Shown piece after piece: positions 1 through 64,000 of a stretch of 64,000 bases of DNA. The position numbers were made by a program, and so were the translations under genes. The stretch comes from Candidatus Bathyarchaeia archaeon (GTDB lineage: Archaea; Thermoproteota; Bathyarchaeia; Bathyarchaeales; Bathycorpusculaceae). The notes under the pieces are model-generated. The model was not told the origin of the DNA and ran no database searches. It worked only from the letters and a program-made list of their open reading frames with translations. Every line of letters begins with the position of its first letter. Positions within the stretch are counted from its first letter, which is position 1. Where the stretch lies: contig JBEKOM010000001.1 in NCBI GenBank assembly GCA_049521795.1, forward strand, positions 416,001-480,000, read 5' to 3'.

Positions 1-548
1 GGCATCCATGGGAAGATTACAGAAAATTCTACGTTGCCAAAAGAGCAACTGGAGCTGCAAGAGAGATAGTGTCTTTTGAGCTGGTCTGGCTTGAATGGGT
101 TTTCGGAGACGTAGACACTGTTTCCTGTTTCAAAGGAAAACTATCCAACCTGGAAATCGACATCGATGACACTTACCAGTGCATAATGAAGTTCAAGAAC
201 AACGTTGTTGGAAACATGCTTGTGGACGTGATTTCAAGGGTAGCCGAACGGAGCTGCGAAATCTACGGAGAACGAGGCAACATCCGTTGGGAGTGGGGTT
301 CAGGCGTCAAGGTCTACACGGCAGATGACAAGAAATGGAAGCAGTATGCTGAACAAGCGGGCACGAGAGTGGCCGGGTACGACGAGAAGATCGCCGAAGA
401 ACCCTACATTGAGGAAATTGGGGCTTTCGTGAAGGCAGTGAAAGGAGAGATTACGTATCCATACACTTTAGAAGAGGACAAACGGATACTTGATGTTTTG
501 AAAGATCTGGAGAAAAGTTCAGACAGCAAAGTTCATGTTAAGACTTAA
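1..548 (+). CDS. Gfo/Idh/MocA family oxidoreductase, 5'-partial
   Basis: Frame is open to the window start (HPWEDYRKFY...GAAREIVSFELVWL). The C-terminal domain is typical of sugar-cluster Gfo/Idh/MocA proteins. Confidence 0.75.
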   Translation, partial: HPWEDYRKFYVAKRATGAAREIVSFELVWLEWVFGDVDTVSCFKGKLSNLEIDIDDTYQCIMKFKNNVVGNMLVDVISRVAERSCEIYGERGNIRWEWGSGVKVYTADDKKWKQYAEQAGTRVAGYDEKIAEEPYIEEIGAFVKAVKGEITYPYTLEEDKRILDVLKDLEKSSDSKVHVKT

Positions 549-603
549 ACTTAATGAGCAAGCAAGACAACGATAAGATTAAGATCACAGGCAGAATGAG
601 AAC

Positions 604-1902
<1,299 letters not shown>

Positions 1903-1937
1903 CGAAGCACCCGTTGTGCGGGCGTGAAAAATCAAAA

Positions 1938-2990
1938 GTGAACAAGATAAAAGTCGGCGACAGGTTACTGGGTGAAGGCGAACCAACTTTCATAGTTGCG
2001 GAAATCGGTGTAAACCACAACGGCAGCATCAAAATGGCAAAGAAGCTCATTGACGCCGCCAAAGACGTTGGTTCGGACGCAGTGAAATTCCAAGTCTTCA
2101 AGACAGAAAGAATCGTCACCAAATACGCGGAAAAGGCGGGTTATCAAAAGGAAACGACTGACCCGCAGAAATCACAATACGACATGCTTAAGAAACTGGA
2201 GCTTAAACCCGAGGAGGTTAGGGAACTCCAGGCTTATGCCAAGAAGAGAAGTATCCTTTTTCTGTCATCGGCTTTTGATGAAGAAAGTGTTGACTTGCTG
2301 GATAGTCTCGATGTGCCAGCATTGAAAGTTGCATCTGGTGAGATAACCAACTTGCCATTGCTGCGACATATGGCTGAAAAGAAAAGACCTATAATTCTCT
2401 CAACAGGGTTGAGCAGCTTGGATGAGATAAAGGAAGCATTGGAGGTCTTTGAAGAGAAACGCATAGAAGACATCGTTCTACTCCATTGTGTCACCAGTTA
2501 TCCGGCGAAAGCTGAAGAAGCCAACCTGAAAGTCATGGATTTGTTGAGGCGCAAGTTTGGATTTCCAGTGGGGTTTTCTGATCACACTCTTGGAATTGCG
2601 GTGCCGATAGCAGCTGTTGCGTTGGGTGCTGTGCTGATCGAAAAACACTTAACGCTTGATAAGAAACTGTCAGGCCCAGATCATCGCGCTTCTCTTGAAC
2701 CTGAAGAGTTCAGGCAAATGGTGATCGGTATCAGAGAAGTCCAGAAAGCTTTGGGCAACGGGGTGAAACAACTCACCTTACAGGAACAGGAAATCAGTGA
2801 AGCTGCGAGGAGAAGCATAGTAGCAAGAATAAGGATTCGAAAGGGCACAGTAATACGCGAAGACATGCTTGCCTTCAAGAGACCCGGCATCGGACTCAAA
2901 CCCAAGAATCTACGCAGAGTGATTGGAAAAAAGGCTAAGAAGGATATTGAAGCTGACGAACTGATCACCCTTGAGAAACTCCTGTGGTAG
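1938..2990 (+). CDS. neuB: N-acetylneuraminate / diacetyllegionaminate synthase
   Basis: IVAEIGVNHNG, KFQ, LLHCVTSYP, GFSDHT, IEKH, GPDH motifs and a C-terminal SAF domain (KRPGIG). GTG start chosen at 1938. Confidence 0.92.
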   Translation: MNKIKVGDRLLGEGEPTFIVAEIGVNHNGSIKMAKKLIDAAKDVGSDAVKFQVFKTERIVTKYAEKAGYQKETTDPQKSQYDMLKKLELKPEEVRELQAYAKKRSILFLSSAFDEESVDLLDSLDVPALKVASGEITNLPLLRHMAEKKRPIILSTGLSSLDEIKEALEVFEEKRIEDIVLLHCVTSYPAKAEEANLKVMDLLRRKFGFPVGFSDHTLGIAVPIAAVALGAVLIEKHLTLDKKLSGPDHRASLEPEEFRQMVIGIREVQKALGNGVKQLTLQEQEISEAARRSIVARIRIRKGTVIREDMLAFKRPGIGLKPKNLRRVIGKKAKKDIEADELITLEKLLW

Positions 2991-2994
2991 TTCG

Positions 2995-4140
2995 ATGAGA
3001 AAAATAGCTGTGATAACGGGAACACGGGCCGAATATGGCCTATTCAAGCCTGTTTTGAAGGCCATGGAATCTCATGGTAACCTGCAAGCGTCACTGATCG
3101 TAATCGGAATGCATCTTTCACCCGAATTCGGATACACGGTAGAAGAAATTGAGAAAGACGGTTTCAAAATCGGAGCTAAGATCGCTGCACTCCACGCGGA
3201 AGACACGAAGGCTTCAATGGCCAACAGTCTTGGTAAATGCTTGTCAAAGATAGTCGAAGCCATGGAGAAAATGCGGCCAGACATTCTGCTTGTTCTAGGC
3301 GACCGCAGTGAAATGCTCGTCGGAGCGATTGCGGCGACATACTTGGGCATACCCATAGCTCACATCCATGGAGGAGAAGTCTCGGGCAACGTTGACGAAC
3401 CTGTGAGACACGCTATAACAAAACTTGCACACATACACTTTCCTGCCACCAAGGAAAGCGCAAAGAGAATCATAAAGATGGGAGAGGAACCATGGAGAGT
3501 CCATGTGGTTGGAGCCCCAGGTTTGGATTCCATTCTGAACGAGACGATCCCGGATCCTAAAGAGACGGCCGCAAAGTATGGGCTCAGCATATCCAAGCCC
3601 GTCCTGCTCGTTTTGCAGCATTCTGTTGTTGCAGAGGCAGAGGACGCGGCAAATCAGATGCGCGAAACTTTGGAAGCTGTTAAAGAGTTGAAGCAACGGA
3701 CCGTTATTATATATCCGAATGCGGACGCTGGCGGCAGAAGAATGATAAAAATCATCAGACAATACGAGGAATATCCTTTCGTCAAGTCCTTCAGAAGTGT
3801 GCCGCACGAGGATTACCTAGGCTTGATGAAACTTGCCACCGTTATGATCGGAAACTCCAGCAGCGGAATCATTGAGGCTCCATCATTCGGCTTGCCCGTT
3901 GTCAACATCGGAACTAGGCAAATAGGCAGGCAACGAGCTGGAAACGTAGTTGACGTAGGGTACGATAGAAAAGACATCATTAGTGCCGTGAAAAAAGCAT
4001 TGTGTGACGTGGGCTTCATTGAAAGAGTGAAGCATTGCAAGAATCCTTACGGTGATGGAAAGGCTGGGAAGAGAATTGCAAGGTTTCTGGCCGAGGTGAC
4101 ATTAGGCAGCAAATTGCTGGAAAAGAGGATGACGTATTAG
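2995..4140 (+). CDS. neuC: UDP/GDP-GlcNAc-type 2-epimerase (hydrolysing)
   Basis: GTRAEYG, GMHLS, LGDRSE, HIHGGE, DEPVRHAITKLAH, GNSSSG and YGDG motifs; follows neuB. Confidence 0.92.
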   Translation: MRKIAVITGTRAEYGLFKPVLKAMESHGNLQASLIVIGMHLSPEFGYTVEEIEKDGFKIGAKIAALHAEDTKASMANSLGKCLSKIVEAMEKMRPDILLVLGDRSEMLVGAIAATYLGIPIAHIHGGEVSGNVDEPVRHAITKLAHIHFPATKESAKRIIKMGEEPWRVHVVGAPGLDSILNETIPDPKETAAKYGLSISKPVLLVLQHSVVAEAEDAANQMRETLEAVKELKQRTVIIYPNADAGGRRMIKIIRQYEEYPFVKSFRSVPHEDYLGLMKLATVMIGNSSSGIIEAPSFGLPVVNIGTRQIGRQRAGNVVDVGYDRKDIISAVKKALCDVGFIERVKHCKNPYGDGKAGKRIARFLAEVTLGSKLLEKRMTY

Positions 4141-4551
4141 ATGAGATTTAAGAAATGGAAGTATCCTGAAATCGAAGAAGGAAAACTTACAAAGTACTGC
4201 TGGATGGTTCAGCATAAGGATAAGCTGAAACTTGGATATGAGACAGACATCGGGGCTTTCACGTACATTAACGCTAAGAACGGCGTCACCATCGAAGATC
4301 AGGTGCAAATAGGTTCTCACTGCGCAATATACTCGATCTCAACGATCGACGAGAAAGAAGGGCCGGTCACGCTGAAGAAGAACTGCAAGATCGGCAGTCA
4401 CAGCATAGTGATGCCAGGCGTGACTGTGGGCGAGAATTCTGTTGTGGGAGCTTGCAGTTTCGTCAACAAGGACATACCTCCAAATGTGGTCGCGGTTGGC
4501 GTGCCAGCAGAAGTTGTCAGAGACTTGAAGAGTCGGAGGAAAAAGCGATGA
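4141..4551 (+). CDS. Hexapeptide-repeat acyltransferase
   Basis: Left-handed beta-helix repeats (KIGSHSIVMPGVTVGENSVVGACS, VGVPA). Confidence 0.85.
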   Translation: MRFKKWKYPEIEEGKLTKYCWMVQHKDKLKLGYETDIGAFTYINAKNGVTIEDQVQIGSHCAIYSISTIDEKEGPVTLKKNCKIGSHSIVMPGVTVGENSVVGACSFVNKDIPPNVVAVGVPAEVVRDLKSRRKKR

Positions 4552-5681
4552 AGATTCCGTTGTTCAAGATATACTGGGATGATGATGATGTGCGCGCTGT
4601 GAGTGAAGTCATCAGAAGCGGAATGTATTGGACAACTGGACCCAGGAGCAAAGAATTCGAGAAGAGACTTCAGGAATACTCAGGGAGAAAATACGCCGTC
4701 GTTTTCAATTCTGGAACGAGTGCTCTGCATGCCGCTGTCCTGGCGCACCGCATCAAACAAGGAGAGGCTATTGTTCCCTCCTTCACTTTCATAGCAACGT
4801 CGAACGCGCTTGTCATGGCGGGGGTCAAACCGGTTTTTGCAGACGTTGAAGAGAAAACGTTTGGTCTGGATCCTGAGGATGTGAAGGAAAGAATAACCGA
4901 CAAGACGAAGGCGATAATACCGGTGCACTATGGCGGTTCTCCCTGCATGATAAAAGAAATCAAGGAAATTGCTGAAGACCACAAGATCCTTCTCATAGAA
5001 GACGCAGCTGAATCTTTCGGAGCCAGAATTCAGAAGGAGAAAGTGGGGAATTTCGGCGATTCTGCCATGATCAGTTTCTGTCAGAACAAAGTTGTTACAA
5101 CGGGAGACGGGGGAGCTGTTATCACAGATTCCCAGGATGTGTATGAACGGCTGAAGCTTGTAAGGTCGCATGGCAGACTTGAAAGCATGGATTATTTCTC
5201 CACTTGGAAAGAAATGGACTATGTGGTTCTTGGGTACAACTACAGAATGTCCGATATCACTGCTGCTTTGGGCATTTCACAGCTCAACAAGATCGACAAG
5301 TTGATTCAGATGAGGAGAAGAAACGCGGCGCGACTTACAAAAGCACTGTCAAGAGTGAAGAGCGTAACTCCTCCTAAGCCGCCCAGAGACTACTATCATA
5401 TTTACCAGATGTACACCGTGAGAATGAAAAATGGGAAGAAAGCACGAGACAAGTTAGCAAGTCATCTTGGAAAAAGAGGAGTCTCGGCCAAAGTGTACTT
5501 TTACCCTGTTCACTTAACTCACTTTTATAAAAACGTCCTCAAATACCGCTGTAAGCTTCCCGTAACAGAGAAGATCTCTGAGGAAGTCTTAAGTCTCCCA
5601 ATTTATCCATCAATGACGAAAGAAGAGAGCGAGTACATCGCCGATGGAGTAAGATCATTCCAAAAGGTCGACGATAAATGA
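4548..5681 (+). CDS. DegT/DnrJ/EryC1/StrS sugar aminotransferase
   Basis: NSGTSALH, VPSFTFIAT, IEDAAE, SFCQNK..TTGDGG and GYNYRMSD motifs. ATG at 4548 overlaps the upstream stop. Confidence 0.9.
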   Translation: MKIPLFKIYWDDDDVRAVSEVIRSGMYWTTGPRSKEFEKRLQEYSGRKYAVVFNSGTSALHAAVLAHRIKQGEAIVPSFTFIATSNALVMAGVKPVFADVEEKTFGLDPEDVKERITDKTKAIIPVHYGGSPCMIKEIKEIAEDHKILLIEDAAESFGARIQKEKVGNFGDSAMISFCQNKVVTTGDGGAVITDSQDVYERLKLVRSHGRLESMDYFSTWKEMDYVVLGYNYRMSDITAALGISQLNKIDKLIQMRRRNAARLTKALSRVKSVTPPKPPRDYYHIYQMYTVRMKNGKKARDKLASHLGKRGVSAKVYFYPVHLTHFYKNVLKYRCKLPVTEKISEEVLSLPIYPSMTKEESEYIADGVRSFQKVDDK

Positions 5682-6709
5682 AGCAAACCAGCATGGAGAA
5701 AGTGTTTAAAGGCAAGAGCATCCTCGTCACAGGCGGAACAGGATCGATAGGCAGTGAGCTTGTCAGAAGGCTACTGAAGTTTGAGCCTGCGGTCGTTAGA
5801 GTCTTCAGCAACGACGAGAATGCGCAGTTCGAGTTGGAGCAAGAGCTGAAGGATTACGGGAGCACCCTTCGATTTCTTGTCGGCGACGTTAGAGACAAGG
5901 AGCGACTGCAAAGAGCTACTGAATGCATAGAGATTGTCTTTCATGCGGCTGCGTTGAAGCATGTCCCGCTTTGTGAATACAACCCGTTCGAAGCCATCAA
6001 GACAAACGTGATTGGGACCCAGAATCTGCTGGAAGTTGCAATAAATGAAAACGTAGACAAGGTAATAACGATTAGCACTGATAAAGCCGTGAACCCCGCA
6101 AACGTGATGGGCGCTACAAAGCTGTTAGCTGAACGACTCACGATAGCCGCCAACTACTACAGAGGTCTCAAGAGGACAGTGTTTTCATGCGTTAGATTTG
6201 GAAACGTTCTGGCCTCAAGAGGATCAGTCGTTCAAACGTTTGAGAAACAAATACGAAACTGTGGACCTGTGACGCTCACCGACCCTCAGATGATCAGGTT
6301 CGTCATGAGCATGGACAGGGCCGTAGATCTGGTGCTGAAAGCTGCGCAGATGGCTAAAGGTGAAGAGACATTCATATTCAAAATGCCCGCTTTGCACATA
6401 AAAGACTTGGCAGAGGTCATGATCGAAAAACTGGCGCCAAAGTACGGATACCAGCCAAAGGACATCCAAACACGCTTGATCGGAAAGAGAAGAGGAGAAA
6501 AAATGTACGAAGAGCTGATGACGGAGGAAGAAGCGTTGAATGCTTACGAAACAGAAGACATGCTGCTGGTCTTACCTCAGACTCCTCAGACGGTTCCGAA
6601 CCCTAGAAACGGTTTCAGGAAAGTTCCTCTCAGAAGATACACGTCTAAGGACACGACCGTGCTGACGAAGAAGCAAATAAGAGAGCTACTTGACTCGATA
6701 CTACGGTAG
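5678..6709 (+). CDS. UDP-GlcNAc 4,6-dehydratase family (PseB/CapD-like)
   Basis: TGGTGSIG, HAAALKHVP, STDKAV, MGATK, VRFGNV and GEKMYEEL motifs. Confidence 0.9.
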   Translation: MKQTSMEKVFKGKSILVTGGTGSIGSELVRRLLKFEPAVVRVFSNDENAQFELEQELKDYGSTLRFLVGDVRDKERLQRATECIEIVFHAAALKHVPLCEYNPFEAIKTNVIGTQNLLEVAINENVDKVITISTDKAVNPANVMGATKLLAERLTIAANYYRGLKRTVFSCVRFGNVLASRGSVVQTFEKQIRNCGPVTLTDPQMIRFVMSMDRAVDLVLKAAQMAKGEETFIFKMPALHIKDLAEVMIEKLAPKYGYQPKDIQTRLIGKRRGEKMYEELMTEEEALNAYETEDMLLVLPQTPQTVPNPRNGFRKVPLRRYTSKDTTVLTKKQIRELLDSILR

Positions 6710-6792
6710 ATCTCTGGAGCCTGATGCCTGTTTTCTACCTGCCTTATTGAAGCTTGATCATAGAAACAATCAAAATAGCGTAGGGAGAGCTA

Positions 6793-6969
6793 GTGTGCAG
6801 AACAAGCTCTGGGCAAACTGCGTTGGTAGTAACTTCGATGCGCGTTCACTATGCGGTCGTGAGGCTGGTCGTCGAGGAATTGTTGCGCAGAAACTGGCAG
6901 GATGGGGTTTCGACCCTTACGTATTTCTTGCTGACCCGATGGAGACTCAAAACCAAAATGACAACATGA
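6793..6969 (+). pseudogene. Truncated 5' remnant of a paralogue of the downstream transferase
   Basis: A 58-aa frame contains ALVVTSMRVHYAVVRLVVEELLRRNW, which aligns with VLVVTSRNVHYRIVAPVIQELQRRHW of 6987..8123 and then diverges. Confidence 0.65.
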
Positions 6970-6986
6970 TCTGGGGTCGACCGTAA

Positions 6987-8123
6987 ATGCTTGAGAAAAC
7001 AGCTAGGCGTAAAGTTCTGGTGGTAACTTCAAGGAACGTTCACTATCGCATTGTGGCGCCCGTGATTCAAGAACTGCAGAGAAGACATTGGTATGTTCGT
7101 GTTTTGCGATTTGAGAGGGTGTGGGAAAGGGCGGAAAGTCTTCTTTCGAGAACCACGAGAAGGCGATCTCTCAAATCATTCTACGTAAGACCTACAACAA
7201 GTCGTCCCAACAGGCTCAAGGAGCTTGCATATTCTTTGATTTCTAAGTTTGTTTTTTATACATCAAGGGTTTTGCAGGTTGAGAAACCAGACATAATAAT
7301 CGTCATGACCGACAGCACGCCTCCTTGCAGGATAGCGGTTCTGGCTGGAAGATTGGACAGTATCCCATCCTTGCTTCTGTTGCTCTCGGGCATGATCGGG
7401 CGCAACTATCAATCTCCTAGTTTTATCGTTGACAAGATCGCGGTGCCTGGAGAGTTCGCACGAGAGGTACTCGAAAAGTGCGGTGTTGATAAAGAAAAAC
7501 TTGTAGTAACTGGGTATCCATCATATGACGTGCTGGTAAAGGCCGAAGAGCACTTCAAGAAAAACGAGATATGTAAGAAACTTGGTCTCGATCCTGCGAG
7601 AAAGATAGTTGTTTATACAACGGAAAACCTCCCAGCTCGAGAAAGCAAGATTGTAACTCGTGCCGTATGCACCGCTGTGAAGAGTCTTCAGAATATACAA
7701 TTTATTATTAAGGTTCACCCATCAGAGCTTGATCTATCCACGTACCGCCATGTAACAAGAGACTTGGAGCTGGATGCGTTGATAACAAGGCACGCAGATA
7801 TCTACGAAGTCCTGTACGCATGCGACGCGCTGATTACTGGATTCTCGGCCACCGCGCTTGACGCCATGATTCTTCAGAAGCCTGTGATCACGATCAACCT
7901 CACAGGGCTGGCCGACCCTTTGTCCTTTGCAGAAAGTGGTGCAGCGATAGGAGTAAATAGCGAGGGAGACTTGGAGGGTGAGCTGGAGAAGGTGCTGTAC
8001 AACAAGGAATTGCAGGAGAAACTAAGACGAGGAAGAGAAGCTTTCGTTTTCAAGCATGCCTACAAGCTGGACGGAGAATCCACAGAGAGAGTCGTAACGC
8101 TCGTTGAGAAGATCAGCAAATGA
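6987..8123 (+). CDS. GT-B fold transferase (CDP-glycerol glycerophosphotransferase / nonulosonate transferase-like)
   Basis: VTGYPSYD, IKVHPSE and DALITGFSATALDAMILQKPVI motifs; located in the neuBC cluster. Confidence 0.65.
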   Translation: MLEKTARRKVLVVTSRNVHYRIVAPVIQELQRRHWYVRVLRFERVWERAESLLSRTTRRRSLKSFYVRPTTSRPNRLKELAYSLISKFVFYTSRVLQVEKPDIIIVMTDSTPPCRIAVLAGRLDSIPSLLLLLSGMIGRNYQSPSFIVDKIAVPGEFAREVLEKCGVDKEKLVVTGYPSYDVLVKAEEHFKKNEICKKLGLDPARKIVVYTTENLPARESKIVTRAVCTAVKSLQNIQFIIKVHPSELDLSTYRHVTRDLELDALITRHADIYEVLYACDALITGFSATALDAMILQKPVITINLTGLADPLSFAESGAAIGVNSEGDLEGELEKVLYNKELQEKLRRGREAFVFKHAYKLDGESTERVVTLVEKISK

Positions 8124-8386
8124 GCAAGCGGGCGCGATAAGAGTGGTGTCCACATGCAAGTTTCAGGTCAAGAAAACAAGGCGGCGCTTTTCGTCAATGC
8201 GAAAAGAGCGCACGAGGAAAAAGGAATCTGTCACATCATTTGCGTCGGAGCTAAGAGACCTTTCCGATTGAACGATTTCTTGGGTATTATTACTGGCACG
8301 CGCTTGCACGGCATTGTTCAGTATGCTTTCAGGTCTGAAAGTTGAATTGGTTAGAACGCAGCTCCGTAAATCGAGTCGAATGTATT

Positions 8387-9352
8387 CTATGTTGTCTTCT
8401 TCCAGTATTCAATCGTCCTTTCAAGGCCCTGGTCTAGGTCTACTTCCGGCTTCCAGTCCAGTTCTTTTCTGGCTTTGGTCGAGTCCAGTATTATGTAGGG
8501 TTGGTCAGATATGATCGGTCTCATGGGGTAGCCAGGGGGATAAGCGCCAAGTATCAGATTCTGACGATCGAAACCAAGTTTCTTTGCTATTGTATTCGCT
8601 AGTGTTTGATTGGATATTCCTCTGCCCGTACCTATGTTGTACACTTGTCCCTTCCTTCCCTTTTCTATGGCTTGCACATAGGCGTTCACATGGTCGTCCA
8701 CGTACATATATTCTCGAATGGACTCAGGGGCGCCAACATACACTTTTTCCTTTTTGAGCATAGTTGTTATAAGGTATTCGACCATGAAGGTTTTGTCGAA
8801 TTTTCTTCCATACGTGTTGCAAGGACGTAGTACAACTGCATCCAGATCGTAGACTTGTGCTACCATCTGGAGATATTTGTCAGCGGCAACTTTTGAAACT
8901 GCATATGGAGAACTCGGCCTCAAAGGGGTTTCTTCCATGAAAGGTTTTTTGTCGGTGTGTATGCCATATACTTCTGCAGTTGATGCTGCAACAAGCTTCC
9001 TTTTCTTGTAATCAGTCAGTTCCAGCATTGCGTGGGCTATGTTCATCGTCCCCAAGAAGTTCACTTTTTCATAGTCGAAAGGCCTTTCAAAGGACAAACG
9101 CACAGGTGACAACGCTGCTAGATGAAGTACATAGTCTGGATCGGCCGTCTTGAGTGCATTTGAGACAGACATGAAATCAGTGATGTCAGCCGTAATCAAT
9201 ACAATGTCTTTTGATATGTCCTTGAACCTCTCAAGGGTTCTTTGGGAACTCGGCCGTATTACGCCGTATACTGTATGATCAAGATCGATTAGCCTCCTGG
9301 CTAGGTGGCTTCCTATGAAACCGGTCACGCCAGTCAAAACTACGTTAGCCAT
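8387..9352 (-). CDS. NAD-dependent epimerase/dehydratase (GDP-mannose/dTDP-glucose 4,6-dehydratase-like)
   Basis: TGVTGFIG, HLAALS, STAEVYG, SPYAVSK and NTYG motifs. Confidence 0.88.
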   Translation of the reverse strand: MANVVLTGVTGFIGSHLARRLIDLDHTVYGVIRPSSQRTLERFKDISKDIVLITADITDFMSVSNALKTADPDYVLHLAALSPVRLSFERPFDYEKVNFLGTMNIAHAMLELTDYKKRKLVAASTAEVYGIHTDKKPFMEETPLRPSSPYAVSKVAADKYLQMVAQVYDLDAVVLRPCNTYGRKFDKTFMVEYLITTMLKKEKVYVGAPESIREYMYVDDHVNAYVQAIEKGRKGQVYNIGTGRGISNQTLANTIAKKLGFDRQNLILGAYPPGYPMRPIISDQPYIILDSTKARKELDWKPEVDLDQGLERTIEYWKKTT

Positions 9353-10083
9353 GTTTCATCGTGCACCTTCTTTCTTAAAACGTCCTCCGCCAGTTTCAGT
9401 TCTTTTATGGTGTTAATGGTCATCCAAGTTTCCTTCATTATGTAACCTCCTAAAAGCTTTTCCTTAGCAAGCAGAGGGAACGTTGTTTCTTCGATCCGTC
9501 CCTTTTCAGGCAGATAATCCTTGACCTCCTTACCGAAAACGTAGACCCCCATACTTACTAGCATGGAAGGAATCAGAGGCTTCTCATCAAAGCCCGAAAT
9601 CAACCCGTCTTCTCCCATTCTCACTACTCCAAAAGGGCTCCGAGGGTTTGCTACGGCAATCGTAGCTACACTGCGATGCTTGCAATGATAATCAACCATG
9701 TCTTTTAAATCAAGGTTTGTTATCTCATCACCGTTCATGGCCACAAAGACTTGATCATTCACAAACCGGTTTACGGCAAGCTGGAAGCCCTCTCCTGTTT
9801 CACCCTCGACACTGTGGACGCTGTAATCAATTTTAACTCCGAGTTTAGATCCGTTTCCGAAGAAGTCCATGACAGAATCTTTGCAGTAAGCTACGCCGAT
9901 TATTACATGTTTGATTCCATTGTGTTTCAGCCACTCAATTACCCACTGAAGAATAGGTTTTCCCAAGACTCTGACCATCACCTTTGGTTGGCTATCCGTT
10001 AAAGGCCTTAGTCTGAGGCCTGCTCCTCCAGCGAGGACGACGGCTGTTTTCGCTTCACATCCACTCAATCTGTTCCTTCCCAA
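9340..10083 (-). CDS. Sugar-phosphate nucleotidyltransferase
   Basis: LAGGAGLRLRPLT..PK, NGD and FDEKP motifs. Confidence 0.88.
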   Translation of the reverse strand: MGRNRLSGCEAKTAVVLAGGAGLRLRPLTDSQPKVMVRVLGKPILQWVIEWLKHNGIKHVIIGVAYCKDSVMDFFGNGSKLGVKIDYSVHSVEGETGEGFQLAVNRFVNDQVFVAMNGDEITNLDLKDMVDYHCKHRSVATIAVANPRSPFGVVRMGEDGLISGFDEKPLIPSMLVSMGVYVFGKEVKDYLPEKGRIEETTFPLLAKEKLLGGYIMKETWMTINTIKELKLAEDVLRKKVHDETWLT

Positions 10084-10993
10084 GAGCTCTCTTAATTCTT
10101 ATGTAGGTATTGATCGTGAATGACTTAAGAGTTGACTCGATTTTTCCGGTCCATGCAGGGTTTGCCTGCTGAATCAGCTTTTCCCATTCTTCTTGATCCC
10201 ACGCATTCCACATTCTGAGCTTTCTAACATTTGCATTGACTGTTTCGACATTGTCTTTCTTTTCGGGAGACATGTACTTGATGAACCCGCCGACCATGTC
10301 CTTGGCAACGTCGATTTTCCATTCTTTAGTAGTTTCTTCCTTGATTCTGAACTTGACAGCATGCGTTGACGTTTCATCGCTTGGTCTTACTACATGATGA
10401 TAATGAAACGTCGTGGGAACTTTGCCATACTTAAAACCGCCGTTTTCAACTAGCTCTTGAAACAGCAGGTCTTCCATTCTGTAGCCGTAATCATCTTCCA
10501 GGTGTTTGATATTCTTGAAAGCCTCTTTTCTTCCCATTTGACTGCCAGAGTAGGCTCTGGGGCTTTCAAATGATCCCTTGACTTCTCTTTCAAAATGATA
10601 TACTAAGACTCTCTTGCATTCGAACCAGTCCCATTTCTCTCGATATTTGCACATTTCTTCGTACCAGTGTCTTGGAAGGGAAACGTCTGAATGGAGGTAA
10701 ACGAACCATTCGGTTTCAACTTCGTCAATCAACTGTTTGATTCTGAAACTTAAAGATTTGAATCTTGATTGGTCAAAAACCTTGACGCGAGGATATTTCT
10801 TCGCTGTCCCTATTGTGTTGTCAGTAGAGCCTCCGTCTCCGATCAATAAGCGGTTGATTGGAATTTCTCTGTAGAAACTGTCAAGGCACTCTTCCCAGTT
10901 ATCCTTCGTGTTCTTGACAGGTACAACAACGTCCATTCTTTCTAAATCGGATTCCACGGAAGCACGGTCTATGTTCACACGACTGCCGAGCAT
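10055..10993 (-). CDS. Glycosyltransferase family 2
   Basis: DVVVPVKN, DGGSTDNT and YLHSD motifs. Confidence 0.8.
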   Translation of the reverse strand: MLGSRVNIDRASVESDLERMDVVVPVKNTKDNWEECLDSFYREIPINRLLIGDGGSTDNTIGTAKKYPRVKVFDQSRFKSLSFRIKQLIDEVETEWFVYLHSDVSLPRHWYEEMCKYREKWDWFECKRVLVYHFEREVKGSFESPRAYSGSQMGRKEAFKNIKHLEDDYGYRMEDLLFQELVENGGFKYGKVPTTFHYHHVVRPSDETSTHAVKFRIKEETTKEWKIDVAKDMVGGFIKYMSPEKKDNVETVNANVRKLRMWNAWDQEEWEKLIQQANPAWTGKIESTLKSFTINTYIRIKRALGKEQIEWM

Positions 10994-11222
10994 GAGTTGT
11001 CCTCGTTCTGTTCAACGACCTATCGAAGGATCGAAGTCATAAACAAATAGATTGCTATTCTTCCCTTTCGATGGCAGGCTTGGTATTCGGACGTTAGCAG
11101 ATGCGTTGAACCTGCACACTAGATTAATAAGATGCTCACAAATATCTTAGCAAACATGATGTTCGCCAGTGTGATATTCAAGATTGAATATCGCCATTCT
11201 GCTTTGCTTGCGGGAGGATTGA

Positions 11223-12197
11223 ATGAATAAGGTTTTAGTGGTAGGAGCGGGCAACATTGGAAGTAGACATCTGCAGGCGTTGGGAAGAAGCAGAATTCCG
11301 TTGGAAATAACTGTAGTCGACCCAAGTGTTCAGGCGTTGGAGATGTCGAAACAACGTTTTGATGAGGTTGTTGCCAAGTCTGCTATTAAACCAAAGTACT
11401 GTCAAAACATGGAATCCGTGGGCGGAAAATTCGATGTGGGAATAGTTGCAACGACCTCGGACATAAGAAGAAGAGTTGTTGAAGAGCTACTGGGTAAGAG
11501 GAGAGTAAAATATCTGATACTAGAAAAAGTTGCCTTCCAGAGCGCAAGTGATTTTGAACATGTTATACAGCTACTGAACTCAAAGAATGTGAAGGCTTGG
11601 GTGAATTTTCCGAGAAGGGTCATCCCCTTTTACAAAGAATTGAAAACGATAATCAAGCCTCATGAGCAAGTTTTTTACACTGTTGAGGGAGGCGATTGGG
11701 GTTTGGCCTGCAATGCGATTCACTTCATTGACGTGTTGTGTTTCTTGACCGAAGAGACAGACTACAAGGTGTCTTGTCATGGTTTGGACAGGAGCGTAAA
11801 AGAAAGCAAGCGCAAAGGTTTTGTGGAGTTTACCGGTTCTCTTCAATGCTATTTCGGCAATGGGAGCGAGCTTAGCCTCATTTCGCAGAATGGTTCGACT
11901 TGTCCGCCTTTTATAACCATTTTGACAAGATCTGTTCTAGCTGTGGTCGAAGAAGAGAAGAGTGTGGCTGAGATGTCGAAGGAAGAAAAGAACTGGGAAT
12001 GGGAGGAAATCAGATTCAAATGGCCATATCAAAGCGAACTGACTCATAAGATCGTTGAGGAAATCATTGCCACAGGGAACTGTGGGTTGACACCAATCCA
12101 AGAGTCCTATTTGATACACAAGCCTATGCTGGGCTCTTTCATAGATTACCTCGAAAGGATCACAGGTAAGAAATATCCGGTTTGTCCAATTACATAG
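11223..12197 (+). CDS. Gfo/Idh/MocA family oxidoreductase
   Basis: VVGAGNIGSRH Rossmann motif, ILEK, WVNFPRR and NAIHFID. Confidence 0.8.
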   Translation: MNKVLVVGAGNIGSRHLQALGRSRIPLEITVVDPSVQALEMSKQRFDEVVAKSAIKPKYCQNMESVGGKFDVGIVATTSDIRRRVVEELLGKRRVKYLILEKVAFQSASDFEHVIQLLNSKNVKAWVNFPRRVIPFYKELKTIIKPHEQVFYTVEGGDWGLACNAIHFIDVLCFLTEETDYKVSCHGLDRSVKESKRKGFVEFTGSLQCYFGNGSELSLISQNGSTCPPFITILTRSVLAVVEEEKSVAEMSKEEKNWEWEEIRFKWPYQSELTHKIVEEIIATGNCGLTPIQESYLIHKPMLGSFIDYLERITGKKYPVCPIT

Positions 12198-12228
12198 AAC
12201 ACCTTACGACGGTGTTGGGGGAACCAAA

Positions 12229-13170
12229 ATGAAAAAGATATGGTTAGTCGGCGCTGGTTACATGGCGAAAGAATACGCAAAGATCCTTAAAGCCCTGAAA
12301 CGTGAATTTACGGTAATAGGCAGGGGAAAAGAAACAGCAGCTGATTTCGAGAGGGCCCTAAACGTCCCTGTCATAACGGGCGGTGTTGACAATTATATAG
12401 AGTCAAGTCAGGACAGGCCTGAGTATGTAATTGTGACGGTGGACGCTCAGTATCTGTATGAAGTGTCGAAGAAGATTATGAAATTCGGCGTCCAAAACAT
12501 GTTGCTTGAGAAGCCTGGCGCTTTGAACCTTTCAGATATAAGAGAATTGCAGAAATTGTCCACAGACAAGAAGTCAAAGGTTTTCATCGCTTATAATCGC
12601 AGGTTCTATTCATCAGTGCTTAAGGCAAAGGAGATCATGAAAACGGATGGAGGATGCACCTCTTTCACTTTTGAATTCACTGAATGGAGTCACCTTGTTA
12701 AAGACTCAAAGAAATCCGAAGGAGAAAAGAATAGATGGTTCATAGCGAACTCTACGCACGTCGTTGATCTCGCCTTCCACTTGGGAGGAGCTCCTAAGCT
12801 CATCGAGTGCTACGCTTCGGGTGGGTTGGACTGGCATCCATCCGCATCAATCTTCTCAGGAGCAGGTGTCGCAGACAATAATGCTCTCTTCTCTTATCAC
12901 GCCAATTGGGAAGCACCAGGCCGGTGGGGAGTAGAAGTTCTGACGAGAAAACACAGGCTGATTCTGAGACCCTTAGAAGAGTTGCAGGTTCAAAATCTTG
13001 AATCAGTTAACGTCGAAAAAGTTGAGCTCGACGACAGGTTGGACAAGTTGTTCAAGCCAGGCTTGTACAGAGAAACCGAATCTTTCTTGACGGGTGCATA
13101 TGACAATCTGAAACCTCTACGTGACCAAGTCAAAGATATGCAATTGTATTGTAAAATGGCCAACTACTAG
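12229..13170 (+). CDS. Gfo/Idh/MocA family oxidoreductase
   Basis: VGAGYMA, LLEKPG, AYNRRFY and NSTHVVD motifs. Confidence 0.82.
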   Translation: MKKIWLVGAGYMAKEYAKILKALKREFTVIGRGKETAADFERALNVPVITGGVDNYIESSQDRPEYVIVTVDAQYLYEVSKKIMKFGVQNMLLEKPGALNLSDIRELQKLSTDKKSKVFIAYNRRFYSSVLKAKEIMKTDGGCTSFTFEFTEWSHLVKDSKKSEGEKNRWFIANSTHVVDLAFHLGGAPKLIECYASGGLDWHPSASIFSGAGVADNNALFSYHANWEAPGRWGVEVLTRKHRLILRPLEELQVQNLESVNVEKVELDDRLDKLFKPGLYRETESFLTGAYDNLKPLRDQVKDMQLYCKMANY

Positions 13171-13351
13171 ACAACAGGTCTTTGCCATAACGCAGCTGTT
13201 GCATTATCGAATAATAAAGAAATCCGTCACGGAGACTCTTGAGGCCTCTTAAGCCTTCGAAAAACCCTTACTCTTTCTTGAATAGGCAAAAGTTATGTGA
13301 AATCAGATCTATCATTACTTGCAGAGAACACGAAACTCACGAGGTGTCAGC

Positions 13352-14299
13352 ATGTCACACAACTATTCAAAGATCCTCATAACCGGAGGAGCTGGCTTCA
13401 TCGGAAGCCACCTTGTTGATAGACTTCTAGTTGACGATTTCGAAGTCACGTTGATTGACAATCTTTCTACTGGCAATCTGGACAACATCAGTCGTCACGA
13501 TGGCAAAAAGAATTTTCATCTCTTACGTGGTGACATTAGGAGGCTTGATCTCGTGAAGAGGGCGGTTAAGGAAGCTGAGGCAGTTTTTCATGAAGCCGCA
13601 GTTCTATCTTGGACTGGTTCTCGGAAAAGCCTTGTTCGTCTTAACCATGTGAACGTGAGCGGAACCTTAGCTCTTCTCAACGCAAGCGTAGACTCCGATG
13701 TTAAACGATTTATTTACGCCTCGTCTGCTGCTGTATATGGAGAGGCCAGCCCGCAACCTCAACGCGAAGACTTAAGTCCGGAACCGATTTCTCCATACGG
13801 TGTTTCAAAATTGTCAGCGGAGCAGTATGTCCGAGTATTCCATAAGTTGTATGGGCTTGAAACAGTTTGCCTACGGTACTTCAACGTTTATGGTCCTCGC
13901 CAGAAATATGGTCCTTATAGCGGGGTGATAACAAAATTCATGAATCGCATATCAAAGAATGAACCACCAATCATTTACGGAGACGGAGAACAAACCAGAG
14001 ACTTCGTGAATATCAAGGATGTCGTAGACGCAAACATGCTTGCTCTAACGACGAAAAGCGCGGTCGGCGAAGTTCTTAACATCGGCACCGGCGTGGCTTC
14101 TAGAATAAGAGAGTTGGCCAAAACGCTTCAAGAAATCATGGGCCAAAAACGTGTCAAGCCCATACGCGCAGGTTTGAGACCCGCAGACATTAGACACAGT
14201 TGGGCTGACATCAACAGGGCCAAGAAAGTTTTGGCGTATGATCCAAAGGTCTCTCTTAGGAGCGGACTACGCGAACTAGCCAAGTATTTTCGAGGCTAG
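13352..14299 (+). CDS. UDP-glucose 4-epimerase-like SDR
   Basis: TGGAGFIGSH, SSAAVYG, SPYGVSK, RYFNVYGP and GDGEQTRDF motifs. ATG follows a GAGGTG RBS. Confidence 0.88.
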   Translation: MSHNYSKILITGGAGFIGSHLVDRLLVDDFEVTLIDNLSTGNLDNISRHDGKKNFHLLRGDIRRLDLVKRAVKEAEAVFHEAAVLSWTGSRKSLVRLNHVNVSGTLALLNASVDSDVKRFIYASSAAVYGEASPQPQREDLSPEPISPYGVSKLSAEQYVRVFHKLYGLETVCLRYFNVYGPRQKYGPYSGVITKFMNRISKNEPPIIYGDGEQTRDFVNIKDVVDANMLALTTKSAVGEVLNIGTGVASRIRELAKTLQEIMGQKRVKPIRAGLRPADIRHSWADINRAKKVLAYDPKVSLRSGLRELAKYFRG

Positions 14300-15078
14300 T
14301 GGGCGTTTGGTTTCCTTAGCTTGACGTTCGCACGTTTCTTGAATCGTTTCCAGTATTCTTCCTGAACTCCCTTGTTAATCTCGGCGAGCGCAGGTTCCTT
14401 CTTCAAGAGGCTTAGTATGTCTTTAAGCGTGAACAACTTTCCAGGCACATACAATCGGTCGTAGACCTCCTTCACAAGTTCAAGGTCTTCAGGGTAGTCA
14501 ACGGTAATTCTGATCTCGGGATGTTTCAATTCGTTGTCTTCAGGCTCAAGATACTCCACGTCGAAGAGTCCGGTGTCGGTGAAGTATGCTCCCCATCCGG
14601 TTTCTGTGTTCAGTGTATCCTTTATCTCGCAGACTTTTCTTAAAGCATCAACTTTCACGCCAACCGGAGTCGCTCCGAGCGGCAGATTGTTCCATTTAAC
14701 GAAGCTGGCTCCTGTCTTCAAGAAGGTTTCCGCTGTTTTGTCCATCAACTCGGGATCGCAGAAGACATCGTCTCCATCGACGTTTACTATGAAGTCCACG
14801 TTGTATTTGAGAGCAGCGTCAAGGTATCTCTTCAGGATATCGTGTTCGCTTCCACGGAAACACTCTGCCCCGCTTTTCTTAGCAATGTTGACGAAAATCC
14901 TATCTTCAGGCTGAGTGGTCGTGCACAGAACAACTAGATTTGGAAGTTTTGCTGCTTTTGCTCGGTCGATAAGGTGTTCTATGAGGCTCTTGCCTTTAAC
15001 TTCGATTAATGGTTTTCTTGGAAGTCTACTCGAGCCAAGTCGGACAGGTATGAACACCGCGATTTTGGGCATGTGCAT
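14296..15078 (-). CDS. Cytidylyltransferase (SpsF/KdsB-like; CMP-nonulosonate synthetase candidate)
   Basis: RLGSSRLPRK, FRGSEHDILKRY, DGDD and RITVDYPED motifs. Confidence 0.82.
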   Translation of the reverse strand: MHMPKIAVFIPVRLGSSRLPRKPLIEVKGKSLIEHLIDRAKAAKLPNLVVLCTTTQPEDRIFVNIAKKSGAECFRGSEHDILKRYLDAALKYNVDFIVNVDGDDVFCDPELMDKTAETFLKTGASFVKWNNLPLGATPVGVKVDALRKVCEIKDTLNTETGWGAYFTDTGLFDVEYLEPEDNELKHPEIRITVDYPEDLELVKEVYDRLYVPGKLFTLKDILSLLKKEPALAEINKGVQEEYWKRFKKRANVKLRKPNAH

Positions 15079-15099
15079 CAGCTCAAATCTTGTACAAGC

Positions 15100-15963
15100 T
15101 TAACTTCGTAGTCTCTTTGTCAGATCCTGCTGAAGGTCTTCAGCTATTCTCTTGACCTTCCCAACCTCTTCTCTGATTTCTTTGTCCTTAATCTCTTCCT
15201 TTCGCTTCTCGTTTGACTCCAAAATCAGGCGCAGCAACTTGGAGTCGTATCCTTCCAACAACAATTCTACGTTAGGAATTACGCAGTGCCTGCCAATGAC
15301 GTCTGGAAACATAATTGGCCTGTCAAACCTGGCACGATGCGTGTCAGCTAGGAAGTCGACAACTTGGTCAAAATCTGCTCCGAAATGTCTAGAAATGCGG
15401 TGCATCTCCTGAAAACAGGTTATCATCCAAGCTCTGTAAGTAGTTTCAAAGAGCTTGGCTAACTCGGTTTCTGCGCAGCTTTTCAAAACCTTGGTTCTCA
15501 AACCGAAGGCTCTAAAATGCTTGTCGGCAGCTCTTCCAGCTTCAGCGTTAGCGCCGCCGACGTACTTTGTCCAGCGCTTTAGCTCCCATTTCATGTGCTC
15601 TGGGCTTTCATGCACTCCTCGGAATGGAGAGTGCGCGACGAGATAAGGGCAACGTTTGCTCACGCTCTTTGTTGTTCCTGGCGGAACCGTGCTGTTGATG
15701 ATAACGAGTTTCGGTTTGAATCGTTTCGCGTAGTTAACGACAGCACTCACAAATTCTTCTTGCCTTTTGCATGGTATGCAAATGTGAGTGATATCTACTT
15801 TACTTGGAAGCGAGGCCTGTCCAGTTTTTCGCATCTTGGATTCGTCGAGGTCAAATCCATAGACTGCAAAACGCCCACTTTCTTTCAATAAGTCAAATAT
15901 GGCCTGACCGACTTCGCCCAAGCCAACGACTAGGACTCTCTGTTCCGCCAACTGCCGCCACAT
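15100..15963 (-). CDS. Short nucleotide-sugar dehydrogenase (UDP-glucose/GDP-mannose dehydrogenase family)
   Basis: GLGEVG, STVPPGT, HSP, ELAKLFETTY and IGRHC motifs; lacks the usual C-terminal domain. Confidence 0.78.
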   Translation of the reverse strand: MWRQLAEQRVLVVGLGEVGQAIFDLLKESGRFAVYGFDLDESKMRKTGQASLPSKVDITHICIPCKRQEEFVSAVVNYAKRFKPKLVIINSTVPPGTTKSVSKRCPYLVAHSPFRGVHESPEHMKWELKRWTKYVGGANAEAGRAADKHFRAFGLRTKVLKSCAETELAKLFETTYRAWMITCFQEMHRISRHFGADFDQVVDFLADTHRARFDRPIMFPDVIGRHCVIPNVELLLEGYDSKLLRLILESNEKRKEEIKDKEIREEVGKVKRIAEDLQQDLTKRLRS

Positions 15964-16039
15964 CCTTTCAGCGGAAAAAATGGTTCATCAAACTATTTAA
16001 ACTTCATACACCCTACAGCCTTAAGGCGAAGTGGAAGAC

Positions 16040-16543
16040 ATGCCGCAGCCAAAGATGGGAAAAGGCGTAATCGTTGGAAAGAACGTCAAGTTCGGCCACA
16101 ACGTGGTCGTCTGGAACTACGTTGTGATAGGCGATAACGCAAGAATTGGCGACGGAACACGCATCGGCAGCTTCTGCGACATAGGCAAGAATGTCATAAT
16201 GGGTAGTAACTGTAATGTGCAGACTCACGTCACGATCTCGAACGGTTGCAGGATAGGCAATCAGGTGTTTATCGCGCCGAACAGCACGCTTTTGAACGAC
16301 AAGTTTCCAGTCAGCGAGCAGTTGAGCCCGCCAACGATTGAAGACAGTGTCATAGTAGGCGGGTGCGCAGTGATACTGCCAAACGTGACGATCGGCAAAG
16401 GCGCTGTTGTCGCAGCCGGAAGCGTAGTCACGAAAGACGTTGGGTCGGCAGTTGTCGTGAAGGGTTTTCCAGCAGAGCCGATGATGACGCGGAAAGAGTA
16501 TGAAGCAAGGAAGAAGGTCTTCGTCCCGAGGCGGCTACGGTGA
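16040..16543 (+). CDS. Hexapeptide-repeat N-acetyltransferase
   Basis: LbH repeats, IGSFCDIG, LNDKFP and GSVVTKDV. Confidence 0.85.
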   Translation: MPQPKMGKGVIVGKNVKFGHNVVVWNYVVIGDNARIGDGTRIGSFCDIGKNVIMGSNCNVQTHVTISNGCRIGNQVFIAPNSTLLNDKFPVSEQLSPPTIEDSVIVGGCAVILPNVTIGKGAVVAAGSVVTKDVGSAVVVKGFPAEPMMTRKEYEARKKVFVPRRLR

Positions 16544-16547
16544 AAGG

Positions 16548-17534
16548 ATGAAAGTCTGGTACGACGCCTGCACAGGCAAACACGTTAGGTATGGCGCAGC
16601 GATTGCGAAACGTTTGAGAAAGCGTGGTCATGAAGTAATATTCACGACGAGAGAGCATCCTGACACAGTGGCTCTAGGAAAAATACTTGGCGAAAACCCC
16701 ATCGTCATTGGGAAGTACGATCCAGCATCGCTTTATACGCGGTTAGAAGAAAGCGCAAATCGGGTGCTCAGATTTTCAAAAATGTTCAGAGATGGTTCGC
16801 CCCAACTGGCCATCTCGGCCCAGTCTGTGGAGTTGTGCCGGTCTGCTTTTGGTTTAAACATTCCAATAATCGTGACGGCCGATACTCCTTATGCCACAGC
16901 GGTTAACAGGTTGACGATACCTCTAGTAAGCCTGCTTCTAATCTCAGAAGCCATCCCAAAGAGTCTCTTCAAAAAGTACGGAGCACAGAAGATTGTTCAG
17001 TTCAAAGGCGTAGACGAAGTGGCTTGGGCAAAAGACGTCAGCAGACTGAAGGCTCCTGAACTTAGGAGACCCTTGATCGTCGTCAGACAGATGGAGACGC
17101 GAGCTGCGTACGGACTTGGTAAGGGCGATGTCACCGTTGAGGCTGCGCGCAAGCTTTCTTCTCTGGGCACCGTTGTTTTTCTGCCGCGCTACAGCACGCC
17201 TAGAGATAAGAAACTGGTCGTTTTGAACGAGTTTGTGGATTCAACAGGTCTAGCTGCTCAGGCTGATCTGGTTGTGAGCGTGGGAGGGACGATTGCGAGG
17301 GAAGCTGCTTTGCAGGGGACGCCCAGCATCGTGATATCTGAATTTGGCCGTATTCAAGTAAACGAGTACCTCTCGAAAAAGGGCTTTCCACTCTTCATAG
17401 TGAAGCCGTCAGGGGTCATCACTCATGCCAAACGGTGCCTAGGGAAGAAATTCGACGTCAGAGCGAAACTGAAGAGCCTTGAGAATCCTGTTGACGTCAT
17501 CGAAAAAATCATCAAAGAAAAGCAACTCGCCTAG
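16548..17534 (+). CDS. DUF354 family GT-B fold protein
   Basis: MKVWYDACTGKH, FKGVDE and GGTIAREAALQGTP motifs. Confidence 0.75.
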   Translation: MKVWYDACTGKHVRYGAAIAKRLRKRGHEVIFTTREHPDTVALGKILGENPIVIGKYDPASLYTRLEESANRVLRFSKMFRDGSPQLAISAQSVELCRSAFGLNIPIIVTADTPYATAVNRLTIPLVSLLLISEAIPKSLFKKYGAQKIVQFKGVDEVAWAKDVSRLKAPELRRPLIVVRQMETRAAYGLGKGDVTVEAARKLSSLGTVVFLPRYSTPRDKKLVVLNEFVDSTGLAAQADLVVSVGGTIAREAALQGTPSIVISEFGRIQVNEYLSKKGFPLFIVKPSGVITHAKRCLGKKFDVRAKLKSLENPVDVIEKIIKEKQLA

Positions 17535-17542
17535 ACTGTTAG

Positions 17543-17555
17543 GGAAAAATTAAAG
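17543..17555 (+). promoter_or_regulatory. Putative BRE/TATA promoter of tRNA-Val
   Basis: GGAAAAATTAAAG about 30 nt upstream of the tRNA 5' end. Confidence 0.4.
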
Positions 17556-17583
17556 CCAAACCACCCATTCTTTGATGGAATAA

Positions 17584-17661
17584 GGGCCGGTCGTCTAGCT
17601 TGGTTAGGACATTGGCTTTACGAGCCAAAGGTCGCCGGTTCAAGTCCGGCTCGGCCCACCA
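17584..17661 (+). tRNA. trnV: tRNA-Val, anticodon TAC, intronless, CCA encoded
   Basis: Acceptor stem GGGCCGG/TCGGCCC, anticodon arm TTGGC-TTTACGA-GCCAA, T arm GCCGG-TTCAAGT-CCGGC, 3' ACCA. Confidence 0.96.
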
Positions 17662-17741
17662 TTTTATGGGAAGAATCGCTATTCGCTGGATTTTGTTTGA
17701 CGATCCATGCCTCTTCTAGGTTGAGCGTTTATGAGAATCCT

Positions 17742-18902
17742 TCAAGCTAGTTTGATCTGACTGATCTTCAGTTCTTTTCCGCGTCTTTTCAGAAGGACTG
17801 CGCTCAAGATTGCGCCGGCAAGCACGCTAATTGCTAACGCGACATAATAGAACTCAGCTATCTGTGAAGTGGCTTGAGCACCAGATGCTGGGTCGATATG
17901 AAACAGCAGGATATCTGTTGAAGGCGTAGAATTGCTTACGGAAGCCTGCACTTGGACAAGGTATACGCCTATTTCAAGGTTCATTTGGTGAATTGTTTCG
18001 TTGCTTTCCCATTCGTAAATGCCGCTGGCAACAGGTTTTTCCATCATCACATCAGAGACCCATAGAGTGCCGTTTGGATAATAGATTGCAACAGTCACGC
18101 TCGCGTTCGAAACCGTGGCTATTGTTGTGGCATCTTTGACAATCGCATCAAGCCTTATCGCAACGTCCTCTTGATACAGGTAGTCCAGACCACCCCTTAC
18201 CGTCACGACCGTTGTGGGCGGCACGACTTGTTCTTGGCTATCAAGAGAAATTTCTTCTATGTATCCAACAGGCATTGGATAGGATTGACCTCCCAGCTCT
18301 ATCGTGTTCAGATACAATGTCTTCCCAAATCCACGAAATTCGACTCCCCTAGCCTCCAGGGAACCATTAATGTAAATGTCGTAGGTATTCTTCGTTATAT
18401 CCATGACCAATCTGATCTCATACCAAGTATTATTGGAAAATTGAAGCAGGTCGTGAAGGCCACCATCGTCATAGTATCCGATATTTCCGTCAGGAAGGAA
18501 ATAGACGTTGGCTCCATGGAGGTCAGAATCTGCGTAGTGGCTATCATGGATGTAGATATCGAAATAATCCGGATTCTCAACCATCACTGCAAATGAGAAC
18601 ATCAGAGTTCCATACTGGTTGGGAAAATCTCTTCTGACGCGCGCAGATGTAGCGGGCAAGTGTGATTGATCTGTGAATTTGGCTGATTTTCCGCTGCTTC
18701 CGAAATAGGCTGCATCACTTACTACAAAAGAACATATACTTGCGTTTTGGACGGTCCATCCTTGTGGAACAGTTCCTGTGGTCTCTGAGTCAAAGTTTTG
18801 CGAGAAAACATTTGTAGTGCACTCGGCTGGTTTGATGCTGAACCCCAGAATGGAGGTCACAAACATTATCAGAACGATCGCGGAGAGGACCTTCTTTAGC
18901 AT
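17742..18902 (-). CDS. Secreted, C-terminally anchored beta-rich surface protein (ConA/LamG-like domain plus Ig-like domain)
   Basis: N-terminal signal peptide, FSQNFD and NTWYEIRLVMD..TYDIYING motifs, C-terminal TM followed by KRRGK. Confidence 0.65.
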   Translation of the reverse strand: MLKKVLSAIVLIMFVTSILGFSIKPAECTTNVFSQNFDSETTGTVPQGWTVQNASICSFVVSDAAYFGSSGKSAKFTDQSHLPATSARVRRDFPNQYGTLMFSFAVMVENPDYFDIYIHDSHYADSDLHGANVYFLPDGNIGYYDDGGLHDLLQFSNNTWYEIRLVMDITKNTYDIYINGSLEARGVEFRGFGKTLYLNTIELGGQSYPMPVGYIEEISLDSQEQVVPPTTVVTVRGGLDYLYQEDVAIRLDAIVKDATTIATVSNASVTVAIYYPNGTLWVSDVMMEKPVASGIYEWESNETIHQMNLEIGVYLVQVQASVSNSTPSTDILLFHIDPASGAQATSQIAEFYYVALAISVLAGAILSAVLLKRRGKELKISQIKLA

Positions 18903-19382
18903 ACGACTCCCTCTGTAGCATTCTATGTAAAGCTTGCATTATAACTATTGCGGACACTATGTTATGTGCAATATCCCAGTCCAAATGTTGTAGAAGAAAA
19001 CGCAATTGTACACCTGTTGTCTCAGGTTGACGGAGACCCATCTCGACTTGTGCTTTTGTCACAATTGCGCTCAATTTTATAAGTGGTTAGAGAGGTACCC
19101 TCAGACTTTTGAACAAGTGAATAAGCAGACAGATACAGGCAGTCAATGGGCACGCGAGCTCCGAAAGGCCACAGCGAAGAAACGTGGCCGCCAAGGCCGT
19201 TTTTCGAGGTATTTTCTTCCTCTTTTTCAACGGTGAAAAACCAACCGCGGGCAGGTGCGAGGGGAAGTTCTGTGTTATAAGTCTGGTGTTTACTTGGCGC
19301 GCGCGATAAAACTTTACCGTTTGGGTTTGGGGCAAGACTTTAATTCAAACTGATTCAAACTACAAAGTGGAGCCACGGGTCT

Positions 19383-20153
19383 ATGTGGAAAAAGAAAGAA
19401 GAAAAGAAAGAAGAGAAAGAGGAAGATTTGTTGAAGAAGCTATGTGGGAACGACACGAAATTGTATGATCTTCTTAGTCAGAGCTTGTATCTAGATCCTA
19501 AGGAGGCCATATCCAAACCGGATCTCAAGATCCTCGTCGAGGAGGCAGAGAAAAGTGCCGGGGATGAAGATTATCGAGGAGCAATGGAGAAATATAGAAC
19601 GGCATTGGATAAGGCCATTTTTGAGGCCACTCAAAATCCAGGGGAAATGGGTAGATACATTAAGGTCAGTCAAGACCTCGCGTCGAAGACCGCAAAAGTG
19701 ATAGAGAAAGCAAAAGAGAAGGCAAGGAAGGAAGGATTTGCGTCCCCTTCTCTTGAAGGAAGAATCAAATATTATGAATCTATGAGCGAAAGAATTGAAG
19801 ATGTCATAAGAATAGCTTCTCTCTTTTACAACGAGAGATTAGAAGAGTTGGGAGCAAGTGCTCGCGCGCTAGAACGAGAAACAAGAAAAGGAGAGAGAAG
19901 AGGCGCTGAGAGAAAAGAGGAAAAAGATGAGATGGAAGCAAAGGAGAGGCGAGAAGCAAGAAGAAAAGGAATGGGAAGAGGAGAGAGAAAAGAAGCTGAG
20001 AGAGAAGATGAGGAAATAGAGAAGAAAGATGAGGAGAGAGGGAAGGCAAGAAGAAAAGAAGGAATAGAAGCTGAGAGAGAAGAGGATAGGGCAGAGGAGA
20101 GAGAAAAGGAGAGACGAGAGGCGAAAAGAAAAGAAAGGGAGAAACAAGAATAA
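19383..20153 (+). CDS. Hypothetical protein with ER/K-rich C-terminal tail
   Basis: 256-aa ORF; the last ~90 aa are almost entirely E/R/K with repeated EAERE and ERREA(R/K)RK units. Confidence 0.7.
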   Translation: MWKKKEEKKEEKEEDLLKKLCGNDTKLYDLLSQSLYLDPKEAISKPDLKILVEEAEKSAGDEDYRGAMEKYRTALDKAIFEATQNPGEMGRYIKVSQDLASKTAKVIEKAKEKARKEGFASPSLEGRIKYYESMSERIEDVIRIASLFYNERLEELGASARALERETRKGERRGAERKEEKDEMEAKERREARRKGMGRGERKEAEREDEEIEKKDEERGKARRKEGIEAEREEDRAEEREKERREAKRKEREKQE

Positions 20154-20339
20154 CTTAGACAAGACGCACACGCTAAGTGGTGTTTGGGTTTAGGGATAAC
20201 GTCTTATCCCCCGGCTAAATTTCTACAAGTCAGCTGTCTTTTGAAAATTCTTATAATGAAAACTAAACAAGAAAAATGAAAAGAAAAATCGACGTGCACC
20301 TAGTGCACACGACACGTTCGCTAACATACGCGCGCAATA

Positions 20340-21020
20340 CTAGAGAGCCTGGAAGAGCATTTGGTTTCTGTTCTTGTCGGCGTCCTTTATCGTTCCGATC
20401 TTCCTGAGAGAGTAAGTCATTTTTCGAGATTGGTTAATGGGTATTCTGAGATTTTCGGCGAGGTTTCTGTTCGTGAATGGATTGGGGAGGTCTTTGGGTA
20501 AAACTCTGAGGAAATCCATCTTGTTCTCAAACATCACACTTTCAAGAATGCCGATGAGCTTTCTATCTTCTATGCTCGCGCCTTTTCTTCTCCAGCTTCC
20601 TTTTCCATCGTTACACCATATTTCCTCCACCTCAATCATCAGGACCTCGATGCTGAGGTTGCCCCTGGGGAAGAGATCCGATATTCTGATCAATTCACTG
20701 AAAAGATCGTATATGCTGCCTCTCTTTGGGGACATCCTTCTTCCGGTGATTTCTCCGTTGGACGTAGACCTGTGAGCTATCCATTTCTTCTTGGGTATAG
20801 GGTGGGCCAAGCGAACCTTGTGATCCTCGAGCAGACGTCTGAGTTTCGGTTTTATCGCTGAAAAGTTGGCGGTCTGTATTTCGATCAACAGGTCTCCTCG
20901 TACAATGTCCACTATGAAATCGTCCAGTTTGGCTTCTATTCTGTCCCCTGCAAGAAAGTACCATTTCTTTATCGAAGAGTGAAGTGAGCTCTCCCTTCTT
21001 GAGTCAAATGTGTTTTCCAT
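20340..21020 (-). CDS. PD-(D/E)XK nuclease-like protein with C-terminal HTH-like segment
   Basis: E..LH...K, IVDI....IEIQT nuclease-like motif; FTNRNLAENL...RKMTYSL. Confidence 0.6.
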   Translation of the reverse strand: MENTFDSRRESSLHSSIKKWYFLAGDRIEAKLDDFIVDIVRGDLLIEIQTANFSAIKPKLRRLLEDHKVRLAHPIPKKKWIAHRSTSNGEITGRRMSPKRGSIYDLFSELIRISDLFPRGNLSIEVLMIEVEEIWCNDGKGSWRRKGASIEDRKLIGILESVMFENKMDFLRVLPKDLPNPFTNRNLAENLRIPINQSRKMTYSLRKIGTIKDADKNRNQMLFQAL

Positions 21021-21266
21021 CAAAGTTGACGTCCACAGCATTCTCGGTACTGTATGGGTTGCGACCGCATAAGAATACTGCTAAAAAGAAAGTATATGCT
21101 CGCGCGCGAGCACACGACGACGAACGACTAACCTCTTTTCAATCTCTTTGCTACGATATGCCTGCTCAACCACTATCGCACTCACTTATTGATCGTAGAA
21201 GGTAACACAGATTCAATTTCCAACGTGCACGCATGCACCACATTTCGCGGTCGCTTTCTCCAGTTT

Positions 21267-22109
21267 CTATTTCTGGCATTTTGGGCAGACAAACACTTTG
21301 CCTCCTCCAAGACTCAGCTCTTCTATAGGAGTGTGGCAAACTGGACAGTTCTGTTTTCTCATGTTCGGGCCCATGGCTGAAACGTAGCGGCCTTGCTTCT
21401 GATGAAGATCCGAGAACTGGTTTTTGCCGTTCAACCGGATTCTCTCGTGAAGCACAAGTTTGACGGCATCGTAAAGTGCTCTTTGCTCATCTGAGTTTAA
21501 CTCTGAGGCCTTTCTTTTCGGATGCAGTTTAGCTCTGTATATGATGTCTTGAAAGGCGCTGTTACTCAACCCAACCACTACAGCATCTTTTCCAACAAGA
21601 ATCGATTTGAGCGCCTTGTTATTGTCCTGCAAAAGCTTGGAGAAATTGTTGAATGTAAACGTCTCATCTATGGGTGACAGTATATCTGGGTTGAAGTCTC
21701 GTTTGTACATGTAAGAGTCCATAAGCTCATCATCCCTAAGCACGTGGATCCCTCCCATGCTGGTGAGCCTCACCGTCAAAGCAGTTCCGTCAGAGAAATC
21801 TATTCTCAGGTGGAATTCCCTTGGAACGGTTGCTCCATGTGAGTGATAAAAAACTTCGCCGCCGTACTCAGGACTAAGAATGAGGTTCAGCTTCGCATCA
21901 AGTTCTATACGAATAGTGTTACCCCTGGAAGTGACAGATTCAATCTTTCTGCCCATAAGTTGGTTAAAAGATTTGATATCTTTGTTCATGAATCCAATCT
22001 TCTGCAATCGTTCGTAGTCTCGTAAATGATGACTATTGATGCGTTTGCCTTCGAGTTCTTTGTTCATTTGTTCTGCTAGAATTTTGGCTTCTGGAAGTTC
22101 AATACTCAT
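21267..22109 (-). CDS. Fpg/Nei DNA glycosylase-like protein (atypical active site)
   Basis: ELPE N-terminus, H2TH (VGLSN...DIIYRAKLHP), C-terminal CPVC...CPKCQ zinc finger. Confidence 0.8.
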   Translation of the reverse strand: MSIELPEAKILAEQMNKELEGKRINSHHLRDYERLQKIGFMNKDIKSFNQLMGRKIESVTSRGNTIRIELDAKLNLILSPEYGGEVFYHSHGATVPREFHLRIDFSDGTALTVRLTSMGGIHVLRDDELMDSYMYKRDFNPDILSPIDETFTFNNFSKLLQDNNKALKSILVGKDAVVVGLSNSAFQDIIYRAKLHPKRKASELNSDEQRALYDAVKLVLHERIRLNGKNQFSDLHQKQGRYVSAMGPNMRKQNCPVCHTPIEELSLGGGKVFVCPKCQK

Positions 22110-22283
22110 CTTGAGTCTCCATTGTTACTCGTCTTGGCAAACGAGTCCTTAAATGGTTTTGCAAACATCGCGAGCACTGTGGATGCACACGACGAGCCTA
22201 CCTCTTTCCAAACCTCTTAGTTCCCTATGAGCAAAAACCTTATTCATTGTTCTATCTATTCTTGAGTGGTGATTGCATTGGGT

Positions 22284-22370
22284 ATGGGAAGCGCCAAGAA
22301 TAAACCGATGACTAAGAAAGAACGAGAAGAGAAAAGGAAGAAACACAAGGAAAAACGGTTAAAGAAGTAG
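22284..22370 (+). CDS. 28-aa highly basic microprotein MGSAKNKPMTKKEREEKRKKHKEKRLKK
   Basis: Clean ATG...TAG frame with upstream GAGTGGTGA RBS-like sequence; below the ORF-track cutoff. Confidence 0.55.
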   Translation: MGSAKNKPMTKKEREEKRKKHKEKRLKK

Positions 22371-22584
22371 TCTCAGTCATCATGCGTTTATTCTTAACGT
22401 GCTCTATCGAGCGCACGACGACTATCTCTTTTCAACTTCTTTGTTCTTTGAATCCTCTCTGAAACGATATCATTGTTCAACCACTTCTATCATTGTTCGA
22501 TCGATCCATCAGTTTCGATCACGGCAAAGCATGCGCAATTTTAATAGACGTGAGAGCATAGTCTAATCTTAAGGAGGGTGAATT

Positions 22585-22716
22585 GTGCCCAAAGGCAAGA
22601 ATGAGAAAGCTATGGATCATAAACGTCACATGAAATTGCAGAGAGAGAAGGAACTGAAAAGGAAAGAGAAACGGAATGTTGAGCTCCCTGCGGAATATAA
22701 TAAAGGTAAGAAATAG
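22585..22716 (+). CDS. 43-aa basic microprotein MPKGKNEKAMDHKRHMKLQREKELKRKEKRNVELPAEYNKGKK
   Basis: Strong RBS AAGGAGGGTGA just before GTG, TTTTAATA TATA-like box near 22539, clean frame ending in TAG. Confidence 0.65.
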   Translation: MPKGKNEKAMDHKRHMKLQREKELKRKEKRNVELPAEYNKGKK

Positions 22717-23032
22717 CGCGCGAGATTAGCGCAATAGTCTATCTCTTTTCAGTCTCTTAATTCTCTCAAGCCTCTTCATGAGGTAGCCACCTGACACGTC
22801 CCTTGATTAAGTCTGCTATTCTGCAGTGCTTTCGCAAGCTTCCTAGCTTCATTATTGCTTCTTTCAAGGACGCTTCAGAGATTTTTGATGTGCTAGGGAC
22901 ATACTTGGGTATTTTCTTGATGCGTTCTCTGCTCGAGGTCGGTTGAAAACAGTGTCATTAGTGCAGACAAAATTCTCTTATTCGCTGATCTCTTTATATT
23001 GCTAAAAACCCATAAGCATTGAGGTTTGAAAT

Positions 23033-23428
23033 ATGGATCCAACCGTAAAGGCAGGAATTTCCGGCTTTTTGTTGGCAATCGTCATCAACCTCTTTTCGCC
23101 TGTGTTCCTTTATTTTGTTCCCTCTCTTTTGGCTGCAATATTGGCGGTATACTTTTTCAGGCTTGGCACGCTCAAAGACGGACTGGTGGCCGCCTTCATG
23201 GTTTACATCTTTAACGACGGGATTTTGGGCACAGTCAGTCTGGCATCGTTCTATGCGGAGAACAAACCCTACCCATCGTTCAATGTTGACGTTTGGACCA
23301 TGTTCTCCCCATTGGTCTCGGCAGTTACAGCCGTGATTGCGGCGTACGTAGGAGTGTGGCTTACTCAAGTAAGGAAGCCGCCTCCAGGGTTGCCTTCGGC
23401 GCCTTCTCCGCAGTTGCCGCCTGCTTAG
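23033..23428 (+). CDS. Small multi-pass membrane protein
   Basis: About 4 hydrophobic segments and a Pro-rich tail. Confidence 0.7.
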   Translation: MDPTVKAGISGFLLAIVINLFSPVFLYFVPSLLAAILAVYFFRLGTLKDGLVAAFMVYIFNDGILGTVSLASFYAENKPYPSFNVDVWTMFSPLVSAVTAVIAAYVGVWLTQVRKPPPGLPSAPSPQLPPA

Positions 23429-23477
23429 GCGTGTTCCGCCAAAGACTCTAGAGTGAAGAAAGAAGTATTCTAGAATT

Positions 23478-24122
23478 TTAGTTTTCCGCGAATTCTTCTC
23501 CAGGTTTAAGCAGGATTACTTTGGTTTTGGATTTTGCTTCCACGTCGTTCTTGAATTCGCTGGGATTCGTTTTCCACATGTGCATTGGGATGACGAATTC
23601 TGGTTTGATTGCCAACGCCGCTTCTGCGGCCTCAGGGTTGTCCATGGTATAGGTTCCGCCGCTGGGAAGTAACGCGAGGTAGACGTTTCTGAGGTTTCTC
23701 ATCTCAGGAATTAAGTCTGTGTCTCCTGCATGATAGATGGTTTTGTCCCCTATCGTTATCAGATATCCGACTCCGAAGCCTTTCGGATGGAACGGGTTGC
23801 CTGGAGACCTGAACCTCTTGTAGTTGTAAGCTGCTACGGCTTCCACCGTGATGGCTCCGAAAGAAGCTTTTTCTCCGGGCTTAAGCGATTTCACTTTTCC
23901 TCCTATCTTCGAGACGCAATCGGCCGGGGCAATGACTAAGGTGTCTTCTTTTCGGATCTTCTTTATTTTCGACTTGTCACAATGGTCGTCATGGGAGTGG
24001 GAGACCAGTATCAGGTCCGCTTTCTCCTTGTATTCTCCTTCAAAAGGATCGATGTAAATTGTCTTATCATCGGCCTTTATCTCAAAGCTCGCGTGCCCCA
24101 ACCATTTGACTGAAATACCCAT
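23478..24122 (-). CDS. MBL-fold metallo-hydrolase
   Basis: WLGHASF, SHSHDDH, YHAGDT and IPMH motifs. Confidence 0.9.
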   Translation of the reverse strand: MGISVKWLGHASFEIKADDKTIYIDPFEGEYKEKADLILVSHSHDDHCDKSKIKKIRKEDTLVIAPADCVSKIGGKVKSLKPGEKASFGAITVEAVAAYNYKRFRSPGNPFHPKGFGVGYLITIGDKTIYHAGDTDLIPEMRNLRNVYLALLPSGGTYTMDNPEAAEAALAIKPEFVIPMHMWKTNPSEFKNDVEAKSKTKVILLKPGEEFAEN

Positions 24123-24197
24123 CTTAAACCAGCCCAGTGGACGGCTATTTTTGTGGAAGTATTACTTAAAGTCTTCAGGCGCTTTAGGTCATCGGGT

Positions 24198-25061
24198 TTA
24201 ATGAGGCGAGGATCTTTCTCTTTGGAGAAGTTCGTTTACCGCATTGCCGAGGGCATCGCATGCGGCTCGTCTGGTTTCGAGAGAGCCGTCGATCTCTAGG
24301 TTCTCGATCTCTTTCTGTAGATCTGTTGTCTGCTCGATGATGGGCTGCTTCCTCTTCTCGTATTCATCTCGGAGCTTCTCTCCTTCGGCACTGAAGTTTT
24401 GCATAGCTAATTCGAGCTCCCTTTGTTCAGAGTTCAGTCTCTGGGTTGTCTCTGCCTCTTTTTGTGCCTTGGCCTTTTCTGAGAAGCGTCTGAAGATGCC
24501 CGTTTTCATTCGAGCTATGTGATCCAGCTCTTCTTTGAAACCATCAATATTGCTTGACAGCCGCTTGTTTTCATTGGCTTTCCGCCCTTCGATCTCTCTC
24601 GTCTTAGCGGTGTATTCTTCTTCTATTCGTTCAAGAAGAATTCTATGTTCCGAGAGGCCTTTGATAATTCTGTCCAGCGTGGCCTCCTCGCGCCGTCTTT
24701 CCTCAAGGCTGGCTTCAACATTTGTTAGTATCTGTGAACGTTCCTTCAAGAACTGTCCATCCACGCTTATGGTGGGACTTGACTCAAACTCGGACATTAC
24801 GTCTCTCAGGTCTACAAGCCACTGGCCGAAGTACTCGCTGAATGGAGAAAGGGCAAATCTCTGGTTTCCCAGGCTGTGTAGCCTGTTCCGAGTTTTGTCC
24901 GATACTTCTTCGAGGGTCGGAACATGATTCTCCTCTGACACGTAGATGCTGCTCGACCAGCGTTTTTCTCGCGTAGCTTTGGCCTTGGCCTTTTTACGTT
25001 GCTGCCCTCCGTGTCCTCGGCCGGAGCTTCCGGGTGACCTATTCCGCGATTGGTATCCCAT
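24198..25061 (-). CDS. Coiled-coil hypothetical protein with basic N-terminus
   Basis: 287-aa ORF with heptad-like E/K/R/L-rich central and C-terminal region. Confidence 0.7.
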   Translation of the reverse strand: MGYQSRNRSPGSSGRGHGGQQRKKAKAKATREKRWSSSIYVSEENHVPTLEEVSDKTRNRLHSLGNQRFALSPFSEYFGQWLVDLRDVMSEFESSPTISVDGQFLKERSQILTNVEASLEERRREEATLDRIIKGLSEHRILLERIEEEYTAKTREIEGRKANENKRLSSNIDGFKEELDHIARMKTGIFRRFSEKAKAQKEAETTQRLNSEQRELELAMQNFSAEGEKLRDEYEKRKQPIIEQTTDLQKEIENLEIDGSLETRRAACDALGNAVNELLQRERSSPH

Positions 25062-25139
25062 GAAGAGAACCTCTGGTATTTGAGTATTTAAGGCGTTATC
25101 AAGTCTTGGTTTGTGCGACGATTAGCTCGGCTTGGAACG

Positions 25140-25883
25140 TTAGAATAGCACTTGGCAGGGTGTTCCTTCCCTTTCAAAGGCAGCGGCAAGTTCTCTTTTC
25201 TCGGAGGCAAAGAAATCGGCAGTCATTGCGTATTGCAATTTGAATTTTCTGTACACCCAGTCTGCGTAATGATAGTTCATCTTATCGATGAGCACATGGT
25301 CCGTTCTTCTTCTTAGAAGAGCTGGCAGACCTTCTGCTTTCGGCAGCAGCGGTGCTATCATCGCGAAGGTTCTGATGCCTGCTGAACGAAGTTTCATCAG
25401 CGTTTCGATCCTTTCGCTGATCGGCGGCGAGTTGGGTTCAAAGACCTTTCTGACACCGTCGTCTGCTGTGGTAATCGTGACTCCGACTTCTACGTCGTTG
25501 ATTTTCTTGAGCAGGTCTACGTCTCGGTTCACGAGTGAGGATTTTGTCTGAACGGTAACGGGCCAAACGTGTTTCGAGAGAACCATTAGGCACTTCTTCG
25601 TGAGCTCGTATTTCTTCTCCAGAGGTTGGTAAGGGTCGCAGGTTCCACTCATCCAGACTCTGCCCGCTGTCTTCTTTTTCAACTCCGCTTGTAGCAGGCT
25701 AGGTGCATTGATCTTTGCATCCACGAACTCGCCCCACTCTTCCTTGTGACCAGTGTACCTCTTCATAAAACGTGCATAACAGTACGTGCAGCCGTGCTCA
25801 CAACCAATGTAAGGGTTAACGGAATAGTCAAAGACCTTCGATTTTGACAGAATGGTCTTCGCATAGACTTCTTTGACAATCAT
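25140..25883 (-). CDS. Radical SAM protein (SPL-like/Rv2578c-like)
   Basis: NPYIGCEHGCTYCYA, DPYQPLE, TKS and FEP motifs. Confidence 0.88.
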   Translation of the reverse strand: MIVKEVYAKTILSKSKVFDYSVNPYIGCEHGCTYCYARFMKRYTGHKEEWGEFVDAKINAPSLLQAELKKKTAGRVWMSGTCDPYQPLEKKYELTKKCLMVLSKHVWPVTVQTKSSLVNRDVDLLKKINDVEVGVTITTADDGVRKVFEPNSPPISERIETLMKLRSAGIRTFAMIAPLLPKAEGLPALLRRRTDHVLIDKMNYHYADWVYRKFKLQYAMTADFFASEKRELAAAFEREGTPCQVLF

Positions 25884-26083
25884 TTACGGTCAACTACTTC
25901 CAAGAACTGGTTGACGTATGCAAAGAGTTTGGGCGAGGCTCTTGTGGTTCCGGCATGTTTACACTGAAAACAGATATGATGCGGTAGGCTATTAAATGAG
26001 CCCCTTTCATAGTGTGAGCTACGTGCATGGTCGCCGTTGCTTCTATATACCTGAGTTGCTGAAATGAAGTGTCTGTGAGGAAC

Positions 26084-26476
26084 ATGATGTTTGTTCACGC
26101 GAGCATCAGAACGAGCGATATGGACAGGTCAATCGACTTCTACACTAGGCTGCTGGGGCTCAAACTCGTGGGTCGACACGAAATACCGCAGAACAACGCT
26201 GAAATCGCTTTTCTGCAGGACCCGGCTGAAAAAGGAGCAAAGCTTGAACTGACCTTCTATAGGAAACAGAAAAAGTTCATCCAACCCGACTACGAAGACC
26301 GACTGTTCGACCACATCGCCTTCGAAATCAAAGACATGAACCAAACCATATCCGACATGCGAAAGAACAAGGTCACGGTCACCGATGAACCCTTCAAACT
26401 TGGCCCAACGGGCCCGCTGATAGCATTCATAGAGGACCCTGATGGCACACTGATCGAACTCATCGAAAGAAAGTAG
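26084..26476 (+). CDS. VOC family protein (lactoylglutathione lyase-like)
   Basis: HASIRTSDMDRSIDFY, LELT, HIAF and FIEDPDGTLIELIE motifs. Confidence 0.88.
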   Translation: MMFVHASIRTSDMDRSIDFYTRLLGLKLVGRHEIPQNNAEIAFLQDPAEKGAKLELTFYRKQKKFIQPDYEDRLFDHIAFEIKDMNQTISDMRKNKVTVTDEPFKLGPTGPLIAFIEDPDGTLIELIERK

Positions 26477-26707
26477 CTCATCAACGGTCCAGCTAAACCC
26501 TCACTATCCTTGCCCAGACTCTCGGCTGAACCCTCAGTACATGCTCTGCTTCAAACCTGTCCAAATCCACTAGGGCCCTCGACGACGCCTACTTGCAGTA
26601 CTAGTACCCTGGGGGAAGGGGGTGAAATAGAAGGGGAAAAACGCGAAACACTGCATGTTAAACCATCTGTCAAAACGCTTTTTAAGCATAAGTGACCTGT
26701 CTTGCGC

Positions 26708-27664
26708 ATGGCAGCTAGAAGGATCAGTCCTCTCAATGCGTTATTGATGCTGTGCTTGATCACGTTCTGGGGAAGCTCCTTCGTCGTTGTGAAGATAACG
26801 CTTCTTGAAGGGTTGACACCGATTTCAATCGCGACGTTCAGGTTTCTCCTCGCGAGCGTCATGTTTCTGGCTGCGCTCCTGGTCAACAAAGGCGTTAATC
26901 GCAACTACGCGTTGCGCGTTGAGAACAAGGACTTGCCGAAGCTGCTTCTACTCGCGCTTACAGGCGTCACGTTCTTCTTCGTCATACAGTACACGGGCAT
27001 TCAGATGGCAAGTGCCTCGATGGCCGCAATCTTGGTCTGTCTTCTCTCGCCGATCCTGATCACCGTCTTCTCCGCGCGCATGCTCAAAGAACGTCTGGCA
27101 CGAAGACAGGTTCTCGGAATCGGAGTAGCCGCGGCTGGAACACTCACAGTTATCGCGGGAAGCTCCATGAGCCTCGAGAGTAACACGAGATTCTTCGTCG
27201 GAACTCTAATTCTGCTCTCCACGCCTTTACTTTGGGCAACGTACACCGTGATCGGAAAAAAGGTGATGGAGAAATACAGCCCCTTTCTCGTCTCAGCCTA
27301 CGTGAACATACTTGGCGGCCTGTGTTTACTCCCCTTTGCCACGGCTGAAAACTCCATCGGTAGAATAACGACGATGAGTCTTCAAGGCTGGTCAGCGATC
27401 CTTTATCTAGCCTTCACCTGTTCCCTGCTGGGATATTCTATCTGGCTTTACGTAGCCAACCAGGTCAAGGCGGCAGTGGTCAGTTCATTCATGTTCGCAG
27501 AACCGTTGATAACGGTCATGTTCGCAACCAGGTTTGCAGGGGAAACGGTGACGCTTTTCACGGCGGCAGGTGGCTTGCTGATTTTCATCGGCGTCTACTT
27601 CGTGTCTAGGAAGCAAACAGGGCTGAATCGTAGCCGAGCAGTGCAAGGACCTTCCTCGGGTTAA
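26708..27664 (+). CDS. EamA/DMT family transporter
   Basis: FWGSSF...RF, two EamA repeats, about 10 TM segments. Confidence 0.88.
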   Translation: MAARRISPLNALLMLCLITFWGSSFVVVKITLLEGLTPISIATFRFLLASVMFLAALLVNKGVNRNYALRVENKDLPKLLLLALTGVTFFFVIQYTGIQMASASMAAILVCLLSPILITVFSARMLKERLARRQVLGIGVAAAGTLTVIAGSSMSLESNTRFFVGTLILLSTPLLWATYTVIGKKVMEKYSPFLVSAYVNILGGLCLLPFATAENSIGRITTMSLQGWSAILYLAFTCSLLGYSIWLYVANQVKAAVVSSFMFAEPLITVMFATRFAGETVTLFTAAGGLLIFIGVYFVSRKQTGLNRSRAVQGPSSG

Positions 27665-28391
27665 AAACGCTGAACGCTGCCCTCCTCAGATTCTTCCCCA
27701 TCCTCGGAATCAAACCGGCAGCATCCGTGCCCAGCTTGCACAGAACCGCGTGCTCAAACATCCCTAAGGACTCGACATTGACGATGTCACGGTTCAACTC
27801 TGCCCTTCTTATGGCCGAATTGACTTCACCGTAGGAAGCTCCGAGAATCAGTAACCTGTCGAGCAGGGAACGCGTCCAACCCGCGTACTGTTCCTGCTGC
27901 TTCTCAGACAGCTCAGCTTCAATGTACCCTTTCTCGAAGTCAGCGCTAGTGACTCTGATGTGTAACGGTAGGTTTTCACAGAAACCGAAAAGCTCAACCA
28001 TCTTGCTAAAGGTCATCTTTCTCCCATCACCTAGCTGGGCCTGAAGCCGATCCAGCGGAACCGCAGCTTCAGCGCGGCTTGGGGAAGAAACTCCTATGTC
28101 AACCAAGAGCTCATTATTGCTTTTCGATAGGTCTGCAACGTATCCTTTGAGGGTTGAATACTTCCTGATCTCCTCTAAGCCTGCTGGGCAAAGCCCGATG
28201 TTGTCGGCCAGATAGCGGACGGCCACGTTCTCGTCTTCGCCGGAAATCGACACTTGAATCCACCCGAGTGAATCGGTCTCGAGCATGCTGGTCTCAACCT
28301 TCAACCCGCTCAACATAGACCGCAAGTTTCCGTCAACTTGGTCTAATTGAGAATTGTTGTAGATTCTGGTAAGCAGGGTTACGGAAGGCAA
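27606..28391 (-). CDS. DUF2110-like archaeal conserved protein
   Basis: ISGEDE, VDIG and CKLGTDAAGLIP motifs; conserved position after the HD gene; TTG start overlaps the upstream stop. Confidence 0.7.
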   Translation of the reverse strand: MPSVTLLTRIYNNSQLDQVDGNLRSMLSGLKVETSMLETDSLGWIQVSISGEDENVAVRYLADNIGLCPAGLEEIRKYSTLKGYVADLSKSNNELLVDIGVSSPSRAEAAVPLDRLQAQLGDGRKMTFSKMVELFGFCENLPLHIRVTSADFEKGYIEAELSEKQQEQYAGWTRSLLDRLLILGASYGEVNSAIRRAELNRDIVNVESLGMFEHAVLCKLGTDAAGLIPRMGKNLRRAAFSVFNPRKVLALLGYDSALFAS

Positions 28392-28921
28392 TCGCAGTCG
28401 CCGACCAGAGCCAACATTTCTTCGTGCATTTTCCAAATTCTCTCAATTGCAGCAGGCGGCAGCTCCTGTGAAAGCTGGTCTATAGTTTTCTCTATCGGAA
28501 CGCGGCGTGAGCCTTCAACAAGCTTGTCTGAGTAGCAGACGATTTTTTCTTCAAGCGTCTGTGGAACGTACACGCCTTTGGGCCACCCGAGCTTCTTTGC
28601 CTCTCTTGCCGTTATCCCGCCGCCTACGTGTTTCTCGATAATTGATACAACCTGCTCCGGAAGGCCCAGGGACCTTGCGATTTCTGCCCCGATCATTGCG
28701 TGATGTACACTGTGCGTCTTGCCTCGTCCAATGTCATGTAATAGTCCTCCAACCTCGACGAGTTTCAGATCAACATGAGAACCGCTTTTCTGACACGCTT
28801 CAGCGATCTCGCAGGCAAGCTCAGAAACTTTTTCAGCGTGTCTTACAACGTTCTCGCGGCATCCGCTCTGCCTGAGAAACTGCAATGCTTCTTCTCTCGT
28901 AGGGAGCTTTTCACTCACCAA
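28379..28921 (-). CDS. HD-domain protein (TIGR00295-like)
   Basis: LLHDIGR, HVGGG and PQTLEEKIVCYSDKL motifs. Confidence 0.85.
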   Translation of the reverse strand: MVSEKLPTREEALQFLRQSGCRENVVRHAEKVSELACEIAEACQKSGSHVDLKLVEVGGLLHDIGRGKTHSVHHAMIGAEIARSLGLPEQVVSIIEKHVGGGITAREAKKLGWPKGVYVPQTLEEKIVCYSDKLVEGSRRVPIEKTIDQLSQELPPAAIERIWKMHEEMLALVGDCDCLP

Positions 28922-29423
28922 GCTCCTTCCTCAGTGTTTCGACCTTCTTTCCCAGTGCTTCAAGGATCTTGTCGTTGTCGTAGTGCATCAACGGTTTTCC
29001 GCATGTTGGGCACTTGAAAACCAGTTCCACAGCTTCTTCAAACGGGATCCGCTTACATCCCGGCGTATCGCAATAGTAGAAGTCATGGTTTTTCTCGAAC
29101 TCCAGTCGAACGTTGAGTTTTTCAAGAACTCGACGTTTTTGGCTCTGTATGAAACCTTCCAGCTGGTCAGACTGTAGCCTCCAATGAAAAATGAACCAGC
29201 CAGTCTTCGGGTCGCGTGTTCGCCTCAAGCTTACAAGAGAATGGTCATAAAGCTTGTAGAGGATCTTGCGAACCGAGTTCAGCCTTATGCCCGTCTTGCT
29301 CGCTATCTCATCGTCTGTTGTTTCCGCTGCGTTTTTGAGAATTTCAATGAGCTTGATGGCATCCTCCTCGCCTAGGGCTTGTGCAACTCTAGTTAGTGTT
29401 GCGTCGTCTATGTTGGACAACAT
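28911..29423 (-). CDS. tfe: Transcription factor E (TFIIE alpha)
   Basis: TDDEIA....VRKILYKL winged helix, RDPKTGW and a zinc ribbon (FKCPTCG). Confidence 0.93.
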   Translation of the reverse strand: MLSNIDDATLTRVAQALGEEDAIKLIEILKNAAETTDDEIASKTGIRLNSVRKILYKLYDHSLVSLRRTRDPKTGWFIFHWRLQSDQLEGFIQSQKRRVLEKLNVRLEFEKNHDFYYCDTPGCKRIPFEEAVELVFKCPTCGKPLMHYDNDKILEALGKKVETLRKELGE

Positions 29424-29515
29424 GGTGTTCCTTTTGTTTCCCCTCTTCAACGCTGGTCTCTATAATGTATAGTGTGCATGATTCGACCTTAAATCTCTTT
29501 AGAAAAAAAGCAGAA

Positions 29516-30067
29516 TCACACCGTCTGCTCATTCACGATCTTCTTTCCTCTTGCTTGAGGAATGATTTTGAAGTGCGCGTTCTCGAACCTGTTCGTCAGT
29601 TCCTTTCCCTTGAAAAAACGATCAAGGAAAACCGCCAAACTTGCACATTCCGAATGAGGCTGGTTTCCGACTGCCACGTTGAAGTCTGACACAGCTTCGG
29701 AGAAGAATTCGCCAGGCACTTTCTGACTTCCAACGATGACCAAAACATCCTTTCCTGAAGTCTTGATCTTCTCTATCGCATCGCTGGTTTCAACGTTTTC
29801 TCCATAAGCCGTCAAATGGACAACGAGGCCGCCGTTGACTCTCCAACCGTGAACAGCTCTCTTCCAAGGAGTTCCCATCTCAAAAAAGAAGGGGCCTCCC
29901 CATTCTCGAGTGACTTTTTCAATCGAGTCCTTAATCTTGACGTCGTTTGCGTCTGAGAGTATTAGGCCAGCGGCTCCGAAAGCCCTAGCTGCCAGCGCAA
30001 CGTGCGATGTTAGCCTTGCGTCTCTCAGCGGTCTGTGACCCCATCTCAGAACAACCACTCGAGGCAT
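29516..30067 (-). CDS. trm56: tRNA (cytidine56-2'-O)-methyltransferase
   Basis: LRWGHRPLRDAR, HLTAYG, GSQKVP and VGNQPHSE motifs. Confidence 0.92.
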   Translation of the reverse strand: MPRVVVLRWGHRPLRDARLTSHVALAARAFGAAGLILSDANDVKIKDSIEKVTREWGGPFFFEMGTPWKRAVHGWRVNGGLVVHLTAYGENVETSDAIEKIKTSGKDVLVIVGSQKVPGEFFSEAVSDFNVAVGNQPHSECASLAVFLDRFFKGKELTNRFENAHFKIIPQARGKKIVNEQTV

Positions 30068-30080
30068 ATTCTCTCCTTTC

Positions 30081-31301
30081 TTAGACTTTCTCCATTTTCC
30101 CGTTGAATTCTTTCGCTACGCGATTCCTCACCTTTTCAGCGAACGATGGGCTGGCTTCAAAAATCACGTGCACCGAGTCCGCCGTGTAATCTGCCGCTTT
30201 CACTTCAGCGCTTTTGAAGAGCCAGGCCATGAAGGGCATCGTTTCCTTCGTTACTGGTATCGTGAATGATGCTCTTACATAGTCTTTAAATCCGTTCAGT
30301 ATTTCTTGTTGCAAATGCTCGATGTTTGTTCCGTGCAACGCTGATATTGGCACCAGCGTTTTGGCTCTGTCCCTCAGGTTTTCGATCTTCTGCTGAATGT
30401 CTGCGTTCGGGACCAAGTCGATCTTGTTCAGCACGGTTATCGTTGGTATGCCTCCTGCTCCGATGCGCTCTATCGTCTCCATACATGTTGAAAGTTTCTT
30501 TTCCATAGTGCTCATCGCTTCACTTGCGTCTACGACGACAAGTATGAGGTCAGAGTAGATTGTTTCTTCAAGAGTTGAATGGAAAGCCTCTATGAGTGTT
30601 AACGGCAACCGGTCTATGAAGCCCACAGTGTCTGTCAAAAGGAACTTCTTCTTGGAGAAAGTGACAAGCCTCGTCGTTGTTGAGAGTGTCGTGAACAACG
30701 CTGTGTCCACTGGGACTGTTTCTTTTGCAAGAACGTTGAACAGGGAGCTTTTTCCTGCTTTTGTGTATCCGGCTAGAGAGATTGATGTGAAGCCCAATTC
30801 GGTCCTCCTTTCGCGGTGAAGTAGACGCTTTCCTCTGAACTTCTTCAGTCTTCTTCGTGTAGCATGCACCTCTCTCTTGACGCTTTCATAGTAAACGTCA
30901 ACCTCATAAGCACCCAGCCCCATGAACCCAGGCTGCTCTGCCCTCTTTGCCAACCTTACTCTCTCTTTTGCCTGTGTAAGGTCGTACTGTAGCTTTGCAA
31001 GGTGAATCTGCATCTGTGCCTCGGTCGTTGTAGCTCTTCTTGTAAAGATCTCCAGTATGAGCTGGAAGCGGTCGATGGCCTCGACGTTGGTCGCCTTTGC
31101 CAGGTTGTAGGATTGCAAGGGTCTCAGAAGGTTGTCGAATATGATTTTTTCAGCGCCAGTTTTCTTTACAAGTTCGGCGAGTTCTTCGACCTTTCCAGCG
31201 CCTATCTGGTAACGTGCATCAGGTTCTTTGACCTGCTCCATCCTGCCGACAACCGTGTAGCCTGCCGTTTGTGCCAGGCTGTCAAGCTCATCAAGCGTCA
31301 A
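30081..31301 (-). CDS. hflX: GTPase HflX (true start uncertain)
   Basis: IGAGK, DRFQLILEIF, GYTKAGKS, LFTTL, DTVGFI, AFHSTLEE, NKID and ISA motifs. Confidence 0.93.
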   Translation of the reverse strand: MTLDELDSLAQTAGYTVVGRMEQVKEPDARYQIGAGKVEELAELVKKTGAEKIIFDNLLRPLQSYNLAKATNVEAIDRFQLILEIFTRRATTTEAQMQIHLAKLQYDLTQAKERVRLAKRAEQPGFMGLGAYEVDVYYESVKREVHATRRRLKKFRGKRLLHRERRTELGFTSISLAGYTKAGKSSLFNVLAKETVPVDTALFTTLSTTTRLVTFSKKKFLLTDTVGFIDRLPLTLIEAFHSTLEETIYSDLILVVVDASEAMSTMEKKLSTCMETIERIGAGGIPTITVLNKIDLVPNADIQQKIENLRDRAKTLVPISALHGTNIEHLQQEILNGFKDYVRASFTIPVTKETMPFMAWLFKSAEVKAADYTADSVHVIFEASPSFAEKVRNRVAKEFNGKMEKV

Positions 31302-31327
31302 TGGTTCGGCGCGCTTTCGGCGTTGAA

Positions 31328-31867
31328 CTATGATTGCTCTCGTCCTGCAGCTCCCTCCTTGCCACTGCCTCCTTTCTTAATTTGAATGAGGTCTCCGAGC
31401 GTCAGTTCACGGCTTAGCGCCTTGGGCATCTTCACCTGTGGAACTTTTTCCTCCTTCCTAGGCACTATCAATTTGACCTTAAGAATGTGCTCCAACGCTG
31501 TTGCAAGCTTGTCGTTGGGCGTCATCTTGCCCGTCTCAATCTTCTTGAGGAGCGACACCTTTTCGTTCAATCTCTTCCCCAGTTCTTCATGCGAAAATCC
31601 CAGCTTCTCCCTTGCTTTTCTTATCCTCGTGCCGTAATCTTCCGTCAGTTCCACGCTCGTGTCGACTGGCGGCGCCGACGGCCTAGTTTGAACTCTAAAC
31701 GCGATGGGTGCCGCTCTGGGCTTCGAAAACACTTGTTTCGGTCTGGGCTCCTCGTAGCAGATCTTGCCATGCTTTGCACATTCGCCACACACGGTAAGCC
31801 TTGCCCCTTCGATCATGACGTTGAATGATTTGCCAGGGATCTTGCATCCGCAGACTTCGCATCGCAA
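31328..31867 (-). CDS. mbf1: Archaeal multiprotein bridging factor 1
   Basis: N-terminal CEVCG...VCGEC zinc ribbon, HTH (IRKAREKLG), TLGD. Confidence 0.9.
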   Translation of the reverse strand: MRCEVCGCKIPGKSFNVMIEGARLTVCGECAKHGKICYEEPRPKQVFSKPRAAPIAFRVQTRPSAPPVDTSVELTEDYGTRIRKAREKLGFSHEELGKRLNEKVSLLKKIETGKMTPNDKLATALEHILKVKLIVPRKEEKVPQVKMPKALSRELTLGDLIQIKKGGSGKEGAAGREQS

Positions 31868-31950
31868 CTGGCTACACACCTAGACTGCTTTTATTACAAA
31901 GCGTCGTGTTTATAGTTGTCGAACGGGCTAGCACGAGCTGTCGGTGAGTA

Positions 31951-32424
31951 ATGTTGGAGGATGCTCTAAGGCGAGTAAGGGCTGTTGCAGACTATCAGTT
32001 TGGCAGAGGCGTAGGCGCAGAGCTTTTTCCAGAAGGGGTGAAGATCGTGTTTTCCAGAAGGACGCGAAGAATCCGCTACATCTATCTGGACGGGAAACGG
32101 CTTGCCACTATGCGCCCGACGGATGGCATGCTCTCCCTGAGCATCAGAGGTGCAGGACGGATCGTTGAAGGCGTGGCTTCTGCAAAGTGCTTTGTTAAGA
32201 TTCAAGATGATGTCTCAAAGTTTATTGCCGAAGGTGGCGACGTGTTTGCAGCGCACGTTGTGAAGGCTGATGAGGAGGTCCGCGCGAAAGACGAGGTAGT
32301 CGTGCTCGACAGTAATGAAAAGGTCTTGGCGGTCGGTCGGGCCTTGTTGTCTGGTGAAGAGATGAAGGCTTTCAAGCGCGGTGTCGCTGTCAAGGTTCGA
32401 CGTGGCTGTACGGATGAAGGTTAA
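31951..32424 (+). CDS. PUA-domain RNA-binding protein (archaeosine TGT C-terminal-like)
   Basis: ADYQFG, VFAAHV, DEV and GVAVKVR motifs. Confidence 0.82.
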   Translation: MLEDALRRVRAVADYQFGRGVGAELFPEGVKIVFSRRTRRIRYIYLDGKRLATMRPTDGMLSLSIRGAGRIVEGVASAKCFVKIQDDVSKFIAEGGDVFAAHVVKADEEVRAKDEVVVLDSNEKVLAVGRALLSGEEMKAFKRGVAVKVRRGCTDEG

Positions 32425-32471
32425 GTTTATGAGTTTTGACCTAGTAAAGGTTAGATGGCAAGGGTGATCAT

Positions 32472-32825
32472 GTGCAGAGGCGTGTCAATCCGCGTGAAGC
32501 AAGACGCATGATGCAACGCATGGGCATGAGTATGGATGCGGTTGCGGATGTTGAACAGGTTGTCATAAAAACAAGCGTCAAAGAGATCACTATCGAGGAG
32601 CCTGAAGTTGCGATGCTTGAAGTGCAGGGCCAGAAAATCTTTCAGGTGACAGGCGGCAAGATCACTGAGAAAGCCGCAGAGCGTAAACCCTCGGGAATAG
32701 CTGAGGAAGACGTAAGACTGGTGGCCGACCAGACCGGCAAGAGCCCAGATGAAGCCAGGAGAGCCTTAGAAGAAAGTGGCGGAGACCTAGCCAAAGCAAT
32801 TCTTCTATTACAATCAAAATTCTAG
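32472..32825 (+). CDS. nac: Nascent polypeptide-associated complex protein
   Basis: MMQRMG, FQVTG and a C-terminal UBA-like domain (GDLAKAIL). Confidence 0.92.
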   Translation: MQRRVNPREARRMMQRMGMSMDAVADVEQVVIKTSVKEITIEEPEVAMLEVQGQKIFQVTGGKITEKAAERKPSGIAEEDVRLVADQTGKSPDEARRALEESGGDLAKAILLLQSKF

Positions 32826-32993
32826 CATTTGACCTTTTTACTCAGAAGACTAACTCGCGAGGTTTTGACAAAGCGTAGCGCGGGCACTTGGGCAAGAGTC
32901 TAGCGGCGGAACTAACGGAATGAAAGGGTGGTGAGGTTCCGTTTAGTTTAAGTTTACTTTGGCTCAATATGCTAGGCGAGGTCAGATGCGCGC

Positions 32994-33908
32994 GTGTTCG
33001 ACATTGTTTCTGCAGGGCATTTTGCTGTAGATTCGATTTTCCTGCCTGATCGAAAGAATCCGTTCGTCGTTTTAGGCGGTTCCGTGACTTATGTTTCCCT
33101 TGCTGCGAGGCGCTTGGACGCCAGAGTTTCAGTTATTTCTAAGGTTGGCAGTGACTTTCCAGAAGCTTACAAGTGGTGGCTTGGGCAAGAGGGTGTTGAC
33201 TTATCGAATTTGCTGAGGGTTGAGGAGACGCGGACTACACGTTTTGAACTGAAATACAACAGTGACTTTTCAAACCGTGCCCTGCGGTCAGAGTGCAGAA
33301 TGTCTCCAATCACTGTTGAAGATATATCGAATTCTCTGAGGACCAAAGCTGTTCATATCGGACCTATAGCTGGCGAGGTTGCATACGATGTTGTCGAGAA
33401 GCTGAGAAACTGTGGTGAAATCACCTCCCTTGATCCACAGGGGTTTGTGCGCCGGTTTGACGAGAACGGGAACGTTACCCTTGGACCGCTCGTGGACGAG
33501 CGTGTGTTGGGGCTCATCGACATTTTCAAGTCTTCACTCAACGAACTCTGGGCCGTGACAGGTCTTTCAGAACTTGAACCCGCCGTGAAGGCAATACACG
33601 ATCGTGGCGTCAAGATTGTCATAACCACTTTGGGTGCGAAGGGAGCGGCAGTTTCGGTTGAGGGATCGATCCATGATGTTCCAGCCTACAAACCTGAGAG
33701 GCTTGTTGACCCGACCGGAGCTGGAGACGCCTTCATGGGAGGCTTCTTGGCCGAGTATGTTCGTGGCGAAGATTGTTCTTGGTGTTCATGCGTCGGGGCG
33801 GCGGTTGCTTCGCTTGTTGTTGAATGTATCGGCCCGACATACTTCGGTGACAGAGAAGAAATCATGCGAAGAGCCCGCGTCCTCTATGAAAAGGAAATTA
33901 AGGAATGA
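32994..33908 (+). CDS. PfkB family carbohydrate/nucleoside kinase
   Basis: LGGS, DPQG, TLGAKG and DPTGAGDAF motifs. Confidence 0.88.
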   Translation: MFDIVSAGHFAVDSIFLPDRKNPFVVLGGSVTYVSLAARRLDARVSVISKVGSDFPEAYKWWLGQEGVDLSNLLRVEETRTTRFELKYNSDFSNRALRSECRMSPITVEDISNSLRTKAVHIGPIAGEVAYDVVEKLRNCGEITSLDPQGFVRRFDENGNVTLGPLVDERVLGLIDIFKSSLNELWAVTGLSELEPAVKAIHDRGVKIVITTLGAKGAAVSVEGSIHDVPAYKPERLVDPTGAGDAFMGGFLAEYVRGEDCSWCSCVGAAVASLVVECIGPTYFGDREEIMRRARVLYEKEIKE

Positions 33909-33948
33909 GGTGTACTGTAATTCATCAAAACCATGTACATGAGGGGTA

Positions 33949-34161
33949 ATGTCTTTGGGGCGTGTCGCTAAGGGAGTGAAATGCAGCGTGTCGGGCTGTG
34001 GTCAAGATGCCGTACGTTCGCTTTCAGCTGAAAAGGTCAGGTTCGCAGGCCTGAGGGTTGGTAGCGAAAAGCGCGCCTACCTGTGCAAACAGCACTACAA
34101 AGATTATAAGAAGAAGACAAAGAAAGACAAGCAGCTTGAGCAGTGGCGCTACAAGCCATAG
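33949..34161 (+). CDS. Small basic zinc-binding protein
   Basis: CSVSGC...YLCKQH and a basic tail. Confidence 0.7.
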   Translation: MSLGRVAKGVKCSVSGCGQDAVRSLSAEKVRFAGLRVGSEKRAYLCKQHYKDYKKKTKKDKQLEQWRYKP

Positions 34162-34182
34162 ACTTTGGAGGACAAACATTCA

Positions 34183-36054
34183 ATGCGAATATTGCAGTTG
34201 CATGCGAACTTTATCGCTTACAAGCCTGTTCAGAAAGAGATTGCCATGGCTGAGGAAGCGGAGAAGAAAGAGGCCCGATTAGAAGAACTGATCGTTCTGT
34301 TCACTGCTGTTGAAGAAGGTGACGATGCGAGAGTCGCTCAGAAAGCTATTGACGAAGTTCAGGCTTTTCTCGAAAAACTGGGCGCGAACCGCATTTTGAT
34401 TTATCCTTACGCTCACTTGAGCAGCAGACTTGCTAGGCCGTCAGAAGCGTTGAAAACGGTTCAAGCCATGGAGGCTTATGCGAAGAAGATGGGCATAGAG
34501 ACGTTCCGTGCACCGTTCGGCTGGAACAAGCAGTTCACGGTCTCAGTCAAAGGCCACCCTCTCGCAGAACAGTCTCGAGTGATACTGCCCGCAGAAGCCA
34601 AGGAGAAAAAAGAAGAAGAGAAGGTCTCTGAGGCAGTGAAGGCCGAGGAAAAACTCAGGTCGTCCTGGCACATCCTTCGGCCTGACGGAAAAATGGTGCC
34701 GGTTGAAGAGTTCAATTTCAAAGGGCACGTAGACCTTGAAAAATTCGCAAGGTACGAGATATCAAAGGTGAGAGCCAGCCAGCAGATGCCACCTCATGTG
34801 ACGCTGATGAAAAGGCTGGAGATCGCTGATTACGAGCTTGGAAGCGACCCTGGAAACATCCGCTGGTACCCGAAGGGCCGACTGATCAAGTCTCTGCTCG
34901 AGCAGTTTGTGGGCGCCAAGATGAACAAGTACGGCGCGATGGAAGTGGAGACTCCGGTAATGTACGACTTTCATCATCCAAGCCTAGCGGATTACGTGAA
35001 CCGCTTTCCTGCGAGGCAATACTTGCTGAAATCAGAGGACAAGGAGCTGTTCCTGCGTTTTGCCGCGTGTTTCGGGCAGTTCTTGATGGTTCATGACGCT
35101 CAGTTCTCTTACAAACACATGCCGATGAAGGTCTACGAGTTAACCCGTTACAGCTTCAGGAGAGAAAAAAGCGGAGAGGTCGTGGGTCTCAGACGGCTCA
35201 GGGCTTTCACCATGCCCGACTGTCACGCGTTCTGCACAGACCTGAAACAAGCTAGTAAAGAATTTGTGACACGTTTCAAGATGTGCATGCAAATTCTAGA
35301 CGAGATAGGATTAGACAAGGATGACTACGAAGTGGGGATACGGTTCACCAAAAACTTCTATGAAGAAAACAAGCAGTTCATCACATCCCTGGCGAAGACT
35401 CTCGGCAAACCCGTGTTAGCTGAGATGTGGAGTGAACGTTTCTTCTACTTCGTGCTGAAATGGGACTTTAACTACGTGGACAATCAGAACAAGGCCGCAG
35501 CTCTCTCAACGGACCAGATCGACGTTGAGAACGCCAAACGCTACGACATAAAGTTCGTCGATGAGAAGGGTGAGAAGCAGTATCCGTTGATTCTGCACTG
35601 TTCTCCGAGCGGCGCCATTGAGAGAGACGTGTATGCACTTTTGGAGAAGGCCTACAAAGAACAGAAGAGAGGCAGGCCGCCGATGCTTCCCGTCTGGCTT
35701 TCTCCGACACAGGTTCGGTTGATCCCCATATCCGACAACTTCCTCAAGGACGTGGAGAAAATGGCTGAACAGATGGAAGCTCACCATGTGCGGGTAGACA
35801 TCGATGATCGTGCGCTGACGCTGCAGAAAAGAGTGCGTGAAGCTGAGATGGAGTGGGTTCCCTACATAATCGTTGTAGGCCAGAAAGAACTCGAGTCCGA
35901 TGTGCTTCCGGTTAGGGACCGATCAAGTGGGAAGATGCGCAACTTGAAACTGAAAGAGTTCATGGCGGAGACCGAAAAGATGATCAGCGACAAGCCCTTC
36001 AAACCGTTGCCGTTGCCGAAGTATCTTTCCAAAAGGCCACAGTTCTACGGCTAG
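34183..36054 (+). CDS. thrS: Threonine--tRNA ligase (archaeal type with N-terminal editing domain)
   Basis: MRILQLH, YPYAHLS, LRFAACFG, FRRE, MPDCH and ILHCSPSGAIER motifs. Confidence 0.96.
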   Translation: MRILQLHANFIAYKPVQKEIAMAEEAEKKEARLEELIVLFTAVEEGDDARVAQKAIDEVQAFLEKLGANRILIYPYAHLSSRLARPSEALKTVQAMEAYAKKMGIETFRAPFGWNKQFTVSVKGHPLAEQSRVILPAEAKEKKEEEKVSEAVKAEEKLRSSWHILRPDGKMVPVEEFNFKGHVDLEKFARYEISKVRASQQMPPHVTLMKRLEIADYELGSDPGNIRWYPKGRLIKSLLEQFVGAKMNKYGAMEVETPVMYDFHHPSLADYVNRFPARQYLLKSEDKELFLRFAACFGQFLMVHDAQFSYKHMPMKVYELTRYSFRREKSGEVVGLRRLRAFTMPDCHAFCTDLKQASKEFVTRFKMCMQILDEIGLDKDDYEVGIRFTKNFYEENKQFITSLAKTLGKPVLAEMWSERFFYFVLKWDFNYVDNQNKAAALSTDQIDVENAKRYDIKFVDEKGEKQYPLILHCSPSGAIERDVYALLEKAYKEQKRGRPPMLPVWLSPTQVRLIPISDNFLKDVEKMAEQMEAHHVRVDIDDRALTLQKRVREAEMEWVPYIIVVGQKELESDVLPVRDRSSGKMRNLKLKEFMAETEKMISDKPFKPLPLPKYLSKRPQFYG

Positions 36055-36139
36055 CGATGGCAGAGATCAGCCAGTTCCGTCCAAAAGATATATGAAACCT
36101 TGATTTGATAGACTAACTTCTCATTTCGGGGGCAGACCG

Positions 36140-37021
36140 TTGGAGGATTTGCAGGTTTACATAGACGGGAAATATTATCCGAAGTCGGAAGCGAAGGTGT
36201 CGGTTTTTGACCACGGCCTGCTGTACGGTGACGGCGTTTTCGAGGGTATCCGCGCCTACGACGGCGTAGTCTTCAAGCTGAAGGAGCACATCAACAGGCT
36301 TTACAGCTCAGCTCACATGATAATGCTGTCGATTCCGATGGGCAGAGAAGAGATGATTCAGAAAACGTTGGAAACGTTGCGGAAGAACAAGATGAGAGAC
36401 GCGTACATACGCCTAGTGGTTACAAGGGGGGCGGGCGACCTCGGGTTGAATCCGAAGAACTGCCCAAAACCATCGATAATCATAATCACAGACACGATCT
36501 CCATGCACAAGAATGATGCCAAAGAGAACGGCGTCACTGCAATGATTTCATGGGTCAAAAGAGACCCTGTGGACGCAACATCACACGAGATAAAGTCCCT
36601 CAACTACCTCAACAGCATCATGGCAAAGATCGAGGCCAACATAGCTGGTGTTGACGAGGCAATCTGTCTTGACAAGAACGGGTTTGTCTGTGAAGGTGTA
36701 GCGGAAAACGTGTTCACAGTGAAGAACGGCAAGATACACACGCCGCCTAGTTGCACGGGTGCCTTGCCCGGGATAACAGCGGAATCGGCCAAGACCCTCG
36801 CTAGACAGCTGGGGTACGAAGCATCGGAGAAGAACGTGACCCCTTATGAGCTTTTCAACGCTGATGAAGTTTTCTTCACGGGAACAGCCGTGGAAATCGT
36901 GCCTGTAAGAGAAATAAACGAAAGGTCAATAGGCGACGGAAAGCCCGGTCCGATTACGAGAAGACTGATGGCCGAGTTCGAAAGAATGGTTCACGATCCG
37001 AAGGAAGGAATAACCATCTAA
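36140..37021 (+). CDS. ilvE: Branched-chain amino acid aminotransferase
   Basis: DHGLLYGDGVFEG, YIR, KSLNY, LPGIT and FFTGT motifs. Confidence 0.94.
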   Translation: MEDLQVYIDGKYYPKSEAKVSVFDHGLLYGDGVFEGIRAYDGVVFKLKEHINRLYSSAHMIMLSIPMGREEMIQKTLETLRKNKMRDAYIRLVVTRGAGDLGLNPKNCPKPSIIIITDTISMHKNDAKENGVTAMISWVKRDPVDATSHEIKSLNYLNSIMAKIEANIAGVDEAICLDKNGFVCEGVAENVFTVKNGKIHTPPSCTGALPGITAESAKTLARQLGYEASEKNVTPYELFNADEVFFTGTAVEIVPVREINERSIGDGKPGPITRRLMAEFERMVHDPKEGITI

Positions 37022-37058
37022 CAATGGCATGCTCTTTGTCAGCGCAGGCCCATGCTTT

Positions 37059-38273
37059 TTACTCGTTCTTCTTCATGAAGCCTTCAATTTCGTTAAACGC
37101 TTTTTCAAGAATCTCGATCGGCGGAAGGACAACTCCTCTAACGTGTCCAGCTCCGTACACTGGGTCGAATCCAGATCCGTGAACGAAGAGCACTCCGGTT
37201 TCCCTTAGAAGGTCCAAAACGAACTCCATGTCCGTCTTCCATTTTCTCCCCACTTCATGGATTTTGGGGAAGACGTAGAACGCGGCTTCAGGCTTTGCGC
37301 AACTGATCCCTTCAATTCCGTTCAGCCTCTTCCAAGCGAAGTGGCTTCTTTGCCGAAGTTTTTCAACCGTGGCTTTTATGTGTTCTTGCGGACCGTTTAA
37401 GGCTGCCACTCCGGCTTTCTGGACAGGCGTGTTCGCGCAAAGTCTAATCCTAGCTTCCTTCTCGATGCAGTCTCTCATTTCTTGCAGTTCGCCTCTCTGG
37501 CTGTGAAAGTATAGGTATCCGAGTCTCCAGCCTGTCATCAGGTAAGCCTTTGAAAAACCGTTCAAACCTATGACAGGAACGTCTCCGGCCACGTGAGCTG
37601 TGCTAACAAACTTTTTCTGAAACACTAGCTGGTCGTAGATTTCGTCTGACAAGACTAGGAGGTCGTTTTCACCTGCTAGGTCCACTATTTCCTTAATCAC
37701 CTTCTCTTCGTACAGCGCACCGCAAGGGTTGTTTGGGTTGATGATCACTATTGCACGAGTCTTGGGTGAGATCTTTTTTCTGAGGTCATCGATGTTTGGC
37801 TGCCACCCGTCTTCCTCAACTGTTTCGTATGTTATCGGCTTTCCGCCGAAGACTTTGGCGTACGAGATGTACGGTGGGTAAGTTGGTCCTGGAAGAAGGA
37901 TTTCGTCTCCAGAGTCGATGAGCGCGGCCATAACCATCATGATGCCTTCAGAAATTCCTGATGTGACAATCACGTTTTCGGCCGAGACTTCAACGTCGTT
38001 GACTCTTTTCTCTTTCTGGCTGATCGCCTCTCTGAGTTCTGGCAACCCTTCTGAGGGTGAGTAGAGATTCGCGCCTTCTTCAACCGCCATGATCAAGGCT
38101 TGTTTTATGTGCGGCGGCGTGTCAAAATCGAAAGCGTTTGGGTCTCCTATGTTCAGATAGTAGATTTTCTTGCCTGTTTTCGCAACTTGTTTTGCGTATG
38201 GGATGACGTCGCGAATCGCGTATTCGATTGTCTGGACTCTTTCGGTCGGCTTAATTTTGGTCAAGCTCATCAC
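37059..38273 (-). CDS. Class I/II PLP aminotransferase (alanine aminotransferase-like)
   Basis: YAIRD, LNIGDP, NPNNPCG, SDEIYD and NGFSK...GWRLG motifs. Confidence 0.9.
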   Translation of the reverse strand: MMSLTKIKPTERVQTIEYAIRDVIPYAKQVAKTGKKIYYLNIGDPNAFDFDTPPHIKQALIMAVEEGANLYSPSEGLPELREAISQKEKRVNDVEVSAENVIVTSGISEGIMMVMAALIDSGDEILLPGPTYPPYISYAKVFGGKPITYETVEEDGWQPNIDDLRKKISPKTRAIVIINPNNPCGALYEEKVIKEIVDLAGENDLLVLSDEIYDQLVFQKKFVSTAHVAGDVPVIGLNGFSKAYLMTGWRLGYLYFHSQRGELQEMRDCIEKEARIRLCANTPVQKAGVAALNGPQEHIKATVEKLRQRSHFAWKRLNGIEGISCAKPEAAFYVFPKIHEVGRKWKTDMEFVLDLLRETGVLFVHGSGFDPVYGAGHVRGVVLPPIEILEKAFNEIEGFMKKNE

Positions 38274-38321
38274 GTTTTAGGGCTGAGATTGTTCAGAAAT
38301 GAGATAAAGATTGTGGAGCGG

Positions 38322-39959
38322 CTACCCTACTGTAAATGTTGCAGACGTTTGATATCCGTCCGCAGTCTGTATGGTAATCGTCACATTTTGACCAACGTAC
38401 GGTTCCCATTTCCATGGAAAGAGCATTCCGACGGCTGACCCTATGGAAATCTGTTGTCCCGCACCGCCTGTCGACTGCCAAGTGATCAGCATCGTTCCGT
38501 TCTCGGTCTCGGTGTTCATCTGAGTTACTGTTGCGTTGATTTTGGAAAACTCGCTGTTGTAGACTGTGACGTTCAAGTAAGGGCTTCCGGGTGAGAGATT
38601 GAAGAAAGACGCATTGGTTATTTCGAGGTATGGAAGCATCAGGTTGTAAGTGAGTTGCGATACGCTTGCATTCATAACGTAAGCTGTCACGGTGACGTTT
38701 TGTCCGACGAAGCTTGACCAGTTGAAAACGCAGGTAAGAGTGGATTGCGCGCCCGCAGCTATCAGTGTTGCAGTGGTAGAGGTTTGGTTTTGGTTCAGGT
38801 CAACTCTTGTCACGTTGACTGTGTTAAGCGAATAAGGCATGTTGGTCATGTTTATGAGGAAAAGGCCGGTGTTTTTCAGGTCAAAAACCACGTTGTTTAT
38901 CTTTGCTGCGACTTCCAGGGGTGTTGTGGCAGTCTGGGTCTGAGACACGAACCCTTCTTCGGTGTAGGCGGTTACTGTAACGTCCATGTTACGGTAGCTG
39001 ATGCTTGTCCAGTTCCAGGCACACGCAAAAACGAAGGTTTGATTCTGGTTGATAGCCATGGGGAGAGACGGGTTTGAGAGGTTTCCGCTTATGACGTCCA
39101 TTGTGCTGCCATATGCCAAGGTGATGTTTGTGACGATTACGGACGTGGCAGAGTCTGGGGAGTTGAATAGCGTTATATCAGCTTCATCCGTGTTTGTTTC
39201 GTTAAAGGTGACCTGCGTCACTTGCAGGCTGATCGAGGAAATGTTTTGTGTTATTTGAGCTGTGTATCCTTCCTGCGTTTGAACTGTGACCACGGCTTGT
39301 ACGAGTTCTTGCCAGTTTTCATAACAAGTAAACGTTATAGTCTGGTTTGCGGGGATCACAGTTGGAAGCTTTATGCTCAGGTTTGCGTCAACAGGATTGT
39401 AGTTAAGCAGAACGTCCGACAGGGTCAAGTTGATCGCCGAAGGTTGATTCGTGACGGTCATGTTGAAGTATTCGGCACTCTTGGAAGCGTCAAAACTTGC
39501 GTCAACTCCAAGGCTTACTTGCTGCGTTTGGACAAGAAGCGCAGCCTCAGTGTCATTCGCGGTCAACACGTGCACTGCAATGAGGCTTCCAGCCAAAGAA
39601 CCCCACGCTAACGAGCAGGTGACGGTTTGAGAGGTTCCTCTGGCAACAATGAGTGGAAGTGCTGGCTGAGAGCTCGTAATGCTCGTTGCGTTGAACCCGC
39701 CTGCTGTTACATAAATAGTCGTTATGTTTGCGTCCGCGATTGAATGCGACGGGTTCAAAACTGTCACGTTGAAATGATTTGCGTCGTTAACTGGAAAGTT
39801 AGCGCCTGTCACGATCAGGTCTAGAGTGTTTTCGGGCTCCCGATAGAACGGTGCTATCGTCCACGTGTACGCGATGAGGGCTCCGATTATCGCTGCGAGC
39901 AAGATGAGTAGGATTGCAAAGAGCGTGGAGATCGCCTTCACCTCTTTTTTCATATGCAA
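38322..39959 (-). CDS. Large type-IV-pilin-like surface protein with about 5 repeated beta domains
   Basis: Class III signal peptide-like KA/IS plus a hydrophobic helix; repeated C..(N)W...V.V.T..G units; many N-x-S/T sequons. Confidence 0.7.
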   Translation of the reverse strand: MHMKKEVKAISTLFAILLILLAAIIGALIAYTWTIAPFYREPENTLDLIVTGANFPVNDANHFNVTVLNPSHSIADANITTIYVTAGGFNATSITSSQPALPLIVARGTSQTVTCSLAWGSLAGSLIAVHVLTANDTEAALLVQTQQVSLGVDASFDASKSAEYFNMTVTNQPSAINLTLSDVLLNYNPVDANLSIKLPTVIPANQTITFTCYENWQELVQAVVTVQTQEGYTAQITQNISSISLQVTQVTFNETNTDEADITLFNSPDSATSVIVTNITLAYGSTMDVISGNLSNPSLPMAINQNQTFVFACAWNWTSISYRNMDVTVTAYTEEGFVSQTQTATTPLEVAAKINNVVFDLKNTGLFLINMTNMPYSLNTVNVTRVDLNQNQTSTTATLIAAGAQSTLTCVFNWSSFVGQNVTVTAYVMNASVSQLTYNLMLPYLEITNASFFNLSPGSPYLNVTVYNSEFSKINATVTQMNTETENGTMLITWQSTGGAGQQISIGSAVGMLFPWKWEPYVGQNVTITIQTADGYQTSATFTVG

Positions 39960-40314
39960 GTTTTTCCCTCAGTTCCTAAACGATTGTTGTAAACCATATT
40001 TCTCAGTAGTAAATAAGCATTCTCTAGCTCGCCTTTATCTTCCACTCAACGGCTTGACGCCGTCTCTTGCGTTTTCAAAGCCTGTGCAGGCAACAGGGCT
40101 GTTGTGCAAAACGCGTTCTCGCAGTGTTTCTTTATAGCAGATGCGCAATTCGCGCGAAAGAATCGACAAAGCACTGTACAGGCCGCTATGGGCGCACGGA
40201 ACAAGAAAGGCTTCTCTCGTAGCGAACGCCAATATCTTTCCTGCTTCTAGCCTCACAGCTAAGTTTAAATCTTGTTGACTTCAGATGTTGAGTTTCCCAT
40301 CGGAGGGCTTAGGC

Positions 40315-41601
40315 ATGGCAGAACACGATGCGGTCATAGTGGGTGCGGGAATCGTAGGGTTAGCGACTGGGTATCACCTTAAGAAGATGAATCCTAAACT
40401 TGACGTTTTGATCGTTGACAGGCTTGGGGCTGCAGGCCAAGGAAGCACGGCGAAGAGCGCGGCTGCTTTTCGCTGTCTTTTTGCTTCTCGCACAAATTTT
40501 GCTCTGGCGGATTCTTCTGCAGAGTTTTACAGATATGTGCAAGACGATTTGCGCATTGATCTTAAACTGCGGTGGGCTGGTTACCTGTGGTTTTTTGACG
40601 AGGAAGGCTACAGCAGGATGCTCCCAGTGTTGAAGGACCTGGCTGAAAAGGGTTTTCAGTACACAGAGTACGATGAAGAGGAGTTGGCTGACAAACTTGA
40701 GATGCGGACCAGCTTTGATAATGATGAAGAAGCCAAGATGATGGGGTTGGGCAACGTCCACAAGGGAGTTCTGATCCCAAAGGCAGGCTTGATCGACGTG
40801 GACTCTCTCGTAAAGTTTTATGAGTCCGAGTTTCTCAAACTCGGAGGGAAGATCCAGTATCACACTGACGTGAAGGAACTCGTCGTTGAGCCTCGCAGGC
40901 CTCTGGGAATGCCGGGTGAGCCATACTTTTGGCAGGACGCATCGATCACGGGGGTCAACACGACGAAGGGCCTGATAGAGGCAAAGAGGACGATAGTTGC
41001 GGCCGGCGCGTGGGTTTCTCAGCTCCTGGACCCTGTTGGGATAGAATGCTTCGTCAAAGCTAAGAAGCGTCAAGTTTTCTCGATCAAAGCAAAGACGGAG
41101 GGACTGAAGAAACTGTTAACATGCAAGGAATTCACGAAGGCAGGGTGTCTTCCGTTCACGATTCTTCCTAGACCGTCTGCCTACATTCGGCCTGCACCTG
41201 AAGAAGACGCTCTTTGGCTGGCCTACGCTGACGAGTTTCCGAGAGCTTTCAAGTTAGAGGATGAACCTGAGCCTGAAGAAAACTACTACACTTACGGGCT
41301 GTACCAGGTCATGGTTAAGTACTTCCCGCAGTTTACAGACTGCCAGCCGTTCTCAGCTTTCGCTGGGCTTTACGAGATAAACAGCATCGACGGTCAACCC
41401 GTGATTTTTGAGGAAAACAACCTGATGGTCGTCGGCGGCGCAAGTGGAAGCGGCATACTGAAAGCTGACGCAATAGGCAGGATAGCTGGAGCACTCTACA
41501 ATGGTGAAGAGTACGCCAACCTCTACGGTGACAGAAAGTTCAAGGTCAGCGACCTTGGCCTAAAACACAGAAGCGTCGAACCAGAAAAACTCGTGATCTA
41601 A
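40315..41601 (+). CDS. FAD-dependent oxidoreductase (DAO/sarcosine oxidase-like)
   Basis: IVGAGIVG, GSTAKSA, AAGAW and SGSG motifs. Confidence 0.85.
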   Translation: MAEHDAVIVGAGIVGLATGYHLKKMNPKLDVLIVDRLGAAGQGSTAKSAAAFRCLFASRTNFALADSSAEFYRYVQDDLRIDLKLRWAGYLWFFDEEGYSRMLPVLKDLAEKGFQYTEYDEEELADKLEMRTSFDNDEEAKMMGLGNVHKGVLIPKAGLIDVDSLVKFYESEFLKLGGKIQYHTDVKELVVEPRRPLGMPGEPYFWQDASITGVNTTKGLIEAKRTIVAAGAWVSQLLDPVGIECFVKAKKRQVFSIKAKTEGLKKLLTCKEFTKAGCLPFTILPRPSAYIRPAPEEDALWLAYADEFPRAFKLEDEPEPEENYYTYGLYQVMVKYFPQFTDCQPFSAFAGLYEINSIDGQPVIFEENNLMVVGGASGSGILKADAIGRIAGALYNGEEYANLYGDRKFKVSDLGLKHRSVEPEKLVI

Positions 41602-41674
41602 CCTCCATAAAGGATTATGCTTATTTACTTACAGTCACTTATTTTCACACACTCATTTTCGGGAAGCCAGCGTT

Positions 41675-43510
41675 ATGTTCGGTTGGAACGGCAAGCTCTT
41701 ACACGTAAACCTGAACAAGGCCAAAGGCGTTGCGGACAAGTATGAAGCGGGAATGGCCAAGAATTTTCTCGGAGGCAGAGGCTTCGCAGCCAAAATTCTC
41801 TGGGATGAGCTTAAACCTGGGATAGACCCTTTGTCGCCAGAAAACAAACTTGTCTTTGCAGCCGGTCCTCTGACGGGATTCACACTGCCGAGCAGTGGCA
41901 AGATGGTCGTGGCCGCGAAGAGTCCGCTAACGTGGGGCTACGGAGACGGAAACGTAGGAACCTCTGCCGCTGTTCACATGCGCAAAGCAGGTTTTGACGC
42001 TGTCGTAGTGGAGGGCAAGGCTCATGACCCTGTTGTGCTGGTTGTTCGAGACGAGTCAGCTGAGTTTCTTGACGCCAAAGACCTCTGGGGTTTGAATTCC
42101 TTCGAAACGGAGAGGAAATTGGCAGAAGTCTACGGGCGCACAGTCGGCATTCTCTGCATAGGCCAAGGTGGAGAAAACCTGGTGAAGTACGCAAACATAG
42201 TTTCTCAGGAGGGCCGGGCAGGCGGCAGACCCGGGATGGGCGCTGTCATGGGGGCTAAGAACCTTAAGGCTGTCGTGCTCATAGGCTCAAACGAGTTGTC
42301 CGCCGCCTATCCGAACGAGATGAAAGAGTTGGGGGCGGAAGCCCTGCGAGAGGTTTTAACCAAGCCTAACTATGCCTTCTGGAAACGTCAAGGCACGATG
42401 AGCACGATTGAATGGAGCCAAGAGAACAGTGTGCTGCCGACTCGCAATTACAGTGAAGCCGTTTTTCAAGAGGCAGACGCCATAGGCGGGTTTGCCATGG
42501 AGAAAATAAAAGTTTCTAATCGCGGTTGCCCGCAGTGTAACATGACGTGCGGCAACGTCGTGAAGGATTCTGACAGGAAAGAGTCCGAGCTTGACTACGA
42601 GAACGTTGCGATGCTGGGTCCAAACATCGGACTTGGCAACTTGAGAAGGGTTGCAGCGCTAAACAGAGTTGCGGACGAGTATGGTTTGGACACGATCTCT
42701 TTGGGCAACGTCCTTGGTTTTGCGATGGAAGCCTCAGAAAAAAGACTGATCACGGAGAAGGTTCCGTGGGGCATGTTCAAGACATCTAAAGCCTTGATCA
42801 AGGACATCGCTTACAGACGGGGCAGCTTGGGCAACCTCTTGGCAGACGGCGTCTATTCCGCCTCTCAGGAGATAGGTCACGGTTCAAGCCGTTGGGCTAT
42901 GCACGTGAAAGGCTTAGAGGTTTCCGGTTACGACTGCCACACCACACCTGCGATGGCGCTGTCTTACGGAACCTGTTCCATCGGGGCTCATCACAAGGAT
43001 GCATGGGTCATTTCTTGGGAAGTGAAGGCAGGCCGCACTGGCTACACTGCGGAAAAGGTTGACAAAGTGATTGAGCTTCAACGCGTCCGCGGCGGAGTGT
43101 TTGAGTGTTTAACCGTCTGCAGGCTTCCATGGATCGAATTGGGCTTTGAGCTTGAATGGTACCCGAAACTGTTGCACGCGGCAACGGGCATCGAGATGCC
43201 TTGGGACGCTTTGAACCTGGTCGGCGACAGGGTTCTCAACTTGATCCGCGCCTTCTGGGTCCGCGAGTTCGGCAAGAAGTGGAATTCCGAAATGGACGTT
43301 CCACCGCCCAGGTGGTTCGAGGAGCCGTTGACAGAAGGTCCAATGAAGGGAAAGAAACTCGACAGAGCCAAGTACGATTCCATGCTGCAGATGTATTACA
43401 AGAAAAGAGGCTGGGACGAACGCGGAGTACCGCGAAAGTCAACTCTAAAGAATCTCGGACTGAAGGACATCGCACAAAATCTGCGCAACCACGTAAAATT
43501 GGCGGATTAG
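41675..43510 (+). CDS. aor: Aldehyde:ferredoxin oxidoreductase family (tungsten)
   Basis: FLGGRG, KSPLT, GRPGMGAVMG.KNLKA, CPQCNMTC, DYEN, GLDTIS and YYKKRGW motifs. Confidence 0.92.
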   Translation: MFGWNGKLLHVNLNKAKGVADKYEAGMAKNFLGGRGFAAKILWDELKPGIDPLSPENKLVFAAGPLTGFTLPSSGKMVVAAKSPLTWGYGDGNVGTSAAVHMRKAGFDAVVVEGKAHDPVVLVVRDESAEFLDAKDLWGLNSFETERKLAEVYGRTVGILCIGQGGENLVKYANIVSQEGRAGGRPGMGAVMGAKNLKAVVLIGSNELSAAYPNEMKELGAEALREVLTKPNYAFWKRQGTMSTIEWSQENSVLPTRNYSEAVFQEADAIGGFAMEKIKVSNRGCPQCNMTCGNVVKDSDRKESELDYENVAMLGPNIGLGNLRRVAALNRVADEYGLDTISLGNVLGFAMEASEKRLITEKVPWGMFKTSKALIKDIAYRRGSLGNLLADGVYSASQEIGHGSSRWAMHVKGLEVSGYDCHTTPAMALSYGTCSIGAHHKDAWVISWEVKAGRTGYTAEKVDKVIELQRVRGGVFECLTVCRLPWIELGFELEWYPKLLHAATGIEMPWDALNLVGDRVLNLIRAFWVREFGKKWNSEMDVPPPRWFEEPLTEGPMKGKKLDRAKYDSMLQMYYKKRGWDERGVPRKSTLKNLGLKDIAQNLRNHVKLAD

Positions 43511-43525
43511 AAGGGATGGTTTATC

Positions 43526-44989
43526 CTAGTATGCTATTGCAGTCCTGACGATTGAATCCGCCTTCTCACCGCAGACTACGCACTTTCCTCTGATTGTTTC
43601 TCTAGCATCCTCCGGAATACCCAGAACTCGAGCGTTGGTGATCTCTTCAAGTTTGTGTCCGCACTCCGTTTTGCCGCACCATGGGACCTCAATGATTCCG
43701 GCACGCTTGTCCAAGAGCTCCTTTGCCTCTTCCAGTTTTTCAGTGCGGTAAACCCGTTGCTTCGTGTATTGCCAGGCTCTCTGCCTCATATCAGCCGCCA
43801 TTTTCTCCCCAGTCTTGTTAAGGAGTTCTGCTAGTTCCTTTCGCTTACACGTCTGCTTTTCCAAAGTGTCGCGTCTGACAACGGTGGCTTCGCCTCTTTC
43901 AATGTCTCTTGGACCGATTTCAACCCGCAGTGGAACGCCTCTGAGTTCCCAGTCGAAGTATTTTGACCCAGGTGTTATGCCCTCTCTCAGGTCAACTTCA
44001 ACTCTGAACCTAGCTTCTTTCAGTTCTCTTGCAACGTTCAGGCACTCGTTGTTTACCACTTCTGCCTTGCCCTTGTACGGGATCGGTATGACCACTACCT
44101 GTATAGGCGCGACTTTGGGCGGCAGGATTGTTCCATGGTCGTCACCGTGCATTATCAGGACTGATGCTATTCCTCTGCCTGAGATTCCAGCGCACGTTTG
44201 CCAGACGTGTTCTCTGTCGCCGTCCTTTGTTTCGTATGAAACGTCGAAAGCCTTGGAAAAGTGTTGGCCAAGGTTATGGACCGTTCCGATCTGCAGCGTT
44301 CTGCCGTCGGGGCATATCATGTCAAACGCTGTTGTGTACTTCGCGCCTGCAAACTTGTCCCATTCTGGCCTCCTTGAGATGCAGTAGACCACGCACAGTT
44401 CATTGAAGATTTTCTTGTAGTTGTCTATCTCTTCTTGAACTTCAGCTTCTGCCTCTTCAGCCGTGGCATGCGCCGTGTGTGCTTCTTTGAAGTCGAACTC
44501 ACGCATTCTCAGGATGGGCCTCGTGGCTTTGGTTTCAAACCTGAAAACAGTGACGATCTGGTAGAGTTTCAACGGCAAGTCCGTGTAAGATCGTATCCAC
44601 AGGTGTTCCATGGGCCCGATGATCGTTTCGCTCGTAGGCCTCAGTGCTAGCCGCTGTTTCAGCTGCCTCCGTCCTCCATGCGTGATCCAGAAAACCTGTG
44701 CTTCAAACCCTTCGACGTGTTCAGCCTCCTTCTGCAGCGAGGTCTCAGGAATCAGAAGCGGAAAAAGTGCTTCCTGATGTCCCGTTAAGTCCAGCTGGTC
44801 TCGAATCACTCGGAACACGTTTTCACGTATCTTGAACCCGTAGGGAAGCCAAACTGCCAGTCCTTTGATCGGATACCTGTAATCGAAGATTTTTCCTTCA
44901 ATCAGAACGTTTCTAAACCATTTACCGAAATGCTTACTCCATTTTTCCCTTGAGACAGTCCTTTCACTAGTCTTTGCCGTTTTTGACAT
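43526..44989 (-). CDS. proS: Proline--tRNA ligase (archaeal/eukaryotic type)
   Basis: ALRPTSE, FRFE, EAHTAH, DKFAGA, LQIGTVH, ELRGVP and C-terminal IAY. Confidence 0.96.
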   Translation of the reverse strand: MSKTAKTSERTVSREKWSKHFGKWFRNVLIEGKIFDYRYPIKGLAVWLPYGFKIRENVFRVIRDQLDLTGHQEALFPLLIPETSLQKEAEHVEGFEAQVFWITHGGRRQLKQRLALRPTSETIIGPMEHLWIRSYTDLPLKLYQIVTVFRFETKATRPILRMREFDFKEAHTAHATAEEAEAEVQEEIDNYKKIFNELCVVYCISRRPEWDKFAGAKYTTAFDMICPDGRTLQIGTVHNLGQHFSKAFDVSYETKDGDREHVWQTCAGISGRGIASVLIMHGDDHGTILPPKVAPIQVVVIPIPYKGKAEVVNNECLNVARELKEARFRVEVDLREGITPGSKYFDWELRGVPLRVEIGPRDIERGEATVVRRDTLEKQTCKRKELAELLNKTGEKMAADMRQRAWQYTKQRVYRTEKLEEAKELLDKRAGIIEVPWCGKTECGHKLEEITNARVLGIPEDARETIRGKCVVCGEKADSIVRTAIAY

Positions 44990-45250
44990 TTTGGTCTCTC
45001 CCTTGTCTTCTACTGCTAGAATATAATTCTACCGTGAAACCTTTCCTGAAATGGGCTGAGTCTTTCAAGAATTTAGCAATGTGGAACGCAGTCGCCCATT
45101 TCAACCACTCGCCACAACATTGCAAGAAGAAGCTATTAAACATTTTCTCGTCGGCTTCTGTCAACTCTTCGGGACTCCGACGATGGATGATTTTTCTGAG
45201 ATTATTTATACTACTTGAAATGGCATAGTAGAAGAAAAGAGAGTGATAAA

Positions 45251-45580
45251 ATGACTCTTTTCAAAGTAGAAACATACGTCATAAAACCAGAAAAGCAAGA
45301 GGAGTACAGGGCAGTCATGAAGAAATGGGCGGCATACCTCAAGAAGAACAAAGAGAAGTGTAAAGAGGTAAAATCGTGGAAACTACTCTCCCAAATGACT
45401 GGTGGCAGCACTGGTGGATATGTCGAAATGGGCGAGTTTGAGAGCCTAGCTGACTATGAGAGGTTCGTGCACAGAATCTTTCACGGGCACGAAAAATTCA
45501 TCAAGGCAATCGTGTCGGGGTTTACGACTTGTGTAGTGCCTGGCACGTATTCGATGAACATATGGAATTCTATCATGTAA
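45251..45580 (+). CDS. Small dimeric alpha+beta barrel (NIPSNAP-like) hypothetical protein
   Basis: YVIKPEKQEEY and EFESLADYE patterns; GAGTGA RBS. Confidence 0.6.
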   Translation: MTLFKVETYVIKPEKQEEYRAVMKKWAAYLKKNKEKCKEVKSWKLLSQMTGGSTGGYVEMGEFESLADYERFVHRIFHGHEKFIKAIVSGFTTCVVPGTYSMNIWNSIM

Positions 45581-45750
45581 GGTACTGCAAAGCCCCGCTT
45601 GTAAGCACTCAACCTCTTGCAAATTAGAAACTCAAGCTGAAAGAACGCGCGCGGACTTTTCTTTCTCACTTTTCTCTGACAGTTGCGCAAGTGTTTTAAC
45701 TTCTTCAGCCCAAACTTCAGTGCGTTCTCAGAATGCGAGGGTGGCGCAGG

Positions 45751-46998
45751 TTGAGTTTGAAGGCGATTCTACTCGTTGCGGATGGGTTGGCTGACAGACC
45801 TTTGAGGGAGTTGGGCTGGAAAACACCGTTGGAGGCTGCCAGTAAGCCTGTGCTGGATCAGATAGCCAAGACAGGAATCTGCGGCATAATCGACCCGATC
45901 GCCCCTGGAGTCCCTCCTGGTAGCGACGTTGCTACGCTTGCGTTGCTAGGTTACGACCCTGTGAGGTTTTACTCGGGGAGAGGCGCGTTGGAAGCCGTAG
46001 GCTCAGGCGTTACAGTTTTGCCTTCAGATGTTGGTTTCAGGTGTAACTTCGCAACGGTCAACGAGACCTTTGTGGTTCTAGACAGACGTGCCGGCAGGAT
46101 TGATAATGAAGACGCTTCCAAACTCGCCGCAGGTCTTCAGAAAGTCCGGCTTCCAAAGTCGTTCAATGCCGAATTCTTGTTCAAGAACACTGTGCAGCAT
46201 CGTGCAGCCCTCGTTCTGCGCGGACCAAAACTGTCGTCCGCGATAAGTGACTCAGACCCCGAGACGGATGGAAAGAAGGTCTTGCAGATAAAACCATTGG
46301 ACAAGAGTCCAGAGGCTAAACGCACGGCCAGAATCGTGAACACGCTCATGCACGATTTTCGCGGGGTTTTGAAAGAGCACCCGGTCAACAGGCGAAGAGC
46401 CAAAGAGGGATTGTCGCAGGCAAACATGATCTTGTGCAGGGGAGCGGGCACCGTTCCGAAAATAATCCCGTTGCGTGAAGAGTTCGGCATCAAGCCTGCG
46501 TGCGTGGCGGCTGTCTCTCTGATCAAGGGCGTGTGCAAAGTTGCTGGGATGAGTCTCGTAAACGTCAAAGGGGCCACTGGCACTCCTCAGACTGATTACG
46601 CGGCTAAAGCGAAAGCGGCTGTTCGTGCCCTGAGGAAACATGATTTTGCGTTTTTGCACGTTAAGGCAGCAGACGTGGCAAGTCACGATGGGGATGTCAA
46701 GCTAAAGATCGAAGTCATAGAAGAGATTGACAGGATGCTTGGTTATGTCGTTAGCCACGTTGATGTCGACTCAACTCTCTTAGCGGTGACCGCCGATCAC
46801 ACAACGTCTCTGGTTACGCGGAACCATGAGGGCGACCCCGTTCCTATCGCAATCGCTGGGCCTTATGTTCGGCGTGACGATGTTGCCGAGTATGGTGAGA
46901 GAACGTGCGCTCGAGGAGGTTTGAACAGGATAAGGGGTGTCGATCTTATGCCTACTCTGATGAGCTATATGGGTAAGGCAAAGAAGTTCGGTGCTTAG
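45751..46998 (+). CDS. apgM: 2,3-BPG-independent phosphoglycerate mutase (archaeal)
   Basis: ADGLADRP, TPLE, GSD, GRGALEA, DRRAGRI, HDGD, TADHTT and HEGDPVP motifs. Confidence 0.93.
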   Translation: MSLKAILLVADGLADRPLRELGWKTPLEAASKPVLDQIAKTGICGIIDPIAPGVPPGSDVATLALLGYDPVRFYSGRGALEAVGSGVTVLPSDVGFRCNFATVNETFVVLDRRAGRIDNEDASKLAAGLQKVRLPKSFNAEFLFKNTVQHRAALVLRGPKLSSAISDSDPETDGKKVLQIKPLDKSPEAKRTARIVNTLMHDFRGVLKEHPVNRRRAKEGLSQANMILCRGAGTVPKIIPLREEFGIKPACVAAVSLIKGVCKVAGMSLVNVKGATGTPQTDYAAKAKAAVRALRKHDFAFLHVKAADVASHDGDVKLKIEVIEEIDRMLGYVVSHVDVDSTLLAVTADHTTSLVTRNHEGDPVPIAIAGPYVRRDDVAEYGERTCARGGLNRIRGVDLMPTLMSYMGKAKKFGA

Positions 46999-47046
46999 CA
47001 CACGCTTGTCTGAGCAGAATAGATACACGCGTTGCACGCTTCACGG

Positions 47047-47562
47047 TTACTTTTTCTTTTCAGATGTGGCCCCGGTCATGAGGGACTCTATGAAGCTTTC
47101 AGGGTTCTTCGGCGTTATGAGGTAGTTTCCACGCTGGGTTCTTATGAGCACGCCGTCTTTGAAGTTGGTTATGGCCACGAAAGCTCTTCCGATGTTTGGA
47201 AAATAGAAGTACCCTCCGTACCCGCTTGCTCCGAAGAGTCTGATGCCGAACGGTATCAATGTTCTTTCCGCGGACTCTACCGTTTCCAAAGGGATCTTCT
47301 TGGTCCCCCCGATTAAGATCGATGCTTTTATGACGAGTTCTTTCGGGGTCAGCGTGTAATTTGTTCTGTAAATGGAGGCGACTAGAGACACCAATATTAT
47401 CTCCACCGCGATTATGACGATTAATCCGATGATTCCTCCAATTTGAGGCGCCTGCAAGTACAGGTAGACAAAGAGAAGCCCGAGAGCAGCAACCAAGACC
47501 GTCGTTGCTACATAAAACCTAGTCAGCGGTCTTGAAACCTCGGGTCTATTAACGACACTCAT
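47047..47562 (-). CDS. Membrane protein with bacterial PH-like domain
   Basis: Two TM segments, then RLFGASGYGG and YLITPKNPESF. Confidence 0.7.
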   Translation of the reverse strand: MSVVNRPEVSRPLTRFYVATTVLVAALGLLFVYLYLQAPQIGGIIGLIVIIAVEIILVSLVASIYRTNYTLTPKELVIKASILIGGTKKIPLETVESAERTLIPFGIRLFGASGYGGYFYFPNIGRAFVAITNFKDGVLIRTQRGNYLITPKNPESFIESLMTGATSEKKK

Positions 47563-47644
47563 CTCTGCTCACCATGCATGGGTTTGCGGTAGACTGAGAG
47601 GTGGCAGGTATGTAAGGCTACCCGTCCTTCAACGGTGAGCGAGT

Positions 47645-48766
47645 CTATTGAACCTGCATGAGTCTCCATTCTTTGTAGTCTGTTACGACTCTGATGTATC
47701 CTCTGAGCATCTTGTCCGTTCCAGGGTCACCAGTGTCGACCCTTAAGACTTTCCCGTTAATGTTCTGTAGCTTGCTCTTCGTTGCTGCAACGATTATTCG
47801 TTCCTTTCCAACGCGTTTCACGATTTTTGGACTTATCTGCTGATTCCCTCTGCCGAGCAGAATACCCTGATGTCCAATCGGCGAAAGAACAATCCACGCA
47901 TTTCTCCAATCCTTCACTTCCTGAAGAATTCTTCTCTCGTCGACATCCATAATCGACTTCTTGTTTTGGAAGATGTCTACCCCTAGAACCGTTTTTTCGA
48001 GGCCAAGCAGCTCTGCGAGTCGCTGGATCGTCGTTCCGGGTCCGAGAATCCACGTTGCATCGTTCGGCACTTGTTCCAAAATGAACCGCGCTATCGCCCT
48101 CTGATTGTCAGCTTCGTCGTCCGTTTCAGGGCTCACCTGCTTGCTTCCCGCTATGCGAGCTGGCAGAAAAGGCCCTTTCAAAAAGCCATGAAGCTTTACA
48201 GCAAAGACATCTCTGCGTACAGCCTTTTCATCAGAATCCACAACTTCTAGTTCAGTGATTTCAGCTCGCCCTTGAGCATACGCCAGAACAACTTCCACGG
48301 CGTCTGAGGGATTCACGGCAAAGATGCCGCTGTACATTTTGACGCCGGACGGGACGCCTAGAACTGGCACCTGACGGCAGCCTTGCATCGCGTCCAGAAT
48401 GTCCTTAGCTGTTCCGTCGCCGCCCACAAAGACTATCAAGTCAACGTTTGCTCCAGCAAGAAGGTCAACCGCGGTCTTTGTGTCTTCAGCAGTTGTCTCG
48501 CCTCCAATTTTCATCGGCAAAACTTGCACGTGGAAGTCTGCTTCTCTTGCTTCTTCTTCACCCATGATTCCGGGGCATGCTATGACCTCGACGGACTTCT
48601 CCGTAATGTTACGTTTTAGCTTCTTCAGGAATTCGGTTGCTCTAATCGGCGCAACTGGTTTAGCTCCTCTGGCTAATGCCTCTTCGAGCACATCGTCTGT
48701 TCCTTTCAAGCCCACTCTGCCACCCATGCCTGCTACTGGGTTCACGATGAAGCCTAGACGCATCAT
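47645..48766 (-). CDS. ATP-NAD kinase family protein (AcoX-like)
   Basis: NPVAGMGG, GGDGT, GVKMYS, GRGNQQ and VDTGD motifs. Confidence 0.85.
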   Translation of the reverse strand: MMRLGFIVNPVAGMGGRVGLKGTDDVLEEALARGAKPVAPIRATEFLKKLKRNITEKSVEVIACPGIMGEEEAREADFHVQVLPMKIGGETTAEDTKTAVDLLAGANVDLIVFVGGDGTAKDILDAMQGCRQVPVLGVPSGVKMYSGIFAVNPSDAVEVVLAYAQGRAEITELEVVDSDEKAVRRDVFAVKLHGFLKGPFLPARIAGSKQVSPETDDEADNQRAIARFILEQVPNDATWILGPGTTIQRLAELLGLEKTVLGVDIFQNKKSIMDVDERRILQEVKDWRNAWIVLSPIGHQGILLGRGNQQISPKIVKRVGKERIIVAATKSKLQNINGKVLRVDTGDPGTDKMLRGYIRVVTDYKEWRLMQVQ

Positions 48767-48971
48767 TTATCAGTAAAACAAGATTTGCTGAGTGAGCTAT
48801 AAACCATTTTTCACAGGGTGGAAAGGTTCAAAGACAGGATTGACCGTGCGCATGGAAATCCAGAGAATCTCGCCGACGTGAAAAGTGCTTTTCAGTCTGA
48901 AAACTCTTATATTTCAAAATCCCAGACCCTTTGCTCACGGACGGAGAGGGTTTCAGGTGCAGAGCAGAAGG

Positions 48972-49934
48972 ATGAAAAAGCTTCTGGTGACCGGCGCCAC
49001 CGGCCAAATCGGTTCTGAACTGACCGTGGCTTTGCGGAAAAAATACGGCGGTGACGACGTTGTTGCTGTCGGTCACAAAAGAAAGCCGAGCGATGAACTC
49101 GTTAGTTCAGGTCCCTTCGAGTTTGTCGACGTTGGTGAGAAGAAAAGCCTTGAAAAGGCCGTGAACAAGTATGGTGTTGACACTGTTTATCATCTGGCGG
49201 CTGTTCTTTCCGCTACGGGGGAGCAGAACCCTCAGGCTGCGTGGAACCTGAACATGGGTAGTCTTTACAACGTGCTAGAAATCGCGAGGGAACAAGGCTT
49301 AACCAGGGTTTTCTGGCCGAGCTCAATCGCGGTTTTCGGACCTTCAGCTCCGCGCACGGACACTCCTCAGGAAACGGTTATGATTCCGGGGACGATGTAC
49401 GGCGTTACAAAAGTCGCCGGTGAGCTACTGTGCAACTATTACTTCGTCAAATACGGCGTGGACGTTAGAGGCGTCAGATACCCGGGCATAATAAGCAGCG
49501 AAACAGCTCCAGGCGGAGGAACAACGGATTACGCAGTGGAAATATTCTATGAGGCTCTAAAGAAGAAACGGTACACGTGCTTCGTAAGGGAAGACACGGT
49601 GTTGCCGATGATGTACATGCCGGACTGCCTCAAGTCGACAATAGACTTGATGGAAGCCGACCCTTCAAGAGTGAAGCGCCACGACAGCTACAACGTTGCT
49701 GGGATGAGCTTCTCGGCTGGCCAGCTTGCGGCCGAGATCAGAAAGCACGTTGAGGATTTCAAGTGTGACTACAAGCCCGACTTCAGGCAGAAGATCGCTG
49801 ACTCATGGCCCATGTCGATCGACGACAGCGTAGCACGCAAAGATTGGGGTTGGAAACCATCCTACGACCTAGTCAAGATGACGACGGATATGGTGCAGAG
49901 GCTGTCGAAAAGGTTCGCTGAAGGCAGGCTTTAG
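48972..49934 (+). CDS. tdh: L-threonine 3-dehydrogenase (SDR type)
   Basis: GATGQIG, LSATGE, PSSIAVFG, MYGVTK, PGGGTTDY, PMMYMPD and RQKIADSWP motifs; adjacent to kbl. Confidence 0.9.
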   Translation: MKKLLVTGATGQIGSELTVALRKKYGGDDVVAVGHKRKPSDELVSSGPFEFVDVGEKKSLEKAVNKYGVDTVYHLAAVLSATGEQNPQAAWNLNMGSLYNVLEIAREQGLTRVFWPSSIAVFGPSAPRTDTPQETVMIPGTMYGVTKVAGELLCNYYFVKYGVDVRGVRYPGIISSETAPGGGTTDYAVEIFYEALKKKRYTCFVREDTVLPMMYMPDCLKSTIDLMEADPSRVKRHDSYNVAGMSFSAGQLAAEIRKHVEDFKCDYKPDFRQKIADSWPMSIDDSVARKDWGWKPSYDLVKMTTDMVQRLSKRFAEGRL

Positions 49935-49990
49935 GCTGCTAACGAGAAAGAGTTAAGAGAAGGATCCGGAAAAATAAAACGAAAAGAGGC

Positions 49991-51193
49991 ATGGTGAAAA
50001 TGCGGGATCCCACGTCGTTTCTGCGAGAAGAATACGAATCGTTGGTGAAAAGCGAGCTTGACTGGAAAATTCGTGTTCTGCAAGGCCCTAGCACGCCGTG
50101 GTGCGTTGTCGATGGCAAAAAGGTTTTGATGTTCTGTTCAAACAATTACCTGAGCCTCAGCAATCATCCGAAGCTGAAGGAAGCTGCGATAAAGGCTGTT
50201 CAAACTCATGGTGCAGGCTCTGGGTCAGTTCGGCCTATAGCTGGTACGATGGATATTCACGTTGAATTGGAGAAACGGCTTGCTAAATTCAAACATGCGG
50301 AGGCTTCGCTTGTTTATCAGACGGGCTTCGCGGCCAACGCAGGTCTCATCCCTCAGCTCGTCGGAAAAGAGGATCTGATAATAAGTGATGAGCTTAACCA
50401 TGGCAGCATCATCGACGGTGTCCGACTGGCTCACGCTGAGAGGGCTGTTTACAAGCATTCGGACCCGCAGGACCTGCGACGCGTTTTGGACGAGGCGGAG
50501 AAGCATTCTCCACCGTATAGACGAATCTTGATAATCACTGATGGGGTTTTCTCGATGGACGGTGACATCGCTCCCCTTGATAAGATAGCAGAGGCCGCCG
50601 CTGAACACGGTGCAATGGTTTACGTTGATGACGCTCACGGCGAAGGCGTGCTCGGCGAGGGCGGCAGAGGCATCGTCTCGCATTTCAAGCTTACACGAGA
50701 CTTGGTGCACGTGGAAATGGGCACTTTCTCAAAGGCTTTCGGCGTCGTCGGCGGACACGTTTCAGGTTCTAAAGACCTGTTCAACTTCGCCTACAACAAG
50801 TCGCGGACTTGGCTTCTCAGCGGGTCACACCCGCCTGCGGTTGCAGCGGCATGCATAGCCGCCGTCGATGTCTTAGAAAAAGAGCCACAGCACGTGAAAA
50901 CCCTGTGGGACCACACCACATACTTCAAGAAAGCCATGAAGGACCTGGGCTTTAACATCGGCAACAGTCAAACACCGATCACACCGATCATCGTGGGCGA
51001 AAGCGGCGTGGCAAAGAAGCTGAGCCAACGGCTCTTTGAAGAAGGAGTGTTTGCTTTGCCTATCGTGTTTCCGATGGTTGCACGGGACAAGTCTAGGATA
51101 AGAACGATAATGAACGCTGCCCTGACGAGGAACGACTTAGATTTCGCCATCAGCGCCTTCGCAAAGATCGGAAAAGAACTGCAAATAATCTAA
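49991..51193 (+). CDS. kbl: Glycine C-acetyltransferase (2-amino-3-ketobutyrate CoA ligase)
   Basis: SNNYL, DELNHGSIIDG, TDGVFSMDG, DDAHG and GTFSKAFG motifs; follows tdh. Confidence 0.88.
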   Translation: MVKMRDPTSFLREEYESLVKSELDWKIRVLQGPSTPWCVVDGKKVLMFCSNNYLSLSNHPKLKEAAIKAVQTHGAGSGSVRPIAGTMDIHVELEKRLAKFKHAEASLVYQTGFAANAGLIPQLVGKEDLIISDELNHGSIIDGVRLAHAERAVYKHSDPQDLRRVLDEAEKHSPPYRRILIITDGVFSMDGDIAPLDKIAEAAAEHGAMVYVDDAHGEGVLGEGGRGIVSHFKLTRDLVHVEMGTFSKAFGVVGGHVSGSKDLFNFAYNKSRTWLLSGSHPPAVAAACIAAVDVLEKEPQHVKTLWDHTTYFKKAMKDLGFNIGNSQTPITPIIVGESGVAKKLSQRLFEEGVFALPIVFPMVARDKSRIRTIMNAALTRNDLDFAISAFAKIGKELQII

Positions 51194-51250
51194 GCCTGTT
51201 CATTTCTATTCGTTTTTGTCAATCGTTCTTGGGTGCTGAGTGAGACAGTG

Positions 51251-51858
51251 ATGGATGTTAGAACAGCCAAGAGGCTTCTTCGAGAGGAAATGTGGAGAAG
51301 ACTTGAAGCTGAAGGTGTTGCAAGGTTTCCACTGCCATGCTTTGGACACGTGCCAAACTTTGAAGGTTCAGACAAGGCTGCACAGAATGCTAGGCTTCTA
51401 TCAGAGTGGAAAGAAGCGAAGGTTGTGTTTGTCAACCCGGATTTTGCTCAACAGAAGGTCAGAGAGTACGCGCTTTTGGATGGTAAGTTGCTTGTCATGG
51501 CTTCTCCGAAGCTGAAGCACGGCTACATTGTGGTTGATCCAGCGAAGGTCAGAGGCTCAGAGAGTCATGCTTCCACCATAAGAGGAGCATTCAGTCTCGG
51601 AAAAATCGTAGGTCTTCAAGAGATGCCCAAGTTGAATTTGATTGTCGAGGGTTCGGTTGCTGTTGACTTGAAGGGAAATAGGCTTGGCAAGGGTGGCGGA
51701 TACGGCGACGTGGAGATTCGAAGTTTGCGGGCAAAATTTGATTCTATACCTGTCATAACGAGCCTTCATGACTCGCAAGTCGTCGAAAATGTTCCGTTTG
51801 AAGAGAAGACGAGAGAGTGTCGATAATCGTCACACCTACAAGGGTCATTTATGTTTGA
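51251..51858 (+). CDS. 5-formyltetrahydrofolate cyclo-ligase family protein with a frameshift near the 3' end
   Basis: PNFEG, NPD..Q, GSVAVD and RLGKGGGYGD motifs. The conserved tail DERVSIIVTPTRVIYV lies in another frame (51808-51858). Confidence 0.82.
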
Positions 51859-51872
51859 CGGATGAACTACCA

Positions 51873-51888
51873 TCACGTGACGGCATAA
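51873..51888. repeat. 16-bp direct repeat TCACGTGACGGCATAA, left copy
   Basis: Identical to 53860-53875; contains a near-palindromic core. Confidence 0.85.
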
Positions 51889-51952
51889 CGCCTATCCCGC
51901 TTGGTTTGATTATTGAAAAGAGGATATTCGGTTAAAAGGAGGCGATAAAACG

Positions 51953-52300
51953 GTGTCTGAAATGACCGCTTATTGCGGACTCGACTGTAACGAATGCAAA
52001 GCCTTCAAAGCGACTCAAGTGAACGATTACGAACTGAAGAAGCAGATAGCCGAACGCTGGTCTGGTCAGGGTCCCGTCAAATTCAAGCCAGAAGATGTCG
52101 ATTGTCGAGGGTGCAAATCGGACGTGATTTCCGGATGGTGCCGAAAACTCTGCAAGGTAAGACCGTGCGCTGCAGAAAAGAAGGTCATTACCTGTGCCCA
52201 CTGTGACGAGTATCAATGCGACAGATTGAAGGAATTCCTGCGCGACGAGCCTGTGGCTGCAGGAAACCTTGAAAAGACTCGAAAAACTCTTCAATCCTGA
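51953..52300 (+). CDS. DUF3795 family Cys-rich protein
   Basis: AYCGLDCNEC, CRGC, C.VRPC and CAHCDEY.C motifs. Confidence 0.8.
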   Translation: MSEMTAYCGLDCNECKAFKATQVNDYELKKQIAERWSGQGPVKFKPEDVDCRGCKSDVISGWCRKLCKVRPCAAEKKVITCAHCDEYQCDRLKEFLRDEPVAAGNLEKTRKTLQS

Positions 52301-52317
52301 TTGCAAGGCGCAAGATA

Positions 52318-53061
52318 ATGACGTTCACTCAGGATGTGAAGAAGAAAGCAGAGCAAGCTGGTTTCGTAGCGGTCGGTGTCTCAAACCTGGACATGCTTCG
52401 CGAGCTGCCCTACGGAAAGATCAAATACGTAGGCACACTTAGGACCCCAGAAGAAGTAATGCCAGAAGTCAAATCAGTCATACTGATGGGCATTCATGCT
52501 TGGGACCCAGTGTTCAACGTCGTCGCAGACTCAACGAAACTTCATTTCAACAAGAAACAAAAGCCGAGCGTTTCTTTGGAGGGCTATCAACTGTACCATC
52601 AGATCGCGTCGAGCAAGGCTTGGAAAGTCGCTCAATTTCTGATGAAAAAGGGTTATGATTCGATTCCATCATTCAGCATTCCACTGAAAACCTCTGCCGT
52701 CAAGTGCGGCCTCGGCTGCCAAGGCAAGTGCACGTTGTTGGTGACTCCGACTTATGGACCGAGAGTCAGGCTGGTTTCACTGCTCACGACAGCGGAATTA
52801 GACGTAGATGAGCCTTTCAGAGAAGGACTATGTAAAAGCTGTGACAAATGTGTGCGGGCTTGTCCGGCTAAAGCAATTGAACCGTACAAGCTCAATGTCG
52901 ACAAGTGTATGGTGTACGCGTCTGAGAACCCGCGTTCAAGGAAAGTCCCTGATGAGACGAGAGAGTTGGAGAAGAGGCTTGTCAAGCGGCCGACTTCTAA
53001 CAGTTTCATAGAATGCTCCATATGCCTGGAAGCTTGTCCAATAGGAAAAACTGTAGGCTAA
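52318..53061 (+). CDS. Epoxyqueuosine reductase-like / reductive dehalogenase-like 2x[4Fe-4S] protein
   Basis: K.SAVKCGLG..GK, YGPRVRL, CKSCDKCVRACP and CSICLEACP motifs. Confidence 0.78.
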   Translation: MTFTQDVKKKAEQAGFVAVGVSNLDMLRELPYGKIKYVGTLRTPEEVMPEVKSVILMGIHAWDPVFNVVADSTKLHFNKKQKPSVSLEGYQLYHQIASSKAWKVAQFLMKKGYDSIPSFSIPLKTSAVKCGLGCQGKCTLLVTPTYGPRVRLVSLLTTAELDVDEPFREGLCKSCDKCVRACPAKAIEPYKLNVDKCMVYASENPRSRKVPDETRELEKRLVKRPTSNSFIECSICLEACPIGKTVG

Positions 53062-53087
53062 TGCCATTTCATCCTTATCTTTTTTCA

Positions 53088-53819
53088 TTACTCCAAAGAA
53101 GCTGTGCGCGAAGCAATTGTGTTGGTTCTTTTTTCTGGTGGCACGCGCTTGAACATTTCGACATACGGGATTAGCGACGCGACAAGTTTGTTTTCGGCTT
53201 TCTTCAGATGCTCTTGATAAGTGGTTCTGGAAACTTTCTTCTTGTGTGCGATGTCCTGGACGTTGGCCTTTCTCGGCAGGTTGTAATAGCCGTTGCTGTA
53301 CGCAGTTAGCAATGCATCCATCTGTTTTTCTGTCAGGTCAGAAAATAGTGAATCCGCAGTCAAGGTAAGCGAACTTGCTATTAACCCTTCAAAATCGACT
53401 TTGCGGAGAATCTCGTATTCGATGCCTTTTTTCTCGAATCTTTGCATGAGAGCCCTCAGGTCTTCGTGTCTAAACACGATCATGCGGTAGTATTCCCAGC
53501 CGTGACGGTAGATTATCGGCGAGATTTGGAGAAGGTCGAATTCATCAAGTATTCTCGTCACCGAATCTTCGGCTTTGCAGAAGCATTTCTTCACGAAGAA
53601 ATGGGCGTTGTGGAGGTCGGATGACTTTTCGACCATTCCCTCTATTTTCGATATTTCATCAATCACAGCAGAATATCCGTTTGGTTCGTCGGTTATGACT
53701 TCGATTACATCATATTCTCTGTTGCACCAGCCGAACATTTTCAAGCGCGGATATTTCTTCGATATGTTGCAGTAAGTGCAGTCGTGAGTTGCCTTGAATG
53801 CGACCTCAGACAGCGTCAT
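53088..53819 (-). CDS. Bacterio-opsin-activator-type (HTH_10) transcriptional regulator
   Basis: LTEKQ..AL..AY..GYY..PR......IA........T..EHL.KAE.KL pattern. Confidence 0.88.
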   Translation of the reverse strand: MTLSEVAFKATHDCTYCNISKKYPRLKMFGWCNREYDVIEVITDEPNGYSAVIDEISKIEGMVEKSSDLHNAHFFVKKCFCKAEDSVTRILDEFDLLQISPIIYRHGWEYYRMIVFRHEDLRALMQRFEKKGIEYEILRKVDFEGLIASSLTLTADSLFSDLTEKQMDALLTAYSNGYYNLPRKANVQDIAHKKKVSRTTYQEHLKKAENKLVASLIPYVEMFKRVPPEKRTNTIASRTASLE

Positions 53820-53859
53820 AAAAGAGATCTAATCGTCCTCATATTTAGCGGTTAACACG

Positions 53860-53875
53860 TCACGTGACGGCATAA
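53860..53875. repeat. 16-bp direct repeat TCACGTGACGGCATAA, right copy
   Basis: Identical to 51873-51888; overlaps the perfect palindrome CGTCACGTGACG at 53858-53869. Confidence 0.85.
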
Positions 53876-54034
53876 TACCCAAACGACCGCGTTCGAACTG
53901 GCTGCGCGCGGCCGCCGAATCTTAAACCTTTCCGTATCATTCCCCAGAATGGAAAGTGGGTTTTGCGGGAAGTGACAGTTAATCTTAAAACTAAGATGTG
54001 GAAGAGTAACAGCATTGCAATAAGGTGAACAAAC

Positions 54035-54445
54035 ATGGTGAAAGTAGAAGGATACGAAGTTCCTGAAGGACTATACTACACGAAAGAATTCGAATGGCTC
54101 AAGGTTGAAGGTGACAAGGTCCGCATAGGCGTCACAGACTACGCTCAGAAACAACTCAGAGAGATCGTCTACGCAGAACTGCCGAGTCCGGGGACAACGA
54201 CGAAGCAGAACGAGCCGTATGGCACTGTGGAGTCGGTGAAAGCCGTCTCAGACTTGGTCGCGCCCGTAAGCGGAACGATAGAGGAAGTGAACGCAGAGGT
54301 CCAGTCGAAGCCTGAACTGTTGAACGAAGACCCGTACGTGAAAGGCTGGCTAATAATTATGAAACCGTCAGACCTGCAAGCAGAGCTGGCTAACCTCATG
54401 GACTTCAACAAGGCCGTCGAATGGCACAAGACGCTGAAGAAATGA
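54035..54445 (+). CDS. gcvH: Glycine cleavage system H protein
   Basis: EW, IGVTDYAQ, VESVKAVS (lipoyl lysine), APVSG and NEDPY..GW motifs. Confidence 0.93.
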   Translation: MVKVEGYEVPEGLYYTKEFEWLKVEGDKVRIGVTDYAQKQLREIVYAELPSPGTTTKQNEPYGTVESVKAVSDLVAPVSGTIEEVNAEVQSKPELLNEDPYVKGWLIIMKPSDLQAELANLMDFNKAVEWHKTLKK

Positions 54446-54455
54446 AGGACCATAA

Positions 54456-55802
54456 ATGCCTAAGCGCATAGTAATCATCGGTGCACACGCAGCAGGCGTG
54501 GACGCCGCCTCAGCCGCCAGAAAAACGGATCGGCAAGCAGAAATAACAATGATAACTGAAGAGAAACATGCTGGTTACTCGCGCTGCGGACTGCCCTTCG
54601 TCATAGGCGGCCAGATCCCGAGCTTCAATGACCTGATAGTTTTTTCCCCAGCATACTTTCAAATGATGAAGATCAACCTCAAAACCGAAACGAAAGCCAC
54701 GGCTGTAAACACACAAAACAAGACTGTCGACACGACGGACAAGGACGGCAAGACTGAAACATTACAGTACGACAGCCTGATAATAGCCACGGGTGCCAGC
54801 TCGTTTACGCCTCCGATAAAGGGCAGGGAGAAGCAGGGTGTGAGTTCTCTCCGAACGTTAGACGATGGCGAGAAGATTGATGAGGCGATCAAGAAAGGAG
54901 CAAAGACAGCCGTTGTCATGGGTGCAGGTCTGATCGGGCTTGAAATGGCAGTGGCACTTCACGAAAGAGGGTTGAAAGTGACAGTTGTGGAGATGCTGCC
55001 TCAGGTGCTGCCGTTGCCGCTTGACGCTGAAATGGCGAAGATGCTTCAAGACTTGCTTGAGCAAAAAGGAATAACTGTGCTCACCGGAAAAACCGTCGAA
55101 GAGTTCCTGGGAACCGACAAGGTGACAAGTATCAAGGCAGGCGGAGAGCAGATTAACGCAGACCTGTTCGTGAGCGCCTTCGGAGTGAGGTCAAACACGC
55201 AACTCGCCGTCAACGCTGGCATAGCCTTAGGTGAAACCAAAGCCATCAGAACAAACGCGCGAATGGAAACAAACATCAAAGACGTCTACGCGATAGGCGA
55301 CTGTGCAGAAACCTTTGGCATAACAACGCAGAGACCAGTGCTGCCACAGCTCGGCACGGTGGCGGTGAGAACGGGAAAGATAGCAGGCATCAACGCTGCA
55401 GGAGGATACTCCCTCTTCACAGGCGCCTTAGGCTCAGCGGTTTCAAGGCTGTTTGACACGGACTGCGGTTGGACAGGGTTGACAGAAGCAGCTGCAAAAA
55501 GGGCAAGCATAGAAGTGGTCTCTGGCACGATTTCTTCAAAGACCAAGGCTGACTACTATCCAGGTGCTCTGCCGATAAAGGTCAAGCTTGTCGTTGAGAA
55601 AGAGTCGCAGAGAATAATCGGCGCACAGATCATCGGCGGAGAAGAAGTCACTCAGCGCATCAACGCCATATCCTTAGCAATACAGAGGGGAATGACCGCA
55701 AGAGACCTTTCAAAGGCAGACACTGCGTACGCACCGCCCGTGTGCGAGACTTGGGAGCCGATGGTTCTAGCCGCAGAAATGGTGCTGATGAAGCTCCGTT
55801 AG
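54456..55802 (+). CDS. CoA-disulfide reductase / NADH oxidase family flavoprotein
   Basis: Single redox Cys YSRCGLP, ATG, GAGLIGLE, YAIGDC, YYPG and AYAPP motifs. Confidence 0.85.
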   Translation: MPKRIVIIGAHAAGVDAASAARKTDRQAEITMITEEKHAGYSRCGLPFVIGGQIPSFNDLIVFSPAYFQMMKINLKTETKATAVNTQNKTVDTTDKDGKTETLQYDSLIIATGASSFTPPIKGREKQGVSSLRTLDDGEKIDEAIKKGAKTAVVMGAGLIGLEMAVALHERGLKVTVVEMLPQVLPLPLDAEMAKMLQDLLEQKGITVLTGKTVEEFLGTDKVTSIKAGGEQINADLFVSAFGVRSNTQLAVNAGIALGETKAIRTNARMETNIKDVYAIGDCAETFGITTQRPVLPQLGTVAVRTGKIAGINAAGGYSLFTGALGSAVSRLFDTDCGWTGLTEAAAKRASIEVVSGTISSKTKADYYPGALPIKVKLVVEKESQRIIGAQIIGGEEVTQRINAISLAIQRGMTARDLSKADTAYAPPVCETWEPMVLAAEMVLMKLR

Positions 55803-55844
55803 CATCCACTCATTTCTTCATCAGAAAGCAAGTCGGAAACTTAA

Positions 55845-56903
<1,059 letters not shown>

Positions 56904-56973
56904 CCCGAACCTGACGAGTGAAATCAAACATTTTCCGCCATTATTTTTTTCCTATTGTTAGGTGTTGGAAAAC

Positions 56974-58203
56974 ATGCCGAAGTTCCTCACGTTGGATGAT
57001 GTGAAGGTCAAGGACAAAGTTGTACTCGTGAGGGTTGACTTCAACTCGGCGATAGACCCTAAGACTCAGAAGATCTTGGAAGACGCGAGGATTCGAGCTC
57101 ATGCTGAAACAACGATCAAAGAGCTTTCCGACAAAGGCGCAAGAGTCGTGATCCTGGCGCATCAGGGACGCAAAGGAGACCCAGATTTTATTCCATTGAA
57201 GCAACATGCTGAGATTCTGGGCAAAATCTTGAAGAAACCAGTCAAGTATGTTGATGACCTTTTCGGAGAAAAAGCGAAGACCGCTATAAAGAACTTGAAG
57301 AGCGGCGAGATTCTCGTTCTGGAGAACGTGAGGACGTTTGCCGGTGAAACCAAAGATGGATCGCCGGAAGATCATGCGAAGACAGAGCTTGTCAAAAACC
57401 TTGCTCCACTGGCGGACCTTTTCGTGAACGATGCCTTCGCAGCTGCACACAGAGCGCACGTGTCAATGGTTGGCTTCACCGCCGTATTGCCCAGTGCCGC
57501 AGGTCGCATAATGGAGAGAGAACTGAAATCGCTCAGCAAAGTGTTGGAGAACCCGGAAAAACCTTGCATCTTCATACTTGGAGGAGCCAAAGCGGACGAC
57601 TCCCTTGAAATTTCCAAGTACGTATTGGACAAAGAAATAGCCAGCAACGTGCTCACAGGAGGAGTCGTAGGCCAAGTGTTCTTAGCGGCTGAAGGCGTAG
57701 ACCTCGGCAAACCGAACATGGAATACTTGAAGAAAAAGGAGCTCATGAATTTCTTGCCGGGCATTAAAGAGCTCTTTAGAAAATACCCAGACAGAATTAA
57801 GACACCACAGGATTTGGCCGTTGAAGTGCATGGCAAAAGAAAAGAGATATCCATCAACGAACTACCCACAGAATATCCGACTTACGACATCGGGACAAAA
57901 ACGGTCGATGACTATGCTAAGATCATAAGAAATGCTAAATCAATCGTCATCAGCGGACCGATGGGAGTTTATGAGAACAAGGAGTTCAGTTTTGGAACGA
58001 AGAGGATTCTTGAAGAGATCGCGAATTCTAAAGCGTTCTCTCTGGCCGGAGGAGGACACACGATATCGGCCATTGAAGAGTTTGGGTTAACAAAGAAAAT
58101 ATCGTACATCAGCACGGCCGGCGGAGCGCTGATAGAGTTTCTGATGGGCAAGAAGCTTCCAGGCGTCGCAGCACTGGAAAAAGCGGCGGCAAGAACAGCT
58201 TAA
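56974..58203 (+). CDS. pgk: Phosphoglycerate kinase
   Basis: RVDFN, HQGR, LENVR, NDAFAAAHR, LGGAK, GPMG, GGGHT and STAGGA motifs. Confidence 0.95.
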   Translation: MPKFLTLDDVKVKDKVVLVRVDFNSAIDPKTQKILEDARIRAHAETTIKELSDKGARVVILAHQGRKGDPDFIPLKQHAEILGKILKKPVKYVDDLFGEKAKTAIKNLKSGEILVLENVRTFAGETKDGSPEDHAKTELVKNLAPLADLFVNDAFAAAHRAHVSMVGFTAVLPSAAGRIMERELKSLSKVLENPEKPCIFILGGAKADDSLEISKYVLDKEIASNVLTGGVVGQVFLAAEGVDLGKPNMEYLKKKELMNFLPGIKELFRKYPDRIKTPQDLAVEVHGKRKEISINELPTEYPTYDIGTKTVDDYAKIIRNAKSIVISGPMGVYENKEFSFGTKRILEEIANSKAFSLAGGGHTISAIEEFGLTKKISYISTAGGALIEFLMGKKLPGVAALEKAAARTA

Positions 58204-58392
58204 GACCATCATGCTGTTTCCAGTGGCGCCCGTCACTGTCGTTTTATGGAGTGTGCTCTCGCAACGGTCGTAGCGCGCGCTAAAGACGGAGTTCGGAGGC
58301 AAACGATCGCTAGACGACTGATATCCGGATTGAAGCTTGTCTGACAAGTGTTAAATTCTGCAAGGACAACTGTGCGCATGTGAGGCGTTTGT

Positions 58393-58704
58393 TTGAATAA
58401 GGAAGCGGGTCGTGTGAAAATCACTGTGCTCAAACGGTTTGACACCAAAGAGGTATTCAAAGTCCCTCCAGTCAAGGCAAAGTACAGTGGCCCATGCCCC
58501 ATCTTCAAGGAAGGACAGGTTTTCCATATTGATGATAGAATGCCAAGCGGGTTTTGCCCCTATGCTTGGGACGTAATCTTCGGGGGAGTTGTGACGCTCA
58601 AGTCCAACGGCAACTTCAGCGATTGGTATGATGAACCTGGAGTTGCAGTAGTGAGTTGTCCAGACGGATTAAGACCCGTTATTTTCAAGCTAGAGCGAAA
58701 ATAG
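58393..58704 (+). CDS. TIGR04076-like small Cys protein
   Basis: CP.FKEGQ.F, FCPYAW and SCPDGLRPVIFKLER motifs. Confidence 0.78.
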   Translation: MNKEAGRVKITVLKRFDTKEVFKVPPVKAKYSGPCPIFKEGQVFHIDDRMPSGFCPYAWDVIFGGVVTLKSNGNFSDWYDEPGVAVVSCPDGLRPVIFKLERK

Positions 58705-59074
58705 ACAGAGTCTTCCTCAACGTGTCTTCATAAGGCACATTAAAACCCTAATACCTATTGAAGAATTCATCCTCTGAAGACCGCGCTCACGAAACATGGC
58801 CACCTCTTTCTTGAGAAACCCTTTTCTCATAAGAACCGCATTCGTTCCTTAGTGCGAAACTGGTACCTGCGAAGTGGGTACTCGTGGGGTAAGTTTGTCG
58901 TTATTAGACGTTGACTCTGAGGGTCAAATGAACTGTTTGAACGTCAAAGAATGCGAGGCATGGCTACCCGTATTTCGCAAGGGTTGAGAAGATGTATCGG
59001 ATGTAAAAGTAATTTGTTTATACGATACTTTTTTTATATCGGTTAACTCATAGAGGGATCGTGGAAATGTCATC

Positions 59075-60001
59075 ATGCAGATGCTGAAGCCCAAGATATA
59101 CTCGCGGATACTTTCGAAAAAGAGGGCTTTGGACAGACTTCGCCCCCTGCCTTCTCAGTTTGTCAAAAAACTGTGGGAACAGATGCAGATCGAGTTTGCG
59201 TACAACTCTAATGCCATCGAGGGCAACACTCTTTCGCTTAGAGAAACTCAGCTCGTCATTCAAGAGGGAATAACGATTCGTGGAAAGAGCCTGAGAGAAC
59301 ATTTGGAGGCGAGAAACCATCCAGATGCCATTGACTATGTGGAAAAACTCGCCCGAAAGAAGACAGCAATCAGGCAAGACGATGTTTTGAGGGTGCATGT
59401 ACTTCTTATGCGCGGCATAAATGATGAAAACGCAGGGAAGTATAGAAGTGGTCAAGTTAGGGTTGCGGGTGCGACTTTCATGCCGCTCTCAGCGGAAAAA
59501 ATCCCGTCGTTGATAAGCGAGCTTCTGCAGACGCTCAACCAAAACCCGGACGAATTAAGGCCGATTGAACTGGCGGCTTTTTTCCATCACAGGTTCGTCT
59601 ATATACATCCTTTTCTGGACGGAAATGGCAGAACTGCAAGGCTTCTAATGAATGTCGTTCTATTGAGAACCGGGTATCCGTTTACGGTCCTCCTTAGAGT
59701 AGATCGACCGAAATATTTGAGAGCATTAGGTGAAGCAGATAACGGAAATTTGATTCCTTTCGCAAATTTCGTGGCCAGCTGTGTTGAGAGGTCGCTTGAC
59801 ATTTACCTTCTTGCGTTTGGAAAAGAAGCAGAAATACTGACTCTGACCGAAGCGAGCAAACTCACGCCCTATACACAAGAATACTTGAGCCTATTGGCCC
59901 GAAAGGGCAGCACAGGAGCCTTCAAACTCCGCAGAAACTGGGTCATAACAAAAAAGGCTTTAGACGAATACCTTAAAGCACATCCGAGAAATCCCTCATA
60001 A
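59075..60001 (+). CDS. Fic family protein with C-terminal HTH
   Basis: SNAIEGN inhibitory motif, HPFLDGNGRTAR catalytic motif, LTLTEASK...QEYLSLLARKG HTH. Confidence 0.9.
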   Translation: MQMLKPKIYSRILSKKRALDRLRPLPSQFVKKLWEQMQIEFAYNSNAIEGNTLSLRETQLVIQEGITIRGKSLREHLEARNHPDAIDYVEKLARKKTAIRQDDVLRVHVLLMRGINDENAGKYRSGQVRVAGATFMPLSAEKIPSLISELLQTLNQNPDELRPIELAAFFHHRFVYIHPFLDGNGRTARLLMNVVLLRTGYPFTVLLRVDRPKYLRALGEADNGNLIPFANFVASCVERSLDIYLLAFGKEAEILTLTEASKLTPYTQEYLSLLARKGSTGAFKLRRNWVITKKALDEYLKAHPRNPS

Positions 60002-60080
60002 GAATTCAAACGAGACTTTCAAAACGATGTTCATAACAAATATAAACGCGAGTCTGCATAAACGATTGCGGGGCTTGATT

Positions 60081-60275
60081 GTGAGCGTTGAAGTGTTGAA
60101 GGACATTAAGAATGAGCTGAAAGAACTGAGGATTCTCTACAAGGAGCTGGTGGAAAAACTGATACCAGTCGAAGTGCCCACAAGTGAAGAAAAGAGGGCT
60201 ATTGAAGAAAAAGGTGAAATTGCCAGCGAAAGAGAAATGATGAAGGCTCTGGGCAAGACACATGTTCGCCGTTAG
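60081..60275 (+). CDS. Putative antitoxin
   Basis: Small ORF (IPVEVPTSEEKRAI) overlapping the start of the RelE-like gene. Confidence 0.65.
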   Translation: MSVEVLKDIKNELKELRILYKELVEKLIPVEVPTSEEKRAIEEKGEIASEREMMKALGKTHVRR

Positions 60276-60525
60276 CATAAAGAGGAAAGCCCTGAGAAAC
60301 TCAGAGAAACTGGACAAGAAGCAAAAACAAAGAATAGCAACAATTATCATGATTCTGAAAAAAGACCCGATTCCATACAGGAAAGCCGACATCTGCAAAC
60401 TGAAGGGCTATGAAAGCATATATAGGATCAGAATGGGAGACTTGAGAATCGTTTACCAGGTCTCTTGGAACGAAAGGATAATACTCATTCATTACATCGG
60501 GCCAAGAGAAAGAGCCTATGAATAA
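60262..60525 (+). CDS. RelE/ParE family toxin
   Basis: KLKG....YRIRMGDLRIVY and IGPRERAY motifs. Confidence 0.85.
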   Translation: MFAVSIKRKALRNSEKLDKKQKQRIATIIMILKKDPIPYRKADICKLKGYESIYRIRMGDLRIVYQVSWNERIILIHYIGPRERAYE

Positions 60526-60780
60526 GAGGATGAAACGATCGCTCCACAATCGCTTTGGCAGTTGGTTCACCTATTTGAGGAAGAAACAAAGAAGGAATCT
60601 CGGCAGAAATCTCTAATCCTTCATAACGCCCGTATTCACAGTTGCCTCGCGGGCTTACATTCCGAGTAATGACATACAAACTTGATGTTATCCCGTTTAG
60701 CGTCGCACTCTTTCTGGGTATAATGCGCGAATATCTCACACATACTTCAGGAAAGAAGTTGCCCCTGTGGGGCGATTGAT

Positions 60781-60987
60781 TTACGGTTTTGGTCTTCTTC
60801 GTCTGAAAGTGTCAATCAGCTGAATGGTTCTTAACGACAAGACAAGAACCATGAGCAAGAATAGGCTGACAGCAACGAGGGTCCAATCGTGATAAGCATA
60901 GAAGATGACCAGTGCGATTATCAAGGCAGTCAAAGCTGTAGCCACTAAGGAAAGGGGAACTCCGTGTGCGCGCACCCGAGTCAACAT
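60781..60987 (-). CDS. Small two-TM membrane protein
   Basis: Two hydrophobic helices, basic tail, AAGGAG RBS. Confidence 0.55.
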   Translation of the reverse strand: MLTRVRAHGVPLSLVATALTALIIALVIFYAYHDWTLVAVSLFLLMVLVLSLRTIQLIDTFRRRRPKP

Positions 60988-61017
60988 CTCCTTTGGGTCT
61001 AGAAGAATGATGCGAGC

Positions 61018-61854
61018 CTAGTCTTTTCTGGAGACGAAGATCAGTTCTTTCGCTTCGGGTTTCCTTGGCGGCTTGATCTTCCAGTCGGGGTAGCAGTTGA
61101 TCTCTTTGAAGCCTGTTGCCTGAAGGTAGTGGACGATGTCCCAGTAGGTGAAGAGCCGCTCGCGTTCGCGGTCTCGGAAGACGTGTGTGCCATCGGGAGC
61201 CTCGATTATGCTAGTCTCCTGGTCCCAAGCCGCACAATGGATCGGATCAAAGTCATGGCGTCGACAGATAGTCGTGATGCGTACACCGCGAGCGTGGGAT
61301 TCTTCAACATGAAGCCCTTTACGGATCAACTCTGAGAACCAGCCCTTACCCGCATACAAAGAATTGTAGATGTTGCAGACGAGTATGCCGCCTGACCTTA
61401 GGGCGCGGTGGATCTGGCGCAGACTGTTCACAACGTCATCATCGTTTGGAAGGAGAAAGAGTATGTAGAGTGCAAGCCCTGCGTCAAACTCATTCTGATA
61501 CTCTAGTCTCGTAGCATCACCCTTCAATAGCTTCAGGGAAACTCCTTCACGTTTGGCTCTGGCTTTGGCTATCTCGACTCTTTCAGGAGTGTAGTCTAGT
61601 CCAGTGCATCGGTAGCCTCGGTGCGCGAGCCCGACTATGTGTCGGCCGTTTCCACACGCAACGTCCAATACGTCCTTAACTGGATGGGTAGCATGAGTGC
61701 GGCAGGTAGATTCAAGGAAGTCGAGCTGACGTTTTGTGGTTTCAGCGGTTCGTCGCTGTCGCTGAGCCAGAAGGTCTTCGTAGTAGGCTAGGTGAGTGTA
61801 GTAAGCGCGAGAGGCTTTCAGAACAGTCTCTCTTGTGTTTTCGTTTTGGTTCAT
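61018..61854 (-). CDS. Class I SAM-dependent methyltransferase
   Basis: VLDVACGNGRH, GLD, GDAT and ALRSGG motifs. Confidence 0.88.
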   Translation of the reverse strand: MNQNENTRETVLKASRAYYTHLAYYEDLLAQRQRRTAETTKRQLDFLESTCRTHATHPVKDVLDVACGNGRHIVGLAHRGYRCTGLDYTPERVEIAKARAKREGVSLKLLKGDATRLEYQNEFDAGLALYILFLLPNDDDVVNSLRQIHRALRSGGILVCNIYNSLYAGKGWFSELIRKGLHVEESHARGVRITTICRRHDFDPIHCAAWDQETSIIEAPDGTHVFRDRERERLFTYWDIVHYLQATGFKEINCYPDWKIKPPRKPEAKELIFVSRKD

Positions 61855-62064
61855 GATGTCAGGTCTGATTCCCCTCGGAATATAAGATTTCTGAGAGGCA
61901 GCAGATTGAAATTGCGTGCCAAGGCCTAAGCGCGCTGGTCAGAAAAGGGAAATGGTCAGAACCGTTGGAGGTTTGTCTGTAGTGCGATGGTGAGACCTCT
62001 CACTCAACTTCGGGTTAAGAGATGTGTCCTTTGGGCTGTTCATAAGAATTTTCCAACATTGTCT

Positions 62065-63324
62065 CTAAAACTGCAGTTTTCTTGCGGAGCCTTCTCTCAC
62101 GTCACCGGCCAGTATGAGGGCGGTCCTTTCCGGTCTGGACATTTCTGCGACATTCTTTTTGAATTCGCTGAATTCCAGTGTTTCAAGCTGCGCGGATAGT
62201 TCGTCCCATCCGCAGTGTCCTCTTCTGAGGGTTTCCCATGCGCCTTGGAGTGTTCTATACATCATTGTGTTGTCGATGTTTGTTGCGAGTAAGCCGATTG
62301 CGTGGTTGCGGGCGTTTTCGAAGTGTTCCTTGAACGTGTCTGTGTCTTCTCTCAGCTCGCTCAGTGTTTCAATCAAGATGTTTAAGACTCTTGATGCCTT
62401 GTCTGGCCGCGTGGCGAACGTTGTGAATAGCATGCCAGCTTCCTTGTAGCACGATGTGACCGTGCGGAGTTTGTCGGTGAGCTGCGCTTCCAAGACGAGG
62501 CGTCGGCGCAGTATTGATGATTGACCAGAGGAGAGCATGGACCCGAGAATCTGAAGCGATGCCCTTTCTTCCGCGGAGCCTGTTTGGCCGCTTAGTGCCA
62601 GACCGACTTGGAGAAGTTTTATCGGGCGGCGAAGCTCTGTTGCTGAGGGCCCTTGAGGCTGAAACTTCTTGTAGGAGATAGCTGGGCCCTTCACGCTTCT
62701 CGTCCAGTAGTCGTGATTCTTGACGCAGTCGATGACGTTCTCCAATGTTAGGTCGCCGGAGACCCATACGACCGTGTTAGATGGGCTGTAGAGGGAGCGG
62801 AAATAATCGTGCATTTTGGAGTGTGTTATGGCTTTTATGGTTTCTTCGGAGCCGATCACCGTCGTAGACAGGGGATGTTCTTTGAACAGGGTCAGTGTGG
62901 CGGTCTTATCAACGAGGGAGTCAGGGTTGTCTTCCGTGATGAAGTATTCGCTGAGGATGACGCCTCTTTCGCATTCGAACTCTTCGGGTTCGATGGAAGC
63001 CTCGGACAAGAGGTGCAGCCAGAGGTCGAGCACTCTGATGGAGTATTTCTTGGGGCATTCTGCGACGTATACTGTTGTGTCGACCTCGGTCATGGCGTTG
63101 TTTCTGGCGCCGAGCTTCTCAAAGGTCGCGTCAACATTCTTGACGGTTTTTGTTCCTTTGAAGATCATATGCTCAAGGTAGTGCGAGATTCCGGATACAT
63201 GAGGTTCCTCGGTGCGGCCTCCTACTGGGAAACCGACGGCGACGCCCGCCGACTTTGCCTTGGGCAGTTTTTCTAGGACTAGTTGCAGTCCGTTGGAGAA
63301 CTTGTGAGTTTCAGTGTCGGTCAT
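62065..63324 (-). CDS. M16 family zinc peptidase
   Basis: GISHYLEHMIFKGT, NAMT and ERGVILSE motifs. Confidence 0.9.
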   Translation of the reverse strand: MTDTETHKFSNGLQLVLEKLPKAKSAGVAVGFPVGGRTEEPHVSGISHYLEHMIFKGTKTVKNVDATFEKLGARNNAMTEVDTTVYVAECPKKYSIRVLDLWLHLLSEASIEPEEFECERGVILSEYFITEDNPDSLVDKTATLTLFKEHPLSTTVIGSEETIKAITHSKMHDYFRSLYSPSNTVVWVSGDLTLENVIDCVKNHDYWTRSVKGPAISYKKFQPQGPSATELRRPIKLLQVGLALSGQTGSAEERASLQILGSMLSSGQSSILRRRLVLEAQLTDKLRTVTSCYKEAGMLFTTFATRPDKASRVLNILIETLSELREDTDTFKEHFENARNHAIGLLATNIDNTMMYRTLQGAWETLRRGHCGWDELSAQLETLEFSEFKKNVAEMSRPERTALILAGDVREGSARKLQF

Positions 63325-64000
63325 TCTGTTCCCTCTCTCAGTGTTTCTGCGAGGTTTTTCATGCTCGGCGGTTTGCCTGCGATGCTTAGCGACACTCGGG
63401 AGGCGGTGAGAGATTTTTCTGCGACTTTTCTGATGTTTTCAGGCGTGACCGCTTCGATTTTCGACATGTAGGATTCAGGGTTTGTTTCTGCTCCTCGGAA
63501 GAGGTTCAGGGCCAGCCAGGTGGAGGCTCGAGAGGGCACTTCTAGCATTGTTTCGGTGACTTGTCGGTGCAGGGTTTTCAGTTTTTTCAGGCTTTTTTCG
63601 GGCAGGGCCTTGTCGCGTAAGTCTTTCATGCACCTGAGCGTGAGACGAAGCGCTTCCGAGACTTTTTCGTGCTTCACACCTGCCTGAGCAGTTAGTAAGC
63701 CGCAGTCTTTGAGGGCGAAGAGCCTTGAGCCTGCGAAGTATGTTAATCCTCTCTTTTCACGAAGCTCCTTGAACAAGGTTCCAGCATAATGTCGCTCGCA
63801 GCCTAAATAGTCCTCGAGAAGCAGCAGCACCGGGTAGTCAGGGGAAGAAGCGCCCGCCGTCACTGCTCCCACCGTGAAGGTTGTCTGCTGTGCTTGAAGC
63901 AAGGTTCGGAGAACGTTGAATTCTCGCCTAGGACCCGACGTAATTTTTTCTGGCGACGTTTCAAGTGAAACGTTTTCAAACGAAGAGGTGGCCCAGTCGA
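63321..64000 (-). CDS. M16 family peptidase, C-terminal part (5'-partial)
   Basis: LFKELREKRGLTY and IEAVTPENIRKVA motifs; frame is open to the window end. Confidence 0.82.
   Translation of the reverse strand, partial: DWATSSFENVSLETSPEKITSGPRREFNVLRTLLQAQQTTFTVGAVTAGASSPDYPVLLLLEDYLGCERHYAGTLFKELREKRGLTYFAGSRLFALKDCGLLTAQAGVKHEKVSEALRLTLRCMKDLRDKALPEKSLKKLKTLHRQVTETMLEVPSRASTWLALNLFRGAETNPESYMSKIEAVTPENIRKVAEKSLTASRVSLSIAGKPPSMKNLAETLREGTE

Follow-up and report, generated by a model that had tools for sequence, protein, structure and literature searches.

The 64,000-nt stretch of a Candidatus Bathyarchaeia genome analyzed here (the window; contig JBEKOM010000001.1, positions 416,001 to 480,000) carries, downstream of a tRNA-Val gene, an array of genes punctuated by copies of an intergenic element; the family to which these copies, A to D, belong is called REP here. 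REPs border single genes or small groups of genes. Between relatives, such modules have been gained, lost, replaced or put in another order, and homology switches inside or at a REP. By analogy with the promoter-early stem-loops (PeSLs) of phages, we propose with moderate confidence that REP is a portable boundary element with a terminator/regulatory role, and that it provides the homology by which modules are shuffled.

Anatomy of the repeat and its copies in the window

The array comprises the following features:

19219 to 19230, plus strand: possible CT-block remnant (12-nt match)
19383 to 20153, plus strand: 256-aa protein (ORF), with a repetitive tail rich in K, E and R
20197 to 20313, plus strand: left module and hairpin copy, with an A-rich left module, a perfect hairpin (20294-20308) and ACACGAC, without CT block
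20340 to 21041, minus strand: nuc233, a 233-aa protein for which no family was found (ORF)
21087 to 21238, plus strand: copy A, long form (covariance model 46.7 bits, E 4e-10; alignments; hairpin list)
21267 to 22109, minus strand: Fpg/Nei-family DNA glycosylase of 280 aa (Pfam H2TH, Fapy_DNA_glyco, zf-FPG)
22161 to 22239, plus strand: copy C (covariance model 59.3 bits), inverted repeat degenerate (GAGCAC / TGCAC)
22284 to 22370, plus strand: pep28, a 28-aa basic protein (ORF)
22388 to 22500, plus strand: copy B (covariance model 71.6 bits, E 3e-17)
22585 to 22716, plus strand: pep43, a 43-aa basic protein (ORF)
22707 to 22837, plus strand: copy D, overlapping the pep43 stop codon, with a weak GCGC..GCGC inverted repeat (22716-22732)

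The original prediction, made from the letters of the window, described copies A, C, B and D; their coordinates and letters are confirmed, and the four are homologous (60-80% alike). Start-to-start spacing is 1077, 224 and 331 nt with the coordinates first given and 1074, 227 and 319 nt with the starts of the covariance model, and arrays in relatives have spacings of the same order of size. When the genome was searched with an nhmmer profile of A-D, E-values ranged from 5.3e-14 to 1.4e-10 for these copies and rose to 1.8 at the next match. Copy D, which was left out when the covariance model R1 was built, was scored by it at 33.8 bits (E 1.9e-6). The short motif GCRCACGACGA occurs exactly three times in the window (21110, 22185 and 22411), four times against 1.89 expected when up to one mismatch is allowed, and six times exactly in the 2.44-Mb assembly, three of these at the array; the combined motifs (CACGACGA plus CT block; ACGATAT..CAACCACT) are confined to the array in a scan of the whole assembly.

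That the copies might merely reflect chance similarity of CT-rich, low-complexity intergenic DNA has next to no probability. The CT block by itself is indeed low in complexity, and the model has weak matches elsewhere, a hairpin-less one at 45331-45392 in the window (21.6 bits) and another at C1:651966 in the genome (E 0.007). However, the reading is refuted by the profile E-values of 1e-10 to 1e-14, where the best background match has 1.8, and by dozens of independent matches in which other genera show the sub-motifs in the same order. No strong copy lies elsewhere in this genome, an outcome that the original prediction had named as grounds for giving up its reading; this is too strict, since the repeat family is local to tRNA-Val islands.

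REP has a core of ∼70 nt and a long form of ∼150 nt. From 5′ to 3′ it consists of a 6-bp inverted repeat GNGCNC with a spacer of 3 to 5 nt (mostly TTC), two or three CCTCT units, ACGATAT..CAACCACT, AAGGTAAC and often a GCGCGCGC end, and many copies have an A-rich left module on their 5′ side. The repeat was first called non-palindromic, which does not stand: each copy had been started at the right arm of the inverted repeat. In the alignment, 90.8% of hairpin cells are paired versus 81.7% in shuffles (0/500 shuffles reach the observed value), and controls slid along the element give 7.6 to 64%. Two of the six pairs change on both sides, the palindrome occurring as GTGCAC, GAGCTC, GTGCTC/GAGCAC, GCGCTC/GAGCGC and GCGCGC, and the 6-bp helix is the sole structure predicted by RNAalifold on 11 long copies. 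The hairpin thus appears to be under selection and kept through compensatory variants. Wobble pairs show no strand preference (nine G·U versus eight A·C), so the hairpin is not assignable to RNA of one strand. Runs of T5-T7 follow the hairpin on the opposite strand and short runs of T3-T4 on the REP strand, and A/T-rich, promoter-like stretches, seen by eye, adjoin REPs. No consistent reading frame was found in REP, and an Rfam search of window positions 17000-24500 passed only the tRNA, with nothing on the repeats at E below 3.

The copies differ in their complement of these parts. Copy A has a hairpin at 21098-21111, two CT units, ACGATAT..CAACCACT, AAGGTAAC at 21199-21206 and, absent from the original prediction, an extra hairpin-only copy at 21225-21238. 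Copy B begins its model match 18 nt past the pep28 stop codon and has a hairpin with a U·G pair (22399-22414), three CT units and ACGATAT..CAACCACT; its greater length, as had been noticed, reflects one more CT unit of ∼18 nt than in A. A three-way alignment is suggestive of copy C being a hybrid of two parental copies. Of two partial copies first put forward, the one at 20304 is real, being the right arm of the perfect hairpin followed by ACACGAC. The hairpin part of this feature scores 14.9 bits alone, its left module has homologous stretches at four loci of relatives, and on the minus strand its hairpin is followed by T runs directly 3′ of the nuc233 stop codon. The other, at 19219, is present as a 12-nt match whose significance cannot be shown on its own; a CT-block remnant is plausible there because in G085:C1 the same integrase promoter element is directly adjoined by an element of full length.

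Module exchange at the repeats among relatives

Of 60 other genomes of this Bathyarchaeota family, each from a different genus, 18 have REP by the covariance model. The copies typically cluster on one strand, as in G043:C3 with five copies in 5 kb (six with a weaker cmsearch match). A metagenome contig with tRNA-Val(GAC), the integrase N-terminal fragment Int(N) and four REPs has one large ORF per interval and, in one interval, a second short ORF; a further contig of 1927 nt with a REP at its start and its end showed no overlap of the two ends.

The ORF list for the window bears out the expectation of one gene per repeat interval in either orientation (nuc233, the Fpg-like gene and the genes for the 28-aa and 43-aa peptides). 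Both larger genes are on the strand opposite to the repeat, and array genes in general occur in either orientation, apparently with promoter-like regions of their own. The label nuclease-like for nuc233 finds no support in Pfam, PHROGs or NCBIfam, while the Fpg-like label is upheld by the H2TH and Fapy_DNA_glyco matches, with the NCBIfam fpg score under its cut-off. No known family was found for pep28 or pep43 in the same three collections. Full-length matches to pep28 have 86 to 100% amino-acid identity across genera; for pep43 it is 79 to 91% in close relatives and falls to 51% in distant ones. Homologs of nuc233 in G008:C10 and G003:C14 have unrelated neighbors, and Fpg homologs at seven relative loci, plus one partial, have no neighbor in common with one another or with the window. 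The 256-aa protein gene likewise appears to behave as an array module, as judged from a homolog in G009:C13 (87% amino-acid identity) with a repeat copy directly 5′ of the gene.

Gene content and order between copies vary among congeners and among genera, as originally anticipated. Among 101 pairs of copies sharing at least one flank, 47 share only the right, 49 only the left and five both, so that in 96 the second flank differs; because of kinship among copies and genomes, these counts are not of independent events. Single rearrangements can be read directly from particular loci. A clean indel of one cassette separates G004, with a single hybrid REP, from G060, with REP1-nitroreductase-REP2 at that place; the order of nitroreductase and pep28 is inverted between G003 and G060, and a REP-228aa-REP unit is found in two contexts. 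Two REPs of 147 nt in one genome are 99.3% identical with unrelated flanks. The points at which homology switches vary (after the CT block, near the hairpin, after the first CT unit, at the GCGCGC end). A change-point analysis likewise gave no single fixed position; it is partly circular, pairs having been chosen by their flanks. One breakpoint counts against the boundary reading: homology to three congeners ends at 22837, the end of copy D in the window, with no copy there. A housekeeping-type MetRS of 525 aa lies between REPs in G043, hence not all modules need be mobile.

The native role of REP is putatively transcriptional punctuation. This would fit the hairpin, which usually stands within a few to ∼20 nt of the upstream neighbor's stop codon when that neighbor is co-oriented, the T5-T7 runs of the opposite strand and the promoter-like stretches. 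The upstream neighbor is co-oriented with REP in 27/42 cases and opposite in 15/42; for 19 of the 27, the distance from stop codon to the start of the REP match is -9 to +44 nt, and seven of the 19 are non-pep genes no more than 20 nt away. The downstream neighbor is convergent in 23/45. At least 6 of 55 copies, including copy C of the window, are flanked by divergent genes and so stand where a terminator has no use, and the gene ends facing REP are near parity (50 3′ versus 37 5′). For the shuffling itself, no more than general homologous recombination or template switching would be required: ∼70 to 150 nt are repeated in direct orientation, and through recombination a gene could be looped out together with one REP and put back at another.

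Another possibility is that REP is transcribed as a regulatory RNA or leader. Behind a 5′ hairpin, two or three CCUCU motifs would act as mimics of the anti-Shine-Dalgarno sequence and cover ribosome-binding sites in cis or trans, the copies of REP having multiplied together with small basic-protein genes. The CCTCT(T) units are complementary to ribosome-binding sites of the GGAGG/AAGAGG type, TATA-like A/T-rich boxes were seen by eye 20 to 45 nt upstream of several hairpins, and in many genera pep28 and pep43 are preceded by copies C and B on the same strand. We nonetheless regard this reading, multiplication included, as distinctly unlikely. No structure is conserved beyond the 6-bp helix and Rfam has no match; the wobble pairs are without strand bias, about half of the copies have no co-oriented downstream gene (the 23/45 above), and pep28 has paralogs elsewhere in this genome without the element.

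It is also unlikely that REP is a small non-autonomous mobile element of the MITE or PATE kind, the gene/repeat/gene pattern being a by-product of repeated insertion. REP is a discrete, sharply bounded unit that opens with a hairpin and closes with a GC palindrome or second hairpin, and its near-identical copies at unlinked places in one genome, the want of a consistent reading frame, the length variants and the truncated copies would all suit such an element. Against this, copy numbers are low (at most eight model matches per genome), all strong copies of the present genome are in one 2.5-kb stretch rather than dispersed, and the two best-bounded copies lack terminal inverted repeats and target duplications; the many dispersed copies with such repeats or duplications expected of MITEs and PATEs are not seen. 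Moreover, the orthologs of C, B and D are found beside pep28 and pep43 in one genus after another, unmoved, and no transposase recurs beside arrays in a search not specific to tnpA/tnpB.

The tRNA-Val island and its integrase

Further features appear to place the array of boundary elements within an island:

17584 to 17661, plus strand: tRNA-Val(TAC) (ARAGORN; Rfam tRNA 63 bits)
17742 to 18902, minus strand: 386-aa secreted/lectin-like protein (ORF; weak CBM/Laminin_G matches)
19248 to 19288, minus strand: remnant of a suicidal integrase promoter and 5′ leader (84-93% identity), the ORF gone
22838 to 26081, strand not assigned: right-hand variable island part, with a 131-aa membrane protein, an MBL-fold hydrolase, a 287-aa coiled-coil protein and a radical-SAM protein

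The position downstream of tRNA-Val, singled out in the original prediction, is meaningful, as a family of tyrosine integrases uses it for integration. The integrase of relatives is a 354-aa ‘suicidal’ SSV-type tyrosine integrase (PF00589 and PF16795) with a CcdA-like ribbon-helix-helix match at its N-terminus. ORFs overlapping tRNA-Val correspond to its residues 1 to ∼80, which we term Int(N); Int(N) stands at the tRNA end at six loci, and Int(N) and Int(C) occur as separate fragments across the family. The 3′ 47 to 48 nt of tRNA-Val (GAC or TAC) are present inside six intact int genes. In G008:C9, 7.2 kb between two 48-nt att copies (100% and 97% identical to the window tRNA) hold REPs, pep43 and an ABC transporter.

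The 3′ 48 nt of the window tRNA (17614-17661) are the att sequence of this family, which puts the left island border at tRNA-Val; the same 48 nt recur within the integrase gene of G008:C9 and at attR in G057:C22. Window positions 17662 to ∼26081 appear, on synteny, to be decayed island DNA that has lost its integrase and attR. Colinearity with G009:C18 resumes at 26082, the backbone is colinear on both sides of the island, and the attR of G057:C22 abuts a homolog of window 26722-27546. Neither a repeat copy nor an attR was found in 22838-26081. The window has no Int(N), Int(C) or second att, no second att was found in the whole genome, and the statement that no integrase is in the window extends to the genome, where the array-associated family was not found anywhere. 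The reference for the promoter remnant at 19248-19288 is the stretch directly upstream of the Int(N) start codon at four loci of relatives. The 386-aa gene, between the tRNA and this remnant, is probably island cargo: it is absent at the orthologous place of G009:C18, where tRNA and promoter element stand 188 nt apart.

REPs in this family occur almost only inside tRNA-Val islands of suicidal-integrase elements. Arrays in the window and at seven other loci are downstream of and co-oriented with tRNA-Val, arrays are often next to Int(N), and REP is within 5 kb of an integrase fragment in six of the nine genomes having both. Co-occurrence by genome is weak, with an integrase in 9/18 REP genomes versus 11/42 others (one-sided Fisher p 0.07), and three of five loci with an intact integrase and tRNA-Val have no REP. 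The integrase would move whole islands into the tRNA, with no sign of action on REPs.

The original prediction saw in the layout a likeness to an integron or other gene-capture array. The recurrence of the layout, its variable content and its place at tRNA-Val stand; no attC fold, IntI, single gene orientation or fixed breakpoint was found. The other two options that it offered, a decayed small mobile element and a shared regulatory RNA, are still among the rival readings. We consider it quite unlikely that REP belongs to a dedicated capture system, an independent analog of integrons with REP as a recombination site recognized via its hairpin, at which a tyrosine recombinase would put in and take out single-gene cassettes beside the tRNA-Val/int junction, whether the recombinase were the suicidal integrase acting in trans or an Int(N) ribbon-helix-helix fragment with a host enzyme. 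Several observations are in its favor: arrays of same-orientation copies, mostly with a single gene in each interval, that neighbor an integrase gene or fragment, REPs that start at or just past co-oriented stop codons as attC does, indels, permutation and re-use at the level of cassettes, the two 99.3%-identical copies with sharp edges and unrelated flanks, and a covarying hairpin that fits structure-specific recognition; some archaeal integrases also recombine with low specificity, according to PMC8371274. However, the att of the integrase is the tRNA 3′ part and not REP, integrase elements without REPs exist, and REP arrays have no integrase match in 9/18 genomes. Mixed gene orientation and switch points that differ along REP also speak against capture, as does the want of a long attC-like fold (DNA folds of A-D on both strands, z-scores -0.78 to +0.65).

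Comparison with known systems

Integrons and CALINs have been reported in Archaea too (PMC9668308). The REP arrays resemble them in having same-orientation repeats less than 4 kb apart (the window has the two or more sites expected), mostly one gene per interval, repeats that follow the 3′ end of co-oriented ORFs, a gene for a tyrosine recombinase beside many arrays and variable cassettes. They differ in that REP genes are on either strand and neither an attI nor a common promoter is evident. The recombinase on the REP side is of the SSV/pTN3/pT26-2 ‘suicidal’ kind, with att inside its own gene and no IntI-specific domain; IntI was rejected at 35.3 bits on TIGR02249 (cut-off 265), the match covering profile positions 2-181 only, and the protein matches PF16795. 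An attC site is an imperfect inverted repeat of ∼55 to 140 nt that forms a long single-stranded hairpin (R″/L″...L′/R′), whereas REP has only a 6-bp helix; A-D indeed show no attC-type fold, as originally stated. The exclusion of a CRISPR repeat also holds: CRISPR arrays have short identical repeats with a period of 55 to 75 nt, and REP copies are divergent (60-80% alike) and irregularly spaced at 224 to >3000 nt, with genes between.

Mosaic temperate (lambdoid) phages have short conserved boundary or linker sequences at module junctions, which are thought to focus recombination. These are usually homologies at gene ends without a conserved hairpin and do not form dense same-orientation single-gene arrays. 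REP is also short, conserved and placed at module junctions, and differs by its hairpin and its dense arrays.

With the tRNA islands of suicidal integrases, as portrayed in the available text of PMC8371274, the islands of relatives share PF16795, an att that lies within int and equals the 3′ part of the tRNA, the fragments Int(N) and Int(C) at the island ends, and a reconstituted int that marks tandem elements. The likeness concerns the island and not the repeat, since internal punctuation of the REP kind is not described for such elements in that text. Its emphasis is on hyperthermophiles; REP hosts come from peat, soil and wetland metagenomes.

PeSLs are ‘mobile regulatory cassettes’ of the hyperplastic regions of T4-type phages, and PMC2839356 and PMC4122927 offer the counterpart on which the boundary-element reading is modeled. 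REP lives in an archaeal chromosomal island instead of a phage, has no sigma-70 promoter and no sequence relationship to PeSLs, and is longer, with a conserved CT-rich block, further sub-motifs and a promoter or terminator activity that is putative. Both are repeated short intergenic stem-loop motifs concentrated in variable regions, both usually border single genes of unknown function, both bound insertions, deletions and replacements between close genomes, and for both, recombination between neighboring copies has been proposed.

REP, a hairpin-bearing intergenic element

Copies A, C, B and D of the repeat family, which we call REP, were all recovered in the window at the positions and with the letters that the original prediction gave them, and their likeness exceeded chance by both motif counts and nhmmer E-values. 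In the 64-kb window the motif GCRCACGACGA is matched exactly three times, all within 1.3 kb, and four times with at most one mismatch, against 1.89 expected. The whole 2.44-Mb assembly (69 contigs) holds six exact matches, three of them at the window array, and composite REP patterns occur only there. An nhmmer profile of the four copies returned them at E 5.3e-14 to 1.4e-10, the next-best place in the genome having an E-value of 1.8, and that the copies are similar by chance is almost inconceivable. A covariance model of the family, R1, found the four copies in the host assembly together with two weak, hairpin-less matches at C1:651966 (E 0.007) and at window 45331-45392 (21.6 bits). A lack of further copies in the genome had been named as a finding that would speak against the idea; formally the host assembly has none, yet other genera carry many, R1 matching in 18 of 60 other genomes (one genome per genus).

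The repeat had been described as non-palindromic, and this description has to be corrected: a 6-bp inverted repeat with a spacer of 3-5 nt lies just 5' of the points at which the copies had been taken to begin. The partial copy predicted near 20304 is a genuine, hairpin-only copy. The hairpins of the window array are as follows.

21098-21111: hairpin of copy A
22399-22414: hairpin of copy B
Copies C and D: hairpin degenerate in C and weak in D
20294-20308 and 21225-21238: extra hairpin-only copies

In the aligned core, the inverted repeat is followed by a ACACGACGA-like spacer and a CT block. The long form of about 150 nt continues after the core with two to three CCTCT-containing units of about 18 nt each, then ACGATAT..CAACCACT and AAGGTAAC, often ending in GCGCGCGC, and in many copies the hairpin is preceded by a conserved A-rich module of about 100 nt. 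In an alignment (A2) of 13 of 20 copies collected from relatives, with the D-type and weakest copies left out, 90.8% of the helix cells are paired, compared with 81.7% after shuffling (0 of 500 shuffles as high), and slid controls gave 7.6-64%. Two of the six pairs vary on both sides. A larger alignment (A3; 68 matches, E up to 1, in 280 kb) contains the arm variants GTGCAC/GTGCAC, GAGCTC/GAGCTC, GTGCTC/GAGCAC, GCGCTC/GAGCGC and GCGCGC/GCGCGC, with a hairpin spacer that is mostly TTC. REP is a conserved hairpin-bearing intergenic element.

Were REP a regulatory RNA or leader, its CCUCU motifs would be anti-Shine-Dalgarno-like; we consider this quite improbable. RNAalifold predicted the 6-bp helix and no further structure in 11 long copies, and an Rfam scan of window 17000-24500 passed the tRNA alone. 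Wobble counts are balanced (nine G·U against eight A·C, which are G·U on the other strand), so that the hairpin is not assignable to one strand. Folding of copies A-D as single-stranded DNA, on both strands, was no better than that of shuffles (z -0.78 to +0.65). A small ORF in the long form was considered and rejected: frames are open in some copies, differ between copies and are nowhere consistent. GCGCGCG occurs 593 times in the 2.44 Mb of the host assembly, by rough estimate several-fold above base-composition expectation, and recurs at REP ends and module junctions.

Distribution and neighboring genes

R1 matches are typically clustered on one strand, as on contig G043:C3 with five copies in 5 kb (six with a weaker cmsearch match); G057:C14, G085:C1, G045:C24, G064:C47, G072:C253 and G052:C76 have three copies each. 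Contig ends cut six of the 14 stretches retrieved, and in four others a copy lies less than 1 kb from the contig start; repeats and strain variation have this effect on assemblies. An exact-pattern scan of IMG/VR viral contigs gave no matches, and one of metagenome contigs gave 15 loci, six of which have model matches at E up to 0.01. One metagenome contig with REP at both ends showed no circular overlap. A literature search, confined to main texts rather than supplementary tables of archaeal integron and provirus surveys, found no description of the element, and the passages of a Bathyarchaeia virus survey contain none.

ORFs and domain matches bear out the predicted layout of one gene per interval. 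Interval genes lie on both strands and are diverse, encoding a GNAT acetyltransferase, a 525-aa MetRS, nitroreductases, a NERD protein, an M29 peptidase, a NosD/rhodanese protein, a bPH_2 protein and an AsnC regulator, alongside many ORFs without a family. The MetRS gene (525 aa; L026, on G043:C3, 7526-9103) is flanked by two copies within a tRNA-Val(GAC) array. Defense-type domains (OLD-like TOPRIM, NERD and SIR2_2) occur in or beside arrays at L028 (G057:C14) 2184-4120 and at L026 10015-11082.

Two of the window intervals hold pep28 (22284-22370) and pep43 (22585-22716), which encode tiny, very basic proteins of 28 and 43 aa. Both are real genes: protein identity is ~80-100% across genera, with distant pep43 forms at 51%, and paralogues without REP are present in the host assembly at C4:13620-13703, C4:120143-120223, C4:110101-110169 and C2:9148-9264. 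Searches of PHROGs, NCBIfam, Pfam and a protein atlas returned no match for pep28, pep43, the 233-aa protein gene nuc233 or the 256-aa protein. In its 3' third (window 19876-20139), the gene for the latter consists of an imperfect repeat, rich in purines and with a ~90-nt period, which encodes a K/E/R-rich tail. The Fpg-family gene (DNA-glycosylase-like) of a congener, in L021 (G005:C10, 4957-5876), is broken across three frames and is probably a pseudogene.

Neighbor orientation was counted over the best 55 matches, with upstream neighbors taken within 600 nt. Of 42 upstream neighbors, 27 are co-oriented with REP; for 19 of these 27 the match starts at -9 to +44 nt relative to the stop codon, and seven different non-peptide genes are found at ≤20 nt among those 19. 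The downstream neighbor is convergent in 23 of 45 cases. When the opposite strand is read, runs of T5-T7 commonly follow the hairpin, for example behind nuc233 and the Fpg gene of the window. The native role of REP may be that of a putative terminator, in one or both directions, beside A/T-rich promoter-like stretches.

tRNA-Val islands and a suicidal integrase

The position of the array downstream of tRNA-Val, pointed out in the original prediction, is recurrent: in relatives, too, REP arrays lie downstream of tRNA-Val (TAC or GAC) and are co-oriented with it. Such arrays were found in the window and in loci L014, L015, L025, L026, L028, L043 and L052, and REP is largely confined to the tRNA-Val islands of this archaeal family. 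When the ORFs of all loci were clustered, a single recurrent family with 11 members emerged. Most are ~90-aa ORFs antisense over the tRNA, and these short ORFs correspond to residues 1 to ~80 of a 354-aa integrase. The full-length protein has Phage_integrase and archaeal Phage_integr_3 domains and an N-terminal CcdA-like ribbon-helix-helix match. Within intact integrase (int) genes lies a 47-48-nt stretch that matches the 3' part of tRNA-Val (att) exactly or almost exactly, and separate N- and C-terminal integrase fragments are scattered through the family. This pattern of int, att and fragments is the signature of a 'suicidal' SSV-type integrase, as given in passages of PMC8371274, here targeting tRNA-Val (TAC or GAC). 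By eye, REP shares short identities of 7-9 nt with the anticodon-arm portion of the tRNA-Val att; we give them no weight. The integrase loci are listed here.

L032, 205-1269, minus strand: intact integrase gene, 354 aa
L015, 258-1332 and 7476-7751: integrase loci
L014, 1819-2094: integrase locus
Window, 19248-19288: remnant of int promoter and leader, matching the conserved stretch just upstream of the int start codon; ORF gone

The N-terminal fragment, Int(N), still has its promoter after integration and so might be made as a DNA-binding protein in its own right. On contig G008:C9, two 48-nt att copies, 100% and 97% identical to the window tRNA, lie 7.2 kb apart, one in the tRNA and the other in a reconstituted int gene, and enclose three REPs, pep43 and an ABC transporter. 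On the same contig (L015, 258-7751) elements are integrated in tandem: at their junction, 7.2 kb from the tRNA-Val that bears another Int(N), a complete int is re-formed, in which a frameshift lies near residue 109.

We found neither an integrase of the tRNA-Val family nor a second att in the host assembly. The window flanks are colinear with contig G009:C18 over 15832-17661 and again from 26082, and the attR of G057:C22 adjoins a homologue of window 26722-27546. Window 17662 to ~26081 is therefore island DNA, from which Int and attR have been lost. The link between REP and the integrase is limited. Over 60 genomes, nine have both REP and the integrase, nine REP only and 11 the integrase only (one-sided Fisher p 0.07). 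Where both are present, six of nine genomes have a REP and an Int fragment no more than 5 kb apart, and three of five loci with an intact int and tRNA-Val are without REP.

Evidence for module exchange at REP, and known systems

REP stands at the borders of gene modules that differ among relatives. Gene order and content between copies vary, as the original prediction had proposed to check, by both permutation and the gain or loss of one cassette. G003 has the order nitroreductase-REP-pep28 and G060 has pep28-REP-nitroreductase-REP. The cleanest indel sets pep28-REP-tail in G004 against pep28-REP1-nitroreductase-REP2-same tail in G060, the two regions being 92-95% identical despite different genera; the single REP of G004 is REP1-like through the end of the CT block and REP2-like from ACGATATC onward. 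Fpg homologues (seven loci and one partial) and nuc233 homologues (two loci) have neighbors that are unrelated to each other and to the window. A REP-228aa-REP unit recurs at 81% identity in unrelated surroundings on two metagenome contigs. Array segments of L017 and L034, and of L032 and L036, share 91-95% nucleotide identity between genomes of different genera, which suggests that island content has recently spread horizontally.

In G085, two REPs of 147 nt show 99.3% identity, end sharply at the hairpin and at GCGCGCGC, and have flanks that are unrelated; that REP is a MITE/PATE-like element is nevertheless unlikely in our view. The switch of homology varies in position between cases: it is found behind the CT block, behind the first CT unit, at the GC end and in one alignment, suggestively only, near the hairpin; the border at 22837 is without any REP. 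With the hairpin aligned, 53 of 68 copies gave 47 pairs sharing the right flank only, 49 the left only and five both, these pairs not being independent. A change-point scan, partly circular by design and with a resolution too coarse for the crossover site, placed the switch between -40 and +80 nt relative to the hairpin for 34 of the 39 pairs that share a left flank and for 22 of the 31 that share a right flank. Window copy C has the look of a left/right hybrid, which is suggestive only.

The layout had been likened to an integron. REP is not an integron: the arrays are without IntI (TIGR02249 35 bits against a cut-off of 265) and without an attC fold, and gene orientation is mixed, by the criteria in passages of PMC9668308. 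One could still envisage a site-specific system dedicated to gene capture, which would be a true archaeal platform for gene cassettes that arose independently of integrons, and in which REP is a structure-specific recombination site and a gene with one REP is excised as a circle and captured beside the tRNA-Val/integrase junction by the suicidal integrase family or another enzyme. Such a system would account for near-identical modules across Bathyarchaeota genera, and it agrees with the arrays that adjoin an integrase, with the position of REP at the ends of ORFs and with the sharp borders of the units. However, the integrase att differs from REP, arrays without an integrase exist, gene orientation is mixed and switch points are variable, and we regard such a system as rather a long shot. 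If a recombinase does act on REP, the integron idea would have been invented a second time, independently.

We lean, with a little better than even confidence, toward REP being transcriptional punctuation by origin, whose direct repetition would enable module shuffling; ordinary recombination between copies in direct orientation would then remove modules, take them up and change their order. Little is known of how accessory genes move in the Bathyarchaeota, which are abundant and uncultured. The arrays give evidence that a conserved intergenic element is the place at which single genes are swapped, lost and rearranged, in some cases at 90-95% nucleotide identity across genera. R1, with its hairpin and CT block, provides a searchable signature for the variable islands of the lineage, and the tRNA-Val-targeting suicidal integrase family occurs in organisms of peat, soil and wetland samples.

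The punctuation-plus-recombination logic has been demonstrated experimentally for the PeSLs of T4-type phages, as described in parts of PMC2839356 and PMC4122927. If REP is only a portable terminator/promoter, the PeSL principle of T4-type phages would hold for archaeal chromosomes too, and archaeal genetics would gain a candidate regulatory part. PeSLs are the system closest to the proposed working of REP, although the two have no sequence, host type or promoter type in common. The window island itself is an ordinary suicidal-integrase island, the exception being its host lineage.
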